A stretch of 64,000 nucleotides of DNA, from the NCBI GenBank assembly GCA_964368985.1, contig CAYJDW010000006.1, forward strand, positions 247 through 64,246, given 5' to 3'. Made by a program: the position numbers and the translations under genes. How positions within the stretch are numbered: position 1 is the first letter of the stretch; each line of letters starts with the position of its first letter. Shown here piece by piece: positions 1-64,000 of this stretch. The notes under the pieces are model-generated. The model ran no database searches. It was given only the letters and a program-made list of their open reading frames with translations, and was not told where the DNA came from. Source of the stretch: an uncultured Myxococcales bacterium. Its GTDB lineage: Bacteria; Myxococcota; UBA727; JABDBI01.

Positions 1-863
1 TCTACATAATCAATAATCGCATCCGCCACATCTTTCTTGGTCGCACCTTCAACGCCCTCAAGCCCTGGGGAGGAGTTTACCTCGAGTACTAAAGGCCCGC
101 GATTAGAACGGATCAAATCTACGCCCGCCACATTAAGTCCCATCGCATTGGCTGCTTTGATGGCGATTTTTCGCTCTTCGGTGGTGAGTTTAACTGGCAT
201 GGCCGATCCGCCCAGGTGGAGATTGGCTCTGAACTCGCCGCTCATTGCTACGCGTTGATAGGCTGCTACACATTTATCGCCCACAATGAAGCAGCGTAAA
301 TCAGTGCCATTTGCTTCCTTGATGAACTCTTGCACCAAGATATTTTCCCGCAGGTGTTTAAAGGCATTAATCACACTCTTCGCTGCGTTTTTAGTTTCCG
401 CAAGCACGATGCCCTTGCCTTGCGTCCCTTCCAAAAGCTTGACGACGAGGGGAGCTCCTCCCACCATTTTAATGAGATCTTCAGTGTCCTCGGCTGAACT
501 CGCGAAACCAGTGGTGGGCAGAGGAATGGATTTTTGGGCCAGCAATTGCAGAGAACGCAGTTTGTCGCGCGAACGTGAAATAGCAACGGAAGAATTCAGG
601 CAATAAATTCCCTGTGATTCAAAATGCCGAACTACGGCAGTGCCGTAGAAAGTAATGGAGGCGCCGATGCGAGGAATGACTGCATCGACGTCGTTAATGG
701 CTTCTCCGCCCCGATAGTGAATGCAGTTTTCAGTTTGAGAAATATTCATATAACAACGCGTCGTATCAAGGATGCGTACCGTGTGTCCGCGCGCGACGCC
801 CGCCTGCACGAGGCGTTCATGGGAATATAAATCAGGATTTCGTGCCAAAATAACAATCTTCAT
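1..863 (-). CDS. rimK: Ribosomal protein S6 L-glutamate ligase RimK (ATP-grasp). The 3' end runs off the window.
   Basis: Hand translation of the reverse strand from the ATG at 863 gives [29 protein letters not shown]…[35 protein letters not shown], which is typical RimK. The six-frame track misses it because it has no in-window stop. Its ATG overlaps the stop of the upstream DUF785 gene (ATGA). Confidence 0.85.
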
Positions 864-1345
864 TTCTCACCAATGTGATGCTGATAAAGGGGCCTGCCCT
901 GCAAATGGGACCTGCCAGGATCAATCAAAAAATGCTTGCGTAGAGCCAATCTGCCAAGCAGCATGCGAAAGCGCAAAGGGGAGCGGTCGCTTAGGGTTAT
1001 TTGGGTGTCAAAGCTGAGTTTGCCAACCGTGAGCCTAGTAGCAATTACATAGCGGTGCTCCTTTAACCCATTGGAACTCATGACATTTCTTTGAGCGATG
1101 AGGCGAGCTTTGCAGATTTTTGAAGCATAAAGGTCGCTTTGGTGGGGAAAGACCCGAAAGCGAATAAATTGCTCGCCCTGATATTCGCTGATGCTTAATA
1201 TGAGTGCGTGCAAAGCTGAAGTGGCAGCCCCTGTATCAATCTTAGCCTTGATTTCTTTGATATTAAGTTCAGGAAGCGCGCACCATTCTTTCCAACCAAT
1301 GCGAAGCTTTTCTTTCTTTAGACCTTTAGGTTTTATTTTAGTCAC
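860..1345 (-). CDS. RimK-associated retropepsin-like protein (DUF785, 'ATP-dependent zinc protease' family)
   Basis: 161-aa ORF with the motif '…[16 protein letters not shown]…', similar to the DUF785 proteins that normally precede rimK. It is translationally coupled to rimK. Confidence 0.65.
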
Positions 1346-1514
1346 GGCCGGGCCTCGACTGGCGGGTTATTAAAACCCGCATTCTATACGGTAATTTCAA
1401 TCTTGGCGAGAGCGAGAAATTATCAATAGAAAAACCACGGAAAGACTCTCGAGAAAAGCTACGATTTGTTACCAAACCGCTTTATTTGTCATGAAGCCAC
1501 TTTGAGTTGTCATC

Positions 1515-1537
1515 TTCGTGCTTGACACGAAGCTCCA
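1515..1537 (-). terminator. Putative hairpin downstream of the 1607..3292 lipoprotein gene
   Basis: The sequence cttcgtg-cttgaca-cacgaag forms a 7-bp stem. A second hairpin, tactcggg-tcaa-gcccgagta, sits at about 1567-1588. The downstream T-tract is weak. Confidence 0.25.
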
Positions 1538-1606
1538 TGCATTGCCTTCTAAATTGGATACTCGGGTCAAGCCCGAGTATGACGGGCAATAATTCCAGCT
1601 GATTAC

Positions 1607-3292
1607 TTAAGGCCGAGGCTGACCAGTGCTTTTTTCGCGAACATAAATGCCCTTGGTTTTAACCCACAAAATCATTTTGTCGGTGTTACCAAAGAGAGTG
1701 ACTTGGCTATTGGCGCTATCATCTAGGCCCACCGCACTTTTATCGCTCATCATTTCATGTTTCTTGGTATCCAAATTTGCCAGCGTGTAATCGTTAATCG
1801 CATTAGGGCTGCCATCAACATTGACGCCCTTAAGACCATCACTTGTCATCAGGTGAATCACGCCCGTTGCTCTCACCACACCGACTATACTTAGATTTGG
1901 AAAGCTCATTTCTGCATGCTGGCCTGCAGCTTGGGTGCCATTAAAATGAGCAAGACCGCCCGTGCCGGGAGTAGTATCATTAGCGAGGCCCGCGTAATAA
2001 TGTTTGACGCCATTATTATCAAAACTACCGATGACATTGAATATTAGGTTTGGCGTTGCGGCCGATTTCCAGTTGATATCAGCGCCATCTGGCTCAGGGA
2101 AAAGGCGTGGGCTATCATCCTCAGTTTTTCCAAAATCGGCAGCAGTGGGAGCTGCTGGATCTGGGTTCGTGTGAGCATTGGGGAATTCCCAAATTCCCTG
2201 CGTGGAAGCGAGCAACAAATGGTCGTTATGCGTATTGCCGGCCCTAAGCCAGATTTGGTCGTGATTGGCACCAGCAGTTAGACGAGTTTTGAAATACTTG
2301 GGTGTGCTCCCTATCGAAACAGTGCCAGCCGCATCCTTGATAAAGACAGAGTTTGCGCTTTGTTGCCCAAAAACCACGCTAAGGCCAGCCGCGGTAGTAA
2401 TCACGTCGACAAATTTAATATCTTCATTTTTAAGATGCTGAATTTTATTATTCGGATGGAAATTACTGTCGTAGTTGCCACTAGCATCAAGTCCCCAGCT
2501 TGCTTTAGCACCTTTTAGAATCATGATTTTTTTTCCACTAAAGATCACAGCACCCTCTTCGGTCGCGATCATGGCAGAGGGTTCAGTCGTCTTGGTATCA
2601 AATGTTTGCAGGGCCGGATTTATAACGTTATTTTCAAAAGGCCGTGCACTTAGAATGCCATCTCCAGCATTTCCTACTCGCGTCCATGTCGCTCCATCAT
2701 CATCACTGTGATAAAGGCCCTTTGTCGTCGCATCAGCCCCCCTTTTATAGGCATATATTTGGCTGTGGTTGCGGCTGACCGCTACTTGACTAACGTCAGC
2801 AATGGCTGCTCCTGCGGGCAAAGTAGCCTCGGTCCAGGTGAAGATGTCCTCGGTAGTCGGTTTTTCAATGCATTTGCTGCCATCCCAATTGCACTTAGTA
2901 TTAGCGGTACAAGGACCATCGAGCTGGATAGTTCCACACTTGCCTTTTTCAGCATCGGACGCCTCATTACACTTGCGCGTATCATCAACGTAAATGCACT
3001 GATCACTCCCTTTGCAATCGTTTTCATTTTTGTCTTCGCACTTGCCCAGCGGAGGAGTGGTTGCTACGCTACACTGCTTGGTCGCGCCATCATAAACGCA
3101 GGCCTTGCTATCTTCTTTTGCTTGTTTGCATTCCGCTTCTTTGCCGTGGAAGCTTGCGCATTTGGTAGATGCAGAATTATAAGTCGCAGGCGTGGGGGTA
3201 TCGGCGCCATCGTTTTTGCATCCGCTTGCGAAAAGAACCGTTGCCAAGAAAATCATTTTAAGCATTAAGCTCCAGCAATATTTTTGATTCAT
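1607..3292 (-). CDS. Surface lipoprotein with three tandem 4-Cys repeats followed by a BNR/Asp-box beta-propeller-like domain
   Basis: The start at MNQKY is preceded by a gaggag RBS. The lipobox is LFASGC. The repeat pattern C-x6-9-C-x5-9-C-x-[YW]D-x4-C occurs three times. The motif 'SDDDGATW' is a BNR (Asp-box) signature. Confidence 0.7.
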   Translation of the reverse strand: MNQKYCWSLMLKMIFLATVLFASGCKNDGADTPTPATYNSASTKCASFHGKEAECKQAKEDSKACVYDGATKQCSVATTPPLGKCEDKNENDCKGSDQCIYVDDTRKCNEASDAEKGKCGTIQLDGPCTANTKCNWDGSKCIEKPTTEDIFTWTEATLPAGAAIADVSQVAVSRNHSQIYAYKRGADATTKGLYHSDDDGATWTRVGNAGDGILSARPFENNVINPALQTFDTKTTEPSAMIATEEGAVIFSGKKIMILKGAKASWGLDASGNYDSNFHPNNKIQHLKNEDIKFVDVITTAAGLSVVFGQQSANSVFIKDAAGTVSIGSTPKYFKTRLTAGANHDQIWLRAGNTHNDHLLLASTQGIWEFPNAHTNPDPAAPTAADFGKTEDDSPRLFPEPDGADINWKSAATPNLIFNVIGSFDNNGVKHYYAGLANDTTPGTGGLAHFNGTQAAGQHAEMSFPNLSIVGVVRATGVIHLMTSDGLKGVNVDGSPNAINDYTLANLDTKKHEMMSDKSAVGLDDSANSQVTLFGNTDKMILWVKTKGIYVREKSTGQPRP

Positions 3293-3446
3293 CCTAAATA
3301 TCTCCTCGTGAAAAAGGTATCTGGCAATCACATAACCTATCTATTTAGTCCCAACAACAGCATCGATTTTTGGTAATGAAAAAATTAAATTTCGAAATAT
3401 TAATTTGAAAACAATAAAATGTGGTTCTCGTCTAGTTTTGATTGAG

Positions 3447-3470
3447 ATATTCGAGAATGCCCTCGAATAT
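3447..3470. promoter_or_regulatory. Perfect inverted repeat ATATTCGAG-n6-CTCGAATAT, a candidate operator in a divergent intergenic region
   Basis: The 9-bp arms are exactly reverse-complementary. The site lies between the divergent genes 1607..3292(-) and 3554..4120(+). Confidence 0.4.
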
Positions 3471-3553
3471 AAAGCGGCGCCGGTTTTTTATCGAAAGGCC
3501 TTTTTTTATTTTCTCACCTCAACTAGGCTTTATCAAAACTGAGGACGAACTAA

Positions 3554-4120
3554 ATGAGTTTCTTTACTCTTCAAAATATTTTATTTTGTTATTTATTTTT
3601 TGCCTTTACTGCTAGCGGGGAAACACCGCTCGGCAACAGAATTTCCGCGAGCGTAAATGGTGGTTTTGGAGGACGTTACCATCTCAGTTATGAGAGAAGA
3701 TTTTCTCATATTTTTGGCTTAGAAGCAGGCGCGGAAATCGGAGAAGATATAATCAAAATACCTTATATTAGATTGCAGCATGCAGGGCCTTTTGCCGCGG
3801 CTAATCTATATTTAACCGCCGAGGAAGAAAAACATCAATTCTATATTTCTCCTCGCATCCATCTCGCTTTTGGTCGATCCATGCACGTAAATGATGATCC
3901 TGCCGATGATGCACGTAAATCGGAAATACTTGGCATCTCAGCACTTCGTGCCTCCGTTTTTGTGATGTATCGCTATCTTTTGCCATTTCAAATGACGATA
4001 GAAGCCGGTCTCGGGGTTGATGCAGTATCAATGCTCATACCTTTCGAACGAGCGCATGCTTTATCGTGGCATTCTTTGCCTATTCCAAAGATTCATCTTG
4101 GGATTGGTTATGCTTTTTAA
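3554..4120 (+). CDS. Small outer-membrane beta-barrel-like protein (hypothetical)
   Basis: A GAGGA RBS precedes the start. The protein has a signal peptide (MSFFTLQNILFCYLFFAFTASG), alternating amphipathic segments and a C-terminal '…GIGYAF' aromatic end typical of OMPs. Confidence 0.5.
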   Translation: MSFFTLQNILFCYLFFAFTASGETPLGNRISASVNGGFGGRYHLSYERRFSHIFGLEAGAEIGEDIIKIPYIRLQHAGPFAAANLYLTAEEEKHQFYISPRIHLAFGRSMHVNDDPADDARKSEILGISALRASVFVMYRYLLPFQMTIEAGLGVDAVSMLIPFERAHALSWHSLPIPKIHLGIGYAF

Positions 4121-4125
4121 TCACA

Positions 4126-7122
4126 TCAAAGAATTAACATCAATATTTTATTAATGGCCACTTCATCAAAGAAAAACCAATAAAAAGTTATAAATAACCA
4201 GATAGTAAATAAGAGCGACCAATAATTGGTGACTATACTTGAATTTATACGTGTTCGTTGTTCCGCAGTGAGAGTTTTATGATAGCTGAATGCGGTAATA
4301 AAGAAGATTATCAATATCATCAGATAAGAACTGATAAGCAATAGTTCCATGTAAATTAAATTTTTGCTGACATAAACAGAGCTAAAATTGCTATGAAGTA
4401 AAAGTGTCGCAAATAATAAAGCTAAACAAGCTGATATGGTCGTACTAATTGTGTTTATTTCTTTATGAGCTAGTAAAATCACAATGAAAAGGGCTGATAA
4501 TATAATCAATTGTGGCAGACCATAAAGTATCCATGCATTGGTTAGGCTGCTTTTTTGTTCAATATTAAAAGTTAGCACTGGTATATTGAAGGAGTGATGA
4601 GTAAAAAGGCCGTCATTTTTTTTAAACATTGAAAAGTTAGTATTAAATATTAAATTTTGATTGTCGTTTTCCGGAGAGATTCCTATAAATTTTCCCGGTT
4701 GTTTAGGTGGATATGAATTAAAATCAGGAACAAAAACTACGGGCTCTATTAAGTTATTTGGCAGAACGGTTAATGATATTGTTTGGATATCAAATGGGTA
4801 AAAATTAATAGTATCATTTATTATTATCGTGGAGTTGAAATTATAGAGCCATTTTATGTCATTGTCCTCGGCAGGAAATTTTCCAAAGGATGTAATCCTA
4901 GTATCCAGTGCTTCTTTAAAATGAAAGGGATAAGGCTCCGCTTGGTCAGATTCTCTCACTTGCCACATTCGACCGCTTATAGTAGCAATTTTGCTATCTT
5001 TGATAAAAAATTCGTCAATCTCAATACCAAACAATATTTTTTTGACATTTTTAATATTACTGCTTTGCAAGATTTTATTTAAAATTAATTCAGTGGAAGG
5101 CGCATCATTTAATTTGCTGTCTTTATTTTTTTCATAAAATTCTAAAGAGGCAAGTTTAATCCAAAATAAAGCAAGTGAAGTTAGTAACACAGCTGTGACA
5201 CTAATTATAAAGAAATATAGATTGTGAGTTTTATTTCTAATGAGCGATGAAATAAGAAATATTAAGGCAATTGCAGATAATGTTGCGAATGCTATGTTTA
5301 ACCCATACCAGGTAAATAGGGTTTTATTGCTATATATTATTTGAGAAAATGAAATATAAGCGAGGCGTAAATCTAGCTTGGCGAGGGCCACAAACCTTAT
5401 AAATGAACCATCATTATTTTCTTGATCAGACCTTAATAATTGATCAACAGTTGAAAAATTTGTATTTTTCAGAAGCAATATATTTTTTTCATTGGTTTCA
5501 GAGTTTATATAATCAAGATTAACTTCTTCTTCTAAAAAATGTCTATGAGGATGATATAAAATCTTATTATCCGAATCAAATGCTATTAAATAACCATAAT
5601 TGGCAATAGATAAGTTGGCTAAATGACTTCTTATTGTGTCCATCTTTAAACTCACCAACACATAGCCAATTATTTTTTTGTCATTTTCATAGATGGGGGC
5701 GCAAAAAGAAATTACATCGACAGAATCAGTATAATCATATCGCTTAGACCAATTTTGAGTGCCTCGGCTGCATGTTTCTGCCCAATAATCATGAAGTTGG
5801 GGGGAAGATCTTGCATCAAAAGAAGTTAATTTAGCTTCTCTTTTTATGCTGGGCCAATCTAAATTTTTGTCATTAAAAATTACATTTATTGCGTAAATTT
5901 TATCATAATTTTTTGCTGTAATTTTAAGACGATTATTGATTAATTTATGGATCAACTTTTTGTCGCTAATATCTTCAGATAAAGAAGAACTAATAAATTC
6001 AGCCAAATTGACTAAACCATTAGTTTGGAGCAATGCATTGTCAACAATGACTTTAGACTCGTTCTCGGCTTCTCCAGCCAAATAAGCGTCGTAGTTTATA
6101 TATTTGTTAATAGAAATAATAGTAAAAAAAGCTGTATGCCCAAATACTAAGGCTAAAAAGAAGATTAGAATGAACCTGTCGGTTTGGAAAAATTTTAAGC
6201 ATAAGTTATTTAAAAATGTGTAAATTAATAATGATAATGGTAGAAAGAGTAATATGAAAAATAATAAGTAAATTATATTAATGCGTACCAAATCCAGCAT
6301 TGAAGCTTCAACATGTTCAATAAAAAAACCGCCATTGATGGTAGGCACTGGCTTATAGAAATAACTTGCACCATTTATATTGCGAGCTTGCCCATAAATG
6401 CCTTTTAATGCCAGGGAAGGGGGGAATTTATTGGCTTCCTCCTGATTTAAATAATTAATCATTAATCCGGTAGTATTTGAATTCTTTCTGATGATAGTTA
6501 TGTTTTGTTGCTGCGATAAGATTATTCCATGCACATTCTCCTGGTTTTCAGAATTAGTCCCCAAAAGCGCGGCAGCAATTTTGGGAGCATCTAAGCTTAT
6601 TGAGGCAAGTCCAATTAGTTTTTGTTGGAAGAAGACTGGAGTAGCGATACTGACAGTTAACCTTTGTTTATTTGACTCCGAAATATATAAACCCGCTACC
6701 TGAGTAGAAAGAAATTTAACAGCGTTTGGAATGGCATCAGGAATGGGAACAAATTGTCCAAGAGGATTCCCAGACAACACGTTATTAAGATTATTGTCCA
6801 GTAGACTGATACCTAAGAATTTTAGCTCGTGCTCAATTCCACTGGCAATTTTGGGATTTTTACTAAAAAAGAGGGAGCTTATTCGAGAGTCATGGGCGAT
6901 TAATTCAGCTTGTTCTTTTAGGTCGTCTAACTCGCTATCAATCGGTGCCATTTGTTCAAGAAGTTTTTTGTTTAATGTATCGAAAAGTATCACTTGCTGT
7001 TTTTCATTGGATAGAACAAAAATCTTGTAAACGAGATGGATAGAAATAAGAAAAAAACCCGCGAAGAAAACCAAAAAAGGCTTCCAACTAAATCGATCAA
7101 AGAAAAATTTAATATATTTCAT
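4126..7122 (-). CDS. Large membrane receptor protein, about 1000 aa. The C-terminus is a pentameric ligand-gated ion channel (pLGIC/Cys-loop family) module: extracellular domain plus M1-M4. It is preceded by two additional periplasmic segments, each flanked by TM hairpins.
   Basis: The C-terminal ~330 aa contain the loop signature 'NFYPFDIQTISLTV' (FPFD-Q, as in the GLIC/ELIC loop). They also contain an M1 helix with conserved Pro (YGLPQLIILSALF), a Ser/Thr/Leu-rich M2 (TISTTISACLALLFATLLL), an M3 helix, a short M3–M4 loop and an M4 helix (TNYWSLLFTIWLF). Upstream, the predicted topology is TM1, ~240-aa periplasmic segment, TM2-3 hairpin, ~250-aa periplasmic segment, TM4-5 hairpin, then the channel extracellular domain. 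The start is chosen at MKYIKFF (ATG at 7122), which overlaps the PBP stop as ATGA. The gene is very AT-rich and Asn/Ile/Lys-rich. Confidence 0.75.
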   Translation of the reverse strand: MKYIKFFFDRFSWKPFLVFFAGFFLISIHLVYKIFVLSNEKQQVILFDTLNKKLLEQMAPIDSELDDLKEQAELIAHDSRISSLFFSKNPKIASGIEHELKFLGISLLDNNLNNVLSGNPLGQFVPIPDAIPNAVKFLSTQVAGLYISESNKQRLTVSIATPVFFQQKLIGLASISLDAPKIAAALLGTNSENQENVHGIILSQQQNITIIRKNSNTTGLMINYLNQEEANKFPPSLALKGIYGQARNINGASYFYKPVPTINGGFFIEHVEASMLDLVRINIIYLLFFILLFLPLSLLIYTFLNNLCLKFFQTDRFILIFFLALVFGHTAFFTIISINKYINYDAYLAGEAENESKVIVDNALLQTNGLVNLAEFISSSLSEDISDKKLIHKLINNRLKITAKNYDKIYAINVIFNDKNLDWPSIKREAKLTSFDARSSPQLHDYWAETCSRGTQNWSKRYDYTDSVDVISFCAPIYENDKKIIGYVLVSLKMDTIRSHLANLSIANYGYLIAFDSDNKILYHPHRHFLEEEVNLDYINSETNEKNILLLKNTNFSTVDQLLRSDQENNDGSFIRFVALAKLDLRLAYISFSQIIYSNKTLFTWYGLNIAFATLSAIALIFLISSLIRNKTHNLYFFIISVTAVLLTSLALFWIKLASLEFYEKNKDSKLNDAPSTELILNKILQSSNIKNVKKILFGIEIDEFFIKDSKIATISGRMWQVRESDQAEPYPFHFKEALDTRITSFGKFPAEDNDIKWLYNFNSTIIINDTINFYPFDIQTISLTVLPNNLIEPVVFVPDFNSYPPKQPGKFIGISPENDNQNLIFNTNFSMFKKNDGLFTHHSFNIPVLTFNIEQKSSLTNAWILYGLPQLIILSALFIVILLAHKEINTISTTISACLALLFATLLLHSNFSSVYVSKNLIYMELLLISSYLMILIIFFITAFSYHKTLTAEQRTRINSSIVTNYWSLLFTIWLFITFYWFFFDEVAINKILMLIL

Positions 7123-8357
7123 TTGCTTGTTTGACTCCAATGCCCGCCCCATCCTTTGTAAAGCTGCTCTAATAATTTGAGCCACTCTTTTTTAGGCCGG
7201 GTAGGAATGAATGGTACCGGCTCAATAGGCATGCCCGAGGACCATAAGATCTTGAAATCACCTATTTTGTTGATTTGAGCGATCCGGATAATACGCCAAG
7301 CGTGCTGGGTATGTGGATCTAAATAAACTAAGCCACTGGGAGAAGCGATTGATTGACCTCGTAATGCCTTTGTTACCGCGCTTGCTTGCCAAGTATTTGC
7401 CGCTTTTACTGCTTGGTGCCAGAGCATGACGCCATTATAAGCCGATTCCATTGGGTCAAAAACTTTAAGCTGGGGATTAAGCAGAGGCTTAATGGCAGAT
7501 AAAAATTGTTCATTTTCTTTTGTATCTATAGCCTGAAAATAACTCCAGGTGGTGTAGTCACCAAGCATGGACTCGTAGCCGAGTAAGCGGACATCTTCTT
7601 CAGTGAGGCTAAAAGACATCGTTGGAATGATATCTGGCGTGATTCCGGCTTCACGTAAGAGATTAAAGAAAATCAGATTAGTATCGCCATTAATAAGATT
7701 TAAAATAACATCGGGCTTTAACGTCTTAATATCATTAATGGCTTGTGAAACATCTTTGGAGCCTAGAGGCATAAAGGAAAAACCCGTCAACACGCCCCCA
7801 TAGGCTTTTAATGCATCTTTAATAATCTCTAAGGCTACTTTTGGAAAAACATAATCACTGCCAACGACATAGAATTTTGGTCCACGTTGTTTAATCATCC
7901 AAGAGACAGCTGGTAAAATTTGTTGATTAGCAGACATTCCTAAATAAAATATATTTTTTGACTGCTCTAACCCTTCGTATTGCAAAGGGTACAGGAGTAA
8001 ATGATCATGTTCTTCAATGACTTCTTTTACTGCTTTACGCGAAGATGAAGTCCAACACCCAAAGATTACAGACACTTGTTCTTTTTCGATAAGTTCGCGT
8101 GCCATTTTGGCAAAATATTGTTCATCCGACCGGCCATCTTTTATGATGGGAACAATAGTTTTTCCTAAAATCCCGCCTTGTTGATTAATGACTTCAATAG
8201 CATGCAACGTAGCTGCTAAGACAGGGCCTTCTGCCGTAGCCATAGACCCACTTTGTGAGTGAAGCACACCCACCTTAATAACCCCGCTGTTTTTGCTACA
8301 GCCGACCAGAAACAAGGCCAGGCAAAATTTTGTGGCTATTATAAAGATGTTTTTCAT
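7119..8357 (-). CDS. Type-I periplasmic binding protein (ANF-receptor/LivJ/AmiC-like) lipoprotein
   Basis: The signal peptide and lipobox are LFLVGCSK. The N-terminal 'IKVGVLHSQSGSMATAEGPVLAATLHAIEVINQQGGILGK' is characteristic of the Peripla_BP_6 / Leu-Ile-Val-binding family. The stop overlaps the start of the pLGIC gene. Confidence 0.75.
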   Translation of the reverse strand: MKNIFIIATKFCLALFLVGCSKNSGVIKVGVLHSQSGSMATAEGPVLAATLHAIEVINQQGGILGKTIVPIIKDGRSDEQYFAKMARELIEKEQVSVIFGCWTSSSRKAVKEVIEEHDHLLLYPLQYEGLEQSKNIFYLGMSANQQILPAVSWMIKQRGPKFYVVGSDYVFPKVALEIIKDALKAYGGVLTGFSFMPLGSKDVSQAINDIKTLKPDVILNLINGDTNLIFFNLLREAGITPDIIPTMSFSLTEEDVRLLGYESMLGDYTTWSYFQAIDTKENEQFLSAIKPLLNPQLKVFDPMESAYNGVMLWHQAVKAANTWQASAVTKALRGQSIASPSGLVYLDPHTQHAWRIIRIAQINKIGDFKILWSSGMPIEPVPFIPTRPKKEWLKLLEQLYKGWGGHWSQTSK

Positions 8358-8554
8358 TGAAATATATTAATACAGTTTAAATTTTTTATATTGAAATTAT
8401 TGGTGGATAATGGATAAAACCTGTAAAATGGCGTATAAAATAGATATTCTAAATCATTGTCCGAGAACTTGATACTTTTCCCTATCCAGGCGTTGACTAC
8501 GGCGTCAGTAGGCCTAAGTTTTAAGCTGCCTCACCTAAAAATTCCTGGTGAACC

Positions 8555-9694
8555 ATGAGATACGCACTTTCGAGCTTCCTGCTAGAAAAATTTCCAGAAC
8601 TGGCCACCCCTATCTATGGTCTCCCAGCTTGGTATTGGGCTAGTATTTTGTTGGCATTGCTTATTTCTTTGCTGGCCGCAAGCTCATTAAAAAAACCTCT
8701 TGGCAATTTGGTCGCCTTTTTATCGAACCAGAAAGAACTGCACGATAAAAGGCTCTTCATTGAGAAACTCAATGGTCCCATCAGCGTTTTTGCGACCATC
8801 GTGAGCTTTCTTATTTTGAGTATTTTCATCAAAGACCCTGAGCAAAAAGATCAGACCGTATCGGTGGCTCTGAAACTGGCAGTTTTCTTAGGTTTTACCT
8901 ATTTGTTTTACCGCCTCATTGATCTTGGTTTCACCCGCATGATTCGCAATAATCAAAGTCCCCGCTCGCGCGTAGGCTTGGTTTTGCCGCTGGGGCGCAG
9001 GGTGGCAAAAACCATGCTGATAATTTTGGCATTTTTGCTCCTGCTGGGTCAGGTGGGTGTCGATGTTTCGGCCTTTTTAGTGGGATTAGGAGTAGGGGGC
9101 TTGGCCATCGCTTTAGCGGCGCAAAAGATCTTAGAAAACCTTTTTGGCGGCGCGGTGCTCTCTCTCGATCAGCCTTTTCAAGTAGGCGATTATTGCCGCT
9201 GTGGCGATATTCTAGGCTATATCGAGGAAATCGGCATTCGCTCTACAAGAATACGGACTTTGGATAGAACCCTCGTCACGATTCCTAATTCTAAGCTTTC
9301 GGAAATCCATATCGAAAACTATATGGAGCGAGAAAAAATACGGCTCTATTCGATCTTACGCATTGATTTATCGACTTCTCTTGCGCAGCTGCATGAACTA
9401 TTATCCGAGTTTGAACGCTTGCTTTTATCTAATGAGAATTTTTACCAGGATATATATCGTATCCGCTTAATTGCTATTACTGATTTAGGATATGAGGTGG
9501 AAATATATTCATTCGCGAAGACTACTGAATGGCGAGTATTTGCCGCCATGAGAGAAGAATTATTTTTTACCTATTTGGCGAAAATGGAAGAGCTCGGCGT
9601 TAAGTTTGCCTTTCCGAGCCAGCATGTCTATTTGCAAGAACCCGAAGGCCAAGAAATTAAAACTCAATCGCCTTCAGTTGTTCATGAATCCTAA
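8555..9694 (+). CDS. Small-conductance mechanosensitive channel (MscS family)
   Basis: N-terminal TM helices are followed by the MscS beta-domain signature '…[51 protein letters not shown]…'. Confidence 0.8.
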
Positions 9695-10307
9695 ACTTCG
9701 CGCCCGTTTTGGTGGCGATTTCGTCGACGCTCACCCCCGGCGCATGCTCAAGCAACGTGAGCCCGTCCTCGACGAGAAAGACCGCCAAATCAGTAACGAT
9801 CATGTTGGTACAAGCCTTACCGGTCAAAGGAAGGCTACAGTGCTCAAGGATTTTATGTTCGCCGTCTTTATTAACGTGCTCCATGGCCACAATAACTTTT
9901 CGAGCGCCCGCGACTAGATCCATGGCTCCTCCCATGCCTTTGACCATTTTGCCCGGAATCATCCAGTTGGCGATATCGCCATCAACCGACACCTGCATTG
10001 CTCCTAACACGCTTAAATCCACGTGCCCCCCGCGGATCATGGCGAAAGAATCGCTCGACGAGAAAAAAGCCGCACCTTTGATGGTAGTGATAGTTTGTTT
10101 ACCAGCGTTGATTAAATCAGGATCTTCGTCGCCATCATAGGGAAAAGGTCCCATACCTAAGAGGCCATTCTCGCTCTGAAAAAATACCTCCAAATTTTTT
10201 GGTACATAATTGGCAACCAGCGTCGGCAAGCCAATGCCCAGATTCACCACAAAACCATTTTTCAATTCCAGAGCAACTCTTTGCGCTATTTGTTCCCGAC
10301 TAAGCAT
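9657..10307 (-). CDS. scoB: 3-oxoacid CoA-transferase subunit B
   Basis: '[36 protein letters not shown]…' is typical of the beta subunit. The start is set at the internal Met just after the scoA stop. The ORF-track 5' extension to 10388 overlaps scoA and is probably not translated. Confidence 0.8.
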
Positions 10308-11067
10308 GATGGCCTCCTGGGCTGGGACGAATGGTTTTTTGTTCGATCCATTTTTGATAATGTTCGCCTTTATAAACATGCTGAACATAGGCGCCTGATA
10401 AATGCACGCGATCCGGTTCCAACTCTCCTAAAGGCACCACATGTTCTACTTCTGCCAAGGTAATAGCGGCAGCAGTAGCCATGATCGGATTAAAGTTGCG
10501 GGCGGTCTTATTAAAAATAAGATTGCCAAAAGAGTCCGCGGTATGAGCCTTGATGAGCGCAAAATCAGCTTTGAGCGATTCCTCCAGTACATAATCTTTG
10601 CCCCCAAAACGCCGTATTTCTTTAGGTTTGGAACTTTTCACGACGCGGCCCTGACTGTCGTGCAGCATCGGTAGACCGCCATCGGAGACCAGGGTATGTA
10701 CCCCGGTCGGCGTAAAAAAAGCAGGAATCCCCGCGCCGCCTGCTCTAATTTTCTCGGCAAGTGTCCCTTGAGGAATAAGTTCAACCTCAAGTTCACCCGT
10801 TAAAAATTGGCGCTCGAAAATTTTATTTTCACCCACATAGCTTGCGATCATTTTCTTGATTCGCCGCTCTTTTAGTAAAACCCCCAAACCCAAATCCGTG
10901 GTTCCACAATTATTGCTAATGATGGTCAAATCCTTGACGCCCGATTCAAAAAGCGCGCCAATAAGATATTCGGGGTTGCCGCACAGCCCGAAACCGCCCA
11001 CCATAATAGTGGCGCCATCTTTCAGCTGCTCAAGCGCTTGCGCTAAGTTGCTAATAATTTTGTTCAT
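10300..11067 (-). CDS. scoA: 3-oxoacid CoA-transferase subunit A
   Basis: '[33 protein letters not shown]…' is typical of the alpha subunit. It sits in tandem with subunit B. Confidence 0.8.
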
Positions 11068-11216
11068 GGTTGCTCCGCGTTGCTATTCTGCCTCATGCTT
11101 TGATTAAAAAACAGGCGGTTGTCGTCGTCAAAGCGTTTTAATAGTTATTGACGAAGAGAATGATAGGGTTATGTAGGCTTTAATCAGGGAAAGAGCTCCC
11201 CATGGACGAGTAAAAG

Positions 11217-12683
11217 ATGGGACCTTTGGCATATCAAAATGCAAACGCACTTTTAAGACAACTACGAAGCGGTGAAATTAGTTCCAGTGAACTAGTTCTT
11301 GAGAGTATTCGCCGTATCGAGCGCTATGACAATCAAATTAATGCGGTAGTGGTGCGCGACTTTGATCGTGCCCGCGAAGCCGCACTAAAAGCAGATAAAG
11401 CCTTGGCACGAGCTGAGTCGGGAGCCCTCTTAGGCCTGCCTATTACCATTAAAGAGAGTTATTCTGTAGCTGGCTTCTCGAAATCCTGGGGAGTCGCAGG
11501 ATTTGAGAAAAAAGTGGAAGTCACGGATGGCGTAGTAGCAAAACGGCTAAAAAAAGAAGGGGCGATTATCTTAGGAAAGACCAATGTGCCCACTTATCTG
11601 GGAGATTGGCAAACTTATAACGATATTTATGGTGTTACCAACAATCCATGGAATCTAAGTTTGACTGCAGGTGGATCCTCGGGTGGCAGTGCAGCGGCAT
11701 TAGCTGCCGGCTTTAGCTCTTTGGATTTTGGCTCCGATCTCAATGGTTCTTTGCGAGTCCCCGCACATTGTTGCGGCATTTATGCGCATAATCCAAGTTA
11801 TGGTCTCGTTCCGCAGCGAGGTCACGAGCCCCCGGGCTATCAGCAGCTTTCAGTTGCACGCGGAATGGAATTTGCCGTTAATGGGCCTCTTGCGCGCTGT
11901 GCCGAAGATCTAGAATTGGGGCTTAAACTTATTGCTGGTCCTGATGACGACATGGCTATGGCTTACAAACTTTCTTTGCCGAAAAGTCGCCATAAAAAAC
12001 TGAAGGATTTTCGAGTACTCTTACTTAGCCAGCATCCATTCTTGCGAACTTCGAATGATGTAGAAGCAGCTCTGGAGGAGTGTGCTGCCCATCTTATCCG
12101 TCAAGGAGTAGCGGTAGAAAGATCAGCTGTCGGCCATCTCGACCTTGAAAATATCGCATCCACTTTTTTGCAACAGCTCATGGCACTTCTGAATGTGGAT
12201 TTGTCCGATGAAGAGTATAAAAAAGCACAAGCAGAGGCGGCAAAACTGCCCTCCGATATTCAAAATCTTGAAGCTTTGGTGCTCCGCGGTCGCGTACTCA
12301 GCTATCGCGATTTTAACCGAATAGGCAGAATAAGGACACAGCTTCGCCACCAATGGCGTGAACTTTTTAAGCACTTCGATGTTGTGTTGTGCCCCGTCAT
12401 GCCAATTCCAGCCTTTCCACACGATTATTCTCCCGACCTCAATACGCGTAGCCTAATGGTCGATGCTCAAAGGATTCCCTATGGCGCAGTAGGCATGTGG
12501 TGTTCTCTCGCTACCCTTACAGGCCAGCCCTCAACAGTTATGCCGATTGGTCAAAGCCGAGAAGGCTTGCCCATTGGTATGCAAATAATAGGCCCCTTTC
12601 TCGAGGACCTCACCACTATTGGATTTGCGCAATGCCTCGAACGAGAGTTCGGCGGTTTTAGACCGCCTCCTGCTTTAAGTTGA
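11217..12683 (+). CDS. Amidase-signature family amidase (GatA-like)
   Basis: Amidase signature 'GGSSGGSAAALAAGFSSLDFGSDLNGSLRVPA'. Confidence 0.75.
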   Translation: MGPLAYQNANALLRQLRSGEISSSELVLESIRRIERYDNQINAVVVRDFDRAREAALKADKALARAESGALLGLPITIKESYSVAGFSKSWGVAGFEKKVEVTDGVVAKRLKKEGAIILGKTNVPTYLGDWQTYNDIYGVTNNPWNLSLTAGGSSGGSAAALAAGFSSLDFGSDLNGSLRVPAHCCGIYAHNPSYGLVPQRGHEPPGYQQLSVARGMEFAVNGPLARCAEDLELGLKLIAGPDDDMAMAYKLSLPKSRHKKLKDFRVLLLSQHPFLRTSNDVEAALEECAAHLIRQGVAVERSAVGHLDLENIASTFLQQLMALLNVDLSDEEYKKAQAEAAKLPSDIQNLEALVLRGRVLSYRDFNRIGRIRTQLRHQWRELFKHFDVVLCPVMPIPAFPHDYSPDLNTRSLMVDAQRIPYGAVGMWCSLATLTGQPSTVMPIGQSREGLPIGMQIIGPFLEDLTTIGFAQCLEREFGGFRPPPALS

Positions 12684-12800
12684 GGAAAAGGCGTGTTTAG
12701 TTAATTTATTTTTATATTTTTTGCGCCAAATAATTAAAACATTCCCCCAAAAACACCCAACAAACGATGAGTATTTATTTCTTAACTCAAAGGAGAGTTA

Positions 12801-14786
12801 TTGATGATAAAAATAAGATCGCGTTTGTTCACAATTTTTTTTCCTCTAAAGGCTTTATTTTTGCCCGGCCTGGCCTTCTTATCTGGCCATGTAATAGCCA
12901 TGCCAAAATACAGTGCCCATGGTGCTGAAGTTAATGCTCTGCAAGCATTTGCTGTTAGCGAAGATCCGGTGCTAAAAGGTACGCTAATTCTGGCAGACGA
13001 AAAGTCCTCGGTACTCTACGTTTCCCCAAGTTCTAAGAAAGTTCAAACTGGAATCTTTCAGCAGGTTGCTTCAACAGCCTGCAATATACTTGAAAACCAC
13101 TATGACTTGACTTATCTGCTGCCCAATGTTCCCGTTGAGCAATACGCTCATTTCGCAAAAGGCGGCCCTTATTCACCGTTTTTTGATTCAAAGGTGGGAA
13201 ACTATGTGCGCCAGTCAACGATCCTCTCTCAAATAACTACTAAAGTTGCACAAATCCAACAGATTAAGGATAGCCACCGGGATGTGATTGCTGCGTATGA
13301 AAAAGCCAAAGGACGCTTTGAGGACGCGCAGACAACATTTAATAAAGCTGAGGCTGCCTATAGTGAACTCGATAACAACGTCGCTAAATACTCTCTCTTG
13401 TGGCTCAATGCGTCAACCAATGAGGCTCGAGAAATGATGAAAATGGAACTTGACCAAGCCAAGCAAGTGAGAACAGCGGAAAACGCTCAGCGAAAGGAAA
13501 CTTTAAGGGCAGCGATGAATGCTGTGTTTAGTCAGCAAGTTGCTTATCGAGAAGCCAAAGAGATTTACGACCGGAGCATACCGAACCACGAAGAAATAAA
13601 AAAAGACGTTGCTTCTCTCATGGAATTTTTTGAAATTATCCAAAGCCTTGCTTTGACCCATTATACTCTGAGCGAACGAGCCTTACAGGATTTTGAGAAC
13701 ACCACTGTCGGCGTGGCATCGGCCAGTTACAGTATTTGGGGCGAAGAAGAAGTGCGGCTGGAAAATGCTTTAGCGCGTTATAAAAGTAGAAATCCCTTTT
13801 TTGCCGATGTAAGTGTCGCGCGTCTGCCCATTCATAATATCCGGCTAAAAAAACCCGTAAGCAGTGTTCTTGCGGCAAATATTACGGGGAATTTTAATGG
13901 CGACACTTCATCTAAGACGGCGCAGCAAGGAACTTCAAGCGACAGTATCGCTGTAGGTGATCAAAGCAAACCATCAGATCGTGCCATTTTCACTAAGGAT
14001 AAGCAGCTGGTTATTCCAGAGGTGAAAACTCTATTTGGCGATGGGGCGGGTACCTATCAAAACATGGTGACCAGAGGTGCGGCGTGCAGTGGAAAGTCGG
14101 AGAAACAAATAGTTAAGATAAGTGCAAATTTAGCTTCGTCTGGCTTAGAAATAGAAACTAATTTTGACGTCCCAGTTTTTAACCTTCGACAAAACAATGT
14201 CCTTGCTCAAAGTGTAGCCCTTGAATATGATTTCCACACTCGAAGTGAACCCATGAAAGTAAGCTGCTCGATGGATATTAAAAAGTTCCGGTCCTTTGTT
14301 GCTGATACAGGCGAAAGTGGCTTTTTATTCTGGCGCAAATCATGGTCAAAGGTTGATAGGCAACGCGCCGATAATTCAGGGGTGAGCTGCTCAGTAAAAT
14401 TGTCACCCATGGGAGAAAACCCCAATTATGAAGAACAAAAACAATACTTGGATTTAATTAAACAAGGAATGATGCAAGAAATTGCTGCCGAGTTCATTCT
14501 GACTTATGCGAAAAGCTGGAAGATAACCCAACGTCAGCCATCCCTCCCTAATCCAGGGAAGGCCGCCTACCAGGCAGGAGTGGCCCTAATGACACTATGC
14601 GGTCCTAATATCTATTGCGCTGTTGGATCTATTATCCTGAAAACTGGGGATGAACTCTTCGGAGCTCATTATGACGAAGTCTCCACTGGTGACTATTTAT
14701 CCGGCAAAATCGAGAGATCCTACGACGAGACGGCATGGACTACATCGAGCGGGCAAGCCATTATTGACTTGACAGTGACGCTTTAA
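12801..14786 (+). CDS. Secreted hypothetical protein, 661 aa, with a central coiled-coil region
   Basis: An aaaggagag RBS precedes the start. The protein has a signal peptide (…LAFLSGHVIA|MPK) and a long heptad-like region (residues ~160-300). No recognisable catalytic motif was found. Confidence 0.6.
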   Translation: MMIKIRSRLFTIFFPLKALFLPGLAFLSGHVIAMPKYSAHGAEVNALQAFAVSEDPVLKGTLILADEKSSVLYVSPSSKKVQTGIFQQVASTACNILENHYDLTYLLPNVPVEQYAHFAKGGPYSPFFDSKVGNYVRQSTILSQITTKVAQIQQIKDSHRDVIAAYEKAKGRFEDAQTTFNKAEAAYSELDNNVAKYSLLWLNASTNEAREMMKMELDQAKQVRTAENAQRKETLRAAMNAVFSQQVAYREAKEIYDRSIPNHEEIKKDVASLMEFFEIIQSLALTHYTLSERALQDFENTTVGVASASYSIWGEEEVRLENALARYKSRNPFFADVSVARLPIHNIRLKKPVSSVLAANITGNFNGDTSSKTAQQGTSSDSIAVGDQSKPSDRAIFTKDKQLVIPEVKTLFGDGAGTYQNMVTRGAACSGKSEKQIVKISANLASSGLEIETNFDVPVFNLRQNNVLAQSVALEYDFHTRSEPMKVSCSMDIKKFRSFVADTGESGFLFWRKSWSKVDRQRADNSGVSCSVKLSPMGENPNYEEQKQYLDLIKQGMMQEIAAEFILTYAKSWKITQRQPSLPNPGKAAYQAGVALMTLCGPNIYCAVGSIILKTGDELFGAHYDEVSTGDYLSGKIERSYDETAWTTSSGQAIIDLTVTL

Positions 14787-14794
14787 TTTTTTTT

Positions 14795-14822
14795 AAGGGA
14801 GTAATCTTTTACTCCCTTTTTT
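14795..14822 (+). terminator. Rho-independent terminator
   Basis: aagggagtaa-tctt-ttactccctt is followed by a T8 run. Confidence 0.7.
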
Positions 14823-14833
14823 TTGGAGGCTAT

Positions 14834-15352
14834 GTGAAACAAAAATATATTTTTATTGGTGCAACCTGTACGGCCTTATTAATGGCTATAATTTTGACAA
14901 AACATCTTTTTAAAAAAAGTCCCAATGATGCCGAAAAATCTTTGGTATCAACAACAACACAGGGATCTTCTGAGCCTCCGACCAATCCACTATATTCTTC
15001 CGAGGCAGTGGCAGAAATTCTAAAACTTGCTCGCACTGTGAGCAAGGATAGTCCCGTTAATAAAGAAGCTTTGCGTGAAATGAAAGATAGCGTCCATGAG
15101 ACCAAAACCAGTTATGAAAAAGTTCTTTCGTCATTCCAAGAAGCCATCAACAGCTATGAAGAGTTGTCTCAAAATTTCGATCTTAAATTGCGTCAGGGGG
15201 CCGGCTCAGCAGAATTGGCCCAGATGGATCAACAACTTCAAAGCCAGGCTCAAAAAATTCTTGTCTTAAAAAAAGAATCAAATGATGCCTACGTGGATTT
15301 GATGGCGCAATTCGATCAAGCAATTCCTGCCATTTTAGAGAAACACTTTTAG
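14834..15352 (+). CDS. Hypothetical secreted/membrane-anchored coiled-coil protein (172 aa)
   Basis: A GGAGG RBS precedes a GTG start. The N-terminus is hydrophobic (FIGATCTALLMAIIL) and the rest is predicted coiled coil. Confidence 0.5.
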   Translation: MKQKYIFIGATCTALLMAIILTKHLFKKSPNDAEKSLVSTTTQGSSEPPTNPLYSSEAVAEILKLARTVSKDSPVNKEALREMKDSVHETKTSYEKVLSSFQEAINSYEELSQNFDLKLRQGAGSAELAQMDQQLQSQAQKILVLKKESNDAYVDLMAQFDQAIPAILEKHF

Positions 15353-15360
15353 GAGTATCC

Positions 15361-16479
15361 ATGAAATACTTATGGTTGATAACTTTTTTTGTACATCATG
15401 CTTCTTTTAGCGACGATGCCACCTGCAAAAAAAGTCTTCTGCTGATCAGCGATCTGGAGCAAGAAAAAATTAAAACGCTCTATGATTTTAAGAATAATAA
15501 TCTTGGAAATTGGTCCCTGATAGGCGAGCGTTCTCATTTTGGCTTTGCTTTAGAACCTCAAAAAATCGCTCCCTATCGCCTTAGCTGGGAGATCAAGCTC
15601 CCCGGGAAGAATGAGCATATTTTTCAAGATGGTGGGTTTAGTTGCGAGATACCGCTGACATGGCAACTCAAGCCTAAAAAAGACCTTCAAATTGTTTTTC
15701 CCAAGGCTGCCCATGGGCTTCAAGAGGATAGTTCGCTTCATTCCCTGCTTACTTTTGCCGGAATATATTTGGCGAAAAGTATCTATATGGGCTTTCCAGA
15801 TATGATTCGAATCATGTGGCATTTGAATCAATCTCGCCTGCCAGAGGAGGTGGTGTCAGGACTTATTACCTCTTTTCCGTTTGTCGGTCATAATCTCAAT
15901 CTCTTAGAAAACACCTTGGATAAAAATAACGGGGTGCAACTCATTGCCCTTCATTTTTCCCAGGCGATGGAATTGGATCAAGGTGAGTCGCGCTGGCTTA
16001 TTACTAACGCCGGGGATCAGGATGCGATCAGAAAAGGCAGTTACCACACACCGGAGTCAAAACATAATATGTGGCTGCCCTGGCTAGATTTTAGCCGACC
16101 AGAATTCAAAGCCTCGTCTATCCAAGAGGTTCATAAAACTACGATTGTAGCACCATTAGCAATAGCAAAAATATATAACCGCAGCACCCGCAGTTATATC
16201 CCCGATCCCATCCCGGTGCAGGATAAAATGCAAATGGTCTATGACCTTATTTCCCCATTAGTTAGGGCGCGTATGGATGATAACCAGGCATTATTTACTC
16301 ATCTTCTTTTGCAATCAAAGTTCGGCTATGAACTTTATGTTTTTGAAATTCTTCAAAGCGGGGCGTTGGTGCCTCTTTCAAGCCAAGAGATAAAAGACCC
16401 GTCATTGCTCGGTTTGCCAAGTGCTCAGGAGCTAGGTTTTAGCTCTCAACCGCTCTCAGACATTAACGGCATTCAATAA
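15361..16479 (+). CDS. Hypothetical secreted protein (372 aa)
   Basis: An AGGAG RBS lies 8 nt upstream of the start, and the gene is tightly spaced after the previous stop. The N-terminus is hydrophobic and no motif is recognised. Confidence 0.5.
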   Translation: MKYLWLITFFVHHASFSDDATCKKSLLLISDLEQEKIKTLYDFKNNNLGNWSLIGERSHFGFALEPQKIAPYRLSWEIKLPGKNEHIFQDGGFSCEIPLTWQLKPKKDLQIVFPKAAHGLQEDSSLHSLLTFAGIYLAKSIYMGFPDMIRIMWHLNQSRLPEEVVSGLITSFPFVGHNLNLLENTLDKNNGVQLIALHFSQAMELDQGESRWLITNAGDQDAIRKGSYHTPESKHNMWLPWLDFSRPEFKASSIQEVHKTTIVAPLAIAKIYNRSTRSYIPDPIPVQDKMQMVYDLISPLVRARMDDNQALFTHLLLQSKFGYELYVFEILQSGALVPLSSQEIKDPSLLGLPSAQELGFSSQPLSDINGIQ

Positions 16480-16490
16480 AAGGAGAACTC

Positions 16491-16790
16491 ATGAAAATGC
16501 GCTATTGGACAACTTTGGTTTTGCTGCTGAGCGGATCTCTTTTGGGGTGTCAAAAAAATGAAAGGACTCAGGTACTTTCCAAAGAAAATCCACCAAATCT
16601 CTCAATCGTCAGCGAAAATAAATGTGAGGTTTTGGCGCAACTTTCATTTGGGGAGGAAGTGATGCGCCATTATTCGCTCATGGGCCAAAATGACTTCGAA
16701 AAAGAGGGTATTTTAGAGATTGAATTTACTTGGACAGATGGCACGAATGAGCAACGTTTTGATTGCACTTTCAAGCCTAAAATGTCCTAA
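16491..16790 (+). CDS. Small lipoprotein (99 aa), hypothetical
   Basis: An AAGGAG RBS precedes the start. The lipobox is LLSGSLLGCQ. Confidence 0.55.
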   Translation: MKMRYWTTLVLLLSGSLLGCQKNERTQVLSKENPPNLSIVSENKCEVLAQLSFGEEVMRHYSLMGQNDFEKEGILEIEFTWTDGTNEQRFDCTFKPKMS

Positions 16791-16877
16791 AACGCCGAGC
16801 TTCTCGTTTAACATTTGCCGCTCGTTTCTGGTCTTTGCGAGCGGAGCGGGGCAATCTGGGGAATGCCACCTTTTATA

Positions 16878-16903
16878 AATTGCCGCGCTCTGGTCGCAAT
16901 GAC
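16878..16903. repeat. Short REP-like palindromic motif (copy 1): attgccgcgct…tcgcaatgac
   Basis: A near-identical motif occurs at 21875..21900. Both sit between convergent gene ends. The reverse-strand translation gives the familiar spurious '…HCERS…' peptide. Confidence 0.5.
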
Positions 16904-16933
16904 AACAACTGCCGGTCATATCTGCATCACGTT

Positions 16934-17668
16934 CTACGCGCCATGAGACTCCGGTACTTTCGTAAGATTTAGTTGTTCCCGAAATACCTGAAGCAAGGCG
17001 CGGGCATTTTTTAGCTGGGACGAATCATTATTTAAAAAAGCAATCACGCGATGGCAGCCGCTTTCAATGACCGAAATAGCGATGCGGGAAAGTTCTTTTC
17101 GCGAATAATGATGCTCAAACCAATCTGAGCGCCCATGGAGGCGTAAATAAACGGTGCCGCTGGTGTTTATGATATCGCGAGGCACGAGCGAGCTATCGGC
17201 GCTTACGACCGTGATGCCAAGTGATTTAGCCCATTCTATGTGGTCTTTACTAAACCATCGAGCGTTGCGCCATTCGAGAGCAAAACGGGGGCCAAGGCCG
17301 GATTTTTCGAAGAAAATTTCGATATCTTTTCTGATGGTCGGATGGGCATTGGGGGGCAGTTGGAAGAGATAATATGCCACTTGGTTGTCGAGGGGGGCAA
17401 AAAGATTTTTAAACTCGCGAAATCGTTCAAAAGCAATATCGTTAAAGCGGAAAAAATGAGTAACCGAACGATTAATCTTAACCGTCCACTCGAGGTTTTT
17501 GCCCTCATCAGCCCAGCTAATAATTTGGTCATGACTTGGCAATTGATAAAATGACATATTGAGTTCAATGGCATTTAAACGCGAGTTTTCCACATACCAA
17601 GGGAGTCCATTGGGATTCCAAATGGGATTAGACCATCCTGTCGTACCAACCAATATTTCCATCAACAT
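16934..17668 (-). CDS. DUF72 (YecE-like) family protein
   Basis: 'ILVGTTGWSNPIW…FYQLP…' is the N-terminal signature of the DUF72/UPF0759 family. Confidence 0.65.
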   Translation of the reverse strand: MLMEILVGTTGWSNPIWNPNGLPWYVENSRLNAIELNMSFYQLPSHDQIISWADEGKNLEWTVKINRSVTHFFRFNDIAFERFREFKNLFAPLDNQVAYYLFQLPPNAHPTIRKDIEIFFEKSGLGPRFALEWRNARWFSKDHIEWAKSLGITVVSADSSLVPRDIINTSGTVYLRLHGRSDWFEHHYSRKELSRIAISVIESGCHRVIAFLNNDSSQLKNARALLQVFREQLNLTKVPESHGA

Positions 17669-17823
17669 TCACCTTAGGCTAGGCATTTTAAATAATAAGT
17701 AGCTTTCCCCATGGTAAGAAGCAAAAGTTAAACCGCAAGAAGAGTTTTAAAGATAATTGTGACGAATGGTGAATACGCAAGGCGCCACAGCGTGTTGATT
17801 GGGAAAAAAAATCGAGGTCACCG

Positions 17824-19440
17824 TTGAAAATATTCGAGAACCTGTGCGTAGTTATTGCCTTTTGTGGGGCAGGGGCCTTGGGGGCAGGGCCTCCAAACTT
17901 AAAAGAACTCGTGCTTCTTCATACCAACGATATGCATTCGCGTATCTTGGGGGTCGATGTCCAGGACAACATGTGCACGCTACAAAGTCGTGACAAAGAA
18001 TCCTGTTTTGGTGGTTTTGACCGCATTTTTACCGTCGTAAATCAAGAGCGCAAAAAAAATGAATCTACCATTGTGGTGGATGCGGGCGATCAGTTTCAGG
18101 GCACGCTTTTTCATCAGCTCTATCGCGGTAGAGTATCGGCTATGTTTATGAACCAAATCCGCTATGACGCTATGGCAGTGGGTAATCATGAATTTGATAA
18201 TGGCCCTCAGGTTTTGGCAGAATTTATCAAAGAGATGAAATTTCCACTTCTGAGCGCGAATATTAATGTGTCGGCGGATAAGGATTTGGCGGGCAAGGTG
18301 AGGCCCTACACCATTGTGCAAAAGGGGAAGTTGCGCGTGGGAATTATTGGCTATACCACCGAAGACACGGCCTATTTATCTTCTCCAGGGCCGGATGTGA
18401 GAATCGGCCCCATCATAGACAATGTCAAAAAAGCGGTTTTGGAACTTAAAAAAGCTCGCGTCGATGTGATCATTGCGCTTTCTCATTCGGGCTTAAAGCG
18501 GGACCAGGAAATAGCTTCTCAAGTCGATGGAATTGCAGCCATTGTGTGCGGTCATAGCAATTCGTTGCTCTCTAATAAAGTGAAGAATAGCGACGGACCA
18601 AGCCCGCTCGTTATTATGTCTCCGTCTAAAAAACCCGTGCTATTAGTTTCCGCCTATGCTTATGGCAAATATTTGGGCTATCTCAAATTTCGCTTTGATT
18701 CCCGAGGAGTGCCGGTGAGCTGGGAAGCTGATCCTATCTTGCTTGATACTACTATTGAGCGAAATCCTGCCATCGCCAAAGAGGCCGAAAATCTTTATAA
18801 GCCTATAAGTCACTATGAAAAACAATTAGTAGGAAGTGTTCCAGTAGATATTAATAGTCAGGAATGTCGCTTCGAAGAGTGTATTTTTGGCAACCTGATC
18901 ACCGATGCCATGAGCCGCCTAGGAAAGCCTCTTGGAGCCTCCATCGCCATCATGAATGCTGGAGGTATTCGGGCTTCCCTCCCCAAGGGCCCGGTTAATC
19001 AAGCGCAAGTAAAAGATGTTTTGCCCTTTGAGAAAAAGGTCGTATTCGTCAAACTAAAGGGGGACAGTATTCGAAAAATACTCGAACATGGCGTCAGCTT
19101 TGCCGAAAATAAAGCTAATGATAATACTGGCCGTTTTTTGCAGGTTTCTGGGCTTAAATATAGTTTTAATCCTTCCCATCCCCGGGGAAAAAGAGTGAAA
19201 GATATTCAGGTCCAAAACCCGGACACTGAGCTCTTTGAGCCGATTAAGCCTGAGCAAATATATGGCGTAGCGGCCAATAGCTATCTTGTACAAGGCGGCG
19301 ATAAATATAGTTTTTTTGCCGAATCGGTGGAGCGTTGGAGCATGGAGCTCAGTCTTAAGGATGTACTCAGTGCCTTTTTTAAAAGCCCCATCTCTCAACT
19401 TCCTAAGCGCGAAGGGCGCATTGTCAAACTTGATGAATGA
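17824..19440 (+). CDS. Bifunctional metallophosphatase/5'-nucleotidase (UshA-like), secreted
   Basis: TTG start and a signal peptide. Calcineurin-like motifs 'LLHTNDMHSR', 'VDAGDQFQGT' and 'GNHEFDNGP' are present, with a C-terminal 5'-nucleotidase domain. Confidence 0.8.
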   Translation: MKIFENLCVVIAFCGAGALGAGPPNLKELVLLHTNDMHSRILGVDVQDNMCTLQSRDKESCFGGFDRIFTVVNQERKKNESTIVVDAGDQFQGTLFHQLYRGRVSAMFMNQIRYDAMAVGNHEFDNGPQVLAEFIKEMKFPLLSANINVSADKDLAGKVRPYTIVQKGKLRVGIIGYTTEDTAYLSSPGPDVRIGPIIDNVKKAVLELKKARVDVIIALSHSGLKRDQEIASQVDGIAAIVCGHSNSLLSNKVKNSDGPSPLVIMSPSKKPVLLVSAYAYGKYLGYLKFRFDSRGVPVSWEADPILLDTTIERNPAIAKEAENLYKPISHYEKQLVGSVPVDINSQECRFEECIFGNLITDAMSRLGKPLGASIAIMNAGGIRASLPKGPVNQAQVKDVLPFEKKVVFVKLKGDSIRKILEHGVSFAENKANDNTGRFLQVSGLKYSFNPSHPRGKRVKDIQVQNPDTELFEPIKPEQIYGVAANSYLVQGGDKYSFFAESVERWSMELSLKDVLSAFFKSPISQLPKREGRIVKLDE

Positions 19441-19525
19441 AAAGTGCTAAATGGGGCCGCCCTTGTTTATTATGGCTAATTGAATAAGCTTAAAGCCGTC
19501 AATCAGTTTTAAGAGGAGTTTTTTT

Positions 19526-19771
19526 ATGACAATGGAAAAAATCAACCAGGATTTCTATTACGACTCACGTATTAGCCTGCGTAATATTCGCGCTGGTCGG
19601 GTTAATAAAGCTGATTTTGAAAAATATATTGAGGCCTTACCCGACCTAAAAGACCAATCCGAAGAACTCGGTCCTGATGTTTATGGCTCAGAACGTTCGC
19701 GTTTAGCAGTAACCGGCGAATATTCCAGCTCGGATGACCACGATCACGACCACGACGACGATAGTCTCTAA
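19526..19771 (+). CDS. Small acidic protein with a C-terminal His/Asp tail (…SSDDHDHDHDDDSL), hypothetical
   Basis: A strong AGGAG RBS precedes the start. The stop lies 7 nt before the truA start. Confidence 0.5.
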   Translation: MTMEKINQDFYYDSRISLRNIRAGRVNKADFEKYIEALPDLKDQSEELGPDVYGSERSRLAVTGEYSSSDDHDHDHDDDSL

Positions 19772-19777
19772 ATTCCC

Positions 19778-20785
19778 ATGCTCACTCAATGCTCTTCTTG
19801 TTCGGCGCCATTTTCTTGTGGCGCCTCAAACTTTTCTGAAGCCTGTTGGTGCACAGCTAAAGCTAAGGTTGCCATCGATCAAAACCAGGCCAGCTGCGTA
19901 TGCGAGCCTTGCTTGGAAAAACGCATCCAAAACTTAGGCGAATACTCAAGTTTTCGATTCATGCTCGCTTATCGGGGCACCCATTTCGCTGGTTTTCAGG
20001 CCCAGGCCGAACAACGCACTGTCGAGGGTGAATTTAAACGAGCCCTAAAAAGTATTATTCATCAAGATTTCGTTATTCAAGCAGCTGGTCGCACTGATTC
20101 TGGTGTGCACGCTCACGGCCAGGTTATTTCTGCTCAATTTTTCACGCGCATGAGTTTAAGACAGTTAAGTTTAGCTCTCGCCACCAAACTCCCTCACGAT
20201 ATGGCAGTGTGGCGCATCGATAAAATGCCCGGAGCCTTTGATGCTCGTCGACAAAGCATCGGCAAACAATATATTTACCGTATCGCTCAATCTTTAGTAG
20301 TTGATCCTTTTGTGCGTGAACAAGTGTGGCACATTCGAGGCCACCTCGATGTCGAATCGATGCGCGATGCTGCCAAATATTTGGTGGGTGAGCACGATTT
20401 TCATAGCTTTCGATCAAGTCTCTGCGGCGCTGCTCATGCGGTGCGTTATTTGTGGCACCTTAGCGTTATGGAGCGTGGAGATCTCCTTGAAATCGATGTG
20501 CGGGGCAATGCCTTTTGCCTCAACATGGTGCGAATAATTGTCGGTACTTTGGTGGATGTGGGACGTGGAAAAATCCAGGCTCCCGCTATTGAACAAATCC
20601 TTTTAGCGAAAGACCGCAATCGCGCCGGGCGCACTGCCCCGGCTCAAGGCTTAAGCTTTAATAAGGTCTATTATCCCGATAATTTAACAGAAGCACAAAT
20701 TCCTCTTGGCGCCATTTTCCCTCGCTACCCGGTAACTAAAGAAAGCTGGCCTTTCGACAATACAGCCGTTTTATACGGCCCTTAA
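19778..20785 (+). CDS. truA: tRNA pseudouridine(38-40) synthase TruA with an N-terminal Cys-rich CWC-like extension of about 60 aa
   Basis: The TruA core contains 'AGRTDSGVHAHGQV'. The N-terminus is 'CSSCSAPFSCGASNFSEACWCTAKA…CVCEPC' (C..C…C……C.WC pattern). Confidence 0.8.
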   Translation: MLTQCSSCSAPFSCGASNFSEACWCTAKAKVAIDQNQASCVCEPCLEKRIQNLGEYSSFRFMLAYRGTHFAGFQAQAEQRTVEGEFKRALKSIIHQDFVIQAAGRTDSGVHAHGQVISAQFFTRMSLRQLSLALATKLPHDMAVWRIDKMPGAFDARRQSIGKQYIYRIAQSLVVDPFVREQVWHIRGHLDVESMRDAAKYLVGEHDFHSFRSSLCGAAHAVRYLWHLSVMERGDLLEIDVRGNAFCLNMVRIIVGTLVDVGRGKIQAPAIEQILLAKDRNRAGRTAPAQGLSFNKVYYPDNLTEAQIPLGAIFPRYPVTKESWPFDNTAVLYGP

Positions 20786-20890
20786 GCCAATTAAGTGGTA
20801 TGCCCCTTGCTCCACTATTTTCATCTCCCAATCAACAGTTTAATCCCACAAGCATCATCAACCGTCGTGATGAAAAAGGCTTAGGGATTT

Positions 20891-21124
20891 ATGCTTGGGG
20901 TTGGTTTTTCTGAAATCGTTATCATTGCACTAGTATGTTTTATCGCGCTTGGCCCCAAACAATTGCCCATGGTTATGCGCAAACTTGCAGGTTTCTACCG
21001 CCAATTCACCAGCCTGCGCGATGAGTTAAAATTTCAAATCCTAAGCGCGGATCGGGAACCTGAAATATCTCAAAAAGCTGAACCAGAACAAAAACAACTC
21101 GCGAGCAAAGAAAAAAATGGATGA
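20891..21124 (+). CDS. tatA: Twin-arginine translocase subunit TatA/E
   Basis: 'FSEIVIIALVCFIALGPKQLP' is the TatA signature. The protein is 77 aa. Confidence 0.8.
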   Translation: MLGVGFSEIVIIALVCFIALGPKQLPMVMRKLAGFYRQFTSLRDELKFQILSADREPEISQKAEPEQKQLASKEKNG

Positions 21125-21860
21125 GAAAGAGCAGCCACTATTAACTCATTTGGCAGAACTAAGAACTTCGGTAGTGCGGGCTATCATTGGTCTATTTATT
21201 GCAATGGTTATTTCTTATTTCTTCGTCGACCACATCATGTTTTGGTTGAAAAAACCCATGATGGATATCATGCCGGACCATTCTAGTTTTGTCGTATTGT
21301 CGCCTCAAGAATATTTCTTTACCGAACTTAAAGCTGCCTTGTTTTTTGGCTTTATCATCGCCATGCCATGGGTTTTTATTCAGCTTTGGCATTTTATTTC
21401 ACCCGGGCTTTATAAACATGAGCGCCGCATGCTCGTTCTTTTCGTGTGTGCAGCCAGCTTTTGTTTTCTCTTAGGCACCTTATTTGCTTATTTTTTGGTC
21501 TTTCCGCCGACATTCAAGTTCTTTCTCGAAACTCTTCCCGCAGGGGTAACCGGCAGCTATTCCATCAGCATGCTTTATGGTTTTGCTATTACTTTACTGT
21601 TGGCATTTGGTGTGGTCTTTCAAACCCCGATTGCGGTGTTTTTACTCGTCTATTTTGATCTGGTTCCCTTGGAAACTTTTACCAGTTATCGACGGGTAGT
21701 CTTTGTAGGCGCTTTTATTGTGGGGGCTATTTTAACGCCGCCTGATCCCATCACGCAAATAATGCTTGCCATACCTACTTATTTGCTGTTCGAGCTCGGT
21801 CTTTTGTGCGCGCGGCTCGCTACTAAAAAACGGGGCGAGGAATCGTCATTACCGGCATAG
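21117..21860 (+). CDS. tatC: Twin-arginine translocase subunit TatC
   Basis: A 6-TM protein with N-terminal 'LTHLAELRTSVVRAIIGLFIAMVISY'. It overlaps tatA by 8 nt. Confidence 0.85.
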   Translation: MDEKEQPLLTHLAELRTSVVRAIIGLFIAMVISYFFVDHIMFWLKKPMMDIMPDHSSFVVLSPQEYFFTELKAALFFGFIIAMPWVFIQLWHFISPGLYKHERRMLVLFVCAASFCFLLGTLFAYFLVFPPTFKFFLETLPAGVTGSYSISMLYGFAITLLLAFGVVFQTPIAVFLLVYFDLVPLETFTSYRRVVFVGAFIVGAILTPPDPITQIMLAIPTYLLFELGLLCARLATKKRGEESSLPA

Positions 21861-21874
21861 TGCGATTGCGTGTG

Positions 21875-21900
21875 GATTGCCGCGCTACGCTCGCAATGAC
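21875..21900. repeat. Short REP-like palindromic motif (copy 2): gattgccgcgctacgctcgcaatgac
   Basis: Matches 16878..16903. It lies between the convergent tatC and miaB 3' ends. Confidence 0.5.
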
Positions 21901-21927
21901 GATGAATTGGGCGGGAGGGCGCGCCGG

Positions 21928-23382
21928 CTAAATCGCGAGGACACCACCTAAAGACAAGGCTCGTGCGCTGTCAACTTTAACGTTGACCATTTGTCCAATC
22001 AAGGTCGAAGGCCCTGAGAAGTGAACAATATGATCACCAGCGGTGCGGCCGAGTAAGCGGATGCTGGCGGATTTACTACGCAGCTGTATCAATGCATCGC
22101 TTTCAGGATCAAGCTTTGACTCGCCTTCGCATAAAACTGGAAAAGTCTTATCAATCATTGCCAAATGGTGCTCGAGCGCGATTTCTTTCTGTAAGTTAAG
22201 CATGATATTATGACGAGATTTTTTCATTTCCATCGTCACATCGTCGCTAAAACGCTTTTGTGCCACGGTGTCGGGGCGGGGAGAATATTTAAAAATGAAG
22301 ACATTTTTAAAACGAACTTCGCGCAATAAAGCGAGCGATTGTTCAAAATCATCATCACTTTCCGTTGGAAAACCAACGATCATATCGCCCACGAGACTAA
22401 TATCTGGCATGCGGCTTTTGGCGCGTTCGATGAGCGACATATACGTCGCCAAATCATAACCGCGATTCATGTCGCGCAAAACTTTATCGCTTCCCGATTG
22501 GGCAGGAATGTGCAAGTAGCGACAAATGCGTTCGCAATCTCTCATGACATCGAGCGCTTCATCGGTAAAATCACGAGGATAACTGGTGAGAAAACGCAAG
22601 CGTTTTAAATCAGGGATTTGCTCGTGAATCTGAAAAAGTAAGTCGGCAAAGGACCATTTTTTAGGACCGTCGAAAAAATAATGATTGATGGTTTGTCCTA
22701 AAAGCGTCACTTCCTTAACGCCACTTCCCACCAAACGCTTAACCTCTTCAATAATAGATTCAGGCTGGCGATGCATTTCAGGCCCGCGTGTCCGGGGAAC
22801 CACACAAAATGAACAAAATTTATTGCAGCCACGAGTGATGCGGACATAAGCTTGCGAATTTTGAGGGCGGGCCCCCAAAAGCCGGCCAGAATCGAGCGCT
22901 TCCAGGTCGTCGAGGGGCGACATGGTCGCGGATTCGCTAAGCCCTTTTCGCTTCACGAAATAAGACAAACTGGTGAGAGTTTTTTGCTTTTTTTCATGAT
23001 TAAATGCGGCTTCGATCAAAGCTTTGGTGTCGTGAATTTTACTCGGGCCTACCATTACATCGATAAAAGGGCGTTTCTTGGCAAGTTGATCATGAGCGCG
23101 CTCAGCCATGCAGCCCAATACGCCGACGACAACTTTTTCGCCTTTATCCTTGCGCTCTTTCACAATACCGAGACGGCTCAAAACTTTTTGCTCACTTAAA
23201 TCACGCACTGAACACGTGTTGAGCAAAACAACATTAGCTTCTTCGGGGGTGCTCACAAAACTATGGCCAGAGGCGAGGAATTGATCTTCCACCAGCTCTG
23301 AGTCCAAAATATTCATTTGGCAGCCAAAAGTCTCAAGAAAAACCCGCATTTTTGCGGGTTTGGAACTACTATTTTCGGGCAT
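21928..23382 (-). CDS. miaB: tRNA-i6A37 methylthiotransferase MiaB (radical SAM MTTase with TRAM domain)
   Basis: The sequence contains 'FLETFGCQMN', the radical-SAM motif 'CNKFCSFCVVP' and a C-terminal TRAM domain. The start is placed at MPENSS… just after the tig stop; the ATG at 23349 is an alternative. Confidence 0.8.
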   Translation of the reverse strand: MPENSSSKPAKMRVFLETFGCQMNILDSELVEDQFLASGHSFVSTPEEANVVLLNTCSVRDLSEQKVLSRLGIVKERKDKGEKVVVGVLGCMAERAHDQLAKKRPFIDVMVGPSKIHDTKALIEAAFNHEKKQKTLTSLSYFVKRKGLSESATMSPLDDLEALDSGRLLGARPQNSQAYVRITRGCNKFCSFCVVPRTRGPEMHRQPESIIEEVKRLVGSGVKEVTLLGQTINHYFFDGPKKWSFADLLFQIHEQIPDLKRLRFLTSYPRDFTDEALDVMRDCERICRYLHIPAQSGSDKVLRDMNRGYDLATYMSLIERAKSRMPDISLVGDMIVGFPTESDDDFEQSLALLREVRFKNVFIFKYSPRPDTVAQKRFSDDVTMEMKKSRHNIMLNLQKEIALEHHLAMIDKTFPVLCEGESKLDPESDALIQLRSKSASIRLLGRTAGDHIVHFSGPSTLIGQMVNVKVDSARALSLGGVLAI

Positions 23383-23383
23383 T

Positions 23384-24661
23384 TTAGTTACCTTTTTTAA
23401 ACAAAGGCTCCTCCACCACTGTGGCTGTGGAGGATTTTTCAATAACATTTAAGATTTTTTCGACTTGAATAGTATAAAGCGCGTCGTCACGACTAATTTC
23501 TTTCATTTTCTTAACACGTTCAGAAATTTCTTCATCACTGGCGACCACTGACATTTTTTTAATCAGCTCTTCTAATAAAAGTTCCGCCTTAACTCTAAAA
23601 GTCGCTCTCGCTTCAACCGAACGCCAGAGCTCTTGCCAATGGTTTTTCACCACATCTTCAGCTACTTTTTCTTGCATGGTTTCTAGTTCACGATTGATCA
23701 TGGACATCGCCATTTTTTCCACCATTACTGGAGGAACTTCAAGCGGATTTTGATCTACGAGAGCTTTAGTAATGGCATCTTGACGATAATATTCATCACG
23801 ACGCTTCGCGGTGATCGTGAAGCGAGTTTTGATTGAATCCTTCACGTCATCAAGGCTAGTAAATTTTTCGGATAAATCTTTAGCGAATTCGTCATCAAGG
23901 GCAGGCAGCATGCGCTCTTTAAAAGCCTTGATGGTGAGAAGCATTTCACACTCTTTACCTTTAATCGCGTCATCTTGGTGATCGCTTGGCATGGTGTATT
24001 TCACCGACGCTTTTTCGCCAACCTTTTTCCCGATCAAGGATTCTTTCAAATCAGCCGGTACGTTCTCGGCAAACAAAGGAACTGAATAATCTTGATGGCT
24101 ATAATCTTTGTTCATCACGCCGTCGATCAATACGTCGCTATCACATTCAACGAGATCATTAGCAGAGATTTCCGAGCGATCTTTAGGCTCTTGAAAAGTA
24201 GCCATGCTTTCACGGATGGAGTTGAGCTCATCCATGATGTCGTCGTCGCTAAAAGTGAATTTTTTGAATTCAATCGCGAGTCCTTCAAATTTTTCCACAG
24301 CAACTTTTGGTTTAACTTGGAAAATCGCGCGATAAATAAAAGCATTTTCTTTGTTTATTTCGCCTACTGGTTCAATTTTAGGCTTCGATACCGGAATCAA
24401 TTCTTGATTTTTGCAGGCATCAGCAAAGCTTTTTTCAATGAGGCTTTCCACGAGATCTTGTTTGATTTTCGCGCCAAAAAAGCTCATGACCATGTTAGCT
24501 GGCATTTTGCCTGGTCTAAAGCCGGGGCGGGTCGCCACTCGCTGAACTTTAGTGAAGGTTTTTTTAAACTCGTTGCCCACCACTGCGCTCGGAATAGTGA
24601 CGGTAAGTTCTCGTTCATGCTCGGAAGTAGAGGTCATAGTCAAATTTTCAATCACATTCAT
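23384..24661 (-). CDS. tig: Trigger factor
   Basis: '…QRVATRPGFRPGKMPANMV…' is the trigger-factor N-domain signature. PPIase and C-terminal domains are present. Confidence 0.85.
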   Translation of the reverse strand: MNVIENLTMTSTSEHERELTVTIPSAVVGNEFKKTFTKVQRVATRPGFRPGKMPANMVMSFFGAKIKQDLVESLIEKSFADACKNQELIPVSKPKIEPVGEINKENAFIYRAIFQVKPKVAVEKFEGLAIEFKKFTFSDDDIMDELNSIRESMATFQEPKDRSEISANDLVECDSDVLIDGVMNKDYSHQDYSVPLFAENVPADLKESLIGKKVGEKASVKYTMPSDHQDDAIKGKECEMLLTIKAFKERMLPALDDEFAKDLSEKFTSLDDVKDSIKTRFTITAKRRDEYYRQDAITKALVDQNPLEVPPVMVEKMAMSMINRELETMQEKVAEDVVKNHWQELWRSVEARATFRVKAELLLEELIKKMSVVASDEEISERVKKMKEISRDDALYTIQVEKILNVIEKSSTATVVEEPLFKKGN

Positions 24662-24716
24662 TTGATCACCCTAAAGTTGATTGGCCAGGATTTTTTTAGC
24701 TTTAATACGGTAGTAA

Positions 24717-24801
24717 TGGTGCGAGCGAAGGGAATCGAACCCCCACGGGTTGCCCCGCTGGAACCTAAATCCAGTGCGTCTACCAGTTCCGCCACGCTCG
24801 C
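24717..24801 (-). tRNA. tRNA-Leu (anticodon TAG), class II tRNA with a long variable arm and encoded CCA
   Basis: The reverse strand reads GCGAGCGTGGCGGAACTGGTAGACGCACTGGATTTAGGTTCCAGCGGGGCAACCCGTGGGGGTTCGATTCCCTTCGCTCGCACCA. It has a 7-bp acceptor stem, a D-arm, an anticodon loop TTTAGGT, a long variable arm and a T-loop TTCGATT. Confidence 0.85.
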
Positions 24802-24951
24802 TTAGGTCCAAATTTCGTTAGAATCAGGCTAGCAAAGACCGAGAAGCTTGGCTAGTGGGAGCGAGTCTCGTTGAAAGCTTTTCTTTGAGAAATTATGTCC
24901 GCCCGCCCCATATGTAGTTATATTTAATAAGGATTTCATGCGGGGGTACTT

Positions 24952-27210
24952 ATGGCGTGGGTGTCGGACTTTTTATCAAATATTGCAGGAGCTCGGGCCG
25001 ATTTATTCAAAGAGAGCCAATCGATTCTTAGTTTCGAGAATTATTTGAAGGAAGTGGCCAAAAAGCCTGAGTTTCATCTGCGGGACAGCGCCCAATATTT
25101 TAACGATATGATCGAAAGTTTTGGTACCTATCAGGTGCCTACTCCTATTAAACAACTTAAGCGTTATCGAATATTTGATGCTGAATATGCAGGAGGCGAG
25201 GGGCGCGTTTTTGGGCAGGAACAAGTTGCTTTTGCTATTATCGCCCAAATTAAAAACTTTGTCCGCGCGGGAAGGGTGGATAAGCTGTTATTGCTGCATG
25301 GGCCGAACGGCTCAGCGAAGACCACTATTGTCCAAGCTCTGGCGAAAGCTGCGGAAGTCTATTCTGCCCAAGATGACGGCGCTATTTATGAATTTTCTTG
25401 GGTTTTTCCCAACAAAGAAAGTATTTCGGGCTCATTAGGCTTTAGCAAAGTCGGCATGGCGAAATCGGGGAGCTATGCCCATTTGCCCGATGATGCCATC
25501 GATGCGCAAATAAGTTCAGATCAGTCAGATCACCCTCTTTTATTGCTCTCACTAAAAGAGCGGCAAGAACTTTTTAAGCAGATCAAGCTTGACTCTCCTA
25601 GTGATATAAAAATCCCCGCCATTTTAGAGATGGGCGATCTTAGTCATAAAAATCGCCAAATTTATGATTCATTGCTCTCCACTTATGGGGGCAATTTAAC
25701 CGAAGTTTTTCGTCATATTCGGGTGGAGCGTTTTTATTATTCTCGTCGTTATAAAAAGGGCATGTCGGTAGTTGAACCGCAAATGAGCGTGGATGCTTTT
25801 GTTCGTCAAGTTACCAGCGATCAATCGCTGCAATCCCTGCCCAGTTCCCTGCGACATTTGTCACTTTTTGAAGTTATGGGACCTTTGGTCGAAGCCAATC
25901 GAGGGTTGATCGAATACAGCGATTTATTAAAACGGCCCATCGATGCCTGGAAATATTTGTTAGTGGCGTGCGAGCAAGCTCAGGTCAGCGCCGGGCATTT
26001 GTCGCTCTTTTTTGATCTCTTGCTCATAGCTACCTCCAATGAATTGCACATGAGCGGTTTTAAAGAATATCCAGACTGGCCCTCATTTAAGGGGCGCATT
26101 GAGCTTATTAAAGTGCCCTATTTGTTAAGCTCAAAAGACGAAGAGGGCATCTATCAAAATCAAATACCGAAAGCCTTAAATGGTGTTCATATTGCACCCC
26201 ATGCCATCGCCATGGCTGCGCGATGGGCGGTTTTAACGCGGCTTGAACCTCCTTCAGTACAAAAATATCCCAACAGTCTGCAAGAGATTATTCGTGACCT
26301 CTCTCCTGATGAAAAATTGGATTTATACGATTTTGGCGACGTGCCTTTAAGATTAAGTCAACGTCAAGCTCGAGAGCTCAGGGCACAGATCCCCGAACTT
26401 GCTCATGAATATCACAATGAAGCAAATTACGAGGGCCGCCATGGCGCTTCTCCTCGAGAAGTGCGCAGCCTCATTCTTAATGCGGCGCAGGATTCGCGCT
26501 TTGATCATCTTTCGCCCGGGGCAGTTTTTGGGGAAATCGAGCTCCTCATCGAGCAAAAATCCAGCTATGAATTTTTGCGCCGTGAGGCCATTCGAGGCTA
26601 TCGTGATGCGCATTTTCTTCTCGAATTGGTAAAACGACATTATTTGCGCATTTTAGAAGACGAAGCGCGCACGGCACTTGGGCTATACGCCAAAGAATCA
26701 TACGAAGACTTATTTAAACGCTATATCAATCATGTTTCCGCGTGGACCAAAAAAGAACGATTGGTGGACCCCCTGGTGGGCCGTAGCGCGGAGGCCGATG
26801 GTGCGTTTATGAATAAAATCGAAGCTAAATTTTTGGCCGCCAATGAATCAAATGAAGAGTTTAGACGTCAATTAATTTCTCAAATTGGTGCCTATAAACT
26901 GGAAAATCCCAACTTGGATTTAGATTATCGCCTAATTTTTTCTTCTCATCTAAAACGTCTAAAAGAGAGCGTTTATGCTGAACAGCGGGATGTTGTAGAG
27001 CGCATTGTGGCCGCTTTCTTACGTCTGATGGATGGCGATAAAGCTGGTCTCGACGAGCGCGAAGTCAATCACGCACTGGCTCTGAAAACTGGACTCTTGG
27101 GTTTAGGATATCAAGAATCAAGTGCACGCTGGGCGATGGCTTATTATATGAAAAAAACCTTGGCGGTGGATGGGCATAAAGATCAGCAGTCAAGCTTTAA
27201 CTTAGGCTGA
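24952..27210 (+). CDS. prkA: PrkA-family serine protein kinase (YeaG-like; AAA-type P-loop plus kinase-like C-domain)
   Basis: 'RVDKLLLLHGPNGSAKTTIVQAL…DDGAIYEF' and 'IAPHAIAMAARWAVLTRLEPP' parallel B. subtilis PrkA / E. coli YeaG. Confidence 0.75.
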   Translation: MAWVSDFLSNIAGARADLFKESQSILSFENYLKEVAKKPEFHLRDSAQYFNDMIESFGTYQVPTPIKQLKRYRIFDAEYAGGEGRVFGQEQVAFAIIAQIKNFVRAGRVDKLLLLHGPNGSAKTTIVQALAKAAEVYSAQDDGAIYEFSWVFPNKESISGSLGFSKVGMAKSGSYAHLPDDAIDAQISSDQSDHPLLLLSLKERQELFKQIKLDSPSDIKIPAILEMGDLSHKNRQIYDSLLSTYGGNLTEVFRHIRVERFYYSRRYKKGMSVVEPQMSVDAFVRQVTSDQSLQSLPSSLRHLSLFEVMGPLVEANRGLIEYSDLLKRPIDAWKYLLVACEQAQVSAGHLSLFFDLLLIATSNELHMSGFKEYPDWPSFKGRIELIKVPYLLSSKDEEGIYQNQIPKALNGVHIAPHAIAMAARWAVLTRLEPPSVQKYPNSLQEIIRDLSPDEKLDLYDFGDVPLRLSQRQARELRAQIPELAHEYHNEANYEGRHGASPREVRSLILNAAQDSRFDHLSPGAVFGEIELLIEQKSSYEFLRREAIRGYRDAHFLLELVKRHYLRILEDEARTALGLYAKESYEDLFKRYINHVSAWTKKERLVDPLVGRSAEADGAFMNKIEAKFLAANESNEEFRRQLISQIGAYKLENPNLDLDYRLIFSSHLKRLKESVYAEQRDVVERIVAAFLRLMDGDKAGLDEREVNHALALKTGLLGLGYQESSARWAMAYYMKKTLAVDGHKDQQSSFNLG

Positions 27211-27232
27211 AAATATCTTAAGGGGTGGGGAT

Positions 27233-28285
27233 ATGGGAAATATAAAAATAAAAATCGATGATATTAACGTCGCGTCATTTAAGCCGCTTATTACTCCAGA
27301 TGAAATTAGGAAAACTATATCCCTGCCCGACGCATCCGTTGCAACAGTCGTGCAATCTCGCGAGGCCATTGCCGCTATTCTTCAGGGCAGGGACCAACGA
27401 AAGATAATTATTATGGGCCCTTGCTCCATTCATGATCCGCGCTCGGCCTTGGAATATGCGACCAAGCTAAGGGCTCTGGCCGATGAGGTGGGCGAGAGCA
27501 TTTTGCTTGTGATGCGTGCCTATTTTGAAAAGCCTCGTACCACGGTGGGCTGGAAGGGTTTTATCAATGATCCAAGGCTCGATAACTCTTTTCAAATGAA
27601 TGAAGGCCTTCATCTCGCTCGCCAGTTATTGGTGGATATCACCCTCATGGGCGTGCCAGTGGCTACTGAAGCGCTCGATCCGATTACTCCCCAATATATT
27701 GCGGAGCTCATTTCTTGGACGGCTATTGGCGCCCGAACCACGGAATCACAAACTCATCGGGAATTATCTTCAGGGTTGTCTTCCCCTGTGGGTTTTAAGA
27801 ATAATACCGATGGTAATATTGAAGTGGCGATCAACGCTATTAAATCAGCGCAAAGGCCCCATCATTTTTTGGGCATTGATCAATTCGGTCAGACTTCCAT
27901 TGTGGCCACCAAGGGTAATCCCCACAGCCATTTGATTTTGCGGGGAGGTAAAGACCGGCCTAATTATGACAGTGCTTCGGTTCATCTGGCCCAAAAAGCA
28001 CTTAAAGATGCGGGACTTTCTGAGAGCATCATCATCGATTGTTCCCACGATAACTCTTTAAAGGATTATCGGCGTCAGCCAATTGTGTTTGAGGATTGTA
28101 TCCAGCAAATGGTGCAAGGGAATAAGCAAATAGCGGGGCTCATGTTGGAATCTCATTTATTCAAAGGTCAACAAGGTCTTAACCAAAGACTCGAATATGG
28201 CGTCTCCATCACCGATGGGTGCATTGGTTTTGATGAATCAGCGGCGCTGATCCATCAAGCTCATCGACATTTGTCGAGGAAATAA
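27233..28285 (+). CDS. 3-deoxy-7-phosphoheptulonate (DAHP) synthase, class I
   Basis: 'IIMGPCSIHDPRSALEYA…LVMRAYFEKPRTTVGWKG' is the class-I AroF/G/H signature. Confidence 0.85.
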   Translation: MGNIKIKIDDINVASFKPLITPDEIRKTISLPDASVATVVQSREAIAAILQGRDQRKIIIMGPCSIHDPRSALEYATKLRALADEVGESILLVMRAYFEKPRTTVGWKGFINDPRLDNSFQMNEGLHLARQLLVDITLMGVPVATEALDPITPQYIAELISWTAIGARTTESQTHRELSSGLSSPVGFKNNTDGNIEVAINAIKSAQRPHHFLGIDQFGQTSIVATKGNPHSHLILRGGKDRPNYDSASVHLAQKALKDAGLSESIIIDCSHDNSLKDYRRQPIVFEDCIQQMVQGNKQIAGLMLESHLFKGQQGLNQRLEYGVSITDGCIGFDESAALIHQAHRHLSRK

Positions 28286-28290
28286 TTTTT

Positions 28291-29181
28291 ATGGGCAAAA
28301 ATCATGACCATGGTCATAGCAAACAAGGTCCTACCACTAAAGTAATAATAGTCCTCCTTTTGACCGCGACCTACATGGTGGCAGAAGCCTTCGGCGGCTA
28401 TTTTAGTAATTCCTTATCGCTCATGGCTGATGCAGGCCACATGTTGGCCGACGTCGCTGCGCTGTTAATTTCTTTAGGTGCTTTTTATCTCGCGGCTCGC
28501 CCGCCCAATAGTCAGGCCACCTTTGGCTATCATCGCGCCGAGGTAATCGCGGCCCTATTTAATGGCATGGCTTTATTGGTGGTGTCTTTCTTTATCATCA
28601 AAGAAGCAGTGAATCGTTTCTTCGAAGCCCCGGAAATCGAAACTACGACGATGATGACGGTGGCCCTAGGCGGCCTTTTCATTAATCTGATATCGCTCTT
28701 TATTCTTCACAAAGATAAAAGCCATAACATCAATCTACGTGGCGCATGGCTTCATGTTATGTCCGATACTCTAGGAAGTATTGGCGTGGTTTCTTCGGGG
28801 CTGTTAATTTATCTTTTCGGCTGGACCATGGCTGATCCGGTGGCATCTATTATTATTGCCAGCCTCATTTCCTATTCAGCGCTTCATTTGATTTTTGATA
28901 CATTAAAAGTTCTTATGGAGCATGTTCCTAGCCATATAAACCCTCACGCTGTTAGCGAAGAAATTTTATCCATTCCAGCCGCGATTCGAATTCATGACCT
29001 GCATATCTGGAGTATTACGTCAGGAAAAGATGCATTATCAGTGCACGTTGTTGCTCAGGAGGGGGCTAATTATAATCAATTACTGCATGATGTTCAGCAG
29101 ATACTTACTATTAAATTTGGTATTGATCATGCGACGATTCAGATTGAGAATCAGTGTCCGGCGCCGGATAAGACGTGTTAG
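28291..29181 (+). CDS. Cation diffusion facilitator family transporter (CzcD/ZitB-like)
   Basis: The protein has a His-rich N-terminus, 6 TM helices and a C-terminal CDF domain, with 'HMLADVAALLISL'. Confidence 0.8.
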   Translation: MGKNHDHGHSKQGPTTKVIIVLLLTATYMVAEAFGGYFSNSLSLMADAGHMLADVAALLISLGAFYLAARPPNSQATFGYHRAEVIAALFNGMALLVVSFFIIKEAVNRFFEAPEIETTTMMTVALGGLFINLISLFILHKDKSHNINLRGAWLHVMSDTLGSIGVVSSGLLIYLFGWTMADPVASIIIASLISYSALHLIFDTLKVLMEHVPSHINPHAVSEEILSIPAAIRIHDLHIWSITSGKDALSVHVVAQEGANYNQLLHDVQQILTIKFGIDHATIQIENQCPAPDKTC

Positions 29182-29210
29182 AAGTCGTCTTTAGAGAACT
29201 TTAAAAATCA

Positions 29211-29345
29211 CCGCAACAACTCCTCGCCCGCTTGCGGGAGAGGCTAGGGAAAGGGTGGAGACGCTGTTAGGATAGCAAAATGCGATGCCTTTTCGTAGCC
29301 CCACTCTCACCCCGAGCCCTCTCCCGTAAGCGGTCGAGGGAGTGG
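29211..29345. repeat. MITE/REP-like palindromic element, copy 1 (internal palindrome ctcctcgcccgcttgcgggagaggctaggg … ccctctcccgtaagcggtcgagggag)
   Basis: It shares a 40-50-bp core with the copies at 42613..42718 and 57194..57410, and lies between convergent 3' ends. Confidence 0.65.
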
Positions 29346-29401
29346 TATCGCTAAATCATTTTAGACAGGATTTTGCGAGCTAAATTTTGTTCAAAGAAAG
29401 C

Positions 29402-29558
29402 TTATTTAGCCGCTTTCTCATCTTCAGGCTTAGCCGTACCAAAAAGCTCTTCTTGCGAACGGCTAGAGCCGTGGTTTTCGAGCTTGTTCTTACGTTTACG
29501 GCCCATTTTTTTAACTTTATTTACACGAATCACACAGGTTTGCGCTGTTTTTGAAACC
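29402..29558 (-). CDS. Candidate small basic protein (51 aa; MVSKTAQTCVIRVNKVKKMGRKRKNKLENHGSSRSQEELFGTAKPEDEKAAK)
   Basis: An ATG lies 8 nt downstream of a GGAG RBS. The ORF is below the 60-aa cut-off of the track and its family is not recognised. Confidence 0.35.
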
Positions 29559-29692
29559 ATTTTTTTTCTCCATCAAATTTGAGAGACGGCCAACATGGCA
29601 GCCCTGGTGGCTTATGGCAAGACCTCACTTTTAGGTCCGCGAATAATTTTATAGGGCCACCGGATAAAACCGGCACAATTAAGAGATAACTC

Positions 29693-38549: not shown

Positions 38550-39566
38550 TTATGCCCGATTGACCACGTATAAAAACTCTTTATTACGCAGTTTTTTTAC
38601 TTGGCCAACCTTTTGGCCTTGTTGGTTATAAATACCTATTTGCGCTCCCACATATCTTTTATAGTCTATTTGATGGGTTGTTACTGTGCCAAATTGTGAT
38701 AATAAAATCTCTACATCAGCCTTGTTAATAAAGCCTTCGTCACTAAAAGAAAGTACAATATTACGGGTATTTAGGTTGCTAAGAACGTTGGTGAGAGACT
38801 GGTGGAATCGGCGCTTTGAGTTAAAATCGCTCTTGACGCTTTGGCAATCTATTCGTTTTTGGGCGCGGCCATATAAGTCGGGGCGGTCATTGCGCACGAG
38901 CGTTTCCCAAATGTGATAATTGCCACGATAGCTGTGCTGGTTATAAGGCGGATCGAGATAAGCCACATCACACTGGATTTTTTTGGCAGCCTCTTCAGCA
39001 TCGGAACAATGAGCCTGATATTGACGCCCTTGATGGGCCGCTGCCAATTTAGGAATCCTTAAAGTAAGCGGTAAATGGGCGCGCGGAGCCCAGTCTTTTA
39101 GGAAGGCCATTTGAATCCCGCAAGTGGAATCTACCCGATCAGCAGCTTCCATCAAACTTACCAATAATACTGAGCGTACGCGATCATTGACATCGAGATG
39201 TTCAATGGCGCCGCGAATAGCATCGATTTTTTCACCGTTTTTAGGGTGAAAGAAACGCGCATTTAAACAGTAGTTGTTGGTGAAGAAATCTGCCTTTCCT
39301 GGAAGGTTATTTAAGTGATTAATAATCTCAATAAAATTATCTGGTAAATCATTTGTGCTGGTTTCTAAATAGCAACGTGCAATATGGTAAGCGAATAAAT
39401 TGTGATCGTTAGCAAACACTGAATAGCCTTGCTCTTTAAGGGCAAAGCCCACTCGCGAGGTGCCTGAAAAAAGGTCCAATACGGATTGGCAGTCGGGGAA
39501 ACTTACTTTGATGGTTTCGATAATCCAGGCTATCAACTGCCTCTTCGAACCCAAATATTTAATCAT
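38550..39566 (-). CDS. Dam-family (alpha-class) N6-adenine DNA methyltransferase, apparently orphan
   Basis: Motif X is 'YLGSKRQL', motif I is 'DLFSGTSRVGF' and motif IV is 'LDPPY'. No restriction endonuclease gene lies adjacent. Confidence 0.75.
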   Translation of the reverse strand: MIKYLGSKRQLIAWIIETIKVSFPDCQSVLDLFSGTSRVGFALKEQGYSVFANDHNLFAYHIARCYLETSTNDLPDNFIEIINHLNNLPGKADFFTNNYCLNARFFHPKNGEKIDAIRGAIEHLDVNDRVRSVLLVSLMEAADRVDSTCGIQMAFLKDWAPRAHLPLTLRIPKLAAAHQGRQYQAHCSDAEEAAKKIQCDVAYLDPPYNQHSYRGNYHIWETLVRNDRPDLYGRAQKRIDCQSVKSDFNSKRRFHQSLTNVLSNLNTRNIVLSFSDEGFINKADVEILLSQFGTVTTHQIDYKRYVGAQIGIYNQQGQKVGQVKKLRNKEFLYVVNRA

Positions 39567-40133
39567 GCTTCACAAGCCTTCTTAAAATGACGATACAGCG
39601 ACCTATTCTAAAAACCTATAATTTACCAGAGAGTTCACTCACTATAAAATACTTCTTGCATTTCAAATAGAAAGGCTCTCTTGTTTTCTCAAAAATGAAT
39701 ATCTCGAAAGCAGATTAATTATTGCTAAGAAAATTTTTGAGGCAACATAGTTATTTTTGATGAAGTAATTATTTTTTGCAACTTCGTTTATTTCGCCGAA
39801 GTTTTCTTGCAACGAATGGTTGAGGCAGAAAGTCTTTTTTGGCTAGATAGTATGGGCTATAACGAGAAAATTGGGTCATCTCTAATTTCTGCTTAAATAA
39901 GCAGGTTATGACGTTTTTTACTATCTAATTTAGCGGTATCTTAAATGCTTTTTAAGGTGATTATTTAGGGCGCGAAATGTTTTTGTATCAATTAAAAATC
40001 GAGATTTGCCGCAATCCGAATGTGCGGATAGCTTCAAGTTTTTGGATTTTGGCCAAGAACCCGACTAGGAAATCTTTAAGCTCGAGGTAGCATCGCTTAG
40101 ATTAGAAAAGTTAAAAACGAGCAAAACGCACAC

Positions 40134-42602
40134 ATGGGCAAAATTAAAAAGAAAAATCGTATCGGTTCGCGGTGGGTGATACTGGCATTGTTTAGCGGCA
40201 TGATGCTGCTTGCAGCTAGTCTTTCGGTGATGTTTTGGCTGGCCCAAAAAGATTTGCCTAATCTTGATGCTTTAAAAAATTACCAGCCTCCCCAAAGTAC
40301 GGTGGTCTATGACCGCAATCAGCGCGTGGTAGGGCGTTTTTTTGACGAGCGGCGAACGGTTATTTCCGTTAAAAAATTACCCCGCCATGTGGTAGAGGCA
40401 TTTGTTGCCGTTGAAGATGGCAGTTTTTTTGAACACCATGGTCTCGATTATTTTGCCATAATGAGAGCCGTTATTTTAGAAGTTAAATACCGTACTATTG
40501 GTGGACGACGGGTAGGAGGGAGCACGATTACCCAACAAACCGCGCGCGATATGCTCTTAAGTTCAAGCCAAACTTATATGCGAAAAATAAAAGAGATATT
40601 ATTGGCGCGACGTATTGAGCAGGCCTTGTCGAAAGATCAGATTTTGCATCTTTATTTAAACCAAATTTATTTTGGTAATGGCGCTTATGGTATTGAAGAA
40701 GCGGCACTCACTTATTTCTTTAAGCCAGCCGCCAAATTGGAACTTTTCGAAGCAGCGGCTCTCGCGTCCATTCCTAAAAGTCCCAATCGCATCAATCCTT
40801 TTGCTGACACAGTGCGCTTGAAAGAACGGCAGGCCTATGTGCTCGATCAAATGGTGAAGCTTGGGTTTACCGACGAGAAAAAGGCGCTTGCCGCGAAGAA
40901 TGCTTTGCTCTTTAGTGCGAGCTCAGGCAAAAATAGCCGCGCTACTGCACCTTATTTTCTCAGTGCAGTTCGCAATGATTTGGTTCCTAGGGTGGGTGAA
41001 GAGGTTATTCGAAAAGGCGGTCTAAAAGTTTATTCTTCCCTTGATTTGGATATGCAAGTATTGGCTGAAGAATCGCTCCAAAGTGGGCTAAGAGCGCTTG
41101 ATAAGCGTAATGGTTTTAGGGGGCCCTTACTTCGGCCTGATGATGCGCAATCGAGGGTGCTCAAGGAAAAACTGGCTACTTTTAAGGAAGCGGCTTTCGT
41201 GGGGTCCGGACCAAAAAGAGTTTGGGATCTGCGGCGCTTAGCTAAAAATAATATGAAGAGGGATATAAGCTCTCTCGTGGCCAACTCGAGAATTTTGTCG
41301 CCCGAAGAAGGCCTGATTATTGGCGTTCGCGTGGAAAAAGTGAACGAACAAACCAATGTTGCTATGGTGGATGTGGGTTCTCGCCTGATTGAGCTTCCTC
41401 TTCGCGGCCTTACATGGGCAAAACCCAAAGAGGGCGTTAAAAAAGTGTCAGAAATTTTGAAGGCCGACGATATAATTCTGATCAAGCTTAACGACGTGAA
41501 AAGCAAAATGTGGGCAAGTCTTGAGCAAGTGCCGCTTATCAACGGTGGTCTAGTTGCCCTTGATGTGGAGACCGGCGGTGTTTTGGCAATGGTGGGTGGC
41601 TATGATTTTGACGAATCGCCATTTAATCGCATTATGCAGGCAAAAAGGCAGCCTGGTTCGGGGATGAAGCCTTTGATTTATGCCCAGGCTATTGATCGCG
41701 AATTAGTAACGGCAGCAACCATTATTACCGATGCTCCCAAAGCTTTTTTTGACCCAGGCACTGAAGAATATTGGCGGCCTCGTAACCATACCAATAAATA
41801 TTTGGGTGATATTACGGTGCGTCATTGTTTGCGCTCATCGATAAATACCTGCACTATTACCTTGCTTGAGAAAATTGGCATCGATAGTTTCTTGAACTTC
41901 GCCAAAGACGTAGAGCTTGTAAGCCCCATTACCCCCTTTCCTCGCAATCTTACGGTTGCGCTTGGAAGTGCGGAAATATTTCCCATTAATCTCGCCAATT
42001 CCATGCGCCTATTGGCCCGCCAAGGACGATATTCGCCTTATCATTTGATTGGCAAGGTGAAGTTGTCCTCGGGCAGCGTGCAGGAGATGGAGCGTGTGGC
42101 GGACAAGCAGCTCCTAAGGCCTGAGTCGGCTTATATCGTCACCAATATTTTGCAGGGAGTTATTTCGGGCAATAATAGGGCAAAATATTTAAGCGAGGTT
42201 ATGACACCCTTGGCGGGTAAAACCGGCACCACCAATAACGTTCGCAGTACTTGGTTTTTTGGTTATTCGCCTAAAGTGTTGGCTTTGGTATTTATTGGTT
42301 ATGACGATAATCGCAGTATCGGTGCCACCGAGTGGGGTGTGACCACAGCTTTTCCTATTTGGGCGCGTTTCATGAATGGGATTAAAGAGAATCATGAACC
42401 TTTTTCTTTTGTACAACCTGAAAACCTTGAGTGGCGCACCATCGATACCACCACGGGTCAAGGGCAGGATGACGAAGATCCTAATCCCATGGCAGGTCAG
42501 TTGATGAGCGAAGTATTTATCCGGGGCACGGCTCCCGTTGCGGTGGAAGAGCGTGAAAATACGCGAATAGAAGTGCTCGATAACTCGGCCTTTGCCCCTT
42601 AA
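40134..42602 (+). CDS. mrcA: Class A penicillin-binding protein (PBP1A; glycosyltransferase plus transpeptidase)
   Basis: GT51 motifs are 'EDGSFFEHHG' and 'GGSTITQQ'. The transpeptidase motifs are 'SGMKP' (SxxK), SxN and KTGT. Confidence 0.85.
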   Translation: MGKIKKKNRIGSRWVILALFSGMMLLAASLSVMFWLAQKDLPNLDALKNYQPPQSTVVYDRNQRVVGRFFDERRTVISVKKLPRHVVEAFVAVEDGSFFEHHGLDYFAIMRAVILEVKYRTIGGRRVGGSTITQQTARDMLLSSSQTYMRKIKEILLARRIEQALSKDQILHLYLNQIYFGNGAYGIEEAALTYFFKPAAKLELFEAAALASIPKSPNRINPFADTVRLKERQAYVLDQMVKLGFTDEKKALAAKNALLFSASSGKNSRATAPYFLSAVRNDLVPRVGEEVIRKGGLKVYSSLDLDMQVLAEESLQSGLRALDKRNGFRGPLLRPDDAQSRVLKEKLATFKEAAFVGSGPKRVWDLRRLAKNNMKRDISSLVANSRILSPEEGLIIGVRVEKVNEQTNVAMVDVGSRLIELPLRGLTWAKPKEGVKKVSEILKADDIILIKLNDVKSKMWASLEQVPLINGGLVALDVETGGVLAMVGGYDFDESPFNRIMQAKRQPGSGMKPLIYAQAIDRELVTAATIITDAPKAFFDPGTEEYWRPRNHTNKYLGDITVRHCLRSSINTCTITLLEKIGIDSFLNFAKDVELVSPITPFPRNLTVALGSAEIFPINLANSMRLLARQGRYSPYHLIGKVKLSSGSVQEMERVADKQLLRPESAYIVTNILQGVISGNNRAKYLSEVMTPLAGKTGTTNNVRSTWFFGYSPKVLALVFIGYDDNRSIGATEWGVTTAFPIWARFMNGIKENHEPFSFVQPENLEWRTIDTTTGQGQDDEDPNPMAGQLMSEVFIRGTAPVAVEERENTRIEVLDNSAFAP

Positions 42603-42612
42603 GGTAAATGGA

Positions 42613-42718
42613 TTGTTGCATAACCGACGGCCTGTTTTGTCTCAACAACTCCTCTCCCGCAAGCGAGAGAGGGAGCGTGGTGATTGGCTTTAGCCTCAAA
42701 ATCTATATGCAATAACGC
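42613..42718. repeat. MITE/REP-like element, copy 2 (short form; ends ttgttgcataa … tatgcaataa)
   Basis: It shares the tctcaacaactcctc…gggagcgtg core and TIR-like ends with copy 3, and lies between convergent 3' ends. Confidence 0.6.
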
Positions 42719-42753
42719 TTTTTCAGAGGAGTTTGGTAAGGCTATCCTGGCGA

Positions 42754-45429
42754 TTATTTTCGAAGCCTCTCAAACCGAGCTTTCCGCCACACCCGAATAA
42801 TAAAAATAAATAAACTTAAAATACCCAAGAGCCCCGGATTAGTTGTGCTACATCCGAGCTCCTCGAGCTCTTCCTCGGGCTCACTTGCCTCCAAACTAAA
42901 ATCACAATTGGATCGGTCAACAGTACCATCCATTTCAAAGCTAACTTGCAGGTTATCTAGTATATATTTAAAGTCATAACTTACCAAAGAGAGATATATT
43001 ATTTTTTGCTCGCAACGTTCAAAATCGAGCGACATTGAGGCTGTCCAATAACCCTTATCAAAAACAGCTTTGGCGCTTTCTTCGCTAATACTCTCGTTGT
43101 TTCGATAAGGCAGCGAGTGAGCTTTTTTAAATTTCCAAACGATGGGTTGATCAAGGCTTGAAATCACGCCCAAGGGAATAATATTGGCGGTGGAATCGGG
43201 GGTGCTTTCGGTGCCTAAGAGAGCTCCCGTGCCTCCAAGAAATTGTTTCCACGACAGGGTCATCTTTTTGGCGCCAGCGGGAATGGCTATTTCGAGTTGG
43301 GAGCTGGATGGCGCATAGTTTTTTAAGCCGATTTGATTTTTCGATGGAATGAACATCATCTTTTTAGTTCGCGTCTTTAGGTGGTTCGAATCATCGACAC
43401 TCGAGAGGATATAGGCGCGAAAACAATCCTTCACTCCTCGACTTTCGAGGACTTGTTCAGCCATTTTTGCGACTGCCTCGCCTAAAGATGGACGGGCTTT
43501 TATCGTTTCGATAAGTTTTTGGCTTTGGGTTTTAAAATCTTCACTGACGCTAGCCTTTGAAAGCGCGGCTAAAACAGCGCGATCAAACTCAATAGCCCCC
43601 GGCATTCCTTGTGCTTCTTTAATTTTCTTGCGAATAGCCCACAGCGCCCCTGACCATACTTGAGAATCATTGTGAATTTCGCCGACGATATTGTCCGGAC
43701 AGCTCGCCTGGTTTTCGATGTTTCGCAAGCTCGCTTCACCCTCGCCCCCTCTAATGGCGGCATATTCACCAATATTGGAATCGTTGGTGAAGGCTGCGGC
43801 GAAATAATCGGACCAGCCTTCATTGAGGCTGCCTGGCTCAGAGTGAATGCCCCATTCATCGAGGCCGAGAGAATTTAGCTTATTCACAAGGGACGTGGTG
43901 ATGGCATGCATGAACTCATGGAAGACCACGTCGCCATCATAGGCAAAATCGCGGTCGCCTTGGAAAAAGACGTTGTGGTCCCAACTTTTAATTAAATCTG
44001 ACAATATTTCATCGGCTCGGGGAGTAGTGCTTTTTAGTTGGCTCAAGGCTGGCACGAAGGCGGCATTGCCCATGCGGCTAAAAGTATTGAGAACGATGGG
44101 TTTTTCCCTTGAACCTTTGCCAGCCAAGATTTGAACAATAAAGTTCTCAGGGTCAGATTGGCTGCTTCCCATTTTCATATCGGGAATAAGTTGGTTTACG
44201 AAAACTCGATAAGGATTGACTGGCTTTCCATTCTCAAGCTTCGGACTGCCATCTTTTTCGCAGGTCATCGCCGATGCTCTGAGGCACCACGTTTGGTCTT
44301 CGAGAAGAGAGCGAATATAGTTAAAAAAAGACATCATGGAAAAATAGACTTGGATTTCGCTGAAGCGGTCGATTTCCGAAGCAGGGCCGGGCTCGTCGAG
44401 AGGCTTGTCAAAAAAGCCCACCGCTTGTCCATTATTGGCTTTTAGACTGGCTTTGGCAAAGGGCAGATAGGTGCAGCGCACGGTATCGACGCTAATGGTG
44501 GGGGGCAAGGTCATCAGAGGGTCGAGGCCTAAAGAATCAGTGGGGAGCTGAACCGTTTCGCGGGTTTGTCGTGCGCCTTCGTGGCTTTCTAAGGCACAGC
44601 GCTTGTTGGAATCAGTACAGGGTCCTTCTTTGGGGCACGTATAAAACTTACAGCAGGTGCGGACTTGTAAATATTCACCTTCTAGAAAACCGTTGTCTTT
44701 GACATCGACAAGATTTTTAAGGACGACATCTTTTAAATCCTCGCTGCTTGCGCGAGAGGGGGAGGGTGAATAGACGAAAACTTGAGCTAAGGCTTGATCA
44801 AAAAAAGCGCTCTGCTCAACCTTTAAAATTTCTCCTGTTTCCGCGTCTACATAAACATCTTTAAGATCGAAGATCGATAAAGTGGGTAATCGGGTTTTAT
44901 AAACAGGCCTGAGTTCGCCAAAATGCATTAGATATACAGGCTCAAAACTGCCTTCTATTTTTTCCACGAAGGGATTTTTGATCAGTGAACTAGTTTGGAT
45001 CGCCATTGCACGTTCAAGACTTTCCGCACCGCTGAGGACAAAATGCCCATCGGGAAGTTTGAAGTGAATATATTCAAAAGTGTCGAGCTGGGAACCTTTG
45101 CTATATATAGCGTCTGCGCCCTCAACTACGATGCCGTTATAGAGTGGCGTAAGTCTTTGGACTTCTTGCCCCGCAATGGTGGTTGTTTGCGTCAAAAAAT
45201 CCAATTGGGACTCTTTGGTGTTGGCAAATGAAGAAGAGAAAAGTAGAGCTTTATGAAATTGCTTGAGCTTCGGTGGAGAGGGACTTTTAATAGCAAAGTT
45301 ATATTGTTGACCAGATTTTGCATCGTGAAGCTTGATGCTAATTTCGGACCAGGAAGAGAAGCAAAACAATAACGAGAAAATGATTGAAAAATACTTCATG
45401 GTCAGTAGTCCTTTTTGAGGATTATACAC
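42754..45429 (-). CDS. Secreted zinc metalloprotease (gluzincin; HExxH…NEGWSDY) with a C-terminal Cys-containing sorting-signal-like tail
   Basis: A signal peptide is present. 'VVFHEFMHAI' is the HExxH motif and 'NEGWSDYFAA' is the downstream Glu ligand, as in M4/M36 peptidases. The C-terminus 'GCSTTNPGLLGILSLFIFIIRVWRKARFERLRK' has a Cys, a hydrophobic helix and a basic cluster. Confidence 0.65.
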   Translation of the reverse strand: MYNPQKGLLTMKYFSIIFSLLFCFSSWSEISIKLHDAKSGQQYNFAIKSPSPPKLKQFHKALLFSSSFANTKESQLDFLTQTTTIAGQEVQRLTPLYNGIVVEGADAIYSKGSQLDTFEYIHFKLPDGHFVLSGAESLERAMAIQTSSLIKNPFVEKIEGSFEPVYLMHFGELRPVYKTRLPTLSIFDLKDVYVDAETGEILKVEQSAFFDQALAQVFVYSPSPSRASSEDLKDVVLKNLVDVKDNGFLEGEYLQVRTCCKFYTCPKEGPCTDSNKRCALESHEGARQTRETVQLPTDSLGLDPLMTLPPTISVDTVRCTYLPFAKASLKANNGQAVGFFDKPLDEPGPASEIDRFSEIQVYFSMMSFFNYIRSLLEDQTWCLRASAMTCEKDGSPKLENGKPVNPYRVFVNQLIPDMKMGSSQSDPENFIVQILAGKGSREKPIVLNTFSRMGNAAFVPALSQLKSTTPRADEILSDLIKSWDHNVFFQGDRDFAYDGDVVFHEFMHAITTSLVNKLNSLGLDEWGIHSEPGSLNEGWSDYFAAAFTNDSNIGEYAAIRGGEGEASLRNIENQASCPDNIVGEIHNDSQVWSGALWAIRKKIKEAQGMPGAIEFDRAVLAALSKASVSEDFKTQSQKLIETIKARPSLGEAVAKMAEQVLESRGVKDCFRAYILSSVDDSNHLKTRTKKMMFIPSKNQIGLKNYAPSSSQLEIAIPAGAKKMTLSWKQFLGGTGALLGTESTPDSTANIIPLGVISSLDQPIVWKFKKAHSLPYRNNESISEESAKAVFDKGYWTASMSLDFERCEQKIIYLSLVSYDFKYILDNLQVSFEMDGTVDRSNCDFSLEASEPEEELEELGCSTTNPGLLGILSLFIFIIRVWRKARFERLRK

Positions 45430-45492
45430 TGAGTAAATAATATATAAAAACTTGAGGTTATTGCAAACGAATATACCTATGCTCGCTTAAGG

Positions 45493-46506
45493 ATGAATAT
45501 GAAGAGATTTGATAAAGTGGCAGTTTTGGGCGGTGGCGCTTTTGGCGTGGCGCTGAGTAATGTCGTGGCGAAAAAATCCGCTGAGGTTGTGCTGTGGGCG
45601 CGAAATGAAGTGGTAGTGGAGGCGATTAACAGCCAGCATCGTCATCCGATCCAGCTCACTGACATTGAACTTGCCCCAAACATTCGAGCGACGACTAATT
45701 TGCAAGATGCAAGTTCTCAGGCCTCCCTTGTGATATTGGCGGTCCCTATGAATGCGATGGGTGAAGTATTGCGGGCTGCCAGTATCGATAAAGATGCCAC
45801 CATTATCAGTACAGCCAAGGGAATTATCAGCGATTCCTTGGAGCTGCCCTGCGATATTATGAAGAAAAATGTGTCGAAGGATCTAGCCTATCGCGCTTGT
45901 TATTTATCGGGCCCATCTTTTGCTATTGAACTTGCCCGGGGGCTTCCCACCGCCTTAACTATTGCGAGTCTTTGCCAGGCCTCGGCGCGAGAATTTCAAA
46001 ATCATTTTTCGAGTAAAAGTTGTCGGCTTTATTGGTCCGATGATGTCATCGGTGTTTGTGTGGGTGGCGCCATGAAAAATGTTATCGCTATTGCTGCGGG
46101 GGCTTGTACGGGGCTCGATTTAGGCCGCAATGCCTTGGCGGCTTTAATAACGCGGGGCCTCGCGGAAGTCAGCAGGCTTGCGCAAAAAATGGGAGCAAAG
46201 CCCGCCACCATGAGTGGCCTGTCGGGCGTGGGCGATCTTTTGCTGAGTTGCACCGATGATATGTCGCGAAATCATCGCCTAGGAATGTTGCTTGCGCGAG
46301 GGGCGGATTTAAAGAGCGCGCTCGCTGCTATTGGGACGGTGGTGGAAGGTGCCAAGACTGCAGAAGCGATTGTGGCGCTCAGTAAAAAATACCATATTGA
46401 AATGCCTATTAGTTATGCGGTCTATCAGGTGCTTTATGGTGGGCTTAAGCCGGAAGTTGCTATTTCAGCCCTTCTTGAACGGGCTCCGAAAGAAGAAAGA
46501 AACTGA
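45493..46506 (+). CDS. gpsA: NAD(P)H-dependent glycerol-3-phosphate dehydrogenase
   Basis: 'NVIAIAAGACTGLDLGRNALAALITRGLAEVSRLAQKMGAKPATMSGLSGVGDLLLSCTDDMSRNHRLG' is a near-canonical GpsA core. Confidence 0.85.
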   Translation: MNMKRFDKVAVLGGGAFGVALSNVVAKKSAEVVLWARNEVVVEAINSQHRHPIQLTDIELAPNIRATTNLQDASSQASLVILAVPMNAMGEVLRAASIDKDATIISTAKGIISDSLELPCDIMKKNVSKDLAYRACYLSGPSFAIELARGLPTALTIASLCQASAREFQNHFSSKSCRLYWSDDVIGVCVGGAMKNVIAIAAGACTGLDLGRNALAALITRGLAEVSRLAQKMGAKPATMSGLSGVGDLLLSCTDDMSRNHRLGMLLARGADLKSALAAIGTVVEGAKTAEAIVALSKKYHIEMPISYAVYQVLYGGLKPEVAISALLERAPKEERN

Positions 46507-47177
46507 GCACAAATGACTCTGATAGCCAACGACTTTTCGAATAAAATAACCTCGGTGGCCGCTGAGGCGATGAAATCTAAATCGTGGCTTGAGAAAATAA
46601 CAATGGCATTGTCGGCGGCGCGCTCTAATATATTGGCGGCTAAAACTTTCTTTTGGCTAAAGTCTAGAAAAACTGAAGGCTCATCGAGGAGAATCAGGCG
46701 GGCTTGGTCATTGATCAAAACTTTGGCGATATCGATCAGGCGGTGTTCTCCGCCGCTCATGTTGCTTAAAGGTCGGTGAAGTAAGTGGTGGATATTTAGC
46801 TTGTCGGCGAGTGTATCGATGCGGCTTAGTTGGGTTTGGTCGAGCCAGGAAAAACCATGGTGGGGCATGAGCCCGTGGGCGATGCGATTTTTGGCTATGC
46901 AATAAGGCTGGATCGGGGAAACCTGCTGCAGCATGGCGATTTTTTTAGCGCGCTCAAGAGGATGAAGCCCGGCAATGGGCTTTTGGTCGAGTTTTATTTC
47001 GCCGGCATGGGGCGCGAGCAATGCTCCCAAAGTGTGAAGAAAGGTGGATTTTCCAGCGCCATTATTACCCACTAAGGCGACGATAGCGCCGCTTTCCCAA
47101 ACCCCGCTAAAATTTTCGATGAGTAGTGAGGAATTTCTTATTAATCTGAGTTTATCGATGACGAGCTCAGTCTTCAT
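46434..47177 (-). CDS. ABC transporter ATP-binding protein (FecE/BtuD-type)
   Basis: The Walker A motif is 'GNNGAGKST', the signature is 'LSGGE' and the Walker B is 'ILLDEP'. The 3' end overlaps the gpsA 3' end convergently by about 73 nt. Confidence 0.8.
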   Translation of the reverse strand: MKTELVIDKLRLIRNSSLLIENFSGVWESGAIVALVGNNGAGKSTFLHTLGALLAPHAGEIKLDQKPIAGLHPLERAKKIAMLQQVSPIQPYCIAKNRIAHGLMPHHGFSWLDQTQLSRIDTLADKLNIHHLLHRPLSNMSGGEHRLIDIAKVLINDQARLILLDEPSVFLDFSQKKVLAANILERAADNAIVIFSSHDLDFIASAATEVILFEKSLAIRVICAQFLSSFGARSRRAEIATSGLSPP

Positions 47178-48162
47178 GAACCCCTCTTAGAAGCAGGAAA
47201 AAAAATACCGGCGATAATATCAGAGCGGTCAAGGCTCCAACCGGAATTTCGGTTTGCCAGCAGGCAAAGCTTAGACGGCTCAGGGTATCAAAAAAAACTA
47301 AAATAATAGCCCCTAAAAAGCTTGCGGCAGGTAAGACAAATCTTAGGTCGGGAAATATTATCAAACGCACAAAATGTGGAATCACCAGCCCCAAAAAACC
47401 AATCATGCCGGCAAAAGCTACGACGTTGCCGATCAATAAGCAGTTAGCGATGATGGCGAGCTTTACGGTGGCATGAGCATTAATGCCCAGTATGGTGGTC
47501 TCAGTGCTGCCAAACGATAAAATTTCGAGCTCTCCGCGGAGGTGAATTAATATGGCCAAACCAAGCAGCCAGGCGGGAATAATAAACCATAATTGCGAGC
47601 TTTCCACGGCGCTAATATGGCCCACTAACCAATAAAGAAGGCTTTGGGTTTTGGTGGGGGGCAGAATAGTTTTAAGCAAGGTTATTAAGGCTGCGGCCAG
47701 AGAATTGATCAGGACGCCCACAAGGAGGCAATGGCTCAAACTTTGTTTAGGTGATTTGGTTAAATAGAAAAAAATAAAAAGGAAAGCGGTTAGCCCCCCG
47801 AGGATGGCGCCAATGCTTGGGGCAAGCCAGATATTGGTGGACCAAAAGCTAATGACTAAAGCTGCACCTAAGGCCGCGCCGCCGCTTATGCCGAACAAAT
47901 GCGGGTCGGCCAATGGATTGCGAAAAATAGCTTGTAAAGAAGCCCCGCTCGCGGCCAAAGAAGAGCCGGCAATGATGGCCAACAAGGTTCGACAGCTTCT
48001 ATAATTAAAAACCGCTGCATGCTGAAGGCGATCAGTGAGGACAGCGGTAGACCACCCCAAAGGGCCCGTGATCATGGACACTAAGATGGCAAAAACGAGA
48101 AGCACACCCAAAAGGGTGAGAATTCTGCGGTTGAGCTGAGGAGTCATGACATAGTGGGGCAT
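47167..48162 (-). CDS. ABC transporter permease (FecCD/BtuC family)
   Basis: A ~10-TM protein typical of the FecCD permease family. Confidence 0.8.
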   Translation of the reverse strand: MPHYVMTPQLNRRILTLLGVLLVFAILVSMITGPLGWSTAVLTDRLQHAAVFNYRSCRTLLAIIAGSSLAASGASLQAIFRNPLADPHLFGISGGAALGAALVISFWSTNIWLAPSIGAILGGLTAFLFIFFYLTKSPKQSLSHCLLVGVLINSLAAALITLLKTILPPTKTQSLLYWLVGHISAVESSQLWFIIPAWLLGLAILIHLRGELEILSFGSTETTILGINAHATVKLAIIANCLLIGNVVAFAGMIGFLGLVIPHFVRLIIFPDLRFVLPAASFLGAIILVFFDTLSRLSFACWQTEIPVGALTALILSPVFFFLLLRGVHED

Positions 48163-48164
48163 AA

Positions 48165-49019
48165 TTAGACGCCGGTCGACAACAAGTTGGAAAAATACCC
48201 AATATCTTCGATAAGGGCCGGAGATGGCGAAAAAAATAAGGGGCGCTTGGGCACTATCAAAGTCGGGCCAAAATTAAAGAGGTTAAGCCCTAGACTTTGT
48301 AAGAGTCGTTCATAGGCTTTCAAATTTTCTTGTCCTTCAAGCAGGACCATTACATGAGGTGGCGCGGTCAACAAGTTTTCCAAGGGCCAAATCGGCCAGG
48401 CCGTATGCGGGTTTGTACCGAGATTAGCAAAACCCATGGCCTCGACTATTTCTGCAATAAAGGTTTTCGCTCCCGCCACAACCAAGGGTGAATGAGCGAT
48501 AGCCAAGAGAATAGTGGGGCGGTTTTGGCCTGGGGCCCATGTTTGGGCTTTAGCATCGCTAAGGGCTCGATCGAGGCGCTCATTTAAAAGCTGGCCTTTC
48601 TTTTTGACACCAAGTTTTTCACCGAGCTTTTCATTGATAAAACGAATGTCGCTGAGGGAATCGGGTTGATGGGCAAATATTTCTATGCCGTTTTCCTTGA
48701 GGCGACGAAGTTTGTCGGCGGCGAAAACATGGGGAACGGCCAGCACCAAATCAGGCTTGAGACTTAAAATAATTTCAAAGTTGGCGTCGGCAAAAGTGCC
48801 GATGCGCGTGACGTTTTTTACTGCATCGAGGTCGCAGTGGTTTGTGATCCCCGCTAGGCGATGGGCTTGTCCGAGGGCCACGACCGTCTCGCAATAGGAG
48901 GGCGCCATGGCGATAATGCGTTGATAGGAAGAATTTTTAGGTGCGACGGGGGAAGAGCCAGCAAAATAAAACCCGGCTGCGATAAAAAACGCTACAAAAA
49001 GAGCCAAACCAAGTTTCAC
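48165..49019 (-). CDS. Periplasmic substrate-binding protein (BtuF/FhuD/TroA-like class III)
   Basis: '…IIAMAPSYCETVVALG…LKPDLVLAV' is the class-III signature. A GTG start at 49019 overlaps the upstream stop as GTGA; an ATG at 49082 is the alternative. Confidence 0.7.
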   Translation of the reverse strand: MKLGLALFVAFFIAAGFYFAGSSPVAPKNSSYQRIIAMAPSYCETVVALGQAHRLAGITNHCDLDAVKNVTRIGTFADANFEIILSLKPDLVLAVPHVFAADKLRRLKENGIEIFAHQPDSLSDIRFINEKLGEKLGVKKKGQLLNERLDRALSDAKAQTWAPGQNRPTILLAIAHSPLVVAGAKTFIAEIVEAMGFANLGTNPHTAWPIWPLENLLTAPPHVMVLLEGQENLKAYERLLQSLGLNLFNFGPTLIVPKRPLFFSPSPALIEDIGYFSNLLSTGV

Positions 49020-50578
49020 GGGCCAAATATCTCCAAAAGATCGAGCGGAACTATTTTTTCCTGGCCCCCTATGACGGCCCACGCGCCAAAGCCAGGTTGA
49101 TAGTCTTTGGCATAGTCTTTAAAGCGAAAAATAAGTTGCTCAGGACTAGGCATGAGGCGCTTATCCTGGTCGCCATTGAGCATGAGTGGCTCAATAAAGG
49201 GAAAGGGGAAATAACCTTCATTAAGGCTATAGACCACAAGACTGCCATCACTGGACGCGAGAAAGACCAAATCGTCATGCCATAGTGATGCTAGAGTAAA
49301 ACTGAAAGGGCGATGAAAGGGGTGGGGCTTTATGTCATTATCGGTGAATGCGGTAGCATTCTCCTCGAGAACGGCTATTTTATTGCCATAGGCCAAAGGC
49401 ACCACGAGTTTAGAGCCCACTAAAGCGGGCTGGCCCGGACTAAAGTCGACCAGGGCTATCGGATTGCTAAGACTCAAGCTTGTTTTATCCGCGGAAAGAG
49501 TAAGTTTTACGAGACCAGCGTCGTCGCTGGTGATGGGATTTGTATTTGTATCACGATAAGCTCCTGCACAACTAACCCATATTTCAGTTTCATTCTTCAC
49601 CATAAAATAGCGAGGATTTTTAAAAGGGAGCTCAACAATTGCTTCGCTACGAATCTTATTATTTTCGATCTTGAGCAAGGCCACTATTCCTTTTCCCACC
49701 ACCGCCAAATCATTCTTAGTGTGATCGGCGAACTGATAATAGTTAGCAAAGCTTGCTAAATAAGTGGTGTCGTCGAGAGCAATTATTTGCTCAGGACTAT
49801 GAGCAAAAGATTTACTAATGCTCGTGCTAGATTCCGAAGTACCGTCGACACTCAGTGGTATTTTTACCGTGAGGGCCGGGTTATTTTCAAAGAGATAGAG
49901 ATTGCCTGTCTTATCTTTGAGGCGGCTTTTATCCGCAATACTTCCTTGGCTTAGATTTAATAAAGCGAGTTCACCACTCCCAGAAAAGGGCACAAGTGCA
50001 TGATTGCCTTTAGATGCGACCATGCGAGGAAAAAGGTTTGCAGTGGCGTTTGGATTTAAGCCAATGGTTGAACTAGCTTTTTTCTTCAGGCGTCCCGTCT
50101 CGTCGACATTATGAAGACTAATGAGCATTGCATTGCTCGATAAAATCGCGGCACTAGAGCCGTTTAACGCCACATAGCTGAGCTCATTGTCGGTACTAAA
50201 AGGCTTTTTAGCGACATTGGCGATTGCCTCTGGCAGATTCTTTATCTGATAGGTTTCAGAATAATGCTTGGAATCCACGCTAAAGGTGAGATCGCCGACA
50301 CTCGCACTTTCTTGAAGGGTCAACTCAACATCAAATCTTCCTTCTGCGTCCGAGATGGTATTTTCCTTCTTGTTATTATGGCTTCCCACCTCGACAAAGA
50401 CCGGAGTATTAGGCGGTGTTGCTCCCCGAAAACCGCGAGCGCGGACGCCGCGTGAAGTTTTTGCCATTACGATCAGCTGGTGCTTGATGGGACCTGTAGG
50501 CAATATCTTGAACTTAGGTTCATCCTTGCAGGATGCAAGCAGGAGAAGGGCGGTGAGCGCGATTATTGATTTCTTCAT
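49016..50578 (-). CDS. Lipoprotein (LLLASC), a probable surface accessory protein of the TonB-dependent receptor
   Basis: The lipobox is present. An N-terminal CarbopepD_reg-like 'GATPPNTPVFVEV…DAEGRFDVEL' segment is followed by a beta-rich domain. The start overlaps the receptor stop by 1 nt. Confidence 0.55.
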   Translation of the reverse strand: MKKSIIALTALLLLASCKDEPKFKILPTGPIKHQLIVMAKTSRGVRARGFRGATPPNTPVFVEVGSHNNKKENTISDAEGRFDVELTLQESASVGDLTFSVDSKHYSETYQIKNLPEAIANVAKKPFSTDNELSYVALNGSSAAILSSNAMLISLHNVDETGRLKKKASSTIGLNPNATANLFPRMVASKGNHALVPFSGSGELALLNLSQGSIADKSRLKDKTGNLYLFENNPALTVKIPLSVDGTSESSTSISKSFAHSPEQIIALDDTTYLASFANYYQFADHTKNDLAVVGKGIVALLKIENNKIRSEAIVELPFKNPRYFMVKNETEIWVSCAGAYRDTNTNPITSDDAGLVKLTLSADKTSLSLSNPIALVDFSPGQPALVGSKLVVPLAYGNKIAVLEENATAFTDNDIKPHPFHRPFSFTLASLWHDDLVFLASSDGSLVVYSLNEGYFPFPFIEPLMLNGDQDKRLMPSPEQLIFRFKDYAKDYQPGFGAWAVIGGQEKIVPLDLLEIFGP

Positions 50579-52401
50579 TACAAATTCTCCAATTCAACTT
50601 GTCCAAAAAAGATGGTGCCGGGGAGCGGCATTTCGTAAATATCTCGCGCAGTCTTGTGATTAAAAACGTTGCTGATGGAGAGCGAAGTAGTGAGTCTTTT
50701 ATAGACGCGCGCCGAGAAAATCGCGTCGACGAGAGCATAAGCCTTGGTCTTAAGAGTGCCGTTAAGATTGGCTGAAGTTGGCCCGCGATAGCGGCCAAGC
50801 AAGCTCATGCTTAAGAAATCTTCGGTCCCAAAACGTAATTTGCTGAAACCAAGGAAGGGCGGCGCCTGAGGTAATGGTGCTTTGCTGGCTTTTACTCGCG
50901 TGTATAAAATTGAGTTATTGCTTTCAAACATCAACCATTCACGGGGTTCATAGCTAAAATTTACATCGATGCCATAGCGTCTGGCCGTGTGAGCATTGAT
51001 GGGTTGTTGCTTAGTGCCGAGCAAGGGAACATAGACGATCACGTCGCTGAGCCACCCCAAAAAACCGGAGACATGGATTTGAGCGAGGGGGCTTATTCTG
51101 TAATTAGTACTCAGTTCAATATCCCACACGCTTTCTTTTTGCAGGTCCGGATTGCCGACGAAGAAACGATTGTTAGCGTGCAATTCCATGAACGTGGGAA
51201 GGCGTTGAGCGCGAACAATGCGGGTGGTGACACTCATGCGATCGCTCGGCTCAATGGTTATGCCTAGGTCTTTCTTAAATACCAAACCATAAGTCTGATA
51301 CCCGATCATGCTGAAATTACTAAATACTGTGGGCTTCATACGACCATTTAGGCGGCTAACGCGTTTCATGAAAAACCCAGCACCGATGCGGGTTTGATCA
51401 ATTTCATAGGCTCTTTCAATCACGATTTGTTGAGCCAAATCGAATTCCGCCATGGATTTAAACCATTTTAGCGGTCTAATACCGAGCTTAATCTCATGCG
51501 TTGTGCTCATGAATTGTTCGTCATTGGTGGGAATGTCGGTCGTGGAATAATTAAACAAACTATTGGCCACATTGGTATAAAATTCCGCCCGATCCAGTTT
51601 TTTAGCAGCTCCTACTGATAGGCCAGAATAGACCGAATGGCTTCGCAAATGGGGGGTGGGAGAGGATTGAAAACCGGCGATTCCACCTTCGTGGGTGTTT
51701 AAGGCAACTAATGCGTGTCCGCTGCCGGTGGGGGATTTTCTTTGATAGTTCACCAAAGCTTGAAGGCGATGCTGATCATTATTGTCGCGATAATAATTAT
51801 TGTTTGGATCTTTTTTATCTAGATGGGGGGAGGAATAGGCAAAATTGCCTTCGGTGGAAGAAACTTGCAAGGCCACCAACATGCTCGAATAATCGTCGAG
51901 CGGCGCCCCCGCACTTGCGCCCGCTTTGAGGCTTGATTGGGTGCCTATGCCGAAAACACCCTTGGCATAGGGCGCGGTAAAATGGGGTAAGCTAATGTGA
52001 AGGCCTTCCGCATTGGTTTGCATGCGGCTGGCGGCGAAGAGAAACATGGCATTGGCATCGCTAAAGCCGTTCACGGGATTATTAAGATTGAGTCCCTCTA
52101 AATCTACTCTGAGACGTCCATCGGACAAGCCTCGATAGCGAAGTTCAGAGCGCCCCAGAGGTCCATTTCTCTCCGTCAGCGTCAGTCCTGGAATATGAAA
52201 AAGCATCGCGGAATCGCTGAGTTTTTGATGGGAGCTTTGGTCGGTAGTATAGCTAAAGCTAGAAGCATGGGGAGGCTCGATTTCCCCCTCGACCACGGTT
52301 TGATTTTCTTGCAACTCAAGTTCAGTCGTAGGTTTTTCGGTATCGCTAAATGCCTGCGGGGCCAAAATAAAAAGCGCCAACCAACTATTTTTCAATGACA
52401 T
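50578..52401 (-). CDS. TonB-dependent outer-membrane receptor
   Basis: A signal peptide and a plug domain ('…GLTLTERNGPLGRSELRYRGL') are present, followed by a 22-strand barrel. The start is chosen at MSLKNSW. Confidence 0.8.
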   Translation of the reverse strand: MSLKNSWLALFILAPQAFSDTEKPTTELELQENQTVVEGEIEPPHASSFSYTTDQSSHQKLSDSAMLFHIPGLTLTERNGPLGRSELRYRGLSDGRLRVDLEGLNLNNPVNGFSDANAMFLFAASRMQTNAEGLHISLPHFTAPYAKGVFGIGTQSSLKAGASAGAPLDDYSSMLVALQVSSTEGNFAYSSPHLDKKDPNNNYYRDNNDQHRLQALVNYQRKSPTGSGHALVALNTHEGGIAGFQSSPTPHLRSHSVYSGLSVGAAKKLDRAEFYTNVANSLFNYSTTDIPTNDEQFMSTTHEIKLGIRPLKWFKSMAEFDLAQQIVIERAYEIDQTRIGAGFFMKRVSRLNGRMKPTVFSNFSMIGYQTYGLVFKKDLGITIEPSDRMSVTTRIVRAQRLPTFMELHANNRFFVGNPDLQKESVWDIELSTNYRISPLAQIHVSGFLGWLSDVIVYVPLLGTKQQPINAHTARRYGIDVNFSYEPREWLMFESNNSILYTRVKASKAPLPQAPPFLGFSKLRFGTEDFLSMSLLGRYRGPTSANLNGTLKTKAYALVDAIFSARVYKRLTTSLSISNVFNHKTARDIYEMPLPGTIFFGQVELENL

Positions 52402-52626
52402 TATGCACCTAGTGACCAGATTAACCAATGGATTGCGACGGGAAAGGCAAGCAAATGAATTCATCAGCGAGAGCTAGCAATCGGATTTTGATAATTCAAA
52501 TGGCGTTGTTGCATAAATATTAAAAACACTTTGCTGGCCCCACTACTTCAGCCTCCCTTTAGGATTATTATTTAACGAATAATGGGTTCAATGACATTCC
52601 TGTTCATGGATGTGCTAGGAGATCGA

Positions 52627-54681
52627 ATGAAGAAATTATCAAGGCTAGGATTTTTGCTGCTGCTCGGCTCATCGGCTGGGTTTTTAGGCTGCAGAAGTAT
52701 TGAAACTAAAACAGTGAAAGGTATGAGTGCTATGGAAGGAATTAATCGCTTGCCGACGGATTTGAGCGGCAATAATATTTTGGCTCGATGCATCGAGCAT
52801 ATCGAAGCTGCTGACATTGTTAAAAAACAATTGGTCAAAAACTCTAGCAGTGCTCCATTTTTGAATACCCTTCAGGCCTACAACGATATTTTGATTCATC
52901 TCGATGCAGCTTTAAGTCAGGCATCTTTGTTGAGCCAAGTTCACCCCGACGAGAAAATTAGAAAAGATGCTGAAACCTGCGAGCAAAAAGCCTCCAGTTT
53001 TGCCACTGATTTATCGCTTGATCGTGAATTATTTGAAGCCATTAAGCTCGGCCAGACGGCGAGCCTAGATGCTGAGGCTAAACGCTTATTCGATCGTACC
53101 CTGCGTGATTTTAAACGCTCCGGCGTCGATAAAGATGAGCCGACGCGGCAAAAAATTAAGCTCCTCAGAGAAGAGTTGGTGACTATTGGTCAGCAGTTTG
53201 GTCAAAATATTCGCGACGAACGTTTTGTCATCAAGCTTGATAGCGCGAAAGACCTCGCAGGTATGCCAAGTGATTATATCGATGCGCATAAGCCTGGGGC
53301 CGATGGCAAAATCGAGATCTCGACGGATTATCCTGACTATATTCCATTTATGAAATATGCCCAAAGCAATAAACATCGCCAAGAACTTCGTTTTAAATAT
53401 CTGAATCGTGGCCATAAAAACGGTCCCATTCTTCAATCGATGATCGAAAAAAGACATGAGCTGGCCCGTATTCTTGGCTATAATTCTTATGCCGATTATG
53501 TAGCTGAAGATAAGATGATTAAGGAATCTAAATCGATTCATAGTTTCATCGATAAAATATCAAAAATAGCGAAGGCGGGTGCTGATAAAGAATATGAAGC
53601 TTTGCTAAAATTTAAACAAAAAACCGATAAATCTGCAAAGAGCATTGAAGGCTATGAAAGTGGTTATCTTGAAGAAGCTTTTAAGAAAGAACAATTTAAG
53701 TTTGATTCTCAAGAAGCTCGCTCTTATTTTTCCTATGACAAAGTTCGCAGTGGTTTATTGGCAGTAACCGGTAAATTATTTGGGCTTCGTTATGAGCGCG
53801 TTCAAGATACGAAAGTTTGGCATCCATCGGTAGAAAGCTATGATGTCTTCGACGAAAATGGAAAGCTTGGTCGTATCTATTTGGATATGCATCCACGCGA
53901 TGGGAAATATAAACATGCAGCGCAGTTCACGGTTGTGAGTGGACTAAAAGATCGTCAATATCCCGAAGGGGCACTGGTTTGTAATTTTCCTGAGCCCAAA
54001 GAGGGCGATAAAACGGCTCTAATGGAACATCGCGAAGTGGTTACGATGTTTCACGAGTTCGGGCACCTGCTTCATCATACTTTCGCGGGCAAGCAAAAGT
54101 GGATGCCATTTTCAGGTGTTGCGACGGAATGGGATTTTGTAGAGGCTCCTTCTCAGTTATTGGAAGAATGGGCTTGGTCGCCAGAAGTATTGGCCATGTT
54201 TGCCACCAACCAAAAAAACGAGCCAATTCCTGCCGAATTGGTCAAAAAAATGCGTGCTGCGGATGAGTTTGGTAAGGCCATTGCTGCTCGTCAGCAGATG
54301 TTTTATGCGGCCTTAAGTGCTGATTATTACGATAAAGATCCAAAGTCTTTTGACTTATTAGGCCACCTCAAAGAATTGCAAGCGCAATATTCTTATTTCC
54401 CCTACGAAGAAGGTACCCACTTTCACTACAGTTTCGGCCACCTCGAGGGCTATTCGGCTTTGTACTACACTTACATGTGGTCATTAAGCATTGCCAAAGA
54501 TTTACTCGAGCCCTTTAAACAGGAAGGCCTGATGAATCCGAGCGTCGCCAAACGTTATCGCGATATTGTCCTAAAACAGGGCGGCTCGAAGGATGCCAAG
54601 GATTTAGTACAAGAATTTTTAGGACGTCCCTTCAAGTTTGATGCCTTTGAAAAATGGCTAAAAACCGTTCCCGTGACCTGA
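52627..54681 (+). CDS. M3-family zinc oligopeptidase (Dcp/OpdA-like), lipoprotein
   Basis: Lipobox 'SSAGFLGC' and zinc-binding motif 'MFHEFGHLLHH'. Confidence 0.8.
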   Translation: MKKLSRLGFLLLLGSSAGFLGCRSIETKTVKGMSAMEGINRLPTDLSGNNILARCIEHIEAADIVKKQLVKNSSSAPFLNTLQAYNDILIHLDAALSQASLLSQVHPDEKIRKDAETCEQKASSFATDLSLDRELFEAIKLGQTASLDAEAKRLFDRTLRDFKRSGVDKDEPTRQKIKLLREELVTIGQQFGQNIRDERFVIKLDSAKDLAGMPSDYIDAHKPGADGKIEISTDYPDYIPFMKYAQSNKHRQELRFKYLNRGHKNGPILQSMIEKRHELARILGYNSYADYVAEDKMIKESKSIHSFIDKISKIAKAGADKEYEALLKFKQKTDKSAKSIEGYESGYLEEAFKKEQFKFDSQEARSYFSYDKVRSGLLAVTGKLFGLRYERVQDTKVWHPSVESYDVFDENGKLGRIYLDMHPRDGKYKHAAQFTVVSGLKDRQYPEGALVCNFPEPKEGDKTALMEHREVVTMFHEFGHLLHHTFAGKQKWMPFSGVATEWDFVEAPSQLLEEWAWSPEVLAMFATNQKNEPIPAELVKKMRAADEFGKAIAARQQMFYAALSADYYDKDPKSFDLLGHLKELQAQYSYFPYEEGTHFHYSFGHLEGYSALYYTYMWSLSIAKDLLEPFKQEGLMNPSVAKRYRDIVLKQGGSKDAKDLVQEFLGRPFKFDAFEKWLKTVPVT

Positions 54682-54699
54682 TTATGAGGAATGCTCGGG

Positions 54700-55380
54700 C
54701 TAATCCTTGCTAAGTTTCTTTTTGAGATCGCTCAGTTCATCTTCAAGGCTGGGAGTATTCGTACTCTCAGTTTTTTTTGGCTCATCTTCAATGTTCTTAT
54801 TTTGTTCCATATAGGCCATAAGTTCAGTAAGAGCCGCCACTTCTGCTTCATTAGTATCGATTTTTTCTTCCATTCGATCAAAATTATCAAATAAACGGGT
54901 GTCATTTACGTGATCGGGGCTTTCGGCAGGGGGAATAAGGGTCGTATTTCGGATACGCAGGCTTGCTTCGGGGCTCCTTTTTAAACGACGAATTTTGTCA
55001 TCTAAAGCTTTTAAGCCTCGATTTATCGTATCGATAGATTGTTGTTCTTCTTTGATGAGATGGGCTAATTCTTCATATCTATTTTCCAATATCTGCCGAT
55101 CTTTTATTAGTGATTCATCGCTTAATTTATCCTTATTTATTAGTGAATTTTCTGCTTTGCTAGATAGTTCTATTATTTGATTTTTAAGTGTTTGTTGTTT
55201 TTTTTGCGCGAGCTTAAGTGAAGCCATGGCGGATAATAAAAGTCGATGGGCTTTATGTTTGCTGGCTTCAACATCGATAATTTTTTGGGCCCGCAATTTT
55301 TTGGGATCCTCAGCCTTATCGAGCCAATCGTTAAGGTTTGAACGTACGAGATCGTTGAATTTTTTTATTATGCCCATTTT
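54700..55380 (-). CDS. pspA: PspA/IM30 family protein
   Basis: 'MGIIKKFNDLVRSNLNDWLDKAEDPKKL' followed by a long coiled coil. Confidence 0.8.
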   Translation of the reverse strand, partial: KMGIIKKFNDLVRSNLNDWLDKAEDPKKLRAQKIIDVEASKHKAHRLLLSAMASLKLAQKKQQTLKNQIIELSSKAENSLINKDKLSDESLIKDRQILENRYEELAHLIKEEQQSIDTINRGLKALDDKIRRLKRSPEASLRIRNTTLIPPAESPDHVNDTRLFDNFDRMEEKIDTNEAEVAALTELMAYMEQNKNIEDEPKKTESTNTPSLEDELSDLKKKLSKD

Positions 55381-55496
55381 GTCACCCATTGCCACCCCTC
55401 AGCCAAAAATGGCCGGGGCACTTGTTCAAACAGGAAATTATGATAAAGCCTTAAAGCCTTTTGCCTATTAACTAATCATACGGGAAAGAAACCAAC

Positions 55497-55919
55497 ATGG
55501 ATACCTATCGCGTCGGGTCCAACATTGATTCGTGGTGCACCAAGTGTAAGCTTGTGCTCGCTCATACCATTGAGGCTCTTGCCCAAGGGTCTATTAAAAG
55601 GGTGCAATGTAATACTTGCCGGGGTAAGCATCAATTTAAAGACAGCGAACCCAAATTAGCCACTAAAAAATCTTCACCAGCAACCAAGAGTGATAAGGCT
55701 CCAAAAGCCCGTTCAAAGGCTGGGGATTTTAGCAAACTGGTGCGCAATCGCTCTATCGAGGTAGCACTTCCTTACAGCGTTAAGAAGCATTTTGCGCGAG
55801 GCGATCTCATCAACCATGTGCAGTTTGGCATGGGTGTTGTGGTAGACCAAAAAGATGTGCAAAAGATTGAAGTATTGTTTGAGACGGGACCTAAAATCTT
55901 GATTCACGCTCGAACATAA
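55497..55919 (+). CDS. Hypothetical zinc-ribbon protein (140 aa)
   Basis: CxxC…CxxC ('WCTKCKL…CNTCRG'). Confidence 0.45.
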   Translation: MDTYRVGSNIDSWCTKCKLVLAHTIEALAQGSIKRVQCNTCRGKHQFKDSEPKLATKKSSPATKSDKAPKARSKAGDFSKLVRNRSIEVALPYSVKKHFARGDLINHVQFGMGVVVDQKDVQKIEVLFETGPKILIHART

Positions 55920-55925
55920 AAAACC

Positions 55926-55956
55926 TAAAGCATAAAGCTTTAGGAATTTTTGCCTA
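55926..55956 (+). terminator. Rho-independent terminator
   Basis: cctaaagc-ataa-agctttagg followed by aattttt. Confidence 0.55.
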
Positions 55957-56267
55957 CCTATAAGGCCACGCGCTTACTTTTTAAGTTCGACAAATTTTTG
56001 CGGTTGGTTGAAGTGCGCTTGGCATCCGGTTGAGATAAATACAAAGGCGGCGAGAAGTGCTGCTGGTAGAATCCAAAAACCGCTTTTCATATGTGTCCCC
56101 ATTCAAAGTTTTTGATCGCAATCGAAACTATTTAATTACTTCGATGGGATCTTGCACGTCGTTGATCTAGTTTAACGCGCTAAAAATGATCAAAAAAAAG
56201 GAGAAAGTCGAGGTACGACTTTCTCCCTAGGGTTAGTAGATCTAACCACTGCGGCGATCAAAACTTT

Positions 56268-56981
56268 TTATGTACCACCTTCGTCGTCACTGAAGTCCCC
56301 ACCAGCACCAGCGCCATCGCCGTTATCATCATCGAAGTGGAATTCGAAGAGGTCAGTACCTTCTTCGCATTCATTGATCAAACCACGGCGTGGTCCGATG
56401 ACTGGAGCAACGGGAGGAAGGAGTTGTGGACCGATAGGACCTTGAGGACCTGCTACGAGAGGTTCACCTAGAGCTACGAAGTTATAAGGATCTTGCATGA
56501 GTGGATCGATCCAGCAATCTTTGATGCTGGTAGCGAAGAAGGCAGTGCGATTCCAACCATGTTGATCATCTTGATCGTAGGCGCGCGTTTTAAGGAAGGC
56601 CACATCTTCAGGTACCAAGATACCGTTAGGATAAATGGTCAGAGCGCGACTGTTATCAATTTCTTCCAAAGGTGGTCCGAATTCGGAGCATTCTGGATGG
56701 ATGTGGCAGTCATTATCACCGCAGTCAGTCAAACCATCGCCATCGTCATCCACGCCGTTACCGCACGCGGTTTCGACCGACAGAATCGGCAGATAACCAC
56801 CGGTGAACACTGGATAGCCCGGAGCCCCCAAAATAGCTAAATCCGAGGCTGATCCGTTTTCTACTGGTTTGTAACTTGCATCTTCGGTTGAATTTGACTG
56901 ATTGCCGCAGTTGTTCAACGCAATAAAACTGGCAGAAAATAACGCAAGCATTGCGTACTTGCTCATTATGCTTGTTTTCAT
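56268..56981 (-). CDS. Secreted protein with a Cys-rich Asp/Gly motif (CGNGVDDDGDGLTDCGDNDC) and an acidic C-terminus
   Basis: A signal peptide is present. The CxDxDGDGxxDC motif is of the putative metal-binding type common in Myxococcota-like genomes. The tail is Pro/Gly-rich. Confidence 0.5.
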   Translation of the reverse strand: MKTSIMSKYAMLALFSASFIALNNCGNQSNSTEDASYKPVENGSASDLAILGAPGYPVFTGGYLPILSVETACGNGVDDDGDGLTDCGDNDCHIHPECSEFGPPLEEIDNSRALTIYPNGILVPEDVAFLKTRAYDQDDQHGWNRTAFFATSIKDCWIDPLMQDPYNFVALGEPLVAGPQGPIGPQLLPPVAPVIGPRRGLINECEEGTDLFEFHFDDDNGDGAGAGGDFSDDEGGT

Positions 56982-57193
56982 CTTACCCCCCTAGGTAACG
57001 CGCGAATAATCTTTTTGCTGTGCTGAGCGCGCGCACTTCAGCATCGGGGGGATTTAATAAATGACCTCTTCCTTTGCACGTGAAAGTGATCTTTCATGGA
57101 TCAATAATTTTTTGTGGTTGAATAATAGCGAGGTGAATTTGGGTGACAGTGTGAGGGGATGTAGGTGTTGGGCTTTGTCATCTTCGGGGTTGA

Positions 57194-57410
57194 CCGGCGT
57201 TGTTGCGTAAATGGGGGCTATTTTATCTCAACAACTCCTCGCCCGCTTGCGGGAGAGGCTAGGGAGAGGGTGGAGAGACATAAACGTGAAAGTCATTACA
57301 AGAAATCCTTCGTTTTTGTTTCTCCACCCTCTCCCCCAGCCCTCTCCCGCAAGCGGGCGAGGGAGCGTGCAGGGCCTTAGCCTCCAAATTTATTTATGCA
57401 ACAACGCCGG
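57194..57410. repeat. MITE/REP-like element, copy 3 (full length, ~217 bp), with terminal inverted repeats ccggcgttgttgcgtaaat / atttatgcaacaacgccgg and an internal long palindrome
   Basis: The TIRs are exact reverse complements. The internal sequence ctcctcgcccgcttgcgggagaggctagggagagggtggagag…ctccaccctctcccccagccctctcccgcaagcgggcgagggag is palindromic. Confidence 0.7.
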
Positions 57411-57471
57411 GTTGACCCGAGGATGATAATTTAGGATCAGATGAAACTTAAGTGGATTTAGGGATTATAAG

Positions 57472-64000: not shown

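Follow-up and report, generated by a model that had tools for sequence, protein, structure and literature searches.

[quoted passage not shown] Periplasmic sensing through a partner protein is familiar from the binding-protein-dependent sensors LuxP–LuxQ, TorT–TorS and MBP–Tar, in which a membrane sensor has a ligand-loaded type-I periplasmic binding protein as its co-receptor; on its periplasmic side LuxQ has a double PAS/PDC (dCache-like) domain, and the two genes lie side by side. In 2004, Tasneem, Iyer, Jakobsson and Aravind predicted MCP-N/Cache-fused prokaryotic ART-LGICs in Methanosarcina, Cytophaga and Microbulbifer, and reported type-I periplasmic binding proteins (PBP-I) as fusions only and PBP-II in operons with some bacterial pLGICs (PMC549065). 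More recently, it was proposed that the N-terminal domain of DeCLIC contacts periplasmic partners yet to be identified (PMC9897478).

The locus described here shares with the ART-LGICs a pLGIC core and an N-terminal Cache-type sensor, for which a chemoreceptor role was proposed, and the 2004 architecture is matched by the ~700-aa one-dCache members that we found, such as Reichenbachiella P0002. By comparison, the present channel protein contains two dCache modules, each followed by a transmembrane (TM) hairpin, whereas the PMC549065 text describes a signal peptide and additional domains and leaves hairpins unmentioned. Its operonic partner is a PBP-I of the urea type (Peripla_BP_5), strictly correlated with the extra dCache. 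An earlier note on this DNA had regarded the architecture as unusual; this view stands for the two hairpin-bearing dCache modules and the operonic PBP-I, but not for Cache–pLGIC fusions, PBP-I fusions or PBP-II operons as such, which were described in 2004.

The window, a 64,000-nucleotide stretch of DNA from an uncultured Myxococcales bacterium, carries both genes on the minus strand, as do all features given below. The binding-protein gene (7119–8357) encodes a 412-aa UrtA/AmiC-type periplasmic binding lipoprotein, and the channel gene (4126–7122, stop codon 4126–4128) encodes a 998-aa two-dCache pLGIC subunit. The mechanical ORF spans 4126–7185 from a GTG start, and the ATG at 7122 yields the 998-aa product. 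Read from the sequence, this ATG overlaps the TGA of the binding-protein gene as ATGA (7119–7122) and is preceded by a GGAG at about 12 nt; both ORFs and their junction thus lie where the earlier note had placed them. An amidase gene, not conserved among the related loci, is located 3 kb from the pair in the window.

The C-terminal module of the channel protein had been called an unmistakable pLGIC, a description that holds for its fold but overstates its sequence signal. The Pfam models Neur_chan_LBD (PF02931) and Neur_chan_memb (PF02932), put forward in the same note as a check, gave no match at E ≤ 10 to the whole protein, its extracellular part or its transmembrane part, and none in any of 10 family members searched; single-sequence phmmer likewise returned no PDB match. 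By comparison, a family profile of 28 sequences matches GLIC residues 97–314 (E 2.2e-7), taking in the Pro-loop, pre-M1 and M1–M4. The AF2 model of the module (pLDDT 82.8) has a beta-sandwich extracellular domain and, after it, a transmembrane bundle of four helices, as had been anticipated. Foldseek against the PDB yields 692 matches at E ≤ 1e-3, the best 50 of which are all pLGICs, and DeCLIC of Desulfofustis (PDB 6v4s/6v4a) is a top structural match. Taken together, these results support the 998-aa protein being a very divergent bacterial pLGIC relative.

Within this module, the periplasmic beta-sandwich domain occupies 4540–5154 (aa 657–861) and harbors the Pro-loop, the Cys-loop equivalent, whose YPFD motif (4789–4800, aa 775–778; in full INFYPFDIQT) aligns with the YPFD of GLIC in the profile match. 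The pattern [YF]P[FL]D is near-invariant among 150 family representatives, as is Pro870 of M1. The channel domain M1–M4 (4129–4539, aa 862–998) forms four helices in the AF2 model and is aligned to M1–M4 of GLIC. The M2 residues S893, S897, L900, F904 and L907 tentatively correspond to positions 2', 6', 9', 13' and 16', in a register taken from the HMM alignment only, and ion selectivity is not predictable because the M1–M2 selectivity region is not conserved. As compared with the minimal bacterial pLGICs GLIC, ELIC and sTeLIC, identity is only ~10–13%, and the family has motifs of its own: PD after the Pro-loop, H...R at the M2 end, YxE in M3 and WP in M4.

A Kyte–Doolittle scan of the 998-aa protein reveals nine hydrophobic segments (aa 13–36, 283–301, 318–337, 605–628, 634–656, 862–885, 889–910, 921–946 and 966–985), between which lie soluble segments of 246, 267 and 205 aa. 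Net charge is positive in the short predicted-cytoplasmic loops and negative in the large segments, a pattern consistent with a periplasmic location of all three modules. The scan and the loop charges agree with the nine-TM topology claimed in the earlier note, including its two extra periplasmic segments between TM hairpins upstream of the channel. Since every predicted-cytoplasmic loop is ≤20 aa, the protein is left with no cytoplasmic domain.

The earlier note had left the nature of the two upstream segments (Cache, PAS or other) to be determined; Pfam, profile and Foldseek searches identify both as dCache domains. Following TM1, a signal anchor (7015–7086, aa 13–36; hydropathy peak 2.1) with a positively charged N-terminus, module 1 (6277–7014, aa 37–282) is a divergent dCache domain specific to the binding-protein-associated forms. 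Its AF2 model (pLDDT 91.6, pTM 0.88) consists of a long N-terminal helix and two PDC lobes, the module lying between TM helices, and Foldseek aligns ~250 columns with the ligand-binding domains of Mlp24, PctA, DctB and Tlp3 (best E 1.6e-7, Mlp24). A profile search against PDB dCache sensors gives E 2.6e-4, Pfam alone stays below threshold for this module, and 30 of the 32 long members of the family have a homologous module. The TM2–TM3 hairpin (6112–6276, aa 283–337; hydropathy peaks 2.73 and 2.43, with a short net-positive loop between them) leads to module 2 (5311–6111, aa 338–604), a dCache_1 domain (PF02743, aa 375–533, E 7e-13, 49.1 bits against a cutoff of 45) that aligns with the lone dCache of the ~700-aa family members. 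The TM4–TM5 hairpin (5155–5310, aa 605–656), connected by the loop RNKTH, then precedes the channel module, and its equivalent position is occupied in ~100 family members.

Our comparison with DeCLIC, another prokaryotic pLGIC with extra periplasmic N-terminal modules, reveals clear differences. In DeCLIC, two jelly-roll lobes are joined directly to the extracellular domain without extra TM helices, whereas here the modules have the dCache fold and TM hairpins anchor them. In addition, DeCLIC is modulated by calcium and has no known binding-protein partner, whereas the present channel gene is coupled to that of a binding protein. We know of no solved pLGIC in which accessory hairpins are arranged around the M1–M4 bundle.

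The binding protein begins with a lipoprotein signal peptide (8298–8357), whose lipobox LVGC with Cys20 is read from the sequence, followed by a Venus-flytrap Peripla_BP_5 domain (7197–8279, aa 27–387). The Pfam match to PF13433 covers profile positions 1–361 of 363 (E 1.3e-131), and ANF_receptor matches more weakly. The closest PDB entries are 8tg1 (E 4e-109), UrtA of the UrtABCDE urea ABC transporter (7S6E, 8HIC and 7S6F, ~1e-80) and AmiC (4e-47), all of the latter belonging to the same Peripla_BP_5 fold family. The earlier description of an ANF-receptor/LivJ-type lipoprotein is correct as to a lipoprotein of the type-I class, with ANF_receptor as the weaker match, but the protein is UrtA/AmiC-type with an intact urea pocket and is not LivJ-like in specificity. 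In P. marinus UrtA, urea is contacted by W120, S122, Y141, Q144, E146, Y190, F192, N246 and S274 (PMC10392092). All nine are present in the window protein as W102, S104, Y123, Q126, E128, Y169, F171, N223 and S250, in the motifs WTS, YPLQYE, DYVF, NGD and MSFS, as assigned by motif and spacing and, for S250, from pairwise alignment to 7s6e rather than from a structure; they are also largely retained in five partner binding proteins. Such a pocket would be compatible with other very small amides as well.

In other respects the protein departs from UrtA. Its score with the NCBIfam UrtA equivalog TIGR03407 is 403.9 bits, under the curated cutoff of 492.75, and no Urt-type permease or ATPase gene (urtBCDE) adjoins the pair in the window or in seven related loci. 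It is membrane-tethered, as are the partner proteins in other loci, which have either a lipobox or an anchoring TM segment at the N-terminus, it ends in a conserved C-terminal tail (EW..LL..LY.GWG..W), and its gene is coupled to that of a channel. Because of the sub-cutoff score, the lack of Urt genes nearby and the tethering of the partners, the co-translated lipoprotein probably works as a co-receptor of its own for the channel, not as part of a transporter.

Proteins with this channel module make up a family that numbers at least 577 representative sequences, left unlabelled by the standard Pfam Neur_chan models and occurring as core, one-dCache and two-dCache forms. Even the core forms have an N-terminal TM helix ahead of the extracellular domain, and the addition of sensors as TM–dCache–TM units results in 5-, 7- and 9-TM subunits. 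Surveying gene neighborhoods for binding-protein partners, as the earlier note had suggested, reveals a Peripla_BP_5 gene overlapping the start of the channel gene in 7/7 two-dCache members examined (by 1–16 nt in six related loci), although their channel modules are only 24–50% identical and their neighborhoods unrelated. By comparison, the partner gene occurs in 0/3 one-dCache members and 0/1 core member examined. Furthermore, one locus lacks a channel and encodes the binding protein together with a dCache protein of the module-1 type that stands alone (E 1e-57). This distribution suggests that the partner goes with the extra outer dCache, not with the channel as such.

We consider it somewhat better than an even bet (roughly 0.55) that the two genes specify one periplasmic chemosensory channel complex, in which ion flux is under the control of a urea-type co-receptor that docks on the outer dCache. 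In this model, the 998-aa subunits, each with two N-terminal TM–dCache–TM cassettes, nine predicted membrane crossings and three periplasmic modules, would presumably assemble into a homopentamer. The lipoprotein would bind urea, its putative physiological ligand, or a very close small amide, and close. The closed form may then dock on module 1, a site suggested by co-occurrence only (seven loci versus four, plus the one split locus). From there, the signal would pass to the extracellular and transmembrane domains of the channel via the second dCache, the TM hairpins packed on its periphery, or both; the hairpin helices are poorly conserved across the family, a pattern that does not favor their acting as a specific relay. 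The ensuing change in gating, in whichever direction, would alter membrane potential or ion content, and further ligands may act through module 2 and the extracellular domain of the channel itself. In the absence of a cytoplasmic domain, the only output available is the flow of ions through the M2-lined pore, in contrast to the cytoplasmic histidine kinase or chemoreceptor signalling domain of LuxP–LuxQ, TorT–TorS and MBP–Tar.

The recurrence of the pairing in distant relatives suggests a channel that would be controlled by a binding protein, and the locus thus offers a concrete candidate signalling unit with a predicted ligand (urea or a small amide), co-receptor, docking module and ion-flux output. 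If the coupling is true, an external binding protein would control a Cys-loop-type channel allosterically, structural biology would gain a new class of multidomain pLGIC, and urea sensing by ion flux would join bacterial signal transduction. More tentatively, this might be the first recognized binding-protein-gated pLGIC, in which a urea-loaded tethered flytrap on a dedicated dCache opens or closes a Cys-loop-type pore built of nine-TM subunits with accessory hairpins around M1–M4. Bacteria would then combine flytrap and channel as iGluRs do, but on the second of the two great scaffolds of ligand-gated channels.

It is unlikely that the two proteins function independently and merely share a transcript, the channel being gated only by direct small ligands of its dCache and extracellular domains and the binding protein scavenging nutrients for a transporter encoded elsewhere. 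dCache domains, including the PDB relatives Mlp24, PctA and Tlp3, do usually bind small molecules directly, and the urea pocket is fully canonical; however, independence sits poorly with a stop/start overlap kept in all seven divergent two-dCache members examined, with an association specific to module 1, and with a binding protein that is tethered and under the equivalog cutoff.

A pLGIC module that has lost gating or conduction and now serves the sensors as a pentameric scaffold in the membrane appears improbable. In this regard, three residues almost invariant in the family are Ser in the window protein: the pre-M1 Arg that pairs with the Pro-loop aspartate (Ser858, adjoining Lys857; Arg in 138/150 representatives), Arg914 (Arg in 145/150) and Pro969 of M4 (Pro in 144/150). 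In canonical pLGICs the pre-M1 Arg has an important part in gating, which its loss may have altered or abolished here. The channel gene is also strongly AT-biased and atypical in composition (GC3 0.29 versus 0.40–0.52 in neighboring genes). However, the closest relative has the same three substitutions, which argues that they are lineage-specific and maintained. Moreover, the 998-codon ORF is intact, with copies of ≥90% identity from several independent metagenomes; the Pro-loop, M1 Pro, PD motif, F904, H910, E926 and Y933 are all kept; and a scaffold without a cytoplasmic domain would have no output.

Uptake, in which the UrtA-like protein would hand urea or an amide to the pentameric pore as a facilitated pathway replacing UrtBCDE, is very improbable: UrtA-family proteins normally serve uptake, the pocket is intact, no ABC partner is encoded near the pair and an amidase gene lies close by, but the binding protein tracks the extra dCache rather than the pore, that amidase gene lacks conservation among the related loci, known pLGIC pores are M2-lined ion pathways with hydrophobic gates, and we know of no pLGIC that imports a solute. 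Among the window ORFs scanned, the sole ABC system is of the FecCD type.

[quoted passage not shown] Taken literally, a check with the Neur_chan HMMs fails: Pfam Neur_chan_LBD and Neur_chan_memb give no match at any threshold tried with the whole protein or its fragments, the Pfam Neur_chan models also give none in ten family relatives, and NCBIfam yields no Neur_chan match for the whole protein or its sub-fragments. Single-sequence searches of the PDB with the channel protein likewise return nothing. The family was defined by an exhaustive phmmer search with aa 657–998 (E ≤ 1e-3), in which the module matches 577 representative clusters. A profile built from 28 of these clusters (A1) matches GLIC over its residues 97–314 with E values of 2.2e-7 to 1e-5; the alignment pairs YPFD with the YPFD of GLIC and also covers the pre-M1 stretch, the proline of M1, and M2–M4. 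The pLGIC identity claimed in the earlier note is borne out by this family-level match.

Several residues are near-invariant in 150 representatives of the family, including [YF]P[FL]D, the PD dipeptide (799–800), the pre-M1 Arg and the M1 Pro, as well as Phe904, His910, Arg914, Glu926, Tyr933 and the WP pair of M4. Most of these hallmarks are present in the window protein; the pre-M1 Arg (858), Arg914 and Pro969 are replaced by Ser, and the same three changes occur in P0010, its closest relative (50% identity in the channel module). The GLIC alignment places S893, S897, L900, F904 and L907 of M2 tentatively at positions 2', 6', 9', 13' and 16', respectively. The M1–M2 region, on which charge selectivity depends, is not conserved. 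A word-indexed homologue search with the full channel protein recovered, besides the query, a single Cache match; searched by itself, the C-terminal module recovered nothing, not even its own cluster, and the A1 profile recovered one protein. Such an index may systematically miss AT-rich, hydrophobic sequences like the channel module. Scanning species-representative genome contigs, a set that apparently lacks the genome of the window, with A2 gave only unrelated Shewanella Cache matches.

A hydropathy scan of the channel protein reveals nine hydrophobic segments (aa 13–36, 283–301, 318–337, 605–628, 634–656, 862–885, 889–910, 921–946 and 966–985). With the N-terminus inside, the large soluble segments at aa 37–282, 338–604 and 657–861 are all predicted, from hydropathy and charge, to be periplasmic. 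The connecting loops predicted to be cytoplasmic carry a net positive charge (e.g., RNKTH) and the large segments a net negative one, consistent with the positive-inside rule. This predicted arrangement agrees with the nine TM helices and three extracytoplasmic modules proposed earlier. The predicted cytoplasmic segments are all no longer than ~20 aa.

Both periplasmic segments that precede the channel module are dCache domains. Module 2 (aa 338–604) matches Pfam dCache_1 above the gathering score and is equivalent to the single sensor of the ~700-aa family members. By comparison, module 1 (aa 37–282) receives no Pfam assignment. An iterated profile reveals that module 1 is homologous in 30 of 32 long members, with a weak match to module 2, and searching the PDB with the module-1 profile returns dCache and sCache sensors (E values of 2.6e-4 and above). 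Furthermore, the AlphaFold model of module 1 (pLDDT 91.6, pTM 0.88) gives full-length alignments to the dCache ligand-binding domains of Mlp24, PctA, DctB, Tlp3 and CtaA, with E values down to 1.6e-7. Judged by eye only, an amino-acid-sensing motif appears to be absent from module 2, which has DYW instead of the RxWY-type motif. The four closest relatives share Cys451 and Cys474 of module 2 (window ~5701–5772), Cys474 being invariant and Cys451 displaced by one position in one sequence; the two may form a disulfide.

Architecture classes were counted among the 150 best representatives. In core forms (n = 40, ~360–450 aa), an N-terminal TM helix precedes the extracellular domain, and four more TM helices follow it; one-dCache forms (n = 67, ~700 aa) have seven hydrophobic segments and two-dCache forms (n = 30, ~920–1130 aa) have nine, while 11 fragments and two unusually long proteins make up the rest. 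Most simply, the classes can be read as the addition of TM–dCache–TM sensor cassettes ahead of a signal-anchored core; two TM helices come with each cassette, leaving the topology unchanged, which accounts for the hairpins. Helices of the hairpins are poorly conserved, with little beyond Trp654 retained in the TM4–TM5 hairpin. The unusually long members P0063 (1282 aa) and P0066 (1302 aa) lack the module-1 signature, and the pLGIC module of P0066 lies at aa 386–689, followed by ~600 more residues. At locus L016 of Reichenbachiella sp. 5M10 (MDGR01000007.1, 2868–8200), tandem genes encode products of 708, 701 and 362 aa; the channel-module profile detects the 708- and 701-aa products but not the third, which is as long as a core form. 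These genes, which may give rise to heteromeric assemblies, are followed by a K+ channel (Ion_trans_2) gene and an SBP_bac_3/Lig_chan-Glu_bd gene.

In the window, the channel gene and the upstream binding-protein gene (7119–8357, minus strand, 412 aa) form two coupled minus-strand genes, and the ATGA junction described earlier is confirmed at 7119–7122. The longest open frame of the channel gene spans 4126–7185 on the minus strand from a mechanical GTG start, and the ATG at 7122, which overlaps the TGA of the binding-protein gene within ATGA, yields a protein of 998 aa. Public gene calls differ at this point, JGI giving the 1019-aa GTG form and both NCBI and Logan the 998-aa ATG form. The ATGA overlap, a GGAG ~12 nt upstream of the ATG and the alignment with relatives favour the 998-aa form as judged from sequence.

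The binding protein carries a lipobox (LVGC), marking it as a lipoprotein, and matches Peripla_BP_5 over the whole domain. Among solved structures it is closest to 8tg1 (E = 4e-109), followed by three UrtA urea-binding proteins (~1e-80) and AmiC (4e-47), and it scores 404 bits against the UrtA equivalog model, below the cutoff of 492.75. Nine residues surround urea in P. marinus UrtA (PMC10392092), and all nine are present here by motif and spacing (W102, S104, Y123, Q126, E128, Y169, F171, N223 and S250). Five partner binding proteins encoded at related loci largely keep the pocket residues and are anchored as lipoproteins or by an N-terminal TM helix; a C-terminal tail, EW..LL..LY.GWG..W, is common to most of them. 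The earlier assignment of a type-I binding lipoprotein therefore stands, but its LivJ-type label does not hold for specificity, since the nearest solved relatives are 8tg1, UrtA and AmiC and the urea pocket is present. No Urt-type permease or ATPase gene lies beside the gene pair in any locus examined. The sole ABC system among the window ORFs scanned is a FecCD-type importer (ATPase, FecCD permease and Peripla_BP_2) encoded alongside a TonB-dependent receptor and a 520-aa ORF that has no assignment (46434–52464, minus strand), and this importer is unrelated to urea transport.

The association of the binding protein with the channel tracks module 1. A Peripla_BP_5 gene lies directly upstream, with a stop/start overlap, in the window, in nearly identical copies of it from metagenomes, and also in six further two-dCache members: P0011, P0012, P0015, P0014, P0020 and P0134 (37%, 32%, 27%, 28%, 24% and 27% identity in the channel module, respectively). 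The surroundings of these six loci are otherwise unrelated. By comparison, the upstream gene is absent at the one-dCache members P0023, P0002 and P0050 and the core member P0013, so that pairing occurs in 7/7 two-dCache members versus 0/4 others (Fisher's exact p ~0.003, in a small, non-random sample). A metagenome scan with the module-1 alignment returned 11 loci, mostly distant dCache histidine kinases. One of them, L018 (4511–6879 of contig Ga0114945_10002151), carries a Peripla_BP_5 gene followed by a gene for a 395-aa TM–dCache–TM protein; this protein scores E = 1e-57 against the module-1 profile, and nothing downstream of its gene encodes a channel module. L018 thus has the pairing of binding protein and module 1 in a split form that lacks the channel, and it points to module 1, rather than the pore, as the partner of the binding protein.

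The best-supported model is gating controlled by the binding protein. The tethered UrtA-type protein would bind urea, or a small amide closely resembling it, and close; the closed form would engage the outer dCache (module 1), and this engagement would bias gating of the pentameric pore; further inputs may come through module 2 and through the extracellular domain of the channel itself. Since the channel subunit lacks a cytoplasmic domain, its only plausible output is ion flux. LuxP–LuxQ, in which a type-I binding protein is docked on a double-PDC periplasmic sensor, would be the closest mechanistic analogue. A pore that serves solute uptake is possible, as are two proteins with independent functions that merely share one transcript; both account less well than the gating model for an association that is specific to module 1 and for the L018 locus. 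A degenerate channel is also possible and is a similarly poorer fit to both observations.

Overall, the observation in the earlier note is confirmed and its interpretation supported, with refinements. The general idea of sensor-fused or operonic bacterial pLGICs is two decades old, since Tasneem et al. (2004) predicted fusions of bacterial pLGICs to MCP-N plus Cache and to PBP-I domains, as well as operonic pairing with separately encoded PBP-II or Cache proteins, and suggested that such channels serve as chemoreceptors (PMC549065). Neither that paper nor full-text literature searches yielded the tandem dCache arrangement, TM-hairpin cassettes that bring the subunit to 7 or 9 TM helices, strict operonic coupling to a urea-type PBP-I, or the tie between that partner and the additional dCache. 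Among pLGICs with an N-terminal domain, only DeCLIC is described as having that domain's structure determined (PMC9897478); the DeCLIC domain has another fold and is joined without TM helices, whereas the window channel carries its dCache modules on TM hairpins. The gene pair provides a specific, testable hypothesis of a binding-protein-controlled Cys-loop-type channel, and the searches uncovered a sizeable pLGIC family unlabelled by standard domain models.

The pair lies in a low-GC patch (window 3500–8500, 29–40% versus ~47% in the flanks) that also spans a 188-aa ORF (3554–4120, plus strand). The channel gene has a GC3 of 0.29, the binding-protein gene 0.38 and the 188-aa gene 0.31, versus 0.40–0.52 for other window genes. 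These values suggest horizontal acquisition from a donor of lower GC. Promoter and terminator scans gave results no better than with shuffled sequence, and PADLOC found no defence-system match in the gene pair and its neighbours. The 188-aa gene is convergent with the channel gene, their stops lying 5 bp apart, and has no Pfam, NCBIfam or PADLOC match; its signal peptide, beta-rich sequence and C-terminal GIGYAF suggest that the product is probably a small outer-membrane beta-barrel. It was rejected as a third component, its conservation being confined to same-organism contigs. An MscS-type mechanosensitive channel gene (8555–9694, plus strand), divergent from the pair across a 197-bp intergenic region, and an amidase gene were rejected as functional partners, neither being conserved beside the pair in other loci. 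FabI at window 31154–32026 (plus strand) is of the PRK06300 type, and relatives' loci (L008, L028 and L029) contain RCC1/WD40, SNF2, ankyrin-repeat and deoxynucleoside-kinase genes; this gene content hints at uncultured, possibly amoeba-associated bacteria.

Follow-up and report, generated by a model that had tools for sequence, protein, structure and literature searches.

The four genes at positions 12801 to 16790 of the window (the whole 64,000-nucleotide stretch of DNA that was analysed), here called A to D, constitute a single, genuine and tightly conserved operon. Their products are exported cell-envelope proteins that matched no known protein family or fold, with A founding an orphan family. 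We tentatively favour the view that A to D make up a passive scaffold in the periplasm with tethers to both membranes, a reading to which we give slightly less than an even chance. The cluster was found only on the chromosomes of Oligoflexia-type (Bdellovibrionota) bacteria, and the presence of BamA, PBP1a and a TonB-dependent receptor in the window indicates that the host is a diderm.

As the first-pass annotation had described, the four open reading frames, with coordinates from the ORF list, run in one direction on the + strand. Gene A (12801-14786; 661 aa) begins with TTG, the public gene calls placing its start at the ATG at 12804 to give 660 aa (exact public copy P0026). It is followed by gene B (14834-15352; 172 aa, GTG start), gene C (15361-16479; 372 aa; exact public copy P0017) and gene D (16491-16790; 99 aa). 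The good ribosome-binding sites and tight spacing reported previously were borne out: the intergenic gaps measure 47, 8 and 11 bp for A-B, B-C and C-D respectively, and strong sites read from the + strand, AAGGAGAG (12790-12797), GGAGG (14825-14829), AGGAG (15351-15355) and AAGGAG (16480-16485) for A to D in turn, stand 4-8 nt before each start codon. The site of gene A lies in the upstream intergenic region (12684..12800), where scanning for the sigma-70 consensus detected nothing on the + strand. The GC content of the cluster equals that of the genome. Gene A has an Nc of 58 against a window median of 52, no codon-bias sign of abundance, which we counted against the scaffold reading.

The terminator noted after the first gene was recovered as a hairpin with a 10-bp stem and a 4-nt loop (14795-14818) followed by a T-run, the whole element (14795..14826, + strand) leading directly into the ribosome-binding site of gene B. 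RNAfold gives it -17.8 kcal/mol (z = -4.9 relative to shuffles), and it probably serves as a partial terminator or an mRNA-stabilising element. Since transcripts for B to D must cross this hairpin, A is probably in excess over its partners in this sub-lineage. A hairpin occupies the equivalent site after A at locus L024, with the same stem, and at locus L003, with a different 10-bp stem. It is not present in the distant loci compared, where the genes abut, and this absence from distant lineages was also counted against the scaffold reading.

The gene order A-B-C is kept in about 14 independent lineages, the cultured Oligoflexus tunisiensis included, and the flanking genes differ at every locus, so the conserved unit is the cluster itself. 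A B orthologue lies directly 3' of A in 14 of 15 lineages; a D-type protein is found only in seven closer lineages. The A family is rare, accounting for 118 of 1.84 billion cluster representatives, and has 16 full-length homologues. Searches of plasmids, phages and viral contigs gave no copies of this family, no paralogue of A was found within the 64-kb window, and each scanned genome yielded one locus. When the same two genomes are compared, identity is 50% for A and 46% for a CoA-transferase subunit; the divergence of A is no greater than that of this neighbouring metabolic enzyme, which fits core-gene behaviour. A remote branch of the A family has its own operon, whose products, a secreted protein of ~300 aa, a helical protein with a membrane anchor and small lipoproteins, form a cast analogous to that of A to D.

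That the four proteins have no recognisable family and no catalytic motif, as first proposed, was upheld by every search. Pfam, NCBIfam, PHROGs, PADLOC and profile searches of PDB sequences gave no family match for A to D, Foldseek against PDB and viral structures gave no fold match, and the C-terminal domain of A, used alone as a profile, matched nothing in PDB sequences or Pfam. We detected no enzyme, ATPase, channel or transporter signature in A to D, no catalytic or transport family either in them or in the lineage-specific extra genes, and no match to a toxin, immunity or defence family. The searches thus gave no housekeeping homology for the cluster, and the synteny that had been put forward as a check proved to be conserved, with unrelated flanks. 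Foldseek alignments of A with ClyA-type toxins (AhlB), Tc toxins and colicins (TM 0.06-0.15, rmsd 17-42 Å) were rejected as generic long-helix noise.

Targeting signals were assigned from sequence and from conservation across orthologues. By these criteria signal peptides are predicted for A and C, an N-terminal membrane anchor for B and a lipoprotein signal for D. Of the earlier description of the products as secreted or anchored, export or anchoring on all four was retained, 'secreted' being restricted to crossing of the inner membrane. The predicted signal peptide of A (aa 1-33; 12801..12899) would be cleaved at VIA/MPKY, and the site AxA/[LM]PxY recurs in every orthologue, while remote relatives show a modified version of it. 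A conserved alpha/beta module follows (aa 34-138; 12900..13214; AF2 pLDDT 75-88), which includes a VLYVSPSSKK strand, C93 and the invariant motif T104 Y105 ... F128 D129 G133 R137, and which has a length of 104 +/- 2.8 aa in 58 family members. The coiled-coil core recognised in the first-pass annotation corresponds to a helical stalk (aa 139-299; 13215..13697; pLDDT around 90) of three long helices, 160-202, 207-259 and 263-299, with polar turns between them in the AF2 model. Across the 58 members its length is maintained (median 161, sd 4.4) and its conservation is the lowest of the folded regions, as expected of a spacer. With helices of 37-53 residues, the stalk should span about 6-8 nm.

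Beyond the stalk lies a conserved beta segment (aa 300-352; 13698..13856; alignment and AF2) carrying RLPIHN and the near-invariant motif G.ASASYSIWG.EE, the latter being the search pattern with which relatives were recovered. The Ser/Thr/Gly-rich linker that comes next (aa 353-406; 13857..14018) is predicted to be disordered (pLDDT 23-46); in the 58 members it is poorly conserved, has a median length of 55 (sd 6) and lacks the alternating hydrophobic pattern of a period-2 beta-stem. The C-terminal domain (aa 407-661; 14019..14783) answers to the Cys-containing beta-rich tail described earlier: region 407-660 is beta-rich in the AF2 model, and C429, C489, C530, C600 and C606 are invariant in the orthologue alignment. 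Together with C93, found in every sequence that spans its position, this gives six conserved cysteines. The domain also contains an aromatic-basic loop, SGFLFWRKSW (aa 504-513), and a disulfide-type loop, LCGPNIYC...LK..DELFG (aa 599-621). It ranks among the best-conserved parts of A in the 58 members and is the portion common to A and its remote relatives of 500-760 aa.

Protein B has a membrane helix (aa 3-26), a Ser/Thr/Pro-rich tether and, at its C-terminal end, a helical hairpin (aa ~60-172) whose last residues are ILEKHF, and is predicted to be bitopic, with the hairpin in the periplasm. Residues 89-167 of B align with residues 168-263 of the A stalk (hhalign 72%, score 43.7), reversed-sequence controls remaining below 1% with scores of 17.8-21.4; a further hhalign probability was 68.5%, and the match extends to the turn and to the [YF]D..IP motif at the end. 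At 72% this similarity is moderate, and coiled coils readily give spurious matches. The remote operon L023 encodes a small membrane protein for which no such likeness to the stalk was seen. Protein C combines its signal peptide with a conserved Cys pair (C22, C95), and its orthologues bear a lipobox in several Oligoflexus-type lineages; its AF2 model (pLDDT 66) gave no fold match, and there was no PDB profile match. Protein D has a lipobox, LLG-C20, with Gln at +2, then a tether of ~25 aa and a small domain (~55 structured residues) with a conserved Cys pair, C45/C92. A PDB profile search with D matched only lipoprotein signal peptides. The lack of Asp at +2 suggests that D is of the outer-membrane type by the E. 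coli rule, a dependence that we counted against the scaffold reading.

Among known systems, EnvC with FtsEX is the closest analogue for a possible cooperation between A and B. Like A, EnvC is Sec-exported, and its antiparallel coiled coil lies at the N-terminus, ahead of a beta-rich globular domain; in EnvC a partner from the inner membrane docks onto this coiled coil with its periplasmic part (PMC7668044). The cast of A to D also resembles that of the Tol-Pal/CpoB operon, whose products together bridge the envelope: a helical protein anchored in the inner membrane, a lipoprotein of the outer membrane and two periplasmic proteins, one of them with a coiled coil (PMC7391070). These parallels speak for A as a periplasmic regulator or scaffold of cell-wall enzymes, with B binding the coiled coil and controlling the action of the C-terminal domain on a peptidoglycan enzyme. 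We nevertheless regard this as improbable. A is 240 residues longer than EnvC, differs from it by an additional N-terminal module, a disordered linker and six conserved cysteines, and shows no detected sequence or fold similarity to it; LytM/M23, TPR, OmpA-like peptidoglycan-binding (in D), beta-propeller TolB and TolQ/TolR motor signatures are all missing, no A to D component has detectable homology to Tol-Pal, and the cluster has no FtsEX-type ABC partner, ATPase or motor for B. Nor is there conserved linkage to cell-wall or division genes across the loci compared, PBP1a being 23 kb away in the window and unlinked elsewhere. The adaptors HlyD, EmrA and MacA resemble A in placing a long alpha-helical hairpin between beta-rich parts in the periplasm. 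However, weak matches of A to CzcB, EmrA and HlyD are confined to helices (TM 0.06-0.19, rmsd above 25 Å by Foldseek), lipoyl, beta-barrel and HlyD Pfam matches are lacking, and no pump or outer-membrane-factor gene lies in or beside the cluster at any locus.

The first-pass annotation had likened A to pore-forming toxins, adhesins or effectors with partner proteins. According to this proposal A would act against prey, host or competitors, with B to D as partner, chaperone, immunity or release proteins, and it draws on the signal peptide, long helical region and globular tail of A, the small genes 3' of it, the possible membrane interaction of the SGFLFWRKSW and hydrophobic, Cys-bridged LCGPNIYC loops, and the occurrence of predators in the host phylum. 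ClyA-family alpha-PFTs (AhlABC, Hbl/Nhe, MakA/B/E, YaxAB) are likewise encoded in clusters of exported, largely helical proteins, and colicin operons share with A to D, superficially, a large long-coiled-coil protein, a read-through terminator and, as the last gene, one for a small lipoprotein. Yet A aligns with AhlB only as coiled-coil noise (TM 0.08-0.17, rmsd 30-42 Å), has no HBL-type Pfam match, has polar helix tips with neither hydrophobic head nor beta-tongue, lacks an amphipathic beta-stem and has an extra, unrelated C-terminal half of 300 residues. Foldseek matches touch the ColE3 and ColE9 helices; colicins, however, are not known to have a signal peptide, are plasmid-borne and SOS-induced, and vary in their cytotoxic C-termini, whereas A has a Sec signal, a conserved rather than polymorphic C-terminal domain and a chromosomal locus without plasmid relatives. 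The absence of toxin families, mobile copies and paralogues, the single locus per scanned genome and a divergence that is that of a core gene, not of a virulence island, also count against this proposal, as does the occurrence of A-B-C in Oligoflexus tunisiensis, which is not known to be a predator. The likeness was not supported, and a toxin or adhesin role for A to D, for which we found no specific support, is unlikely.

Alternatively, A might be a fibril, coat or adhesin-like protein that the cell displays on its surface or releases from it, with B to D helping in its assembly, anchoring or export. Loci of pap-type fimbriae and S-layers place a major subunit gene before a terminator with read-through and then accessory genes, the very layout seen here; the conserved mature N-terminus LPxY, the S/T-rich linker and the envelope character of B, C and D agree with it. 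This too seems rather doubtful: no outer-membrane channel, usher, secretin, T5SS, T9SS or sortase-type signal was found in A to D or nearby, D is far below pore-forming size, the codon bias of A does not indicate high expression, distant lineages lack the hairpin, and A is conserved, where typical surface-exposed proteins diversify. A could still reach the surface via a secretion system encoded elsewhere, which was counted against the scaffold reading. A chance grouping of unrelated hypothetical or partly spurious ORFs, suggested by the lack of a known family for any of them, has virtually no probability; it is refuted by synteny and conservation, since full-length homologues of every ORF are clearly constrained, the order persists between different flanks, and the genes show ribosome-binding sites and gaps of 8-11 bp.

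We therefore return to the scaffold, in which A to D would build a lineage-specific, non-enzymatic complex in the diderm periplasm. A would be the main component, folding in an oxidising compartment, with a helical stalk of fixed length and a flexible 55-residue linker keeping its two conserved globular modules apart. B, held in the inner membrane, would use its flexible tether to present its helical hairpin, which looks like a short version of the A stalk. This hairpin may pack against the stalk or co-assemble with it, and A would in that case be tied to the inner membrane. The outer-membrane side would be supplied by D and by C, which is predicted to be soluble here and lipid-anchored in some lineages. 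Such a complex would serve the envelope passively, as a tether, spacer or scaffold, rather than act as a weapon.

Four genes on the forward strand make up the cluster: A (12801–14786, 661 aa from a TTG codon), B (14834–15352, 172 aa), C (15361–16479, 372 aa) and D (16491–16790, 99 aa). All four open reading frames reported in the first-pass annotation were present at exactly these positions; public gene calls start A at the ATG at 12804, giving a product of 660 aa (P0026, a public copy). Strong ribosome-binding sites are located 4–8 nt 5′ of each gene (AAGGAGAG at 12790 for A, GGAGG at 14825 for B, AGGAG at 15351 for C and AAGGAG at 16480 for D, all on the forward strand), and the A–B, B–C and C–D gaps are 47, 8 and 11 bp respectively. 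A terminator had also been proposed 3′ of A, and we observed a 10-bp stem with a 4-nt loop at 14795–14818, followed by a T-run, with a folding energy of −17.8 kcal/mol (z = −4.9 in comparison with shuffled sequences). The T-run abuts the ribosome-binding site of B. The space between the hairpin and B appears too small for a promoter, and expression of B to D would therefore have to come via read-through. The short gaps, common strand and conserved order support the assignment of A to D to a single predicted operon. The hairpin is retained in the two nearest lineages, in one of them with a different stem sequence, and is missing from distant lineages, where A and B abut or overlap. Codon usage in A (Nc 58, against a window median of 52) bears no mark of high expression. 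The GC content of the cluster is that of the surrounding chromosome and its neighbours are ordinary housekeeping genes, including those for an amidase, a DUF72 protein, a 5′-nucleotidase, TruA and trigger factor.

Elsewhere in the window, GC content is 0.31 over a 2-kb stretch (4001–6000), compared with approximately 0.45 outside it. This stretch, possibly of low complexity or of foreign origin, lies in a reverse-strand ORF (4126–7185, 1019 aa) whose sole Pfam match is a dCache_1 sensor domain at aa 396–554. Five more ORFs of 237–574 aa gave no Pfam match at E ≤ 1e-5, at 1607–3331, 49016–50578 and 56268–56981 on the reverse strand and at 33531–35057 and 36346–37569 on the forward strand; one, of 520 aa, is flanked on one side by a TonB-dependent receptor gene and on the other by a periplasmic binding-protein/FecCD transporter set.

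To place the proteins, we compared them with curated families and known folds. Pfam, NCBIfam, PHROGs and PADLOC returned nothing for A to D beyond sub-threshold coiled-coil noise, which in PHROGs and PADLOC was confined to B. Pfam likewise gave nothing for 10 remote relatives of A, 28 isolated C-terminal domains and 10 lineage-specific partner proteins. When PDB sequences were searched with profiles of all four families and of the C-terminal domain of A on its own, the matches were only coiled-coil noise, a designed binder and lipoprotein signal peptides. In Foldseek searches with the AlphaFold2 models (A against the PDB and viral structures, C against the PDB) no match fell below E = 1e-3. 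The top alignments (F-BAR domains, Tc toxins, AhlB, colicins, SMC and tape-measure proteins) were of the long-helix type, with TM scores of 0.06–0.15 on the query and rmsd values mostly of 15–50 Å. The first-pass view that the proteins belong to no recognizable family thus holds across Pfam, NCBIfam, PHROGs, PADLOC, PDB profiles and Foldseek on moderate-to-weak models. The cluster is not described in the literature that we searched. It is unclassified, and ‘categorically new’ in that sense only, the structure searches being Foldseek comparisons of mediocre models.

The A family is rare. An index of 5.8 billion proteins yielded 16 full-length homologues, none of them named, and a profile search of 1.84 billion representatives yielded 118 clusters, about 60 of which are full-length proteins of 620–690 aa. 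Beyond these lies a remote tier of 500–760 aa proteins that share the whole layout of A and align confidently over the C-terminal domain only; with the remote-tier profile as query, a third homology search returned just five proteins. Carriers include Oligoflexus tunisiensis Shr3 (Bdellovibrionota; Oligoflexia), Oligoflexus and Oligoflexales MAGs, ‘Bdellovibrionota bacterium FG-1’ and MAGs labelled ‘Myxococcota bacterium’. In strain Shr3 the locus lies at approximately 1,228,850–1,233,950 of NZ_BDFO01000001. No relatives were found on plasmids, phages or viral contigs, and a phage or plasmid origin of the cluster was rejected on this basis. The region also occurs on a 703-kb contig in public collections, and six metagenome assemblies of separate origin (Logan, JGI and ENA projects) carry A to D with 100% identity, which points to a clonal, widely distributed organism. 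Across window positions 12358–19476 the matching loci (L007–L012) carry only one or two substitutions, in the neighbouring 5′-nucleotidase gene.

Synteny was examined at 17 loci representing about 15 independent lineages. Some of these fed the B and C profiles; L024, L014, L025, L016 and L028–L031 are independent of them. A B homologue lies directly 3′ of A in 14 of the approximately 15 lineages, and a C homologue comes next in all 14 with enough sequence. The flanking genes differ in each lineage, and what is conserved is therefore the cluster itself. D is recognizable in seven closer lineages; in O. tunisiensis and one Oligoflexales MAG its slot holds a lipoprotein of 99–105 aa, and the Oligoflexus and FG-1 versions contain one or two additional secreted proteins (290–370 aa) that constitute two further orphan families. 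The core is thus A–B–C, with a variable fourth position. Gene order is clearly conserved, and the objection that the first-pass annotation had anticipated, an absence of synteny, fails. Identity between the window and the genome of L001, a distant homologous locus, is 50% for A and 46% for a CoA-transferase subunit, and the constraint on A is therefore that of a core protein. Divergence is progressively faster in C, then B, then D.

Several local features were recorded at these loci. CoA-transferase subunit genes a few kilobases 5′ of the cluster (9657–11067 on the reverse strand in the window; L001:1713–2420) are the sole trace of a wider neighbourhood common to the window and L001. In the closest relative, L024, transposase-type fragments (HTH_32 and a faint DDE_3) lie directly 3′ of D at 9243–9829, where the window has the DUF72 gene. 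The A homologue at L030:832–2823 is split into ORFs of 446 and 197 aa, with B and C intact, and the near-identical L028 has an intact 663-aa A gene; the split comes either from a frameshift, which would make the gene a pseudogene, or from misassembly. Remote A relatives head their own operons (L023:10001–14117, and also L021 and L022), in which the other products are secreted proteins and lipoproteins without annotation and a small helical protein with a membrane anchor. At L023 the remote relative P0116 comes first, with a 309-aa secreted protein, lipoproteins of 70 and 188 aa and a 113-aa membrane-anchored helical protein. A search for homology between these partners and B, C and D could show none; the remote operons resemble a second ‘dark’ envelope module, running parallel to this one, with a comparable set of proteins.

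In A, a signal peptide (aa 1–33) precedes a conserved alpha/beta module (aa 34–138), a stalk of three long helices (aa 139–299, pLDDT ∼90 in AlphaFold2), a conserved beta segment with a near-invariant G.ASASYSIWG.EE motif (aa 300–352), a disordered Ser/Thr/Gly-rich linker (aa 353–406) and a beta-rich C-terminal domain (aa 407–661). The whole-protein model is moderate (pLDDT 73, pTM 0.49); that of C is weaker (pLDDT 66) and is not a propeller. The length of the stalk is held (median 161, sd 4.4 in 58 full-length members) and the stalk is the least conserved folded part, with a mean top-residue frequency of 0.32 compared with 0.43–0.44 in the globular parts. Constant length with low sequence conservation is the signature of a spacer. 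Throughout the family the turns at aa 203–206 and 260–262 are polar, as are their flanks; the sole hydrophobic stretch is in the C-terminal domain (aa 594–613). This domain is among the best-conserved parts of A. Five of its cysteines are invariant, and it has two loops that recur in the remote tier, one aromatic-basic (SGFLFWRKSW) and one Cys-bridged (LCG.N.YC). No clean period-2 hydrophobic pattern was seen in the linker over 58 sequences. An outer-membrane beta-barrel was rejected for the C-terminal half of A, in which the AlphaFold2 model breaks up the strands with long helices, as was a T9SS or other C-terminal sorting domain, for which Pfam gave no match.

Targeting signals were read by eye and with a hydropathy script, with conservation across orthologues as support. 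A and C carry, in all orthologues, an n-h-c signal peptide with an AxA-type cleavage site, predicting Sec export; in A the peptide ends at a conserved site, AxA followed by [LM]PxY. Several Oligoflexus-type lineages have a lipobox in C instead of the signal peptide found here. The N-terminus of B is positively charged and leads into a single hydrophobic helix (aa 3–26); after this come a tether rich in Ser, Thr and Pro and a ∼110-residue helical hairpin. D is a predicted lipoprotein, with a lipobox (LLG-C20) that fits the pattern [LVI][ASTVI][GAS]C; Cys20 is invariant in seven orthologues and preceded by lipobox-like residues, and the only PDB matches to the D profile are lipoprotein signal peptides. 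The window encodes BamA, PBP1a and a TonB-dependent receptor, and therefore the host has two membranes. ‘Secreted’, as the proteins had been described, is therefore supported by the predicted signals as export across the inner membrane only.

We also compared the four families with one another. The B profile weakly matched the stalk in several A-family members, with zero matches on reversed decoys. Profile–profile alignment paired B aa 89–167 with A aa 168–263, including the turn and a terminal [YF]D..IP motif (hhalign probability 72%, E = 3.4e-5, score 43.7; 68.5% and score 41.5 against the 58-sequence A alignment), and reversed-alignment controls scored 17.8–21.4 with probabilities below 1%. 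This is moderate evidence, at the level of sequence profiles, that the periplasmic hairpin of B is a short paralogue of the A stalk, and it suggests that the two may pack together. By the same method no other pair within the cluster proved related: neither C nor D showed a relation to A, nor the two to each other. C was likewise unrelated to the 309-aa partner at L023, and the extra Oligoflexus-type genes to A to D; the small membrane protein of L023 resembles neither B nor the stalk of its own operon's A-like protein.

The best-supported reading, which we put forward tentatively, is that the cluster specifies a passive, lineage-specific periplasmic complex. The operon-like gene arrangement, targeting signals, conservation, stalk-length constraint and lack of catalytic signatures are observed; we infer the interactions, localization and structural role. 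A would be a disulfide-bonded scaffold with a fixed-length stalk, B would hold A at the inner membrane by means of a stalk-like hairpin borne on a flexible tether, and C and D, each predicted to be lipid-anchored in one lineage or another, would contribute the outer-membrane side. Alternatively, A might be displayed on the cell surface with dedicated helper genes following it, which seems unlikely. We are similarly doubtful of the first-pass proposal, drawn from the layout of A, of a pore-forming toxin, adhesin or effector. No toxin features or specific support emerged, A is conserved like a core gene, its C-terminus is conserved, and it shows no sign of an alpha-toxin ‘head’ or a beta-toxin ‘stem’. 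Pfam HBL and related models of the ClyA superfamily (Hbl/Nhe/Ahl/Mak/Yax) matched none of A to D even at E ≤ 1, nor any of 10 remote relatives; AhlB chains aligned to the A model with TM 0.08–0.17, rmsd 30–42 Å and E > 0.02 (Foldseek, PDB), and the polar helix turns of A differ from the membrane-inserting hydrophobic head (beta-tongue or helical hairpin) of that class. With respect to aerolysin, haemolysin and MACPF-CDC beta-pore toxins, A has no Pfam or Foldseek match and no amphipathic stem. In colicin-type operons the toxin is plasmid-borne, lacks a signal peptide and has a C-terminus that is cytotoxic and variable, and an immunity gene accompanies it; A, by contrast, has a conserved Sec signal, a conserved C-terminal domain and no plasmid match, and no cytotoxic or immunity family was matched in A to D. 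Models of polymorphic toxins and anti-phage defence also gave no match, and no phage, plasmid or viral loci were found.

Among envelope systems, the closest in working principle are EnvC–FtsEX, in which the inner-membrane partner docks on a coiled coil (PMC7668044), and Tol–Pal/CpoB (PMC7391070), whose set of envelope proteins is the same. That A is itself an EnvC- or CpoB-like regulator of cell-wall enzymes, an architecture it shares, is nevertheless very unlikely, as A to D have none of the defining domains: Peptidase_M23 (LytM) is found neither in A nor in 28 C-terminal domains, with no PDB profile match; the TolQ/TolR stator, TolB propeller, Pal OmpA-like domain and CpoB TPR were not detected in A to D by Pfam or NCBIfam; and the C model is no propeller and lacks a fold match. 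For adaptor (membrane-fusion) proteins, Pfam found no HlyD, lipoyl or beta-barrel match in A to D, the lone NCBIfam match was CzcB on the A helices (E 0.46), EmrA and HlyD gave TM 0.06–0.19 against the A model, and no transporter genes lie beside the cluster at any examined locus. The cluster is not a member of the EnvC–FtsEX, Tol–Pal, adaptor, ClyA-type or colicin classes, all of which were tested. It is quite improbable, as matters stand, that A and B, with the membrane-anchored B hairpin a paralogue of the A stalk, form a heteromeric helical bundle which, with C and D at the outer membrane, acts as a periplasm-spanning tether or ‘ruler’ setting envelope geometry in Oligoflexia-type bacteria. 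Such a ruler would represent a novel class of structural system spanning the envelope, with no relation to Lpp, Tol–Pal or the adaptor proteins.

Conserved operons of unknown function are common, and this cluster is clean and conserved, yet none of its features so far suggests a surprising mechanism. The Bdellovibrionota and Oligoflexia are poorly studied diderms with odd cell shapes, some lineages being predatory or host-associated, and to our knowledge the construction of their envelopes is largely unknown. Here four exported proteins to which no curated library offers a relative form a compact, self-contained module, whose gene order is the same in uncultured lineages of soil and wastewater as in the cultured O. 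tunisiensis Shr3; its presence in a cultured strain makes it experimentally tractable. If the pairing of B with the A stalk is true, it would represent a new way to link both membranes. Overall, the conservation of the cluster, and a divergence of A no faster than that of a neighbouring metabolic enzyme, suggest a role in the envelope that defines the lineage, rather than that of an accessory weapon.

Follow-up and report, generated by a model that had tools for sequence, protein, structure and literature searches.

MITEAba12 of Acinetobacter is mobilised by ISAba12 and related ISs of the IS5 family (PMC6382973). In the IS903 group, ISAba10 and ISNov2 both make 9-bp duplications at their targets (PMC6382973, Table 2). 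IS903 prefers targets of the type WTTYA-N9-TRAAW, the symmetric flanks of which are palindromic around the 9-bp duplication (PMC2577343, Table 1). QMITE2 of Coxiella burnetii is an element of about 190 bp with terminal inverted repeats (TIRs) and variable direct repeats of 7-11 nt (PMC5896051; PMC10969869).

Here, we describe a repeated element found in the window, that is, the whole stretch of 64,000 nucleotides of DNA that was analyzed. The G+C content of the window is 44.5%. Full identity of the host proteins was found only with those of a single NCBI contig (64,293 bp), and counterparts above 90% identity lie on metagenome contigs, a 703-kb JGI contig and a 119.7-kb ENA scaffold among them. 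An exact look-up of the hutF-like protein of the window gave no record. The next relatives of the host proteins show 75-85% identity, and the only named matches are Myxococcota MAGs; C. burnetii was considered as the host and rejected, since the proteins lack close relatives with a name. The element is a further, ordinary MITE of the IS5/IS903 type, and the class is well known. With a probability of about 0.85, we regard it as a non-autonomous DNA transposon (MITE) that is moved in trans by a DDE transposase of the IS903 group of the IS5 family.

Boundaries of the element and its terminal inverted repeats

The first-pass annotation had placed a stretch of 217 bp with a long internal palindrome at 57194-57410, and both the sequence and the inverted-repeat arms were present as claimed. 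It had further described exact TIRs of 19 bp. These repeats match at 18 of the 19 positions (gcGtaaat against gcAtaaat), and their outer cc/gg is part of a perfect 9-bp direct repeat, GGGTTGACC, which flanks the copy and is the target-site duplication that the annotation had proposed to look for. Thus, the element proper extends from 57196 to 57408 and possesses 17-bp TIRs, GGCGTTGTTGCGTAAAT and GGCGTTGTTGCATAAAT, which match at 16 of 17 positions. The features of this copy, called copy 3, are as follows.

57196..57408, plus strand: MITE copy 3, full length and intact, 213 bp, bounded by the TIRs (nhmmer E=7e-72)
57196..57212, plus strand: left TIR GGCGTTGTTGCGTAAAT, with one mismatch to the family consensus
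57392..57408, minus strand: right TIR GGCGTTGTTGCATAAAT (inward reading), with the same sequence as the ends of the ISs of L129 and L136
57187..57195, no strand: left copy of the 9-bp target-site duplication GGGTTGACC, 9/9 identical to 57409-57417
57409..57417, no strand: right copy of the 9-bp target-site duplication GGGTTGACC, read directly from the sequence
57237..57362, no strand: GC-rich REP-like palindromic core, composed of two 22-nt hairpin units, 40-nt arms and a 46-nt AT-rich tip

When up to three mismatches were allowed, the TIR motif GGCGTTGTTGCATAAAT was found four times in the window, against 0.34 expected, and a count of four was reached in 0 of 100 shuffles. ORFs overlap copy 3, one of them encoding 71 amino acids, but the element was counted as non-coding. 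No protein homologue of the 71-aa ORF inside the element was detected among 5.8 billion sequences. The Rfam search at gathering thresholds returned tRNA only; at E-value thresholds, it returned only sub-threshold look-alikes of miRNA-precursor hairpins, which are meaningless.

Copies in the window and beyond

Related copies had been annotated at 29211..29345, at 42613..42718 (short form) and from 63966 to the end of the window. All of them were recovered by nhmmer. The nhmmer profile, which was built from the full copies, matched 57188-57416, 29208-29348, 42610-42723 and 63957-64000. The other copies and remnants are listed here.

29184..29360, plus strand: copy 1, long-form core with decayed ends (nhmmer E=9e-33), present in all strains
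42610..42718, plus strand: copy 2, short form with diverged TIRs, in which a single 22-nt hairpin, CCTCTCCCGCAAGCGAGAGAGG, replaces the long palindrome
44735..44790, no strand: possible single-arm core fragment (weak), cctcgctgcttgcgcgagagggggagggtgaatagac, inside the ORF 42754-45429 (nhmmer E=3e-5, profile match 44735-44825)
52502..52560, minus strand: truncated copy, with a perfect 18-nt TIR, GGCGTTGTTGCATAAATA, and about 40 nt weakly similar to the right end
63963..64000, plus strand: copy 4, left end only, cut by the end of the window (motif and nhmmer); the complete copy in L106 is of the long form
L155 8692-8907: copy 0, full length, just left of the window
L155 10099-end: copy -1, full length as far as the contig extends, just left of the window

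Altogether, the approximately 75 kb of genome available contain at least seven copies or remnants. Copy 1 was confirmed as a copy, but only a decayed left TIR (GTCGTCTTTAGAGAAC, 29184-29199, at the expected spacing) was found there and no intact one. The sequence at 52501..52519 had been described as a solo TIR. A perfect 18-mer is indeed present at 52502-52519, and weak similarity to the right end continues beyond it, with a score that was reached in 4 of 1000 shuffles. Taking the copies together, the 17-nt TIR is perfect or has one mismatch in copies 3, 0 and -1 and in the truncated copy, and it has diverged in copies 2, 4 and 1 and in a copy from another organism. The latter, a related full copy of the long form, is carried by L113, a different metagenome contig with 45.5% G+C, which was the sole locus obtained from a metagenome scan with a 30-nt core pattern. 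A scan of viral contigs with a left-junction pattern gave no match. The first-pass annotation had made its reading depend on further copies elsewhere and on conservation of the TIRs between them; such copies exist beyond the window and in L113, and TIR conservation from copy to copy is evident.

A polyprenyl synthetase gene is flanked by copies 0 and -1 as an inverted pair. Copy 0 is also where the ENA scaffold L154 breaks off, and the contig of the window seems to stop at about this position, inside a long copy. Long-form copies interrupt short-read assemblies: several short-read contigs terminate at or within them, which is the behaviour expected of a multi-copy repeat. In addition, two short contigs end just past the gene flanking copy 1.

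Within the window's species, a clean duplication was observed for copy 3 only, and no recognisable target duplication was found at copies 2 and 4. The flanks of the L113 copy, ATTTCGGC and ATTTCCGC, match at 7 of 8 positions.

The palindromic core and its long and short forms

The layout of the family was derived from the copies (alignments A1 and A2). From the left end, it consists of a 17-18-nt TIR, about 20 nt of subterminal sequence and the invariant CAACAACTCC. The palindrome follows, in which a 22-nt hairpin unit and the arm CTAGGGAGAGGGTGGAGA are repeated in mirror image beyond an AT-rich tip. On the far side, GAGGGAGCG and about 30 nt more lead to the second TIR. In copy 3, the palindrome arms are located at 57237-57284 and 57315-57362, and the hairpin units at 57237-57258 and 57341-57362, with 22-nt arms that are 100% complementary. 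The core arms have 70-75% G+C and the tip 33%, against 44.5% in the window. The 22-nt core hairpin CCTCKCCCGCWWGCGGGMGAGG was counted five times in the window, against 0.00 expected.

Folding of the RNA, which the annotation had recommended as a check, predicted for copy 3 with its flanks one long and very stable hairpin of -153.8 kcal/mol (z = -14.6). The DNA fold of the element was -77.9 kcal/mol (z = -13.5).

The core of copy 4 is long in L106 and exactly 106 bp shorter in L108, L109 and L110. The L111 contig stops inside copy 4, and the short-form junction was seen there too. The strains that carry this 106-bp difference are 99.7-99.8% identical. No indel across 47472-64000 separates the window from strains with 99.7-99.8% identity to it, and the lengths of copies 1, 2 and 3 were unchanged in all strains examined. 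The short allele of copy 4 is a perfect hairpin, CCTCGCCCGC-AA-GCGGGCGAGG. In the long allele, the extra 106 bp sit between CCTCGCCCGC and AAGCGGG. At the edges of this block, CCCGC direct repeats lie within the 10-nt repeats CCTCGCCCGC and CCTCTCCCGC, which match at 9 of 10 positions.

Homology of the tips extends over copies 0, -1 and 4 and partly to copy 3, and every well-preserved copy is of the long form. Judged from these sequences, the long palindrome, and with it the long form of about 213 bp, is ancestral to the family. The 106-bp strain difference at copy 4 is most simply read as a deletion rather than an insertion, a direction that we infer. The base of the palindrome carries 10-nt direct repeats, CCTCKCCCGC, and slipped-strand deletion between them would most likely have produced the short forms of about 109 bp; this proposal is drawn from the strain polymorphism of 106 bp and its CCCGC boundaries. 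The nearly precise excision of Tn10 is a comparable slippage deletion across a palindrome. Together with the presence or absence of copies, the polymorphism of long and short cores can be used as a strain marker.

The hairpin with its neighbouring arm of the GGGAGAGGG / GGGTGAGGG type is not restricted to the MITE family. Core matches of about 40 nt were found on plasmids or chromids of Mitsuaria (11 places), Variovorax, Cupriavidus, Methylobacterium, Pantoea and Enterobacter. The core-type motif was also detected in eight viral contigs, seven of which have 62-70% G+C. None of these has an IS903-type TIR within 400 nt. Such matches outside the family indicate that the cargo is a REP-like palindrome widespread in Proteobacteria, and what defines the family is the pairing of this palindrome with IS903-type TIRs. 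A search of genome contigs with the pattern CAACAACTCCTCKCCCGC gave, among the matches listed, only chance ones, mostly in Nocardia.

Assignment of the transposase family

The IS903 inverted repeat was verified on the annotated IS903B copy of E. coli (L114, 1101-2157). The ends of this copy are identical to the TIR at 15 of 17 positions. The consensus form of the TIR is identical to the IRL of ISAba10 at 17 of 18 positions, and the TIR is identical to the IRR of ISNov2 at 16 of 17 (PMC6382973, Table 2).

Viral and prophage contigs were then scanned for the exact 17-mer TIR. Two Burkholderiaceae ISs of 1134 and 1131 bp (L129 and L136) are bounded by the TIR and are accompanied by the 9-bp duplications CTGGCGATC and CCGAGTACC. 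The same scan gave an 802-bp derivative and a 138-bp MITE that shares these ends but is otherwise unrelated. The ORF of the L129 IS (331 aa) encodes an IS5-family transposase, as shown by NF033579 (352 bits; cut-off 140) and by PF13737 and PF01609. This transposase is 42% identical to that of IS903B over the full length. The L129 IS is 99.7% identical to an IS of Paraburkholderia, and its relatives in Burkholderia, Cupriavidus and Ralstonia are annotated as IS5 / IS1420.

The sequence of the TIR and the length of the duplication are two independent characters, and both indicate the IS903 group. Only the TIRs and a few subterminal bases are shared with the ISs found, and the interior is unrelated. 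Thus, the element is not a simple internal-deletion derivative of these ISs.

The first-pass annotation had stated that no transposase is associated with the copies. We performed tblastn with the L129 and IS903B transposases as queries over 300,342 bases, a total that includes the E. coli control locus L114 and much overlap. Neither the window nor the related loci fetched gave a match to an IS5/IS903-like transposase, in agreement with that statement. Likewise, no cognate transposase of the host was found in the approximately 75 kb of its genome that were read. Since the loci searched contain no such transposase, the element is non-autonomous as far as is visible.

By analogy with the family, the transposase would bind the 17-18-bp TIRs, for which GGCGTTGTTGCATAAATA is the consensus. 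It would excise or copy the element and join it to a 9-bp staggered cut. The outcome of insertion is a 9-bp duplication.

Insertion into family B hairpins

The flanks of copy 3 belong to another repeat, designated family B. Two family B features of the window are relevant.

57175..57429, no strand: split family B host hairpin; the halves 57175-57195 and 57409-57429 flank the MITE (stems TCATCTTCGGG / CCCGAGGATGA)
1507..1583, no strand: unoccupied family B element, two inverted hairpins with CTTGA / TCAAG loops

In L105, family B is composed of two inverted hairpins, GTCATTCCGGG-CTTGA-CCCGGAAT ... ATTCCGGG-TCAAG-CCCGGAATGAC. When the MITE and one of the duplicates are removed from copy 3, the reconstructed target is TCATCTTCGGGGTTGACCCGAGGATGA. 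The dyad of this target falls exactly on the middle base of the 9-bp duplication GGGTTGACC, and its homologue in L105 is the right hairpin of the B element. At the place that corresponds to copy 3, the duplicated sequence has a single-copy equivalent in L105 (GGTCAAGCC, opposite strand). In the window, this site holds a degenerate B element, the right hairpin of which is split by the MITE. The three intact copies (copies 3, 0 and -1) all occupy B hairpin loops and share one register, with TTCG, then GG-N5-CC, and then the TIR. Unoccupied B hairpins are also present in L155. The finding of three out of three intact copies in a few short B hairpin loops cannot be chance. Insertion is strongly targeted, and in each of the three intact copies the middle of the 9-bp site coincides with the dyad of a family B hairpin. 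Full-text searches of the literature gave no match to the sequences of the core, the TIR or family B.

We compared these flanks with the IS903 target motif. Copy 0, with TTTCG-N9-CGAAA, matches at 4 of 5 positions on each side. For copy 3, with CTTCG-N9-CGAGG, the matches are 3/5 and 2/5, and for copy -1 the single flank available, CTTCG, matches at 3/5. The targeting of B loops appears to fit the known preference of IS903 for symmetric flanks, and we suppose that the transposase reads the symmetric stem flanks of the B hairpins. The strict insertion into hairpin loops offers a clean natural example of the choice of symmetric targets by an IS903-type transposase.

Copy 0 has perfect 14-nt inverted repeats as its flanks, TTTCGGGCTTGACC and GGTCAAGCCCGAAA, and no direct repeat. 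Therefore, a secondary event is needed for this copy. Insertions may have occurred in both hairpins of one B element and been followed by recombination between the MITE copies; this would leave precisely the outer half of each hairpin, the left one of the left hairpin and the right one of the right hairpin. Otherwise, a template switch may have perfected a long quasi-palindrome.

Insertion history in relatives

Four relatives (L105, L123, L126 and L127; 79-85% GreA identity) were analyzed. No family copy was detected at their sites orthologous to copies 3 and 4, or anywhere in the approximately 35 kb sampled. At the site of copy 3, the loci form a series: L127 has a short spacer without a repeat, L105 has family B only, and in the window the B loop is filled by the MITE. 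The MITE-like, non-autonomous nature proposed in the annotation is supported, since every property of a MITE that was tested was found: the element is small, non-coding and multi-copy, has conserved TIRs and a 9-bp duplication, and is absent from orthologous sites, which are empty or hold another repeat.

Gene context and possible functions

Four copies are located 8-277 nt downstream of stop codons. The annotation had assigned all copies to gene 3′ ends or convergent spacers. This holds for the four, but the truncated copy at 52502 lies in a divergent promoter spacer, between the genes for a TonB-dependent receptor and oligopeptidase A. A canonical intrinsic terminator was considered and rejected, because no T-run follows the stem in any copy. 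The cargo palindrome would fold a transcript or single-stranded DNA into a very stable hairpin. Stabilisation of RNA 3′ ends or attenuation of transcription, with effects on the neighbours, may be conjectured, as may the role of a recombination hot spot that the annotation had suggested. Mobility and exaptation of the element are not mutually exclusive.

Alternative explanations

The long form might be a nested composite, in which a REP-like palindrome of about 106 bp was inserted into the 22-nt hairpin loop of a short TIR-bearing MITE, as by an IS1111-type or another hairpin-targeting element. This would explain why L106 and L108 differ by one exact block of 106 bp in the loop of a perfect hairpin (CCTCGCCCGC^AAGCGGGCGAGG), and the hairpin motif does stand alone in many other bacteria. 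However, the CCCGC direct repeats within the 9/10-matching repeats of 10 nt are what slippage deletion across a palindrome typically leaves behind. Furthermore, the long-form tips are homologous among copies 0, -1 and 4 and partly in copy 3, the well-preserved copies are all long, and the copy of L113, from another organism, is long as well. An inserting element with ends that exactly mimic the hairpin of its target would also be an odd coincidence. We consider the nested composite unlikely, and deletion from an ancestral long form better explains the two alleles.

Two other explanations concern the movement of the element as a whole. That it is a REP/REPIN element spread by RAYT, with IS903-like ends by coincidence, seems very improbable. 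The core resembles REPINs as a short GC-rich imperfect palindrome in inverted doublets with a variable spacer, and several copies have no duplications; but copy 3 has no GTAG/CTAC or CGTC tag, and GTAG (or CGTC) is absent from copies 0 and 4. The TIRs are identical over 17 nt to those of autonomous IS5-family ISs, and copy 3 has a 9-bp duplication, whereas RAYT-type HUH transposition gives no target duplications. Moreover, tblastn with E. coli RayT, a weak test with a single distant query, gave no match below E=3 in the window and related loci. We give slightly less credit still to the idea that the palindromes are structural signals (terminators or RNA-stabilising 3′ hairpins) selected by the host and kept in place without mobility. 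The very stable fold, the location of four copies downstream of genes and the fixation of copies across strains are what such signals would show. On the other hand, orthologous sites in relatives are without the element, which has TIRs and a target duplication, and its ends do not differ from IS ends. The missing T-run argues against intrinsic terminators, and one remnant is found in a promoter spacer and possibly another inside an ORF. A MITE of the IS903 group remains our preferred reading.

Comparison with known systems

With this element, a poorly studied bacterial lineage gains a well-documented MITE family, the transposase family of which was assigned from the sequence alone. Members of the IS903 group (IS903B, ISAba10, ISNov2, the L129 IS and IS1420-like ISs) share with the element the terminal repeats, the 9-bp duplication and targets with symmetric flanks. 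Unlike them, the element carries no transposase gene, and its interior is unrelated.

MITEAba12 has TIRs of the same class (GGCTTTGTTGCATAAA against GGCGTTGTTGCATAAA in our element, 15/16) and 9-bp duplications, and its likeness to candidate parent ISs is confined to the TIRs (PMC6382973). The duplications are kept by 40% of its copies (PMC6382973), and in our element also only by a fraction. In contrast, MITEAba12 is 113 bp long and has no long palindromic core, whereas the window element has 213 bp and a REP-like palindrome of 70-75% GC. MITEAba12 is reported to favour AT-rich targets with no recognisable sequence pattern (PMC6382973), whereas our element targets B hairpin loops. The hosts differ as well, Acinetobacter for the former and an uncultured lineage near Myxococcota MAGs for the latter.

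The core is similar to REP, BIME and REPIN sequences, which are short GC-rich imperfect palindromes in inverted doublets with a less conserved spacer, extragenic and present in many Proteobacteria. Unlike them, the window element has TIRs of the IS type together with a target duplication; copies 3, 0 and 4 carry no GTAG/CGTC tag, and the RayT query detected no RAYT gene in the window and related loci.

In C. burnetii, QMITE2 also has a palindromic REP-like core that forms a very stable hairpin, of -113 kcal/mol (PMC5896051; PMC10969869). In both families, TIRs are accompanied by direct repeats in the range of 7-11 nt, full-size elements coexist with small versions that are truncated or have no TIRs, the copies lie mostly in 3′ UTRs and intergenic regions, and look-alikes of the QMITE2 core occur in Alphaproteobacteria. 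By contrast, the REP of QMITE2 is described as GTAG-tagged and as a target of IS1111, whereas copy 3 has no GTAG/CTAC, and the hosts are unrelated. No IS1111-like element was seen in any locus fetched, and a distant blastn search of a plasmid collection with the core returned no Coxiella record among the matches.

It is conceivable, although doubtful, that the window element and QMITE2 form one cross-phylum class of REP-like palindromes between IS903-type ends. Such a class would be spread horizontally by IS5-family transposases and not by RAYTs, from high-GC Proteobacteria into a lineage of 45% GC, and would home to hairpin loops via symmetric stem flanks. If a TIR of the GGCNTTGTTGC type were found in QMITE2, this would demonstrate homology and the IS903-type origin of QMITE2; such homology, if true, would identify the class of the mobilising enzyme, which was left open by the authors who described it. 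At present, the window element resembles QMITE2 in architecture only, compared by description, and we file it separately from both QMITE2 and MITEAba12.

A second repeat family

A MITE-like repeat family distinct from the studied MITE, family B, was also observed. It is built as an inverted pair of hairpins (GTCAT-stem-CTTGA-stem ... stem-TCAAG-stem-ATGAC), in which the spacer between the hairpins is approximately 20-100 nt. Family B elements are located as follows:

Window 1507-1583, family B element
L105 (relative) 1480-1605, family B element
L123 (relative) ~870-1050, family B element
L127 (relative) ~10740-10860, family B element
L155 (contig extending left of the window) 10033-10098, family B element

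The intergenic sites that carry the studied MITE in the window are occupied by family B in relatives. No match to the family B sequence was found in the literature when it was searched by sequence.

Conserved non-coding block and gene features

Downstream of greA, a conserved non-coding block was observed at window 63687-63885. Its motifs AAGTGAATCACTT, GTTGGGGGGCATTCCCAAA, and ATTGTAACGATGAAG..ATGTRGGCAG are retained in relatives (GreA identity 79-85%). RNAalifold gave 38 pairs, with compensatory changes in 4 of the 38, and no Rfam match to the block was obtained at gathering thresholds. The block may be a small RNA or a leader.

Gene 32197-32610 contains eight GGC-rich 12-nt tandem repeats (32449-32597). 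Since its product possesses an RRM_1 domain, the repeats encode the RGG/glycine-arginine-rich tail of an RNA-binding protein. In L126, the locus of a relative (GreA identity 81%), the hutF-like amidohydrolase gene is absent between bamA and the gene for the 238-aa acidic-repeat protein, and a 650-bp non-coding spacer (5152-5806) lies in its place.

Sequences similar to the MITE or sharing its TIR

Immediately left of window position 1, two full-length and nearly identical MITE copies were observed (L155 8692-10232). They are inverted relative to each other with a polyprenyl synthetase gene between them, and this arrangement is composite-transposon-like. An ENA scaffold ends inside the nearer copy, and the contig of the window appears to end there too.

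Window 44735-44790 (cctcgctgcttgcgcgagagggggagggtgaatagac) is similar to a single arm of the MITE core (nhmmer E=3e-5). This stretch falls within ORF 42754-45429(-), which encodes an 891-aa Peptidase_M36-domain protein; the similarity could reflect either an ancient remnant within the gene or chance.

The exact 17-nt TIR of the MITE in the window was also found on other elements of high-GC genomes in IMG/VR:

L134 819-956 (same locus in L135, L137, L141, and L142), unrelated 138-bp MITE
L130 982-1783, 802-bp deletion derivative

Thus, from its exact occurrence on the unrelated MITE and the derivative, this TIR class spawned MITEs more than once.
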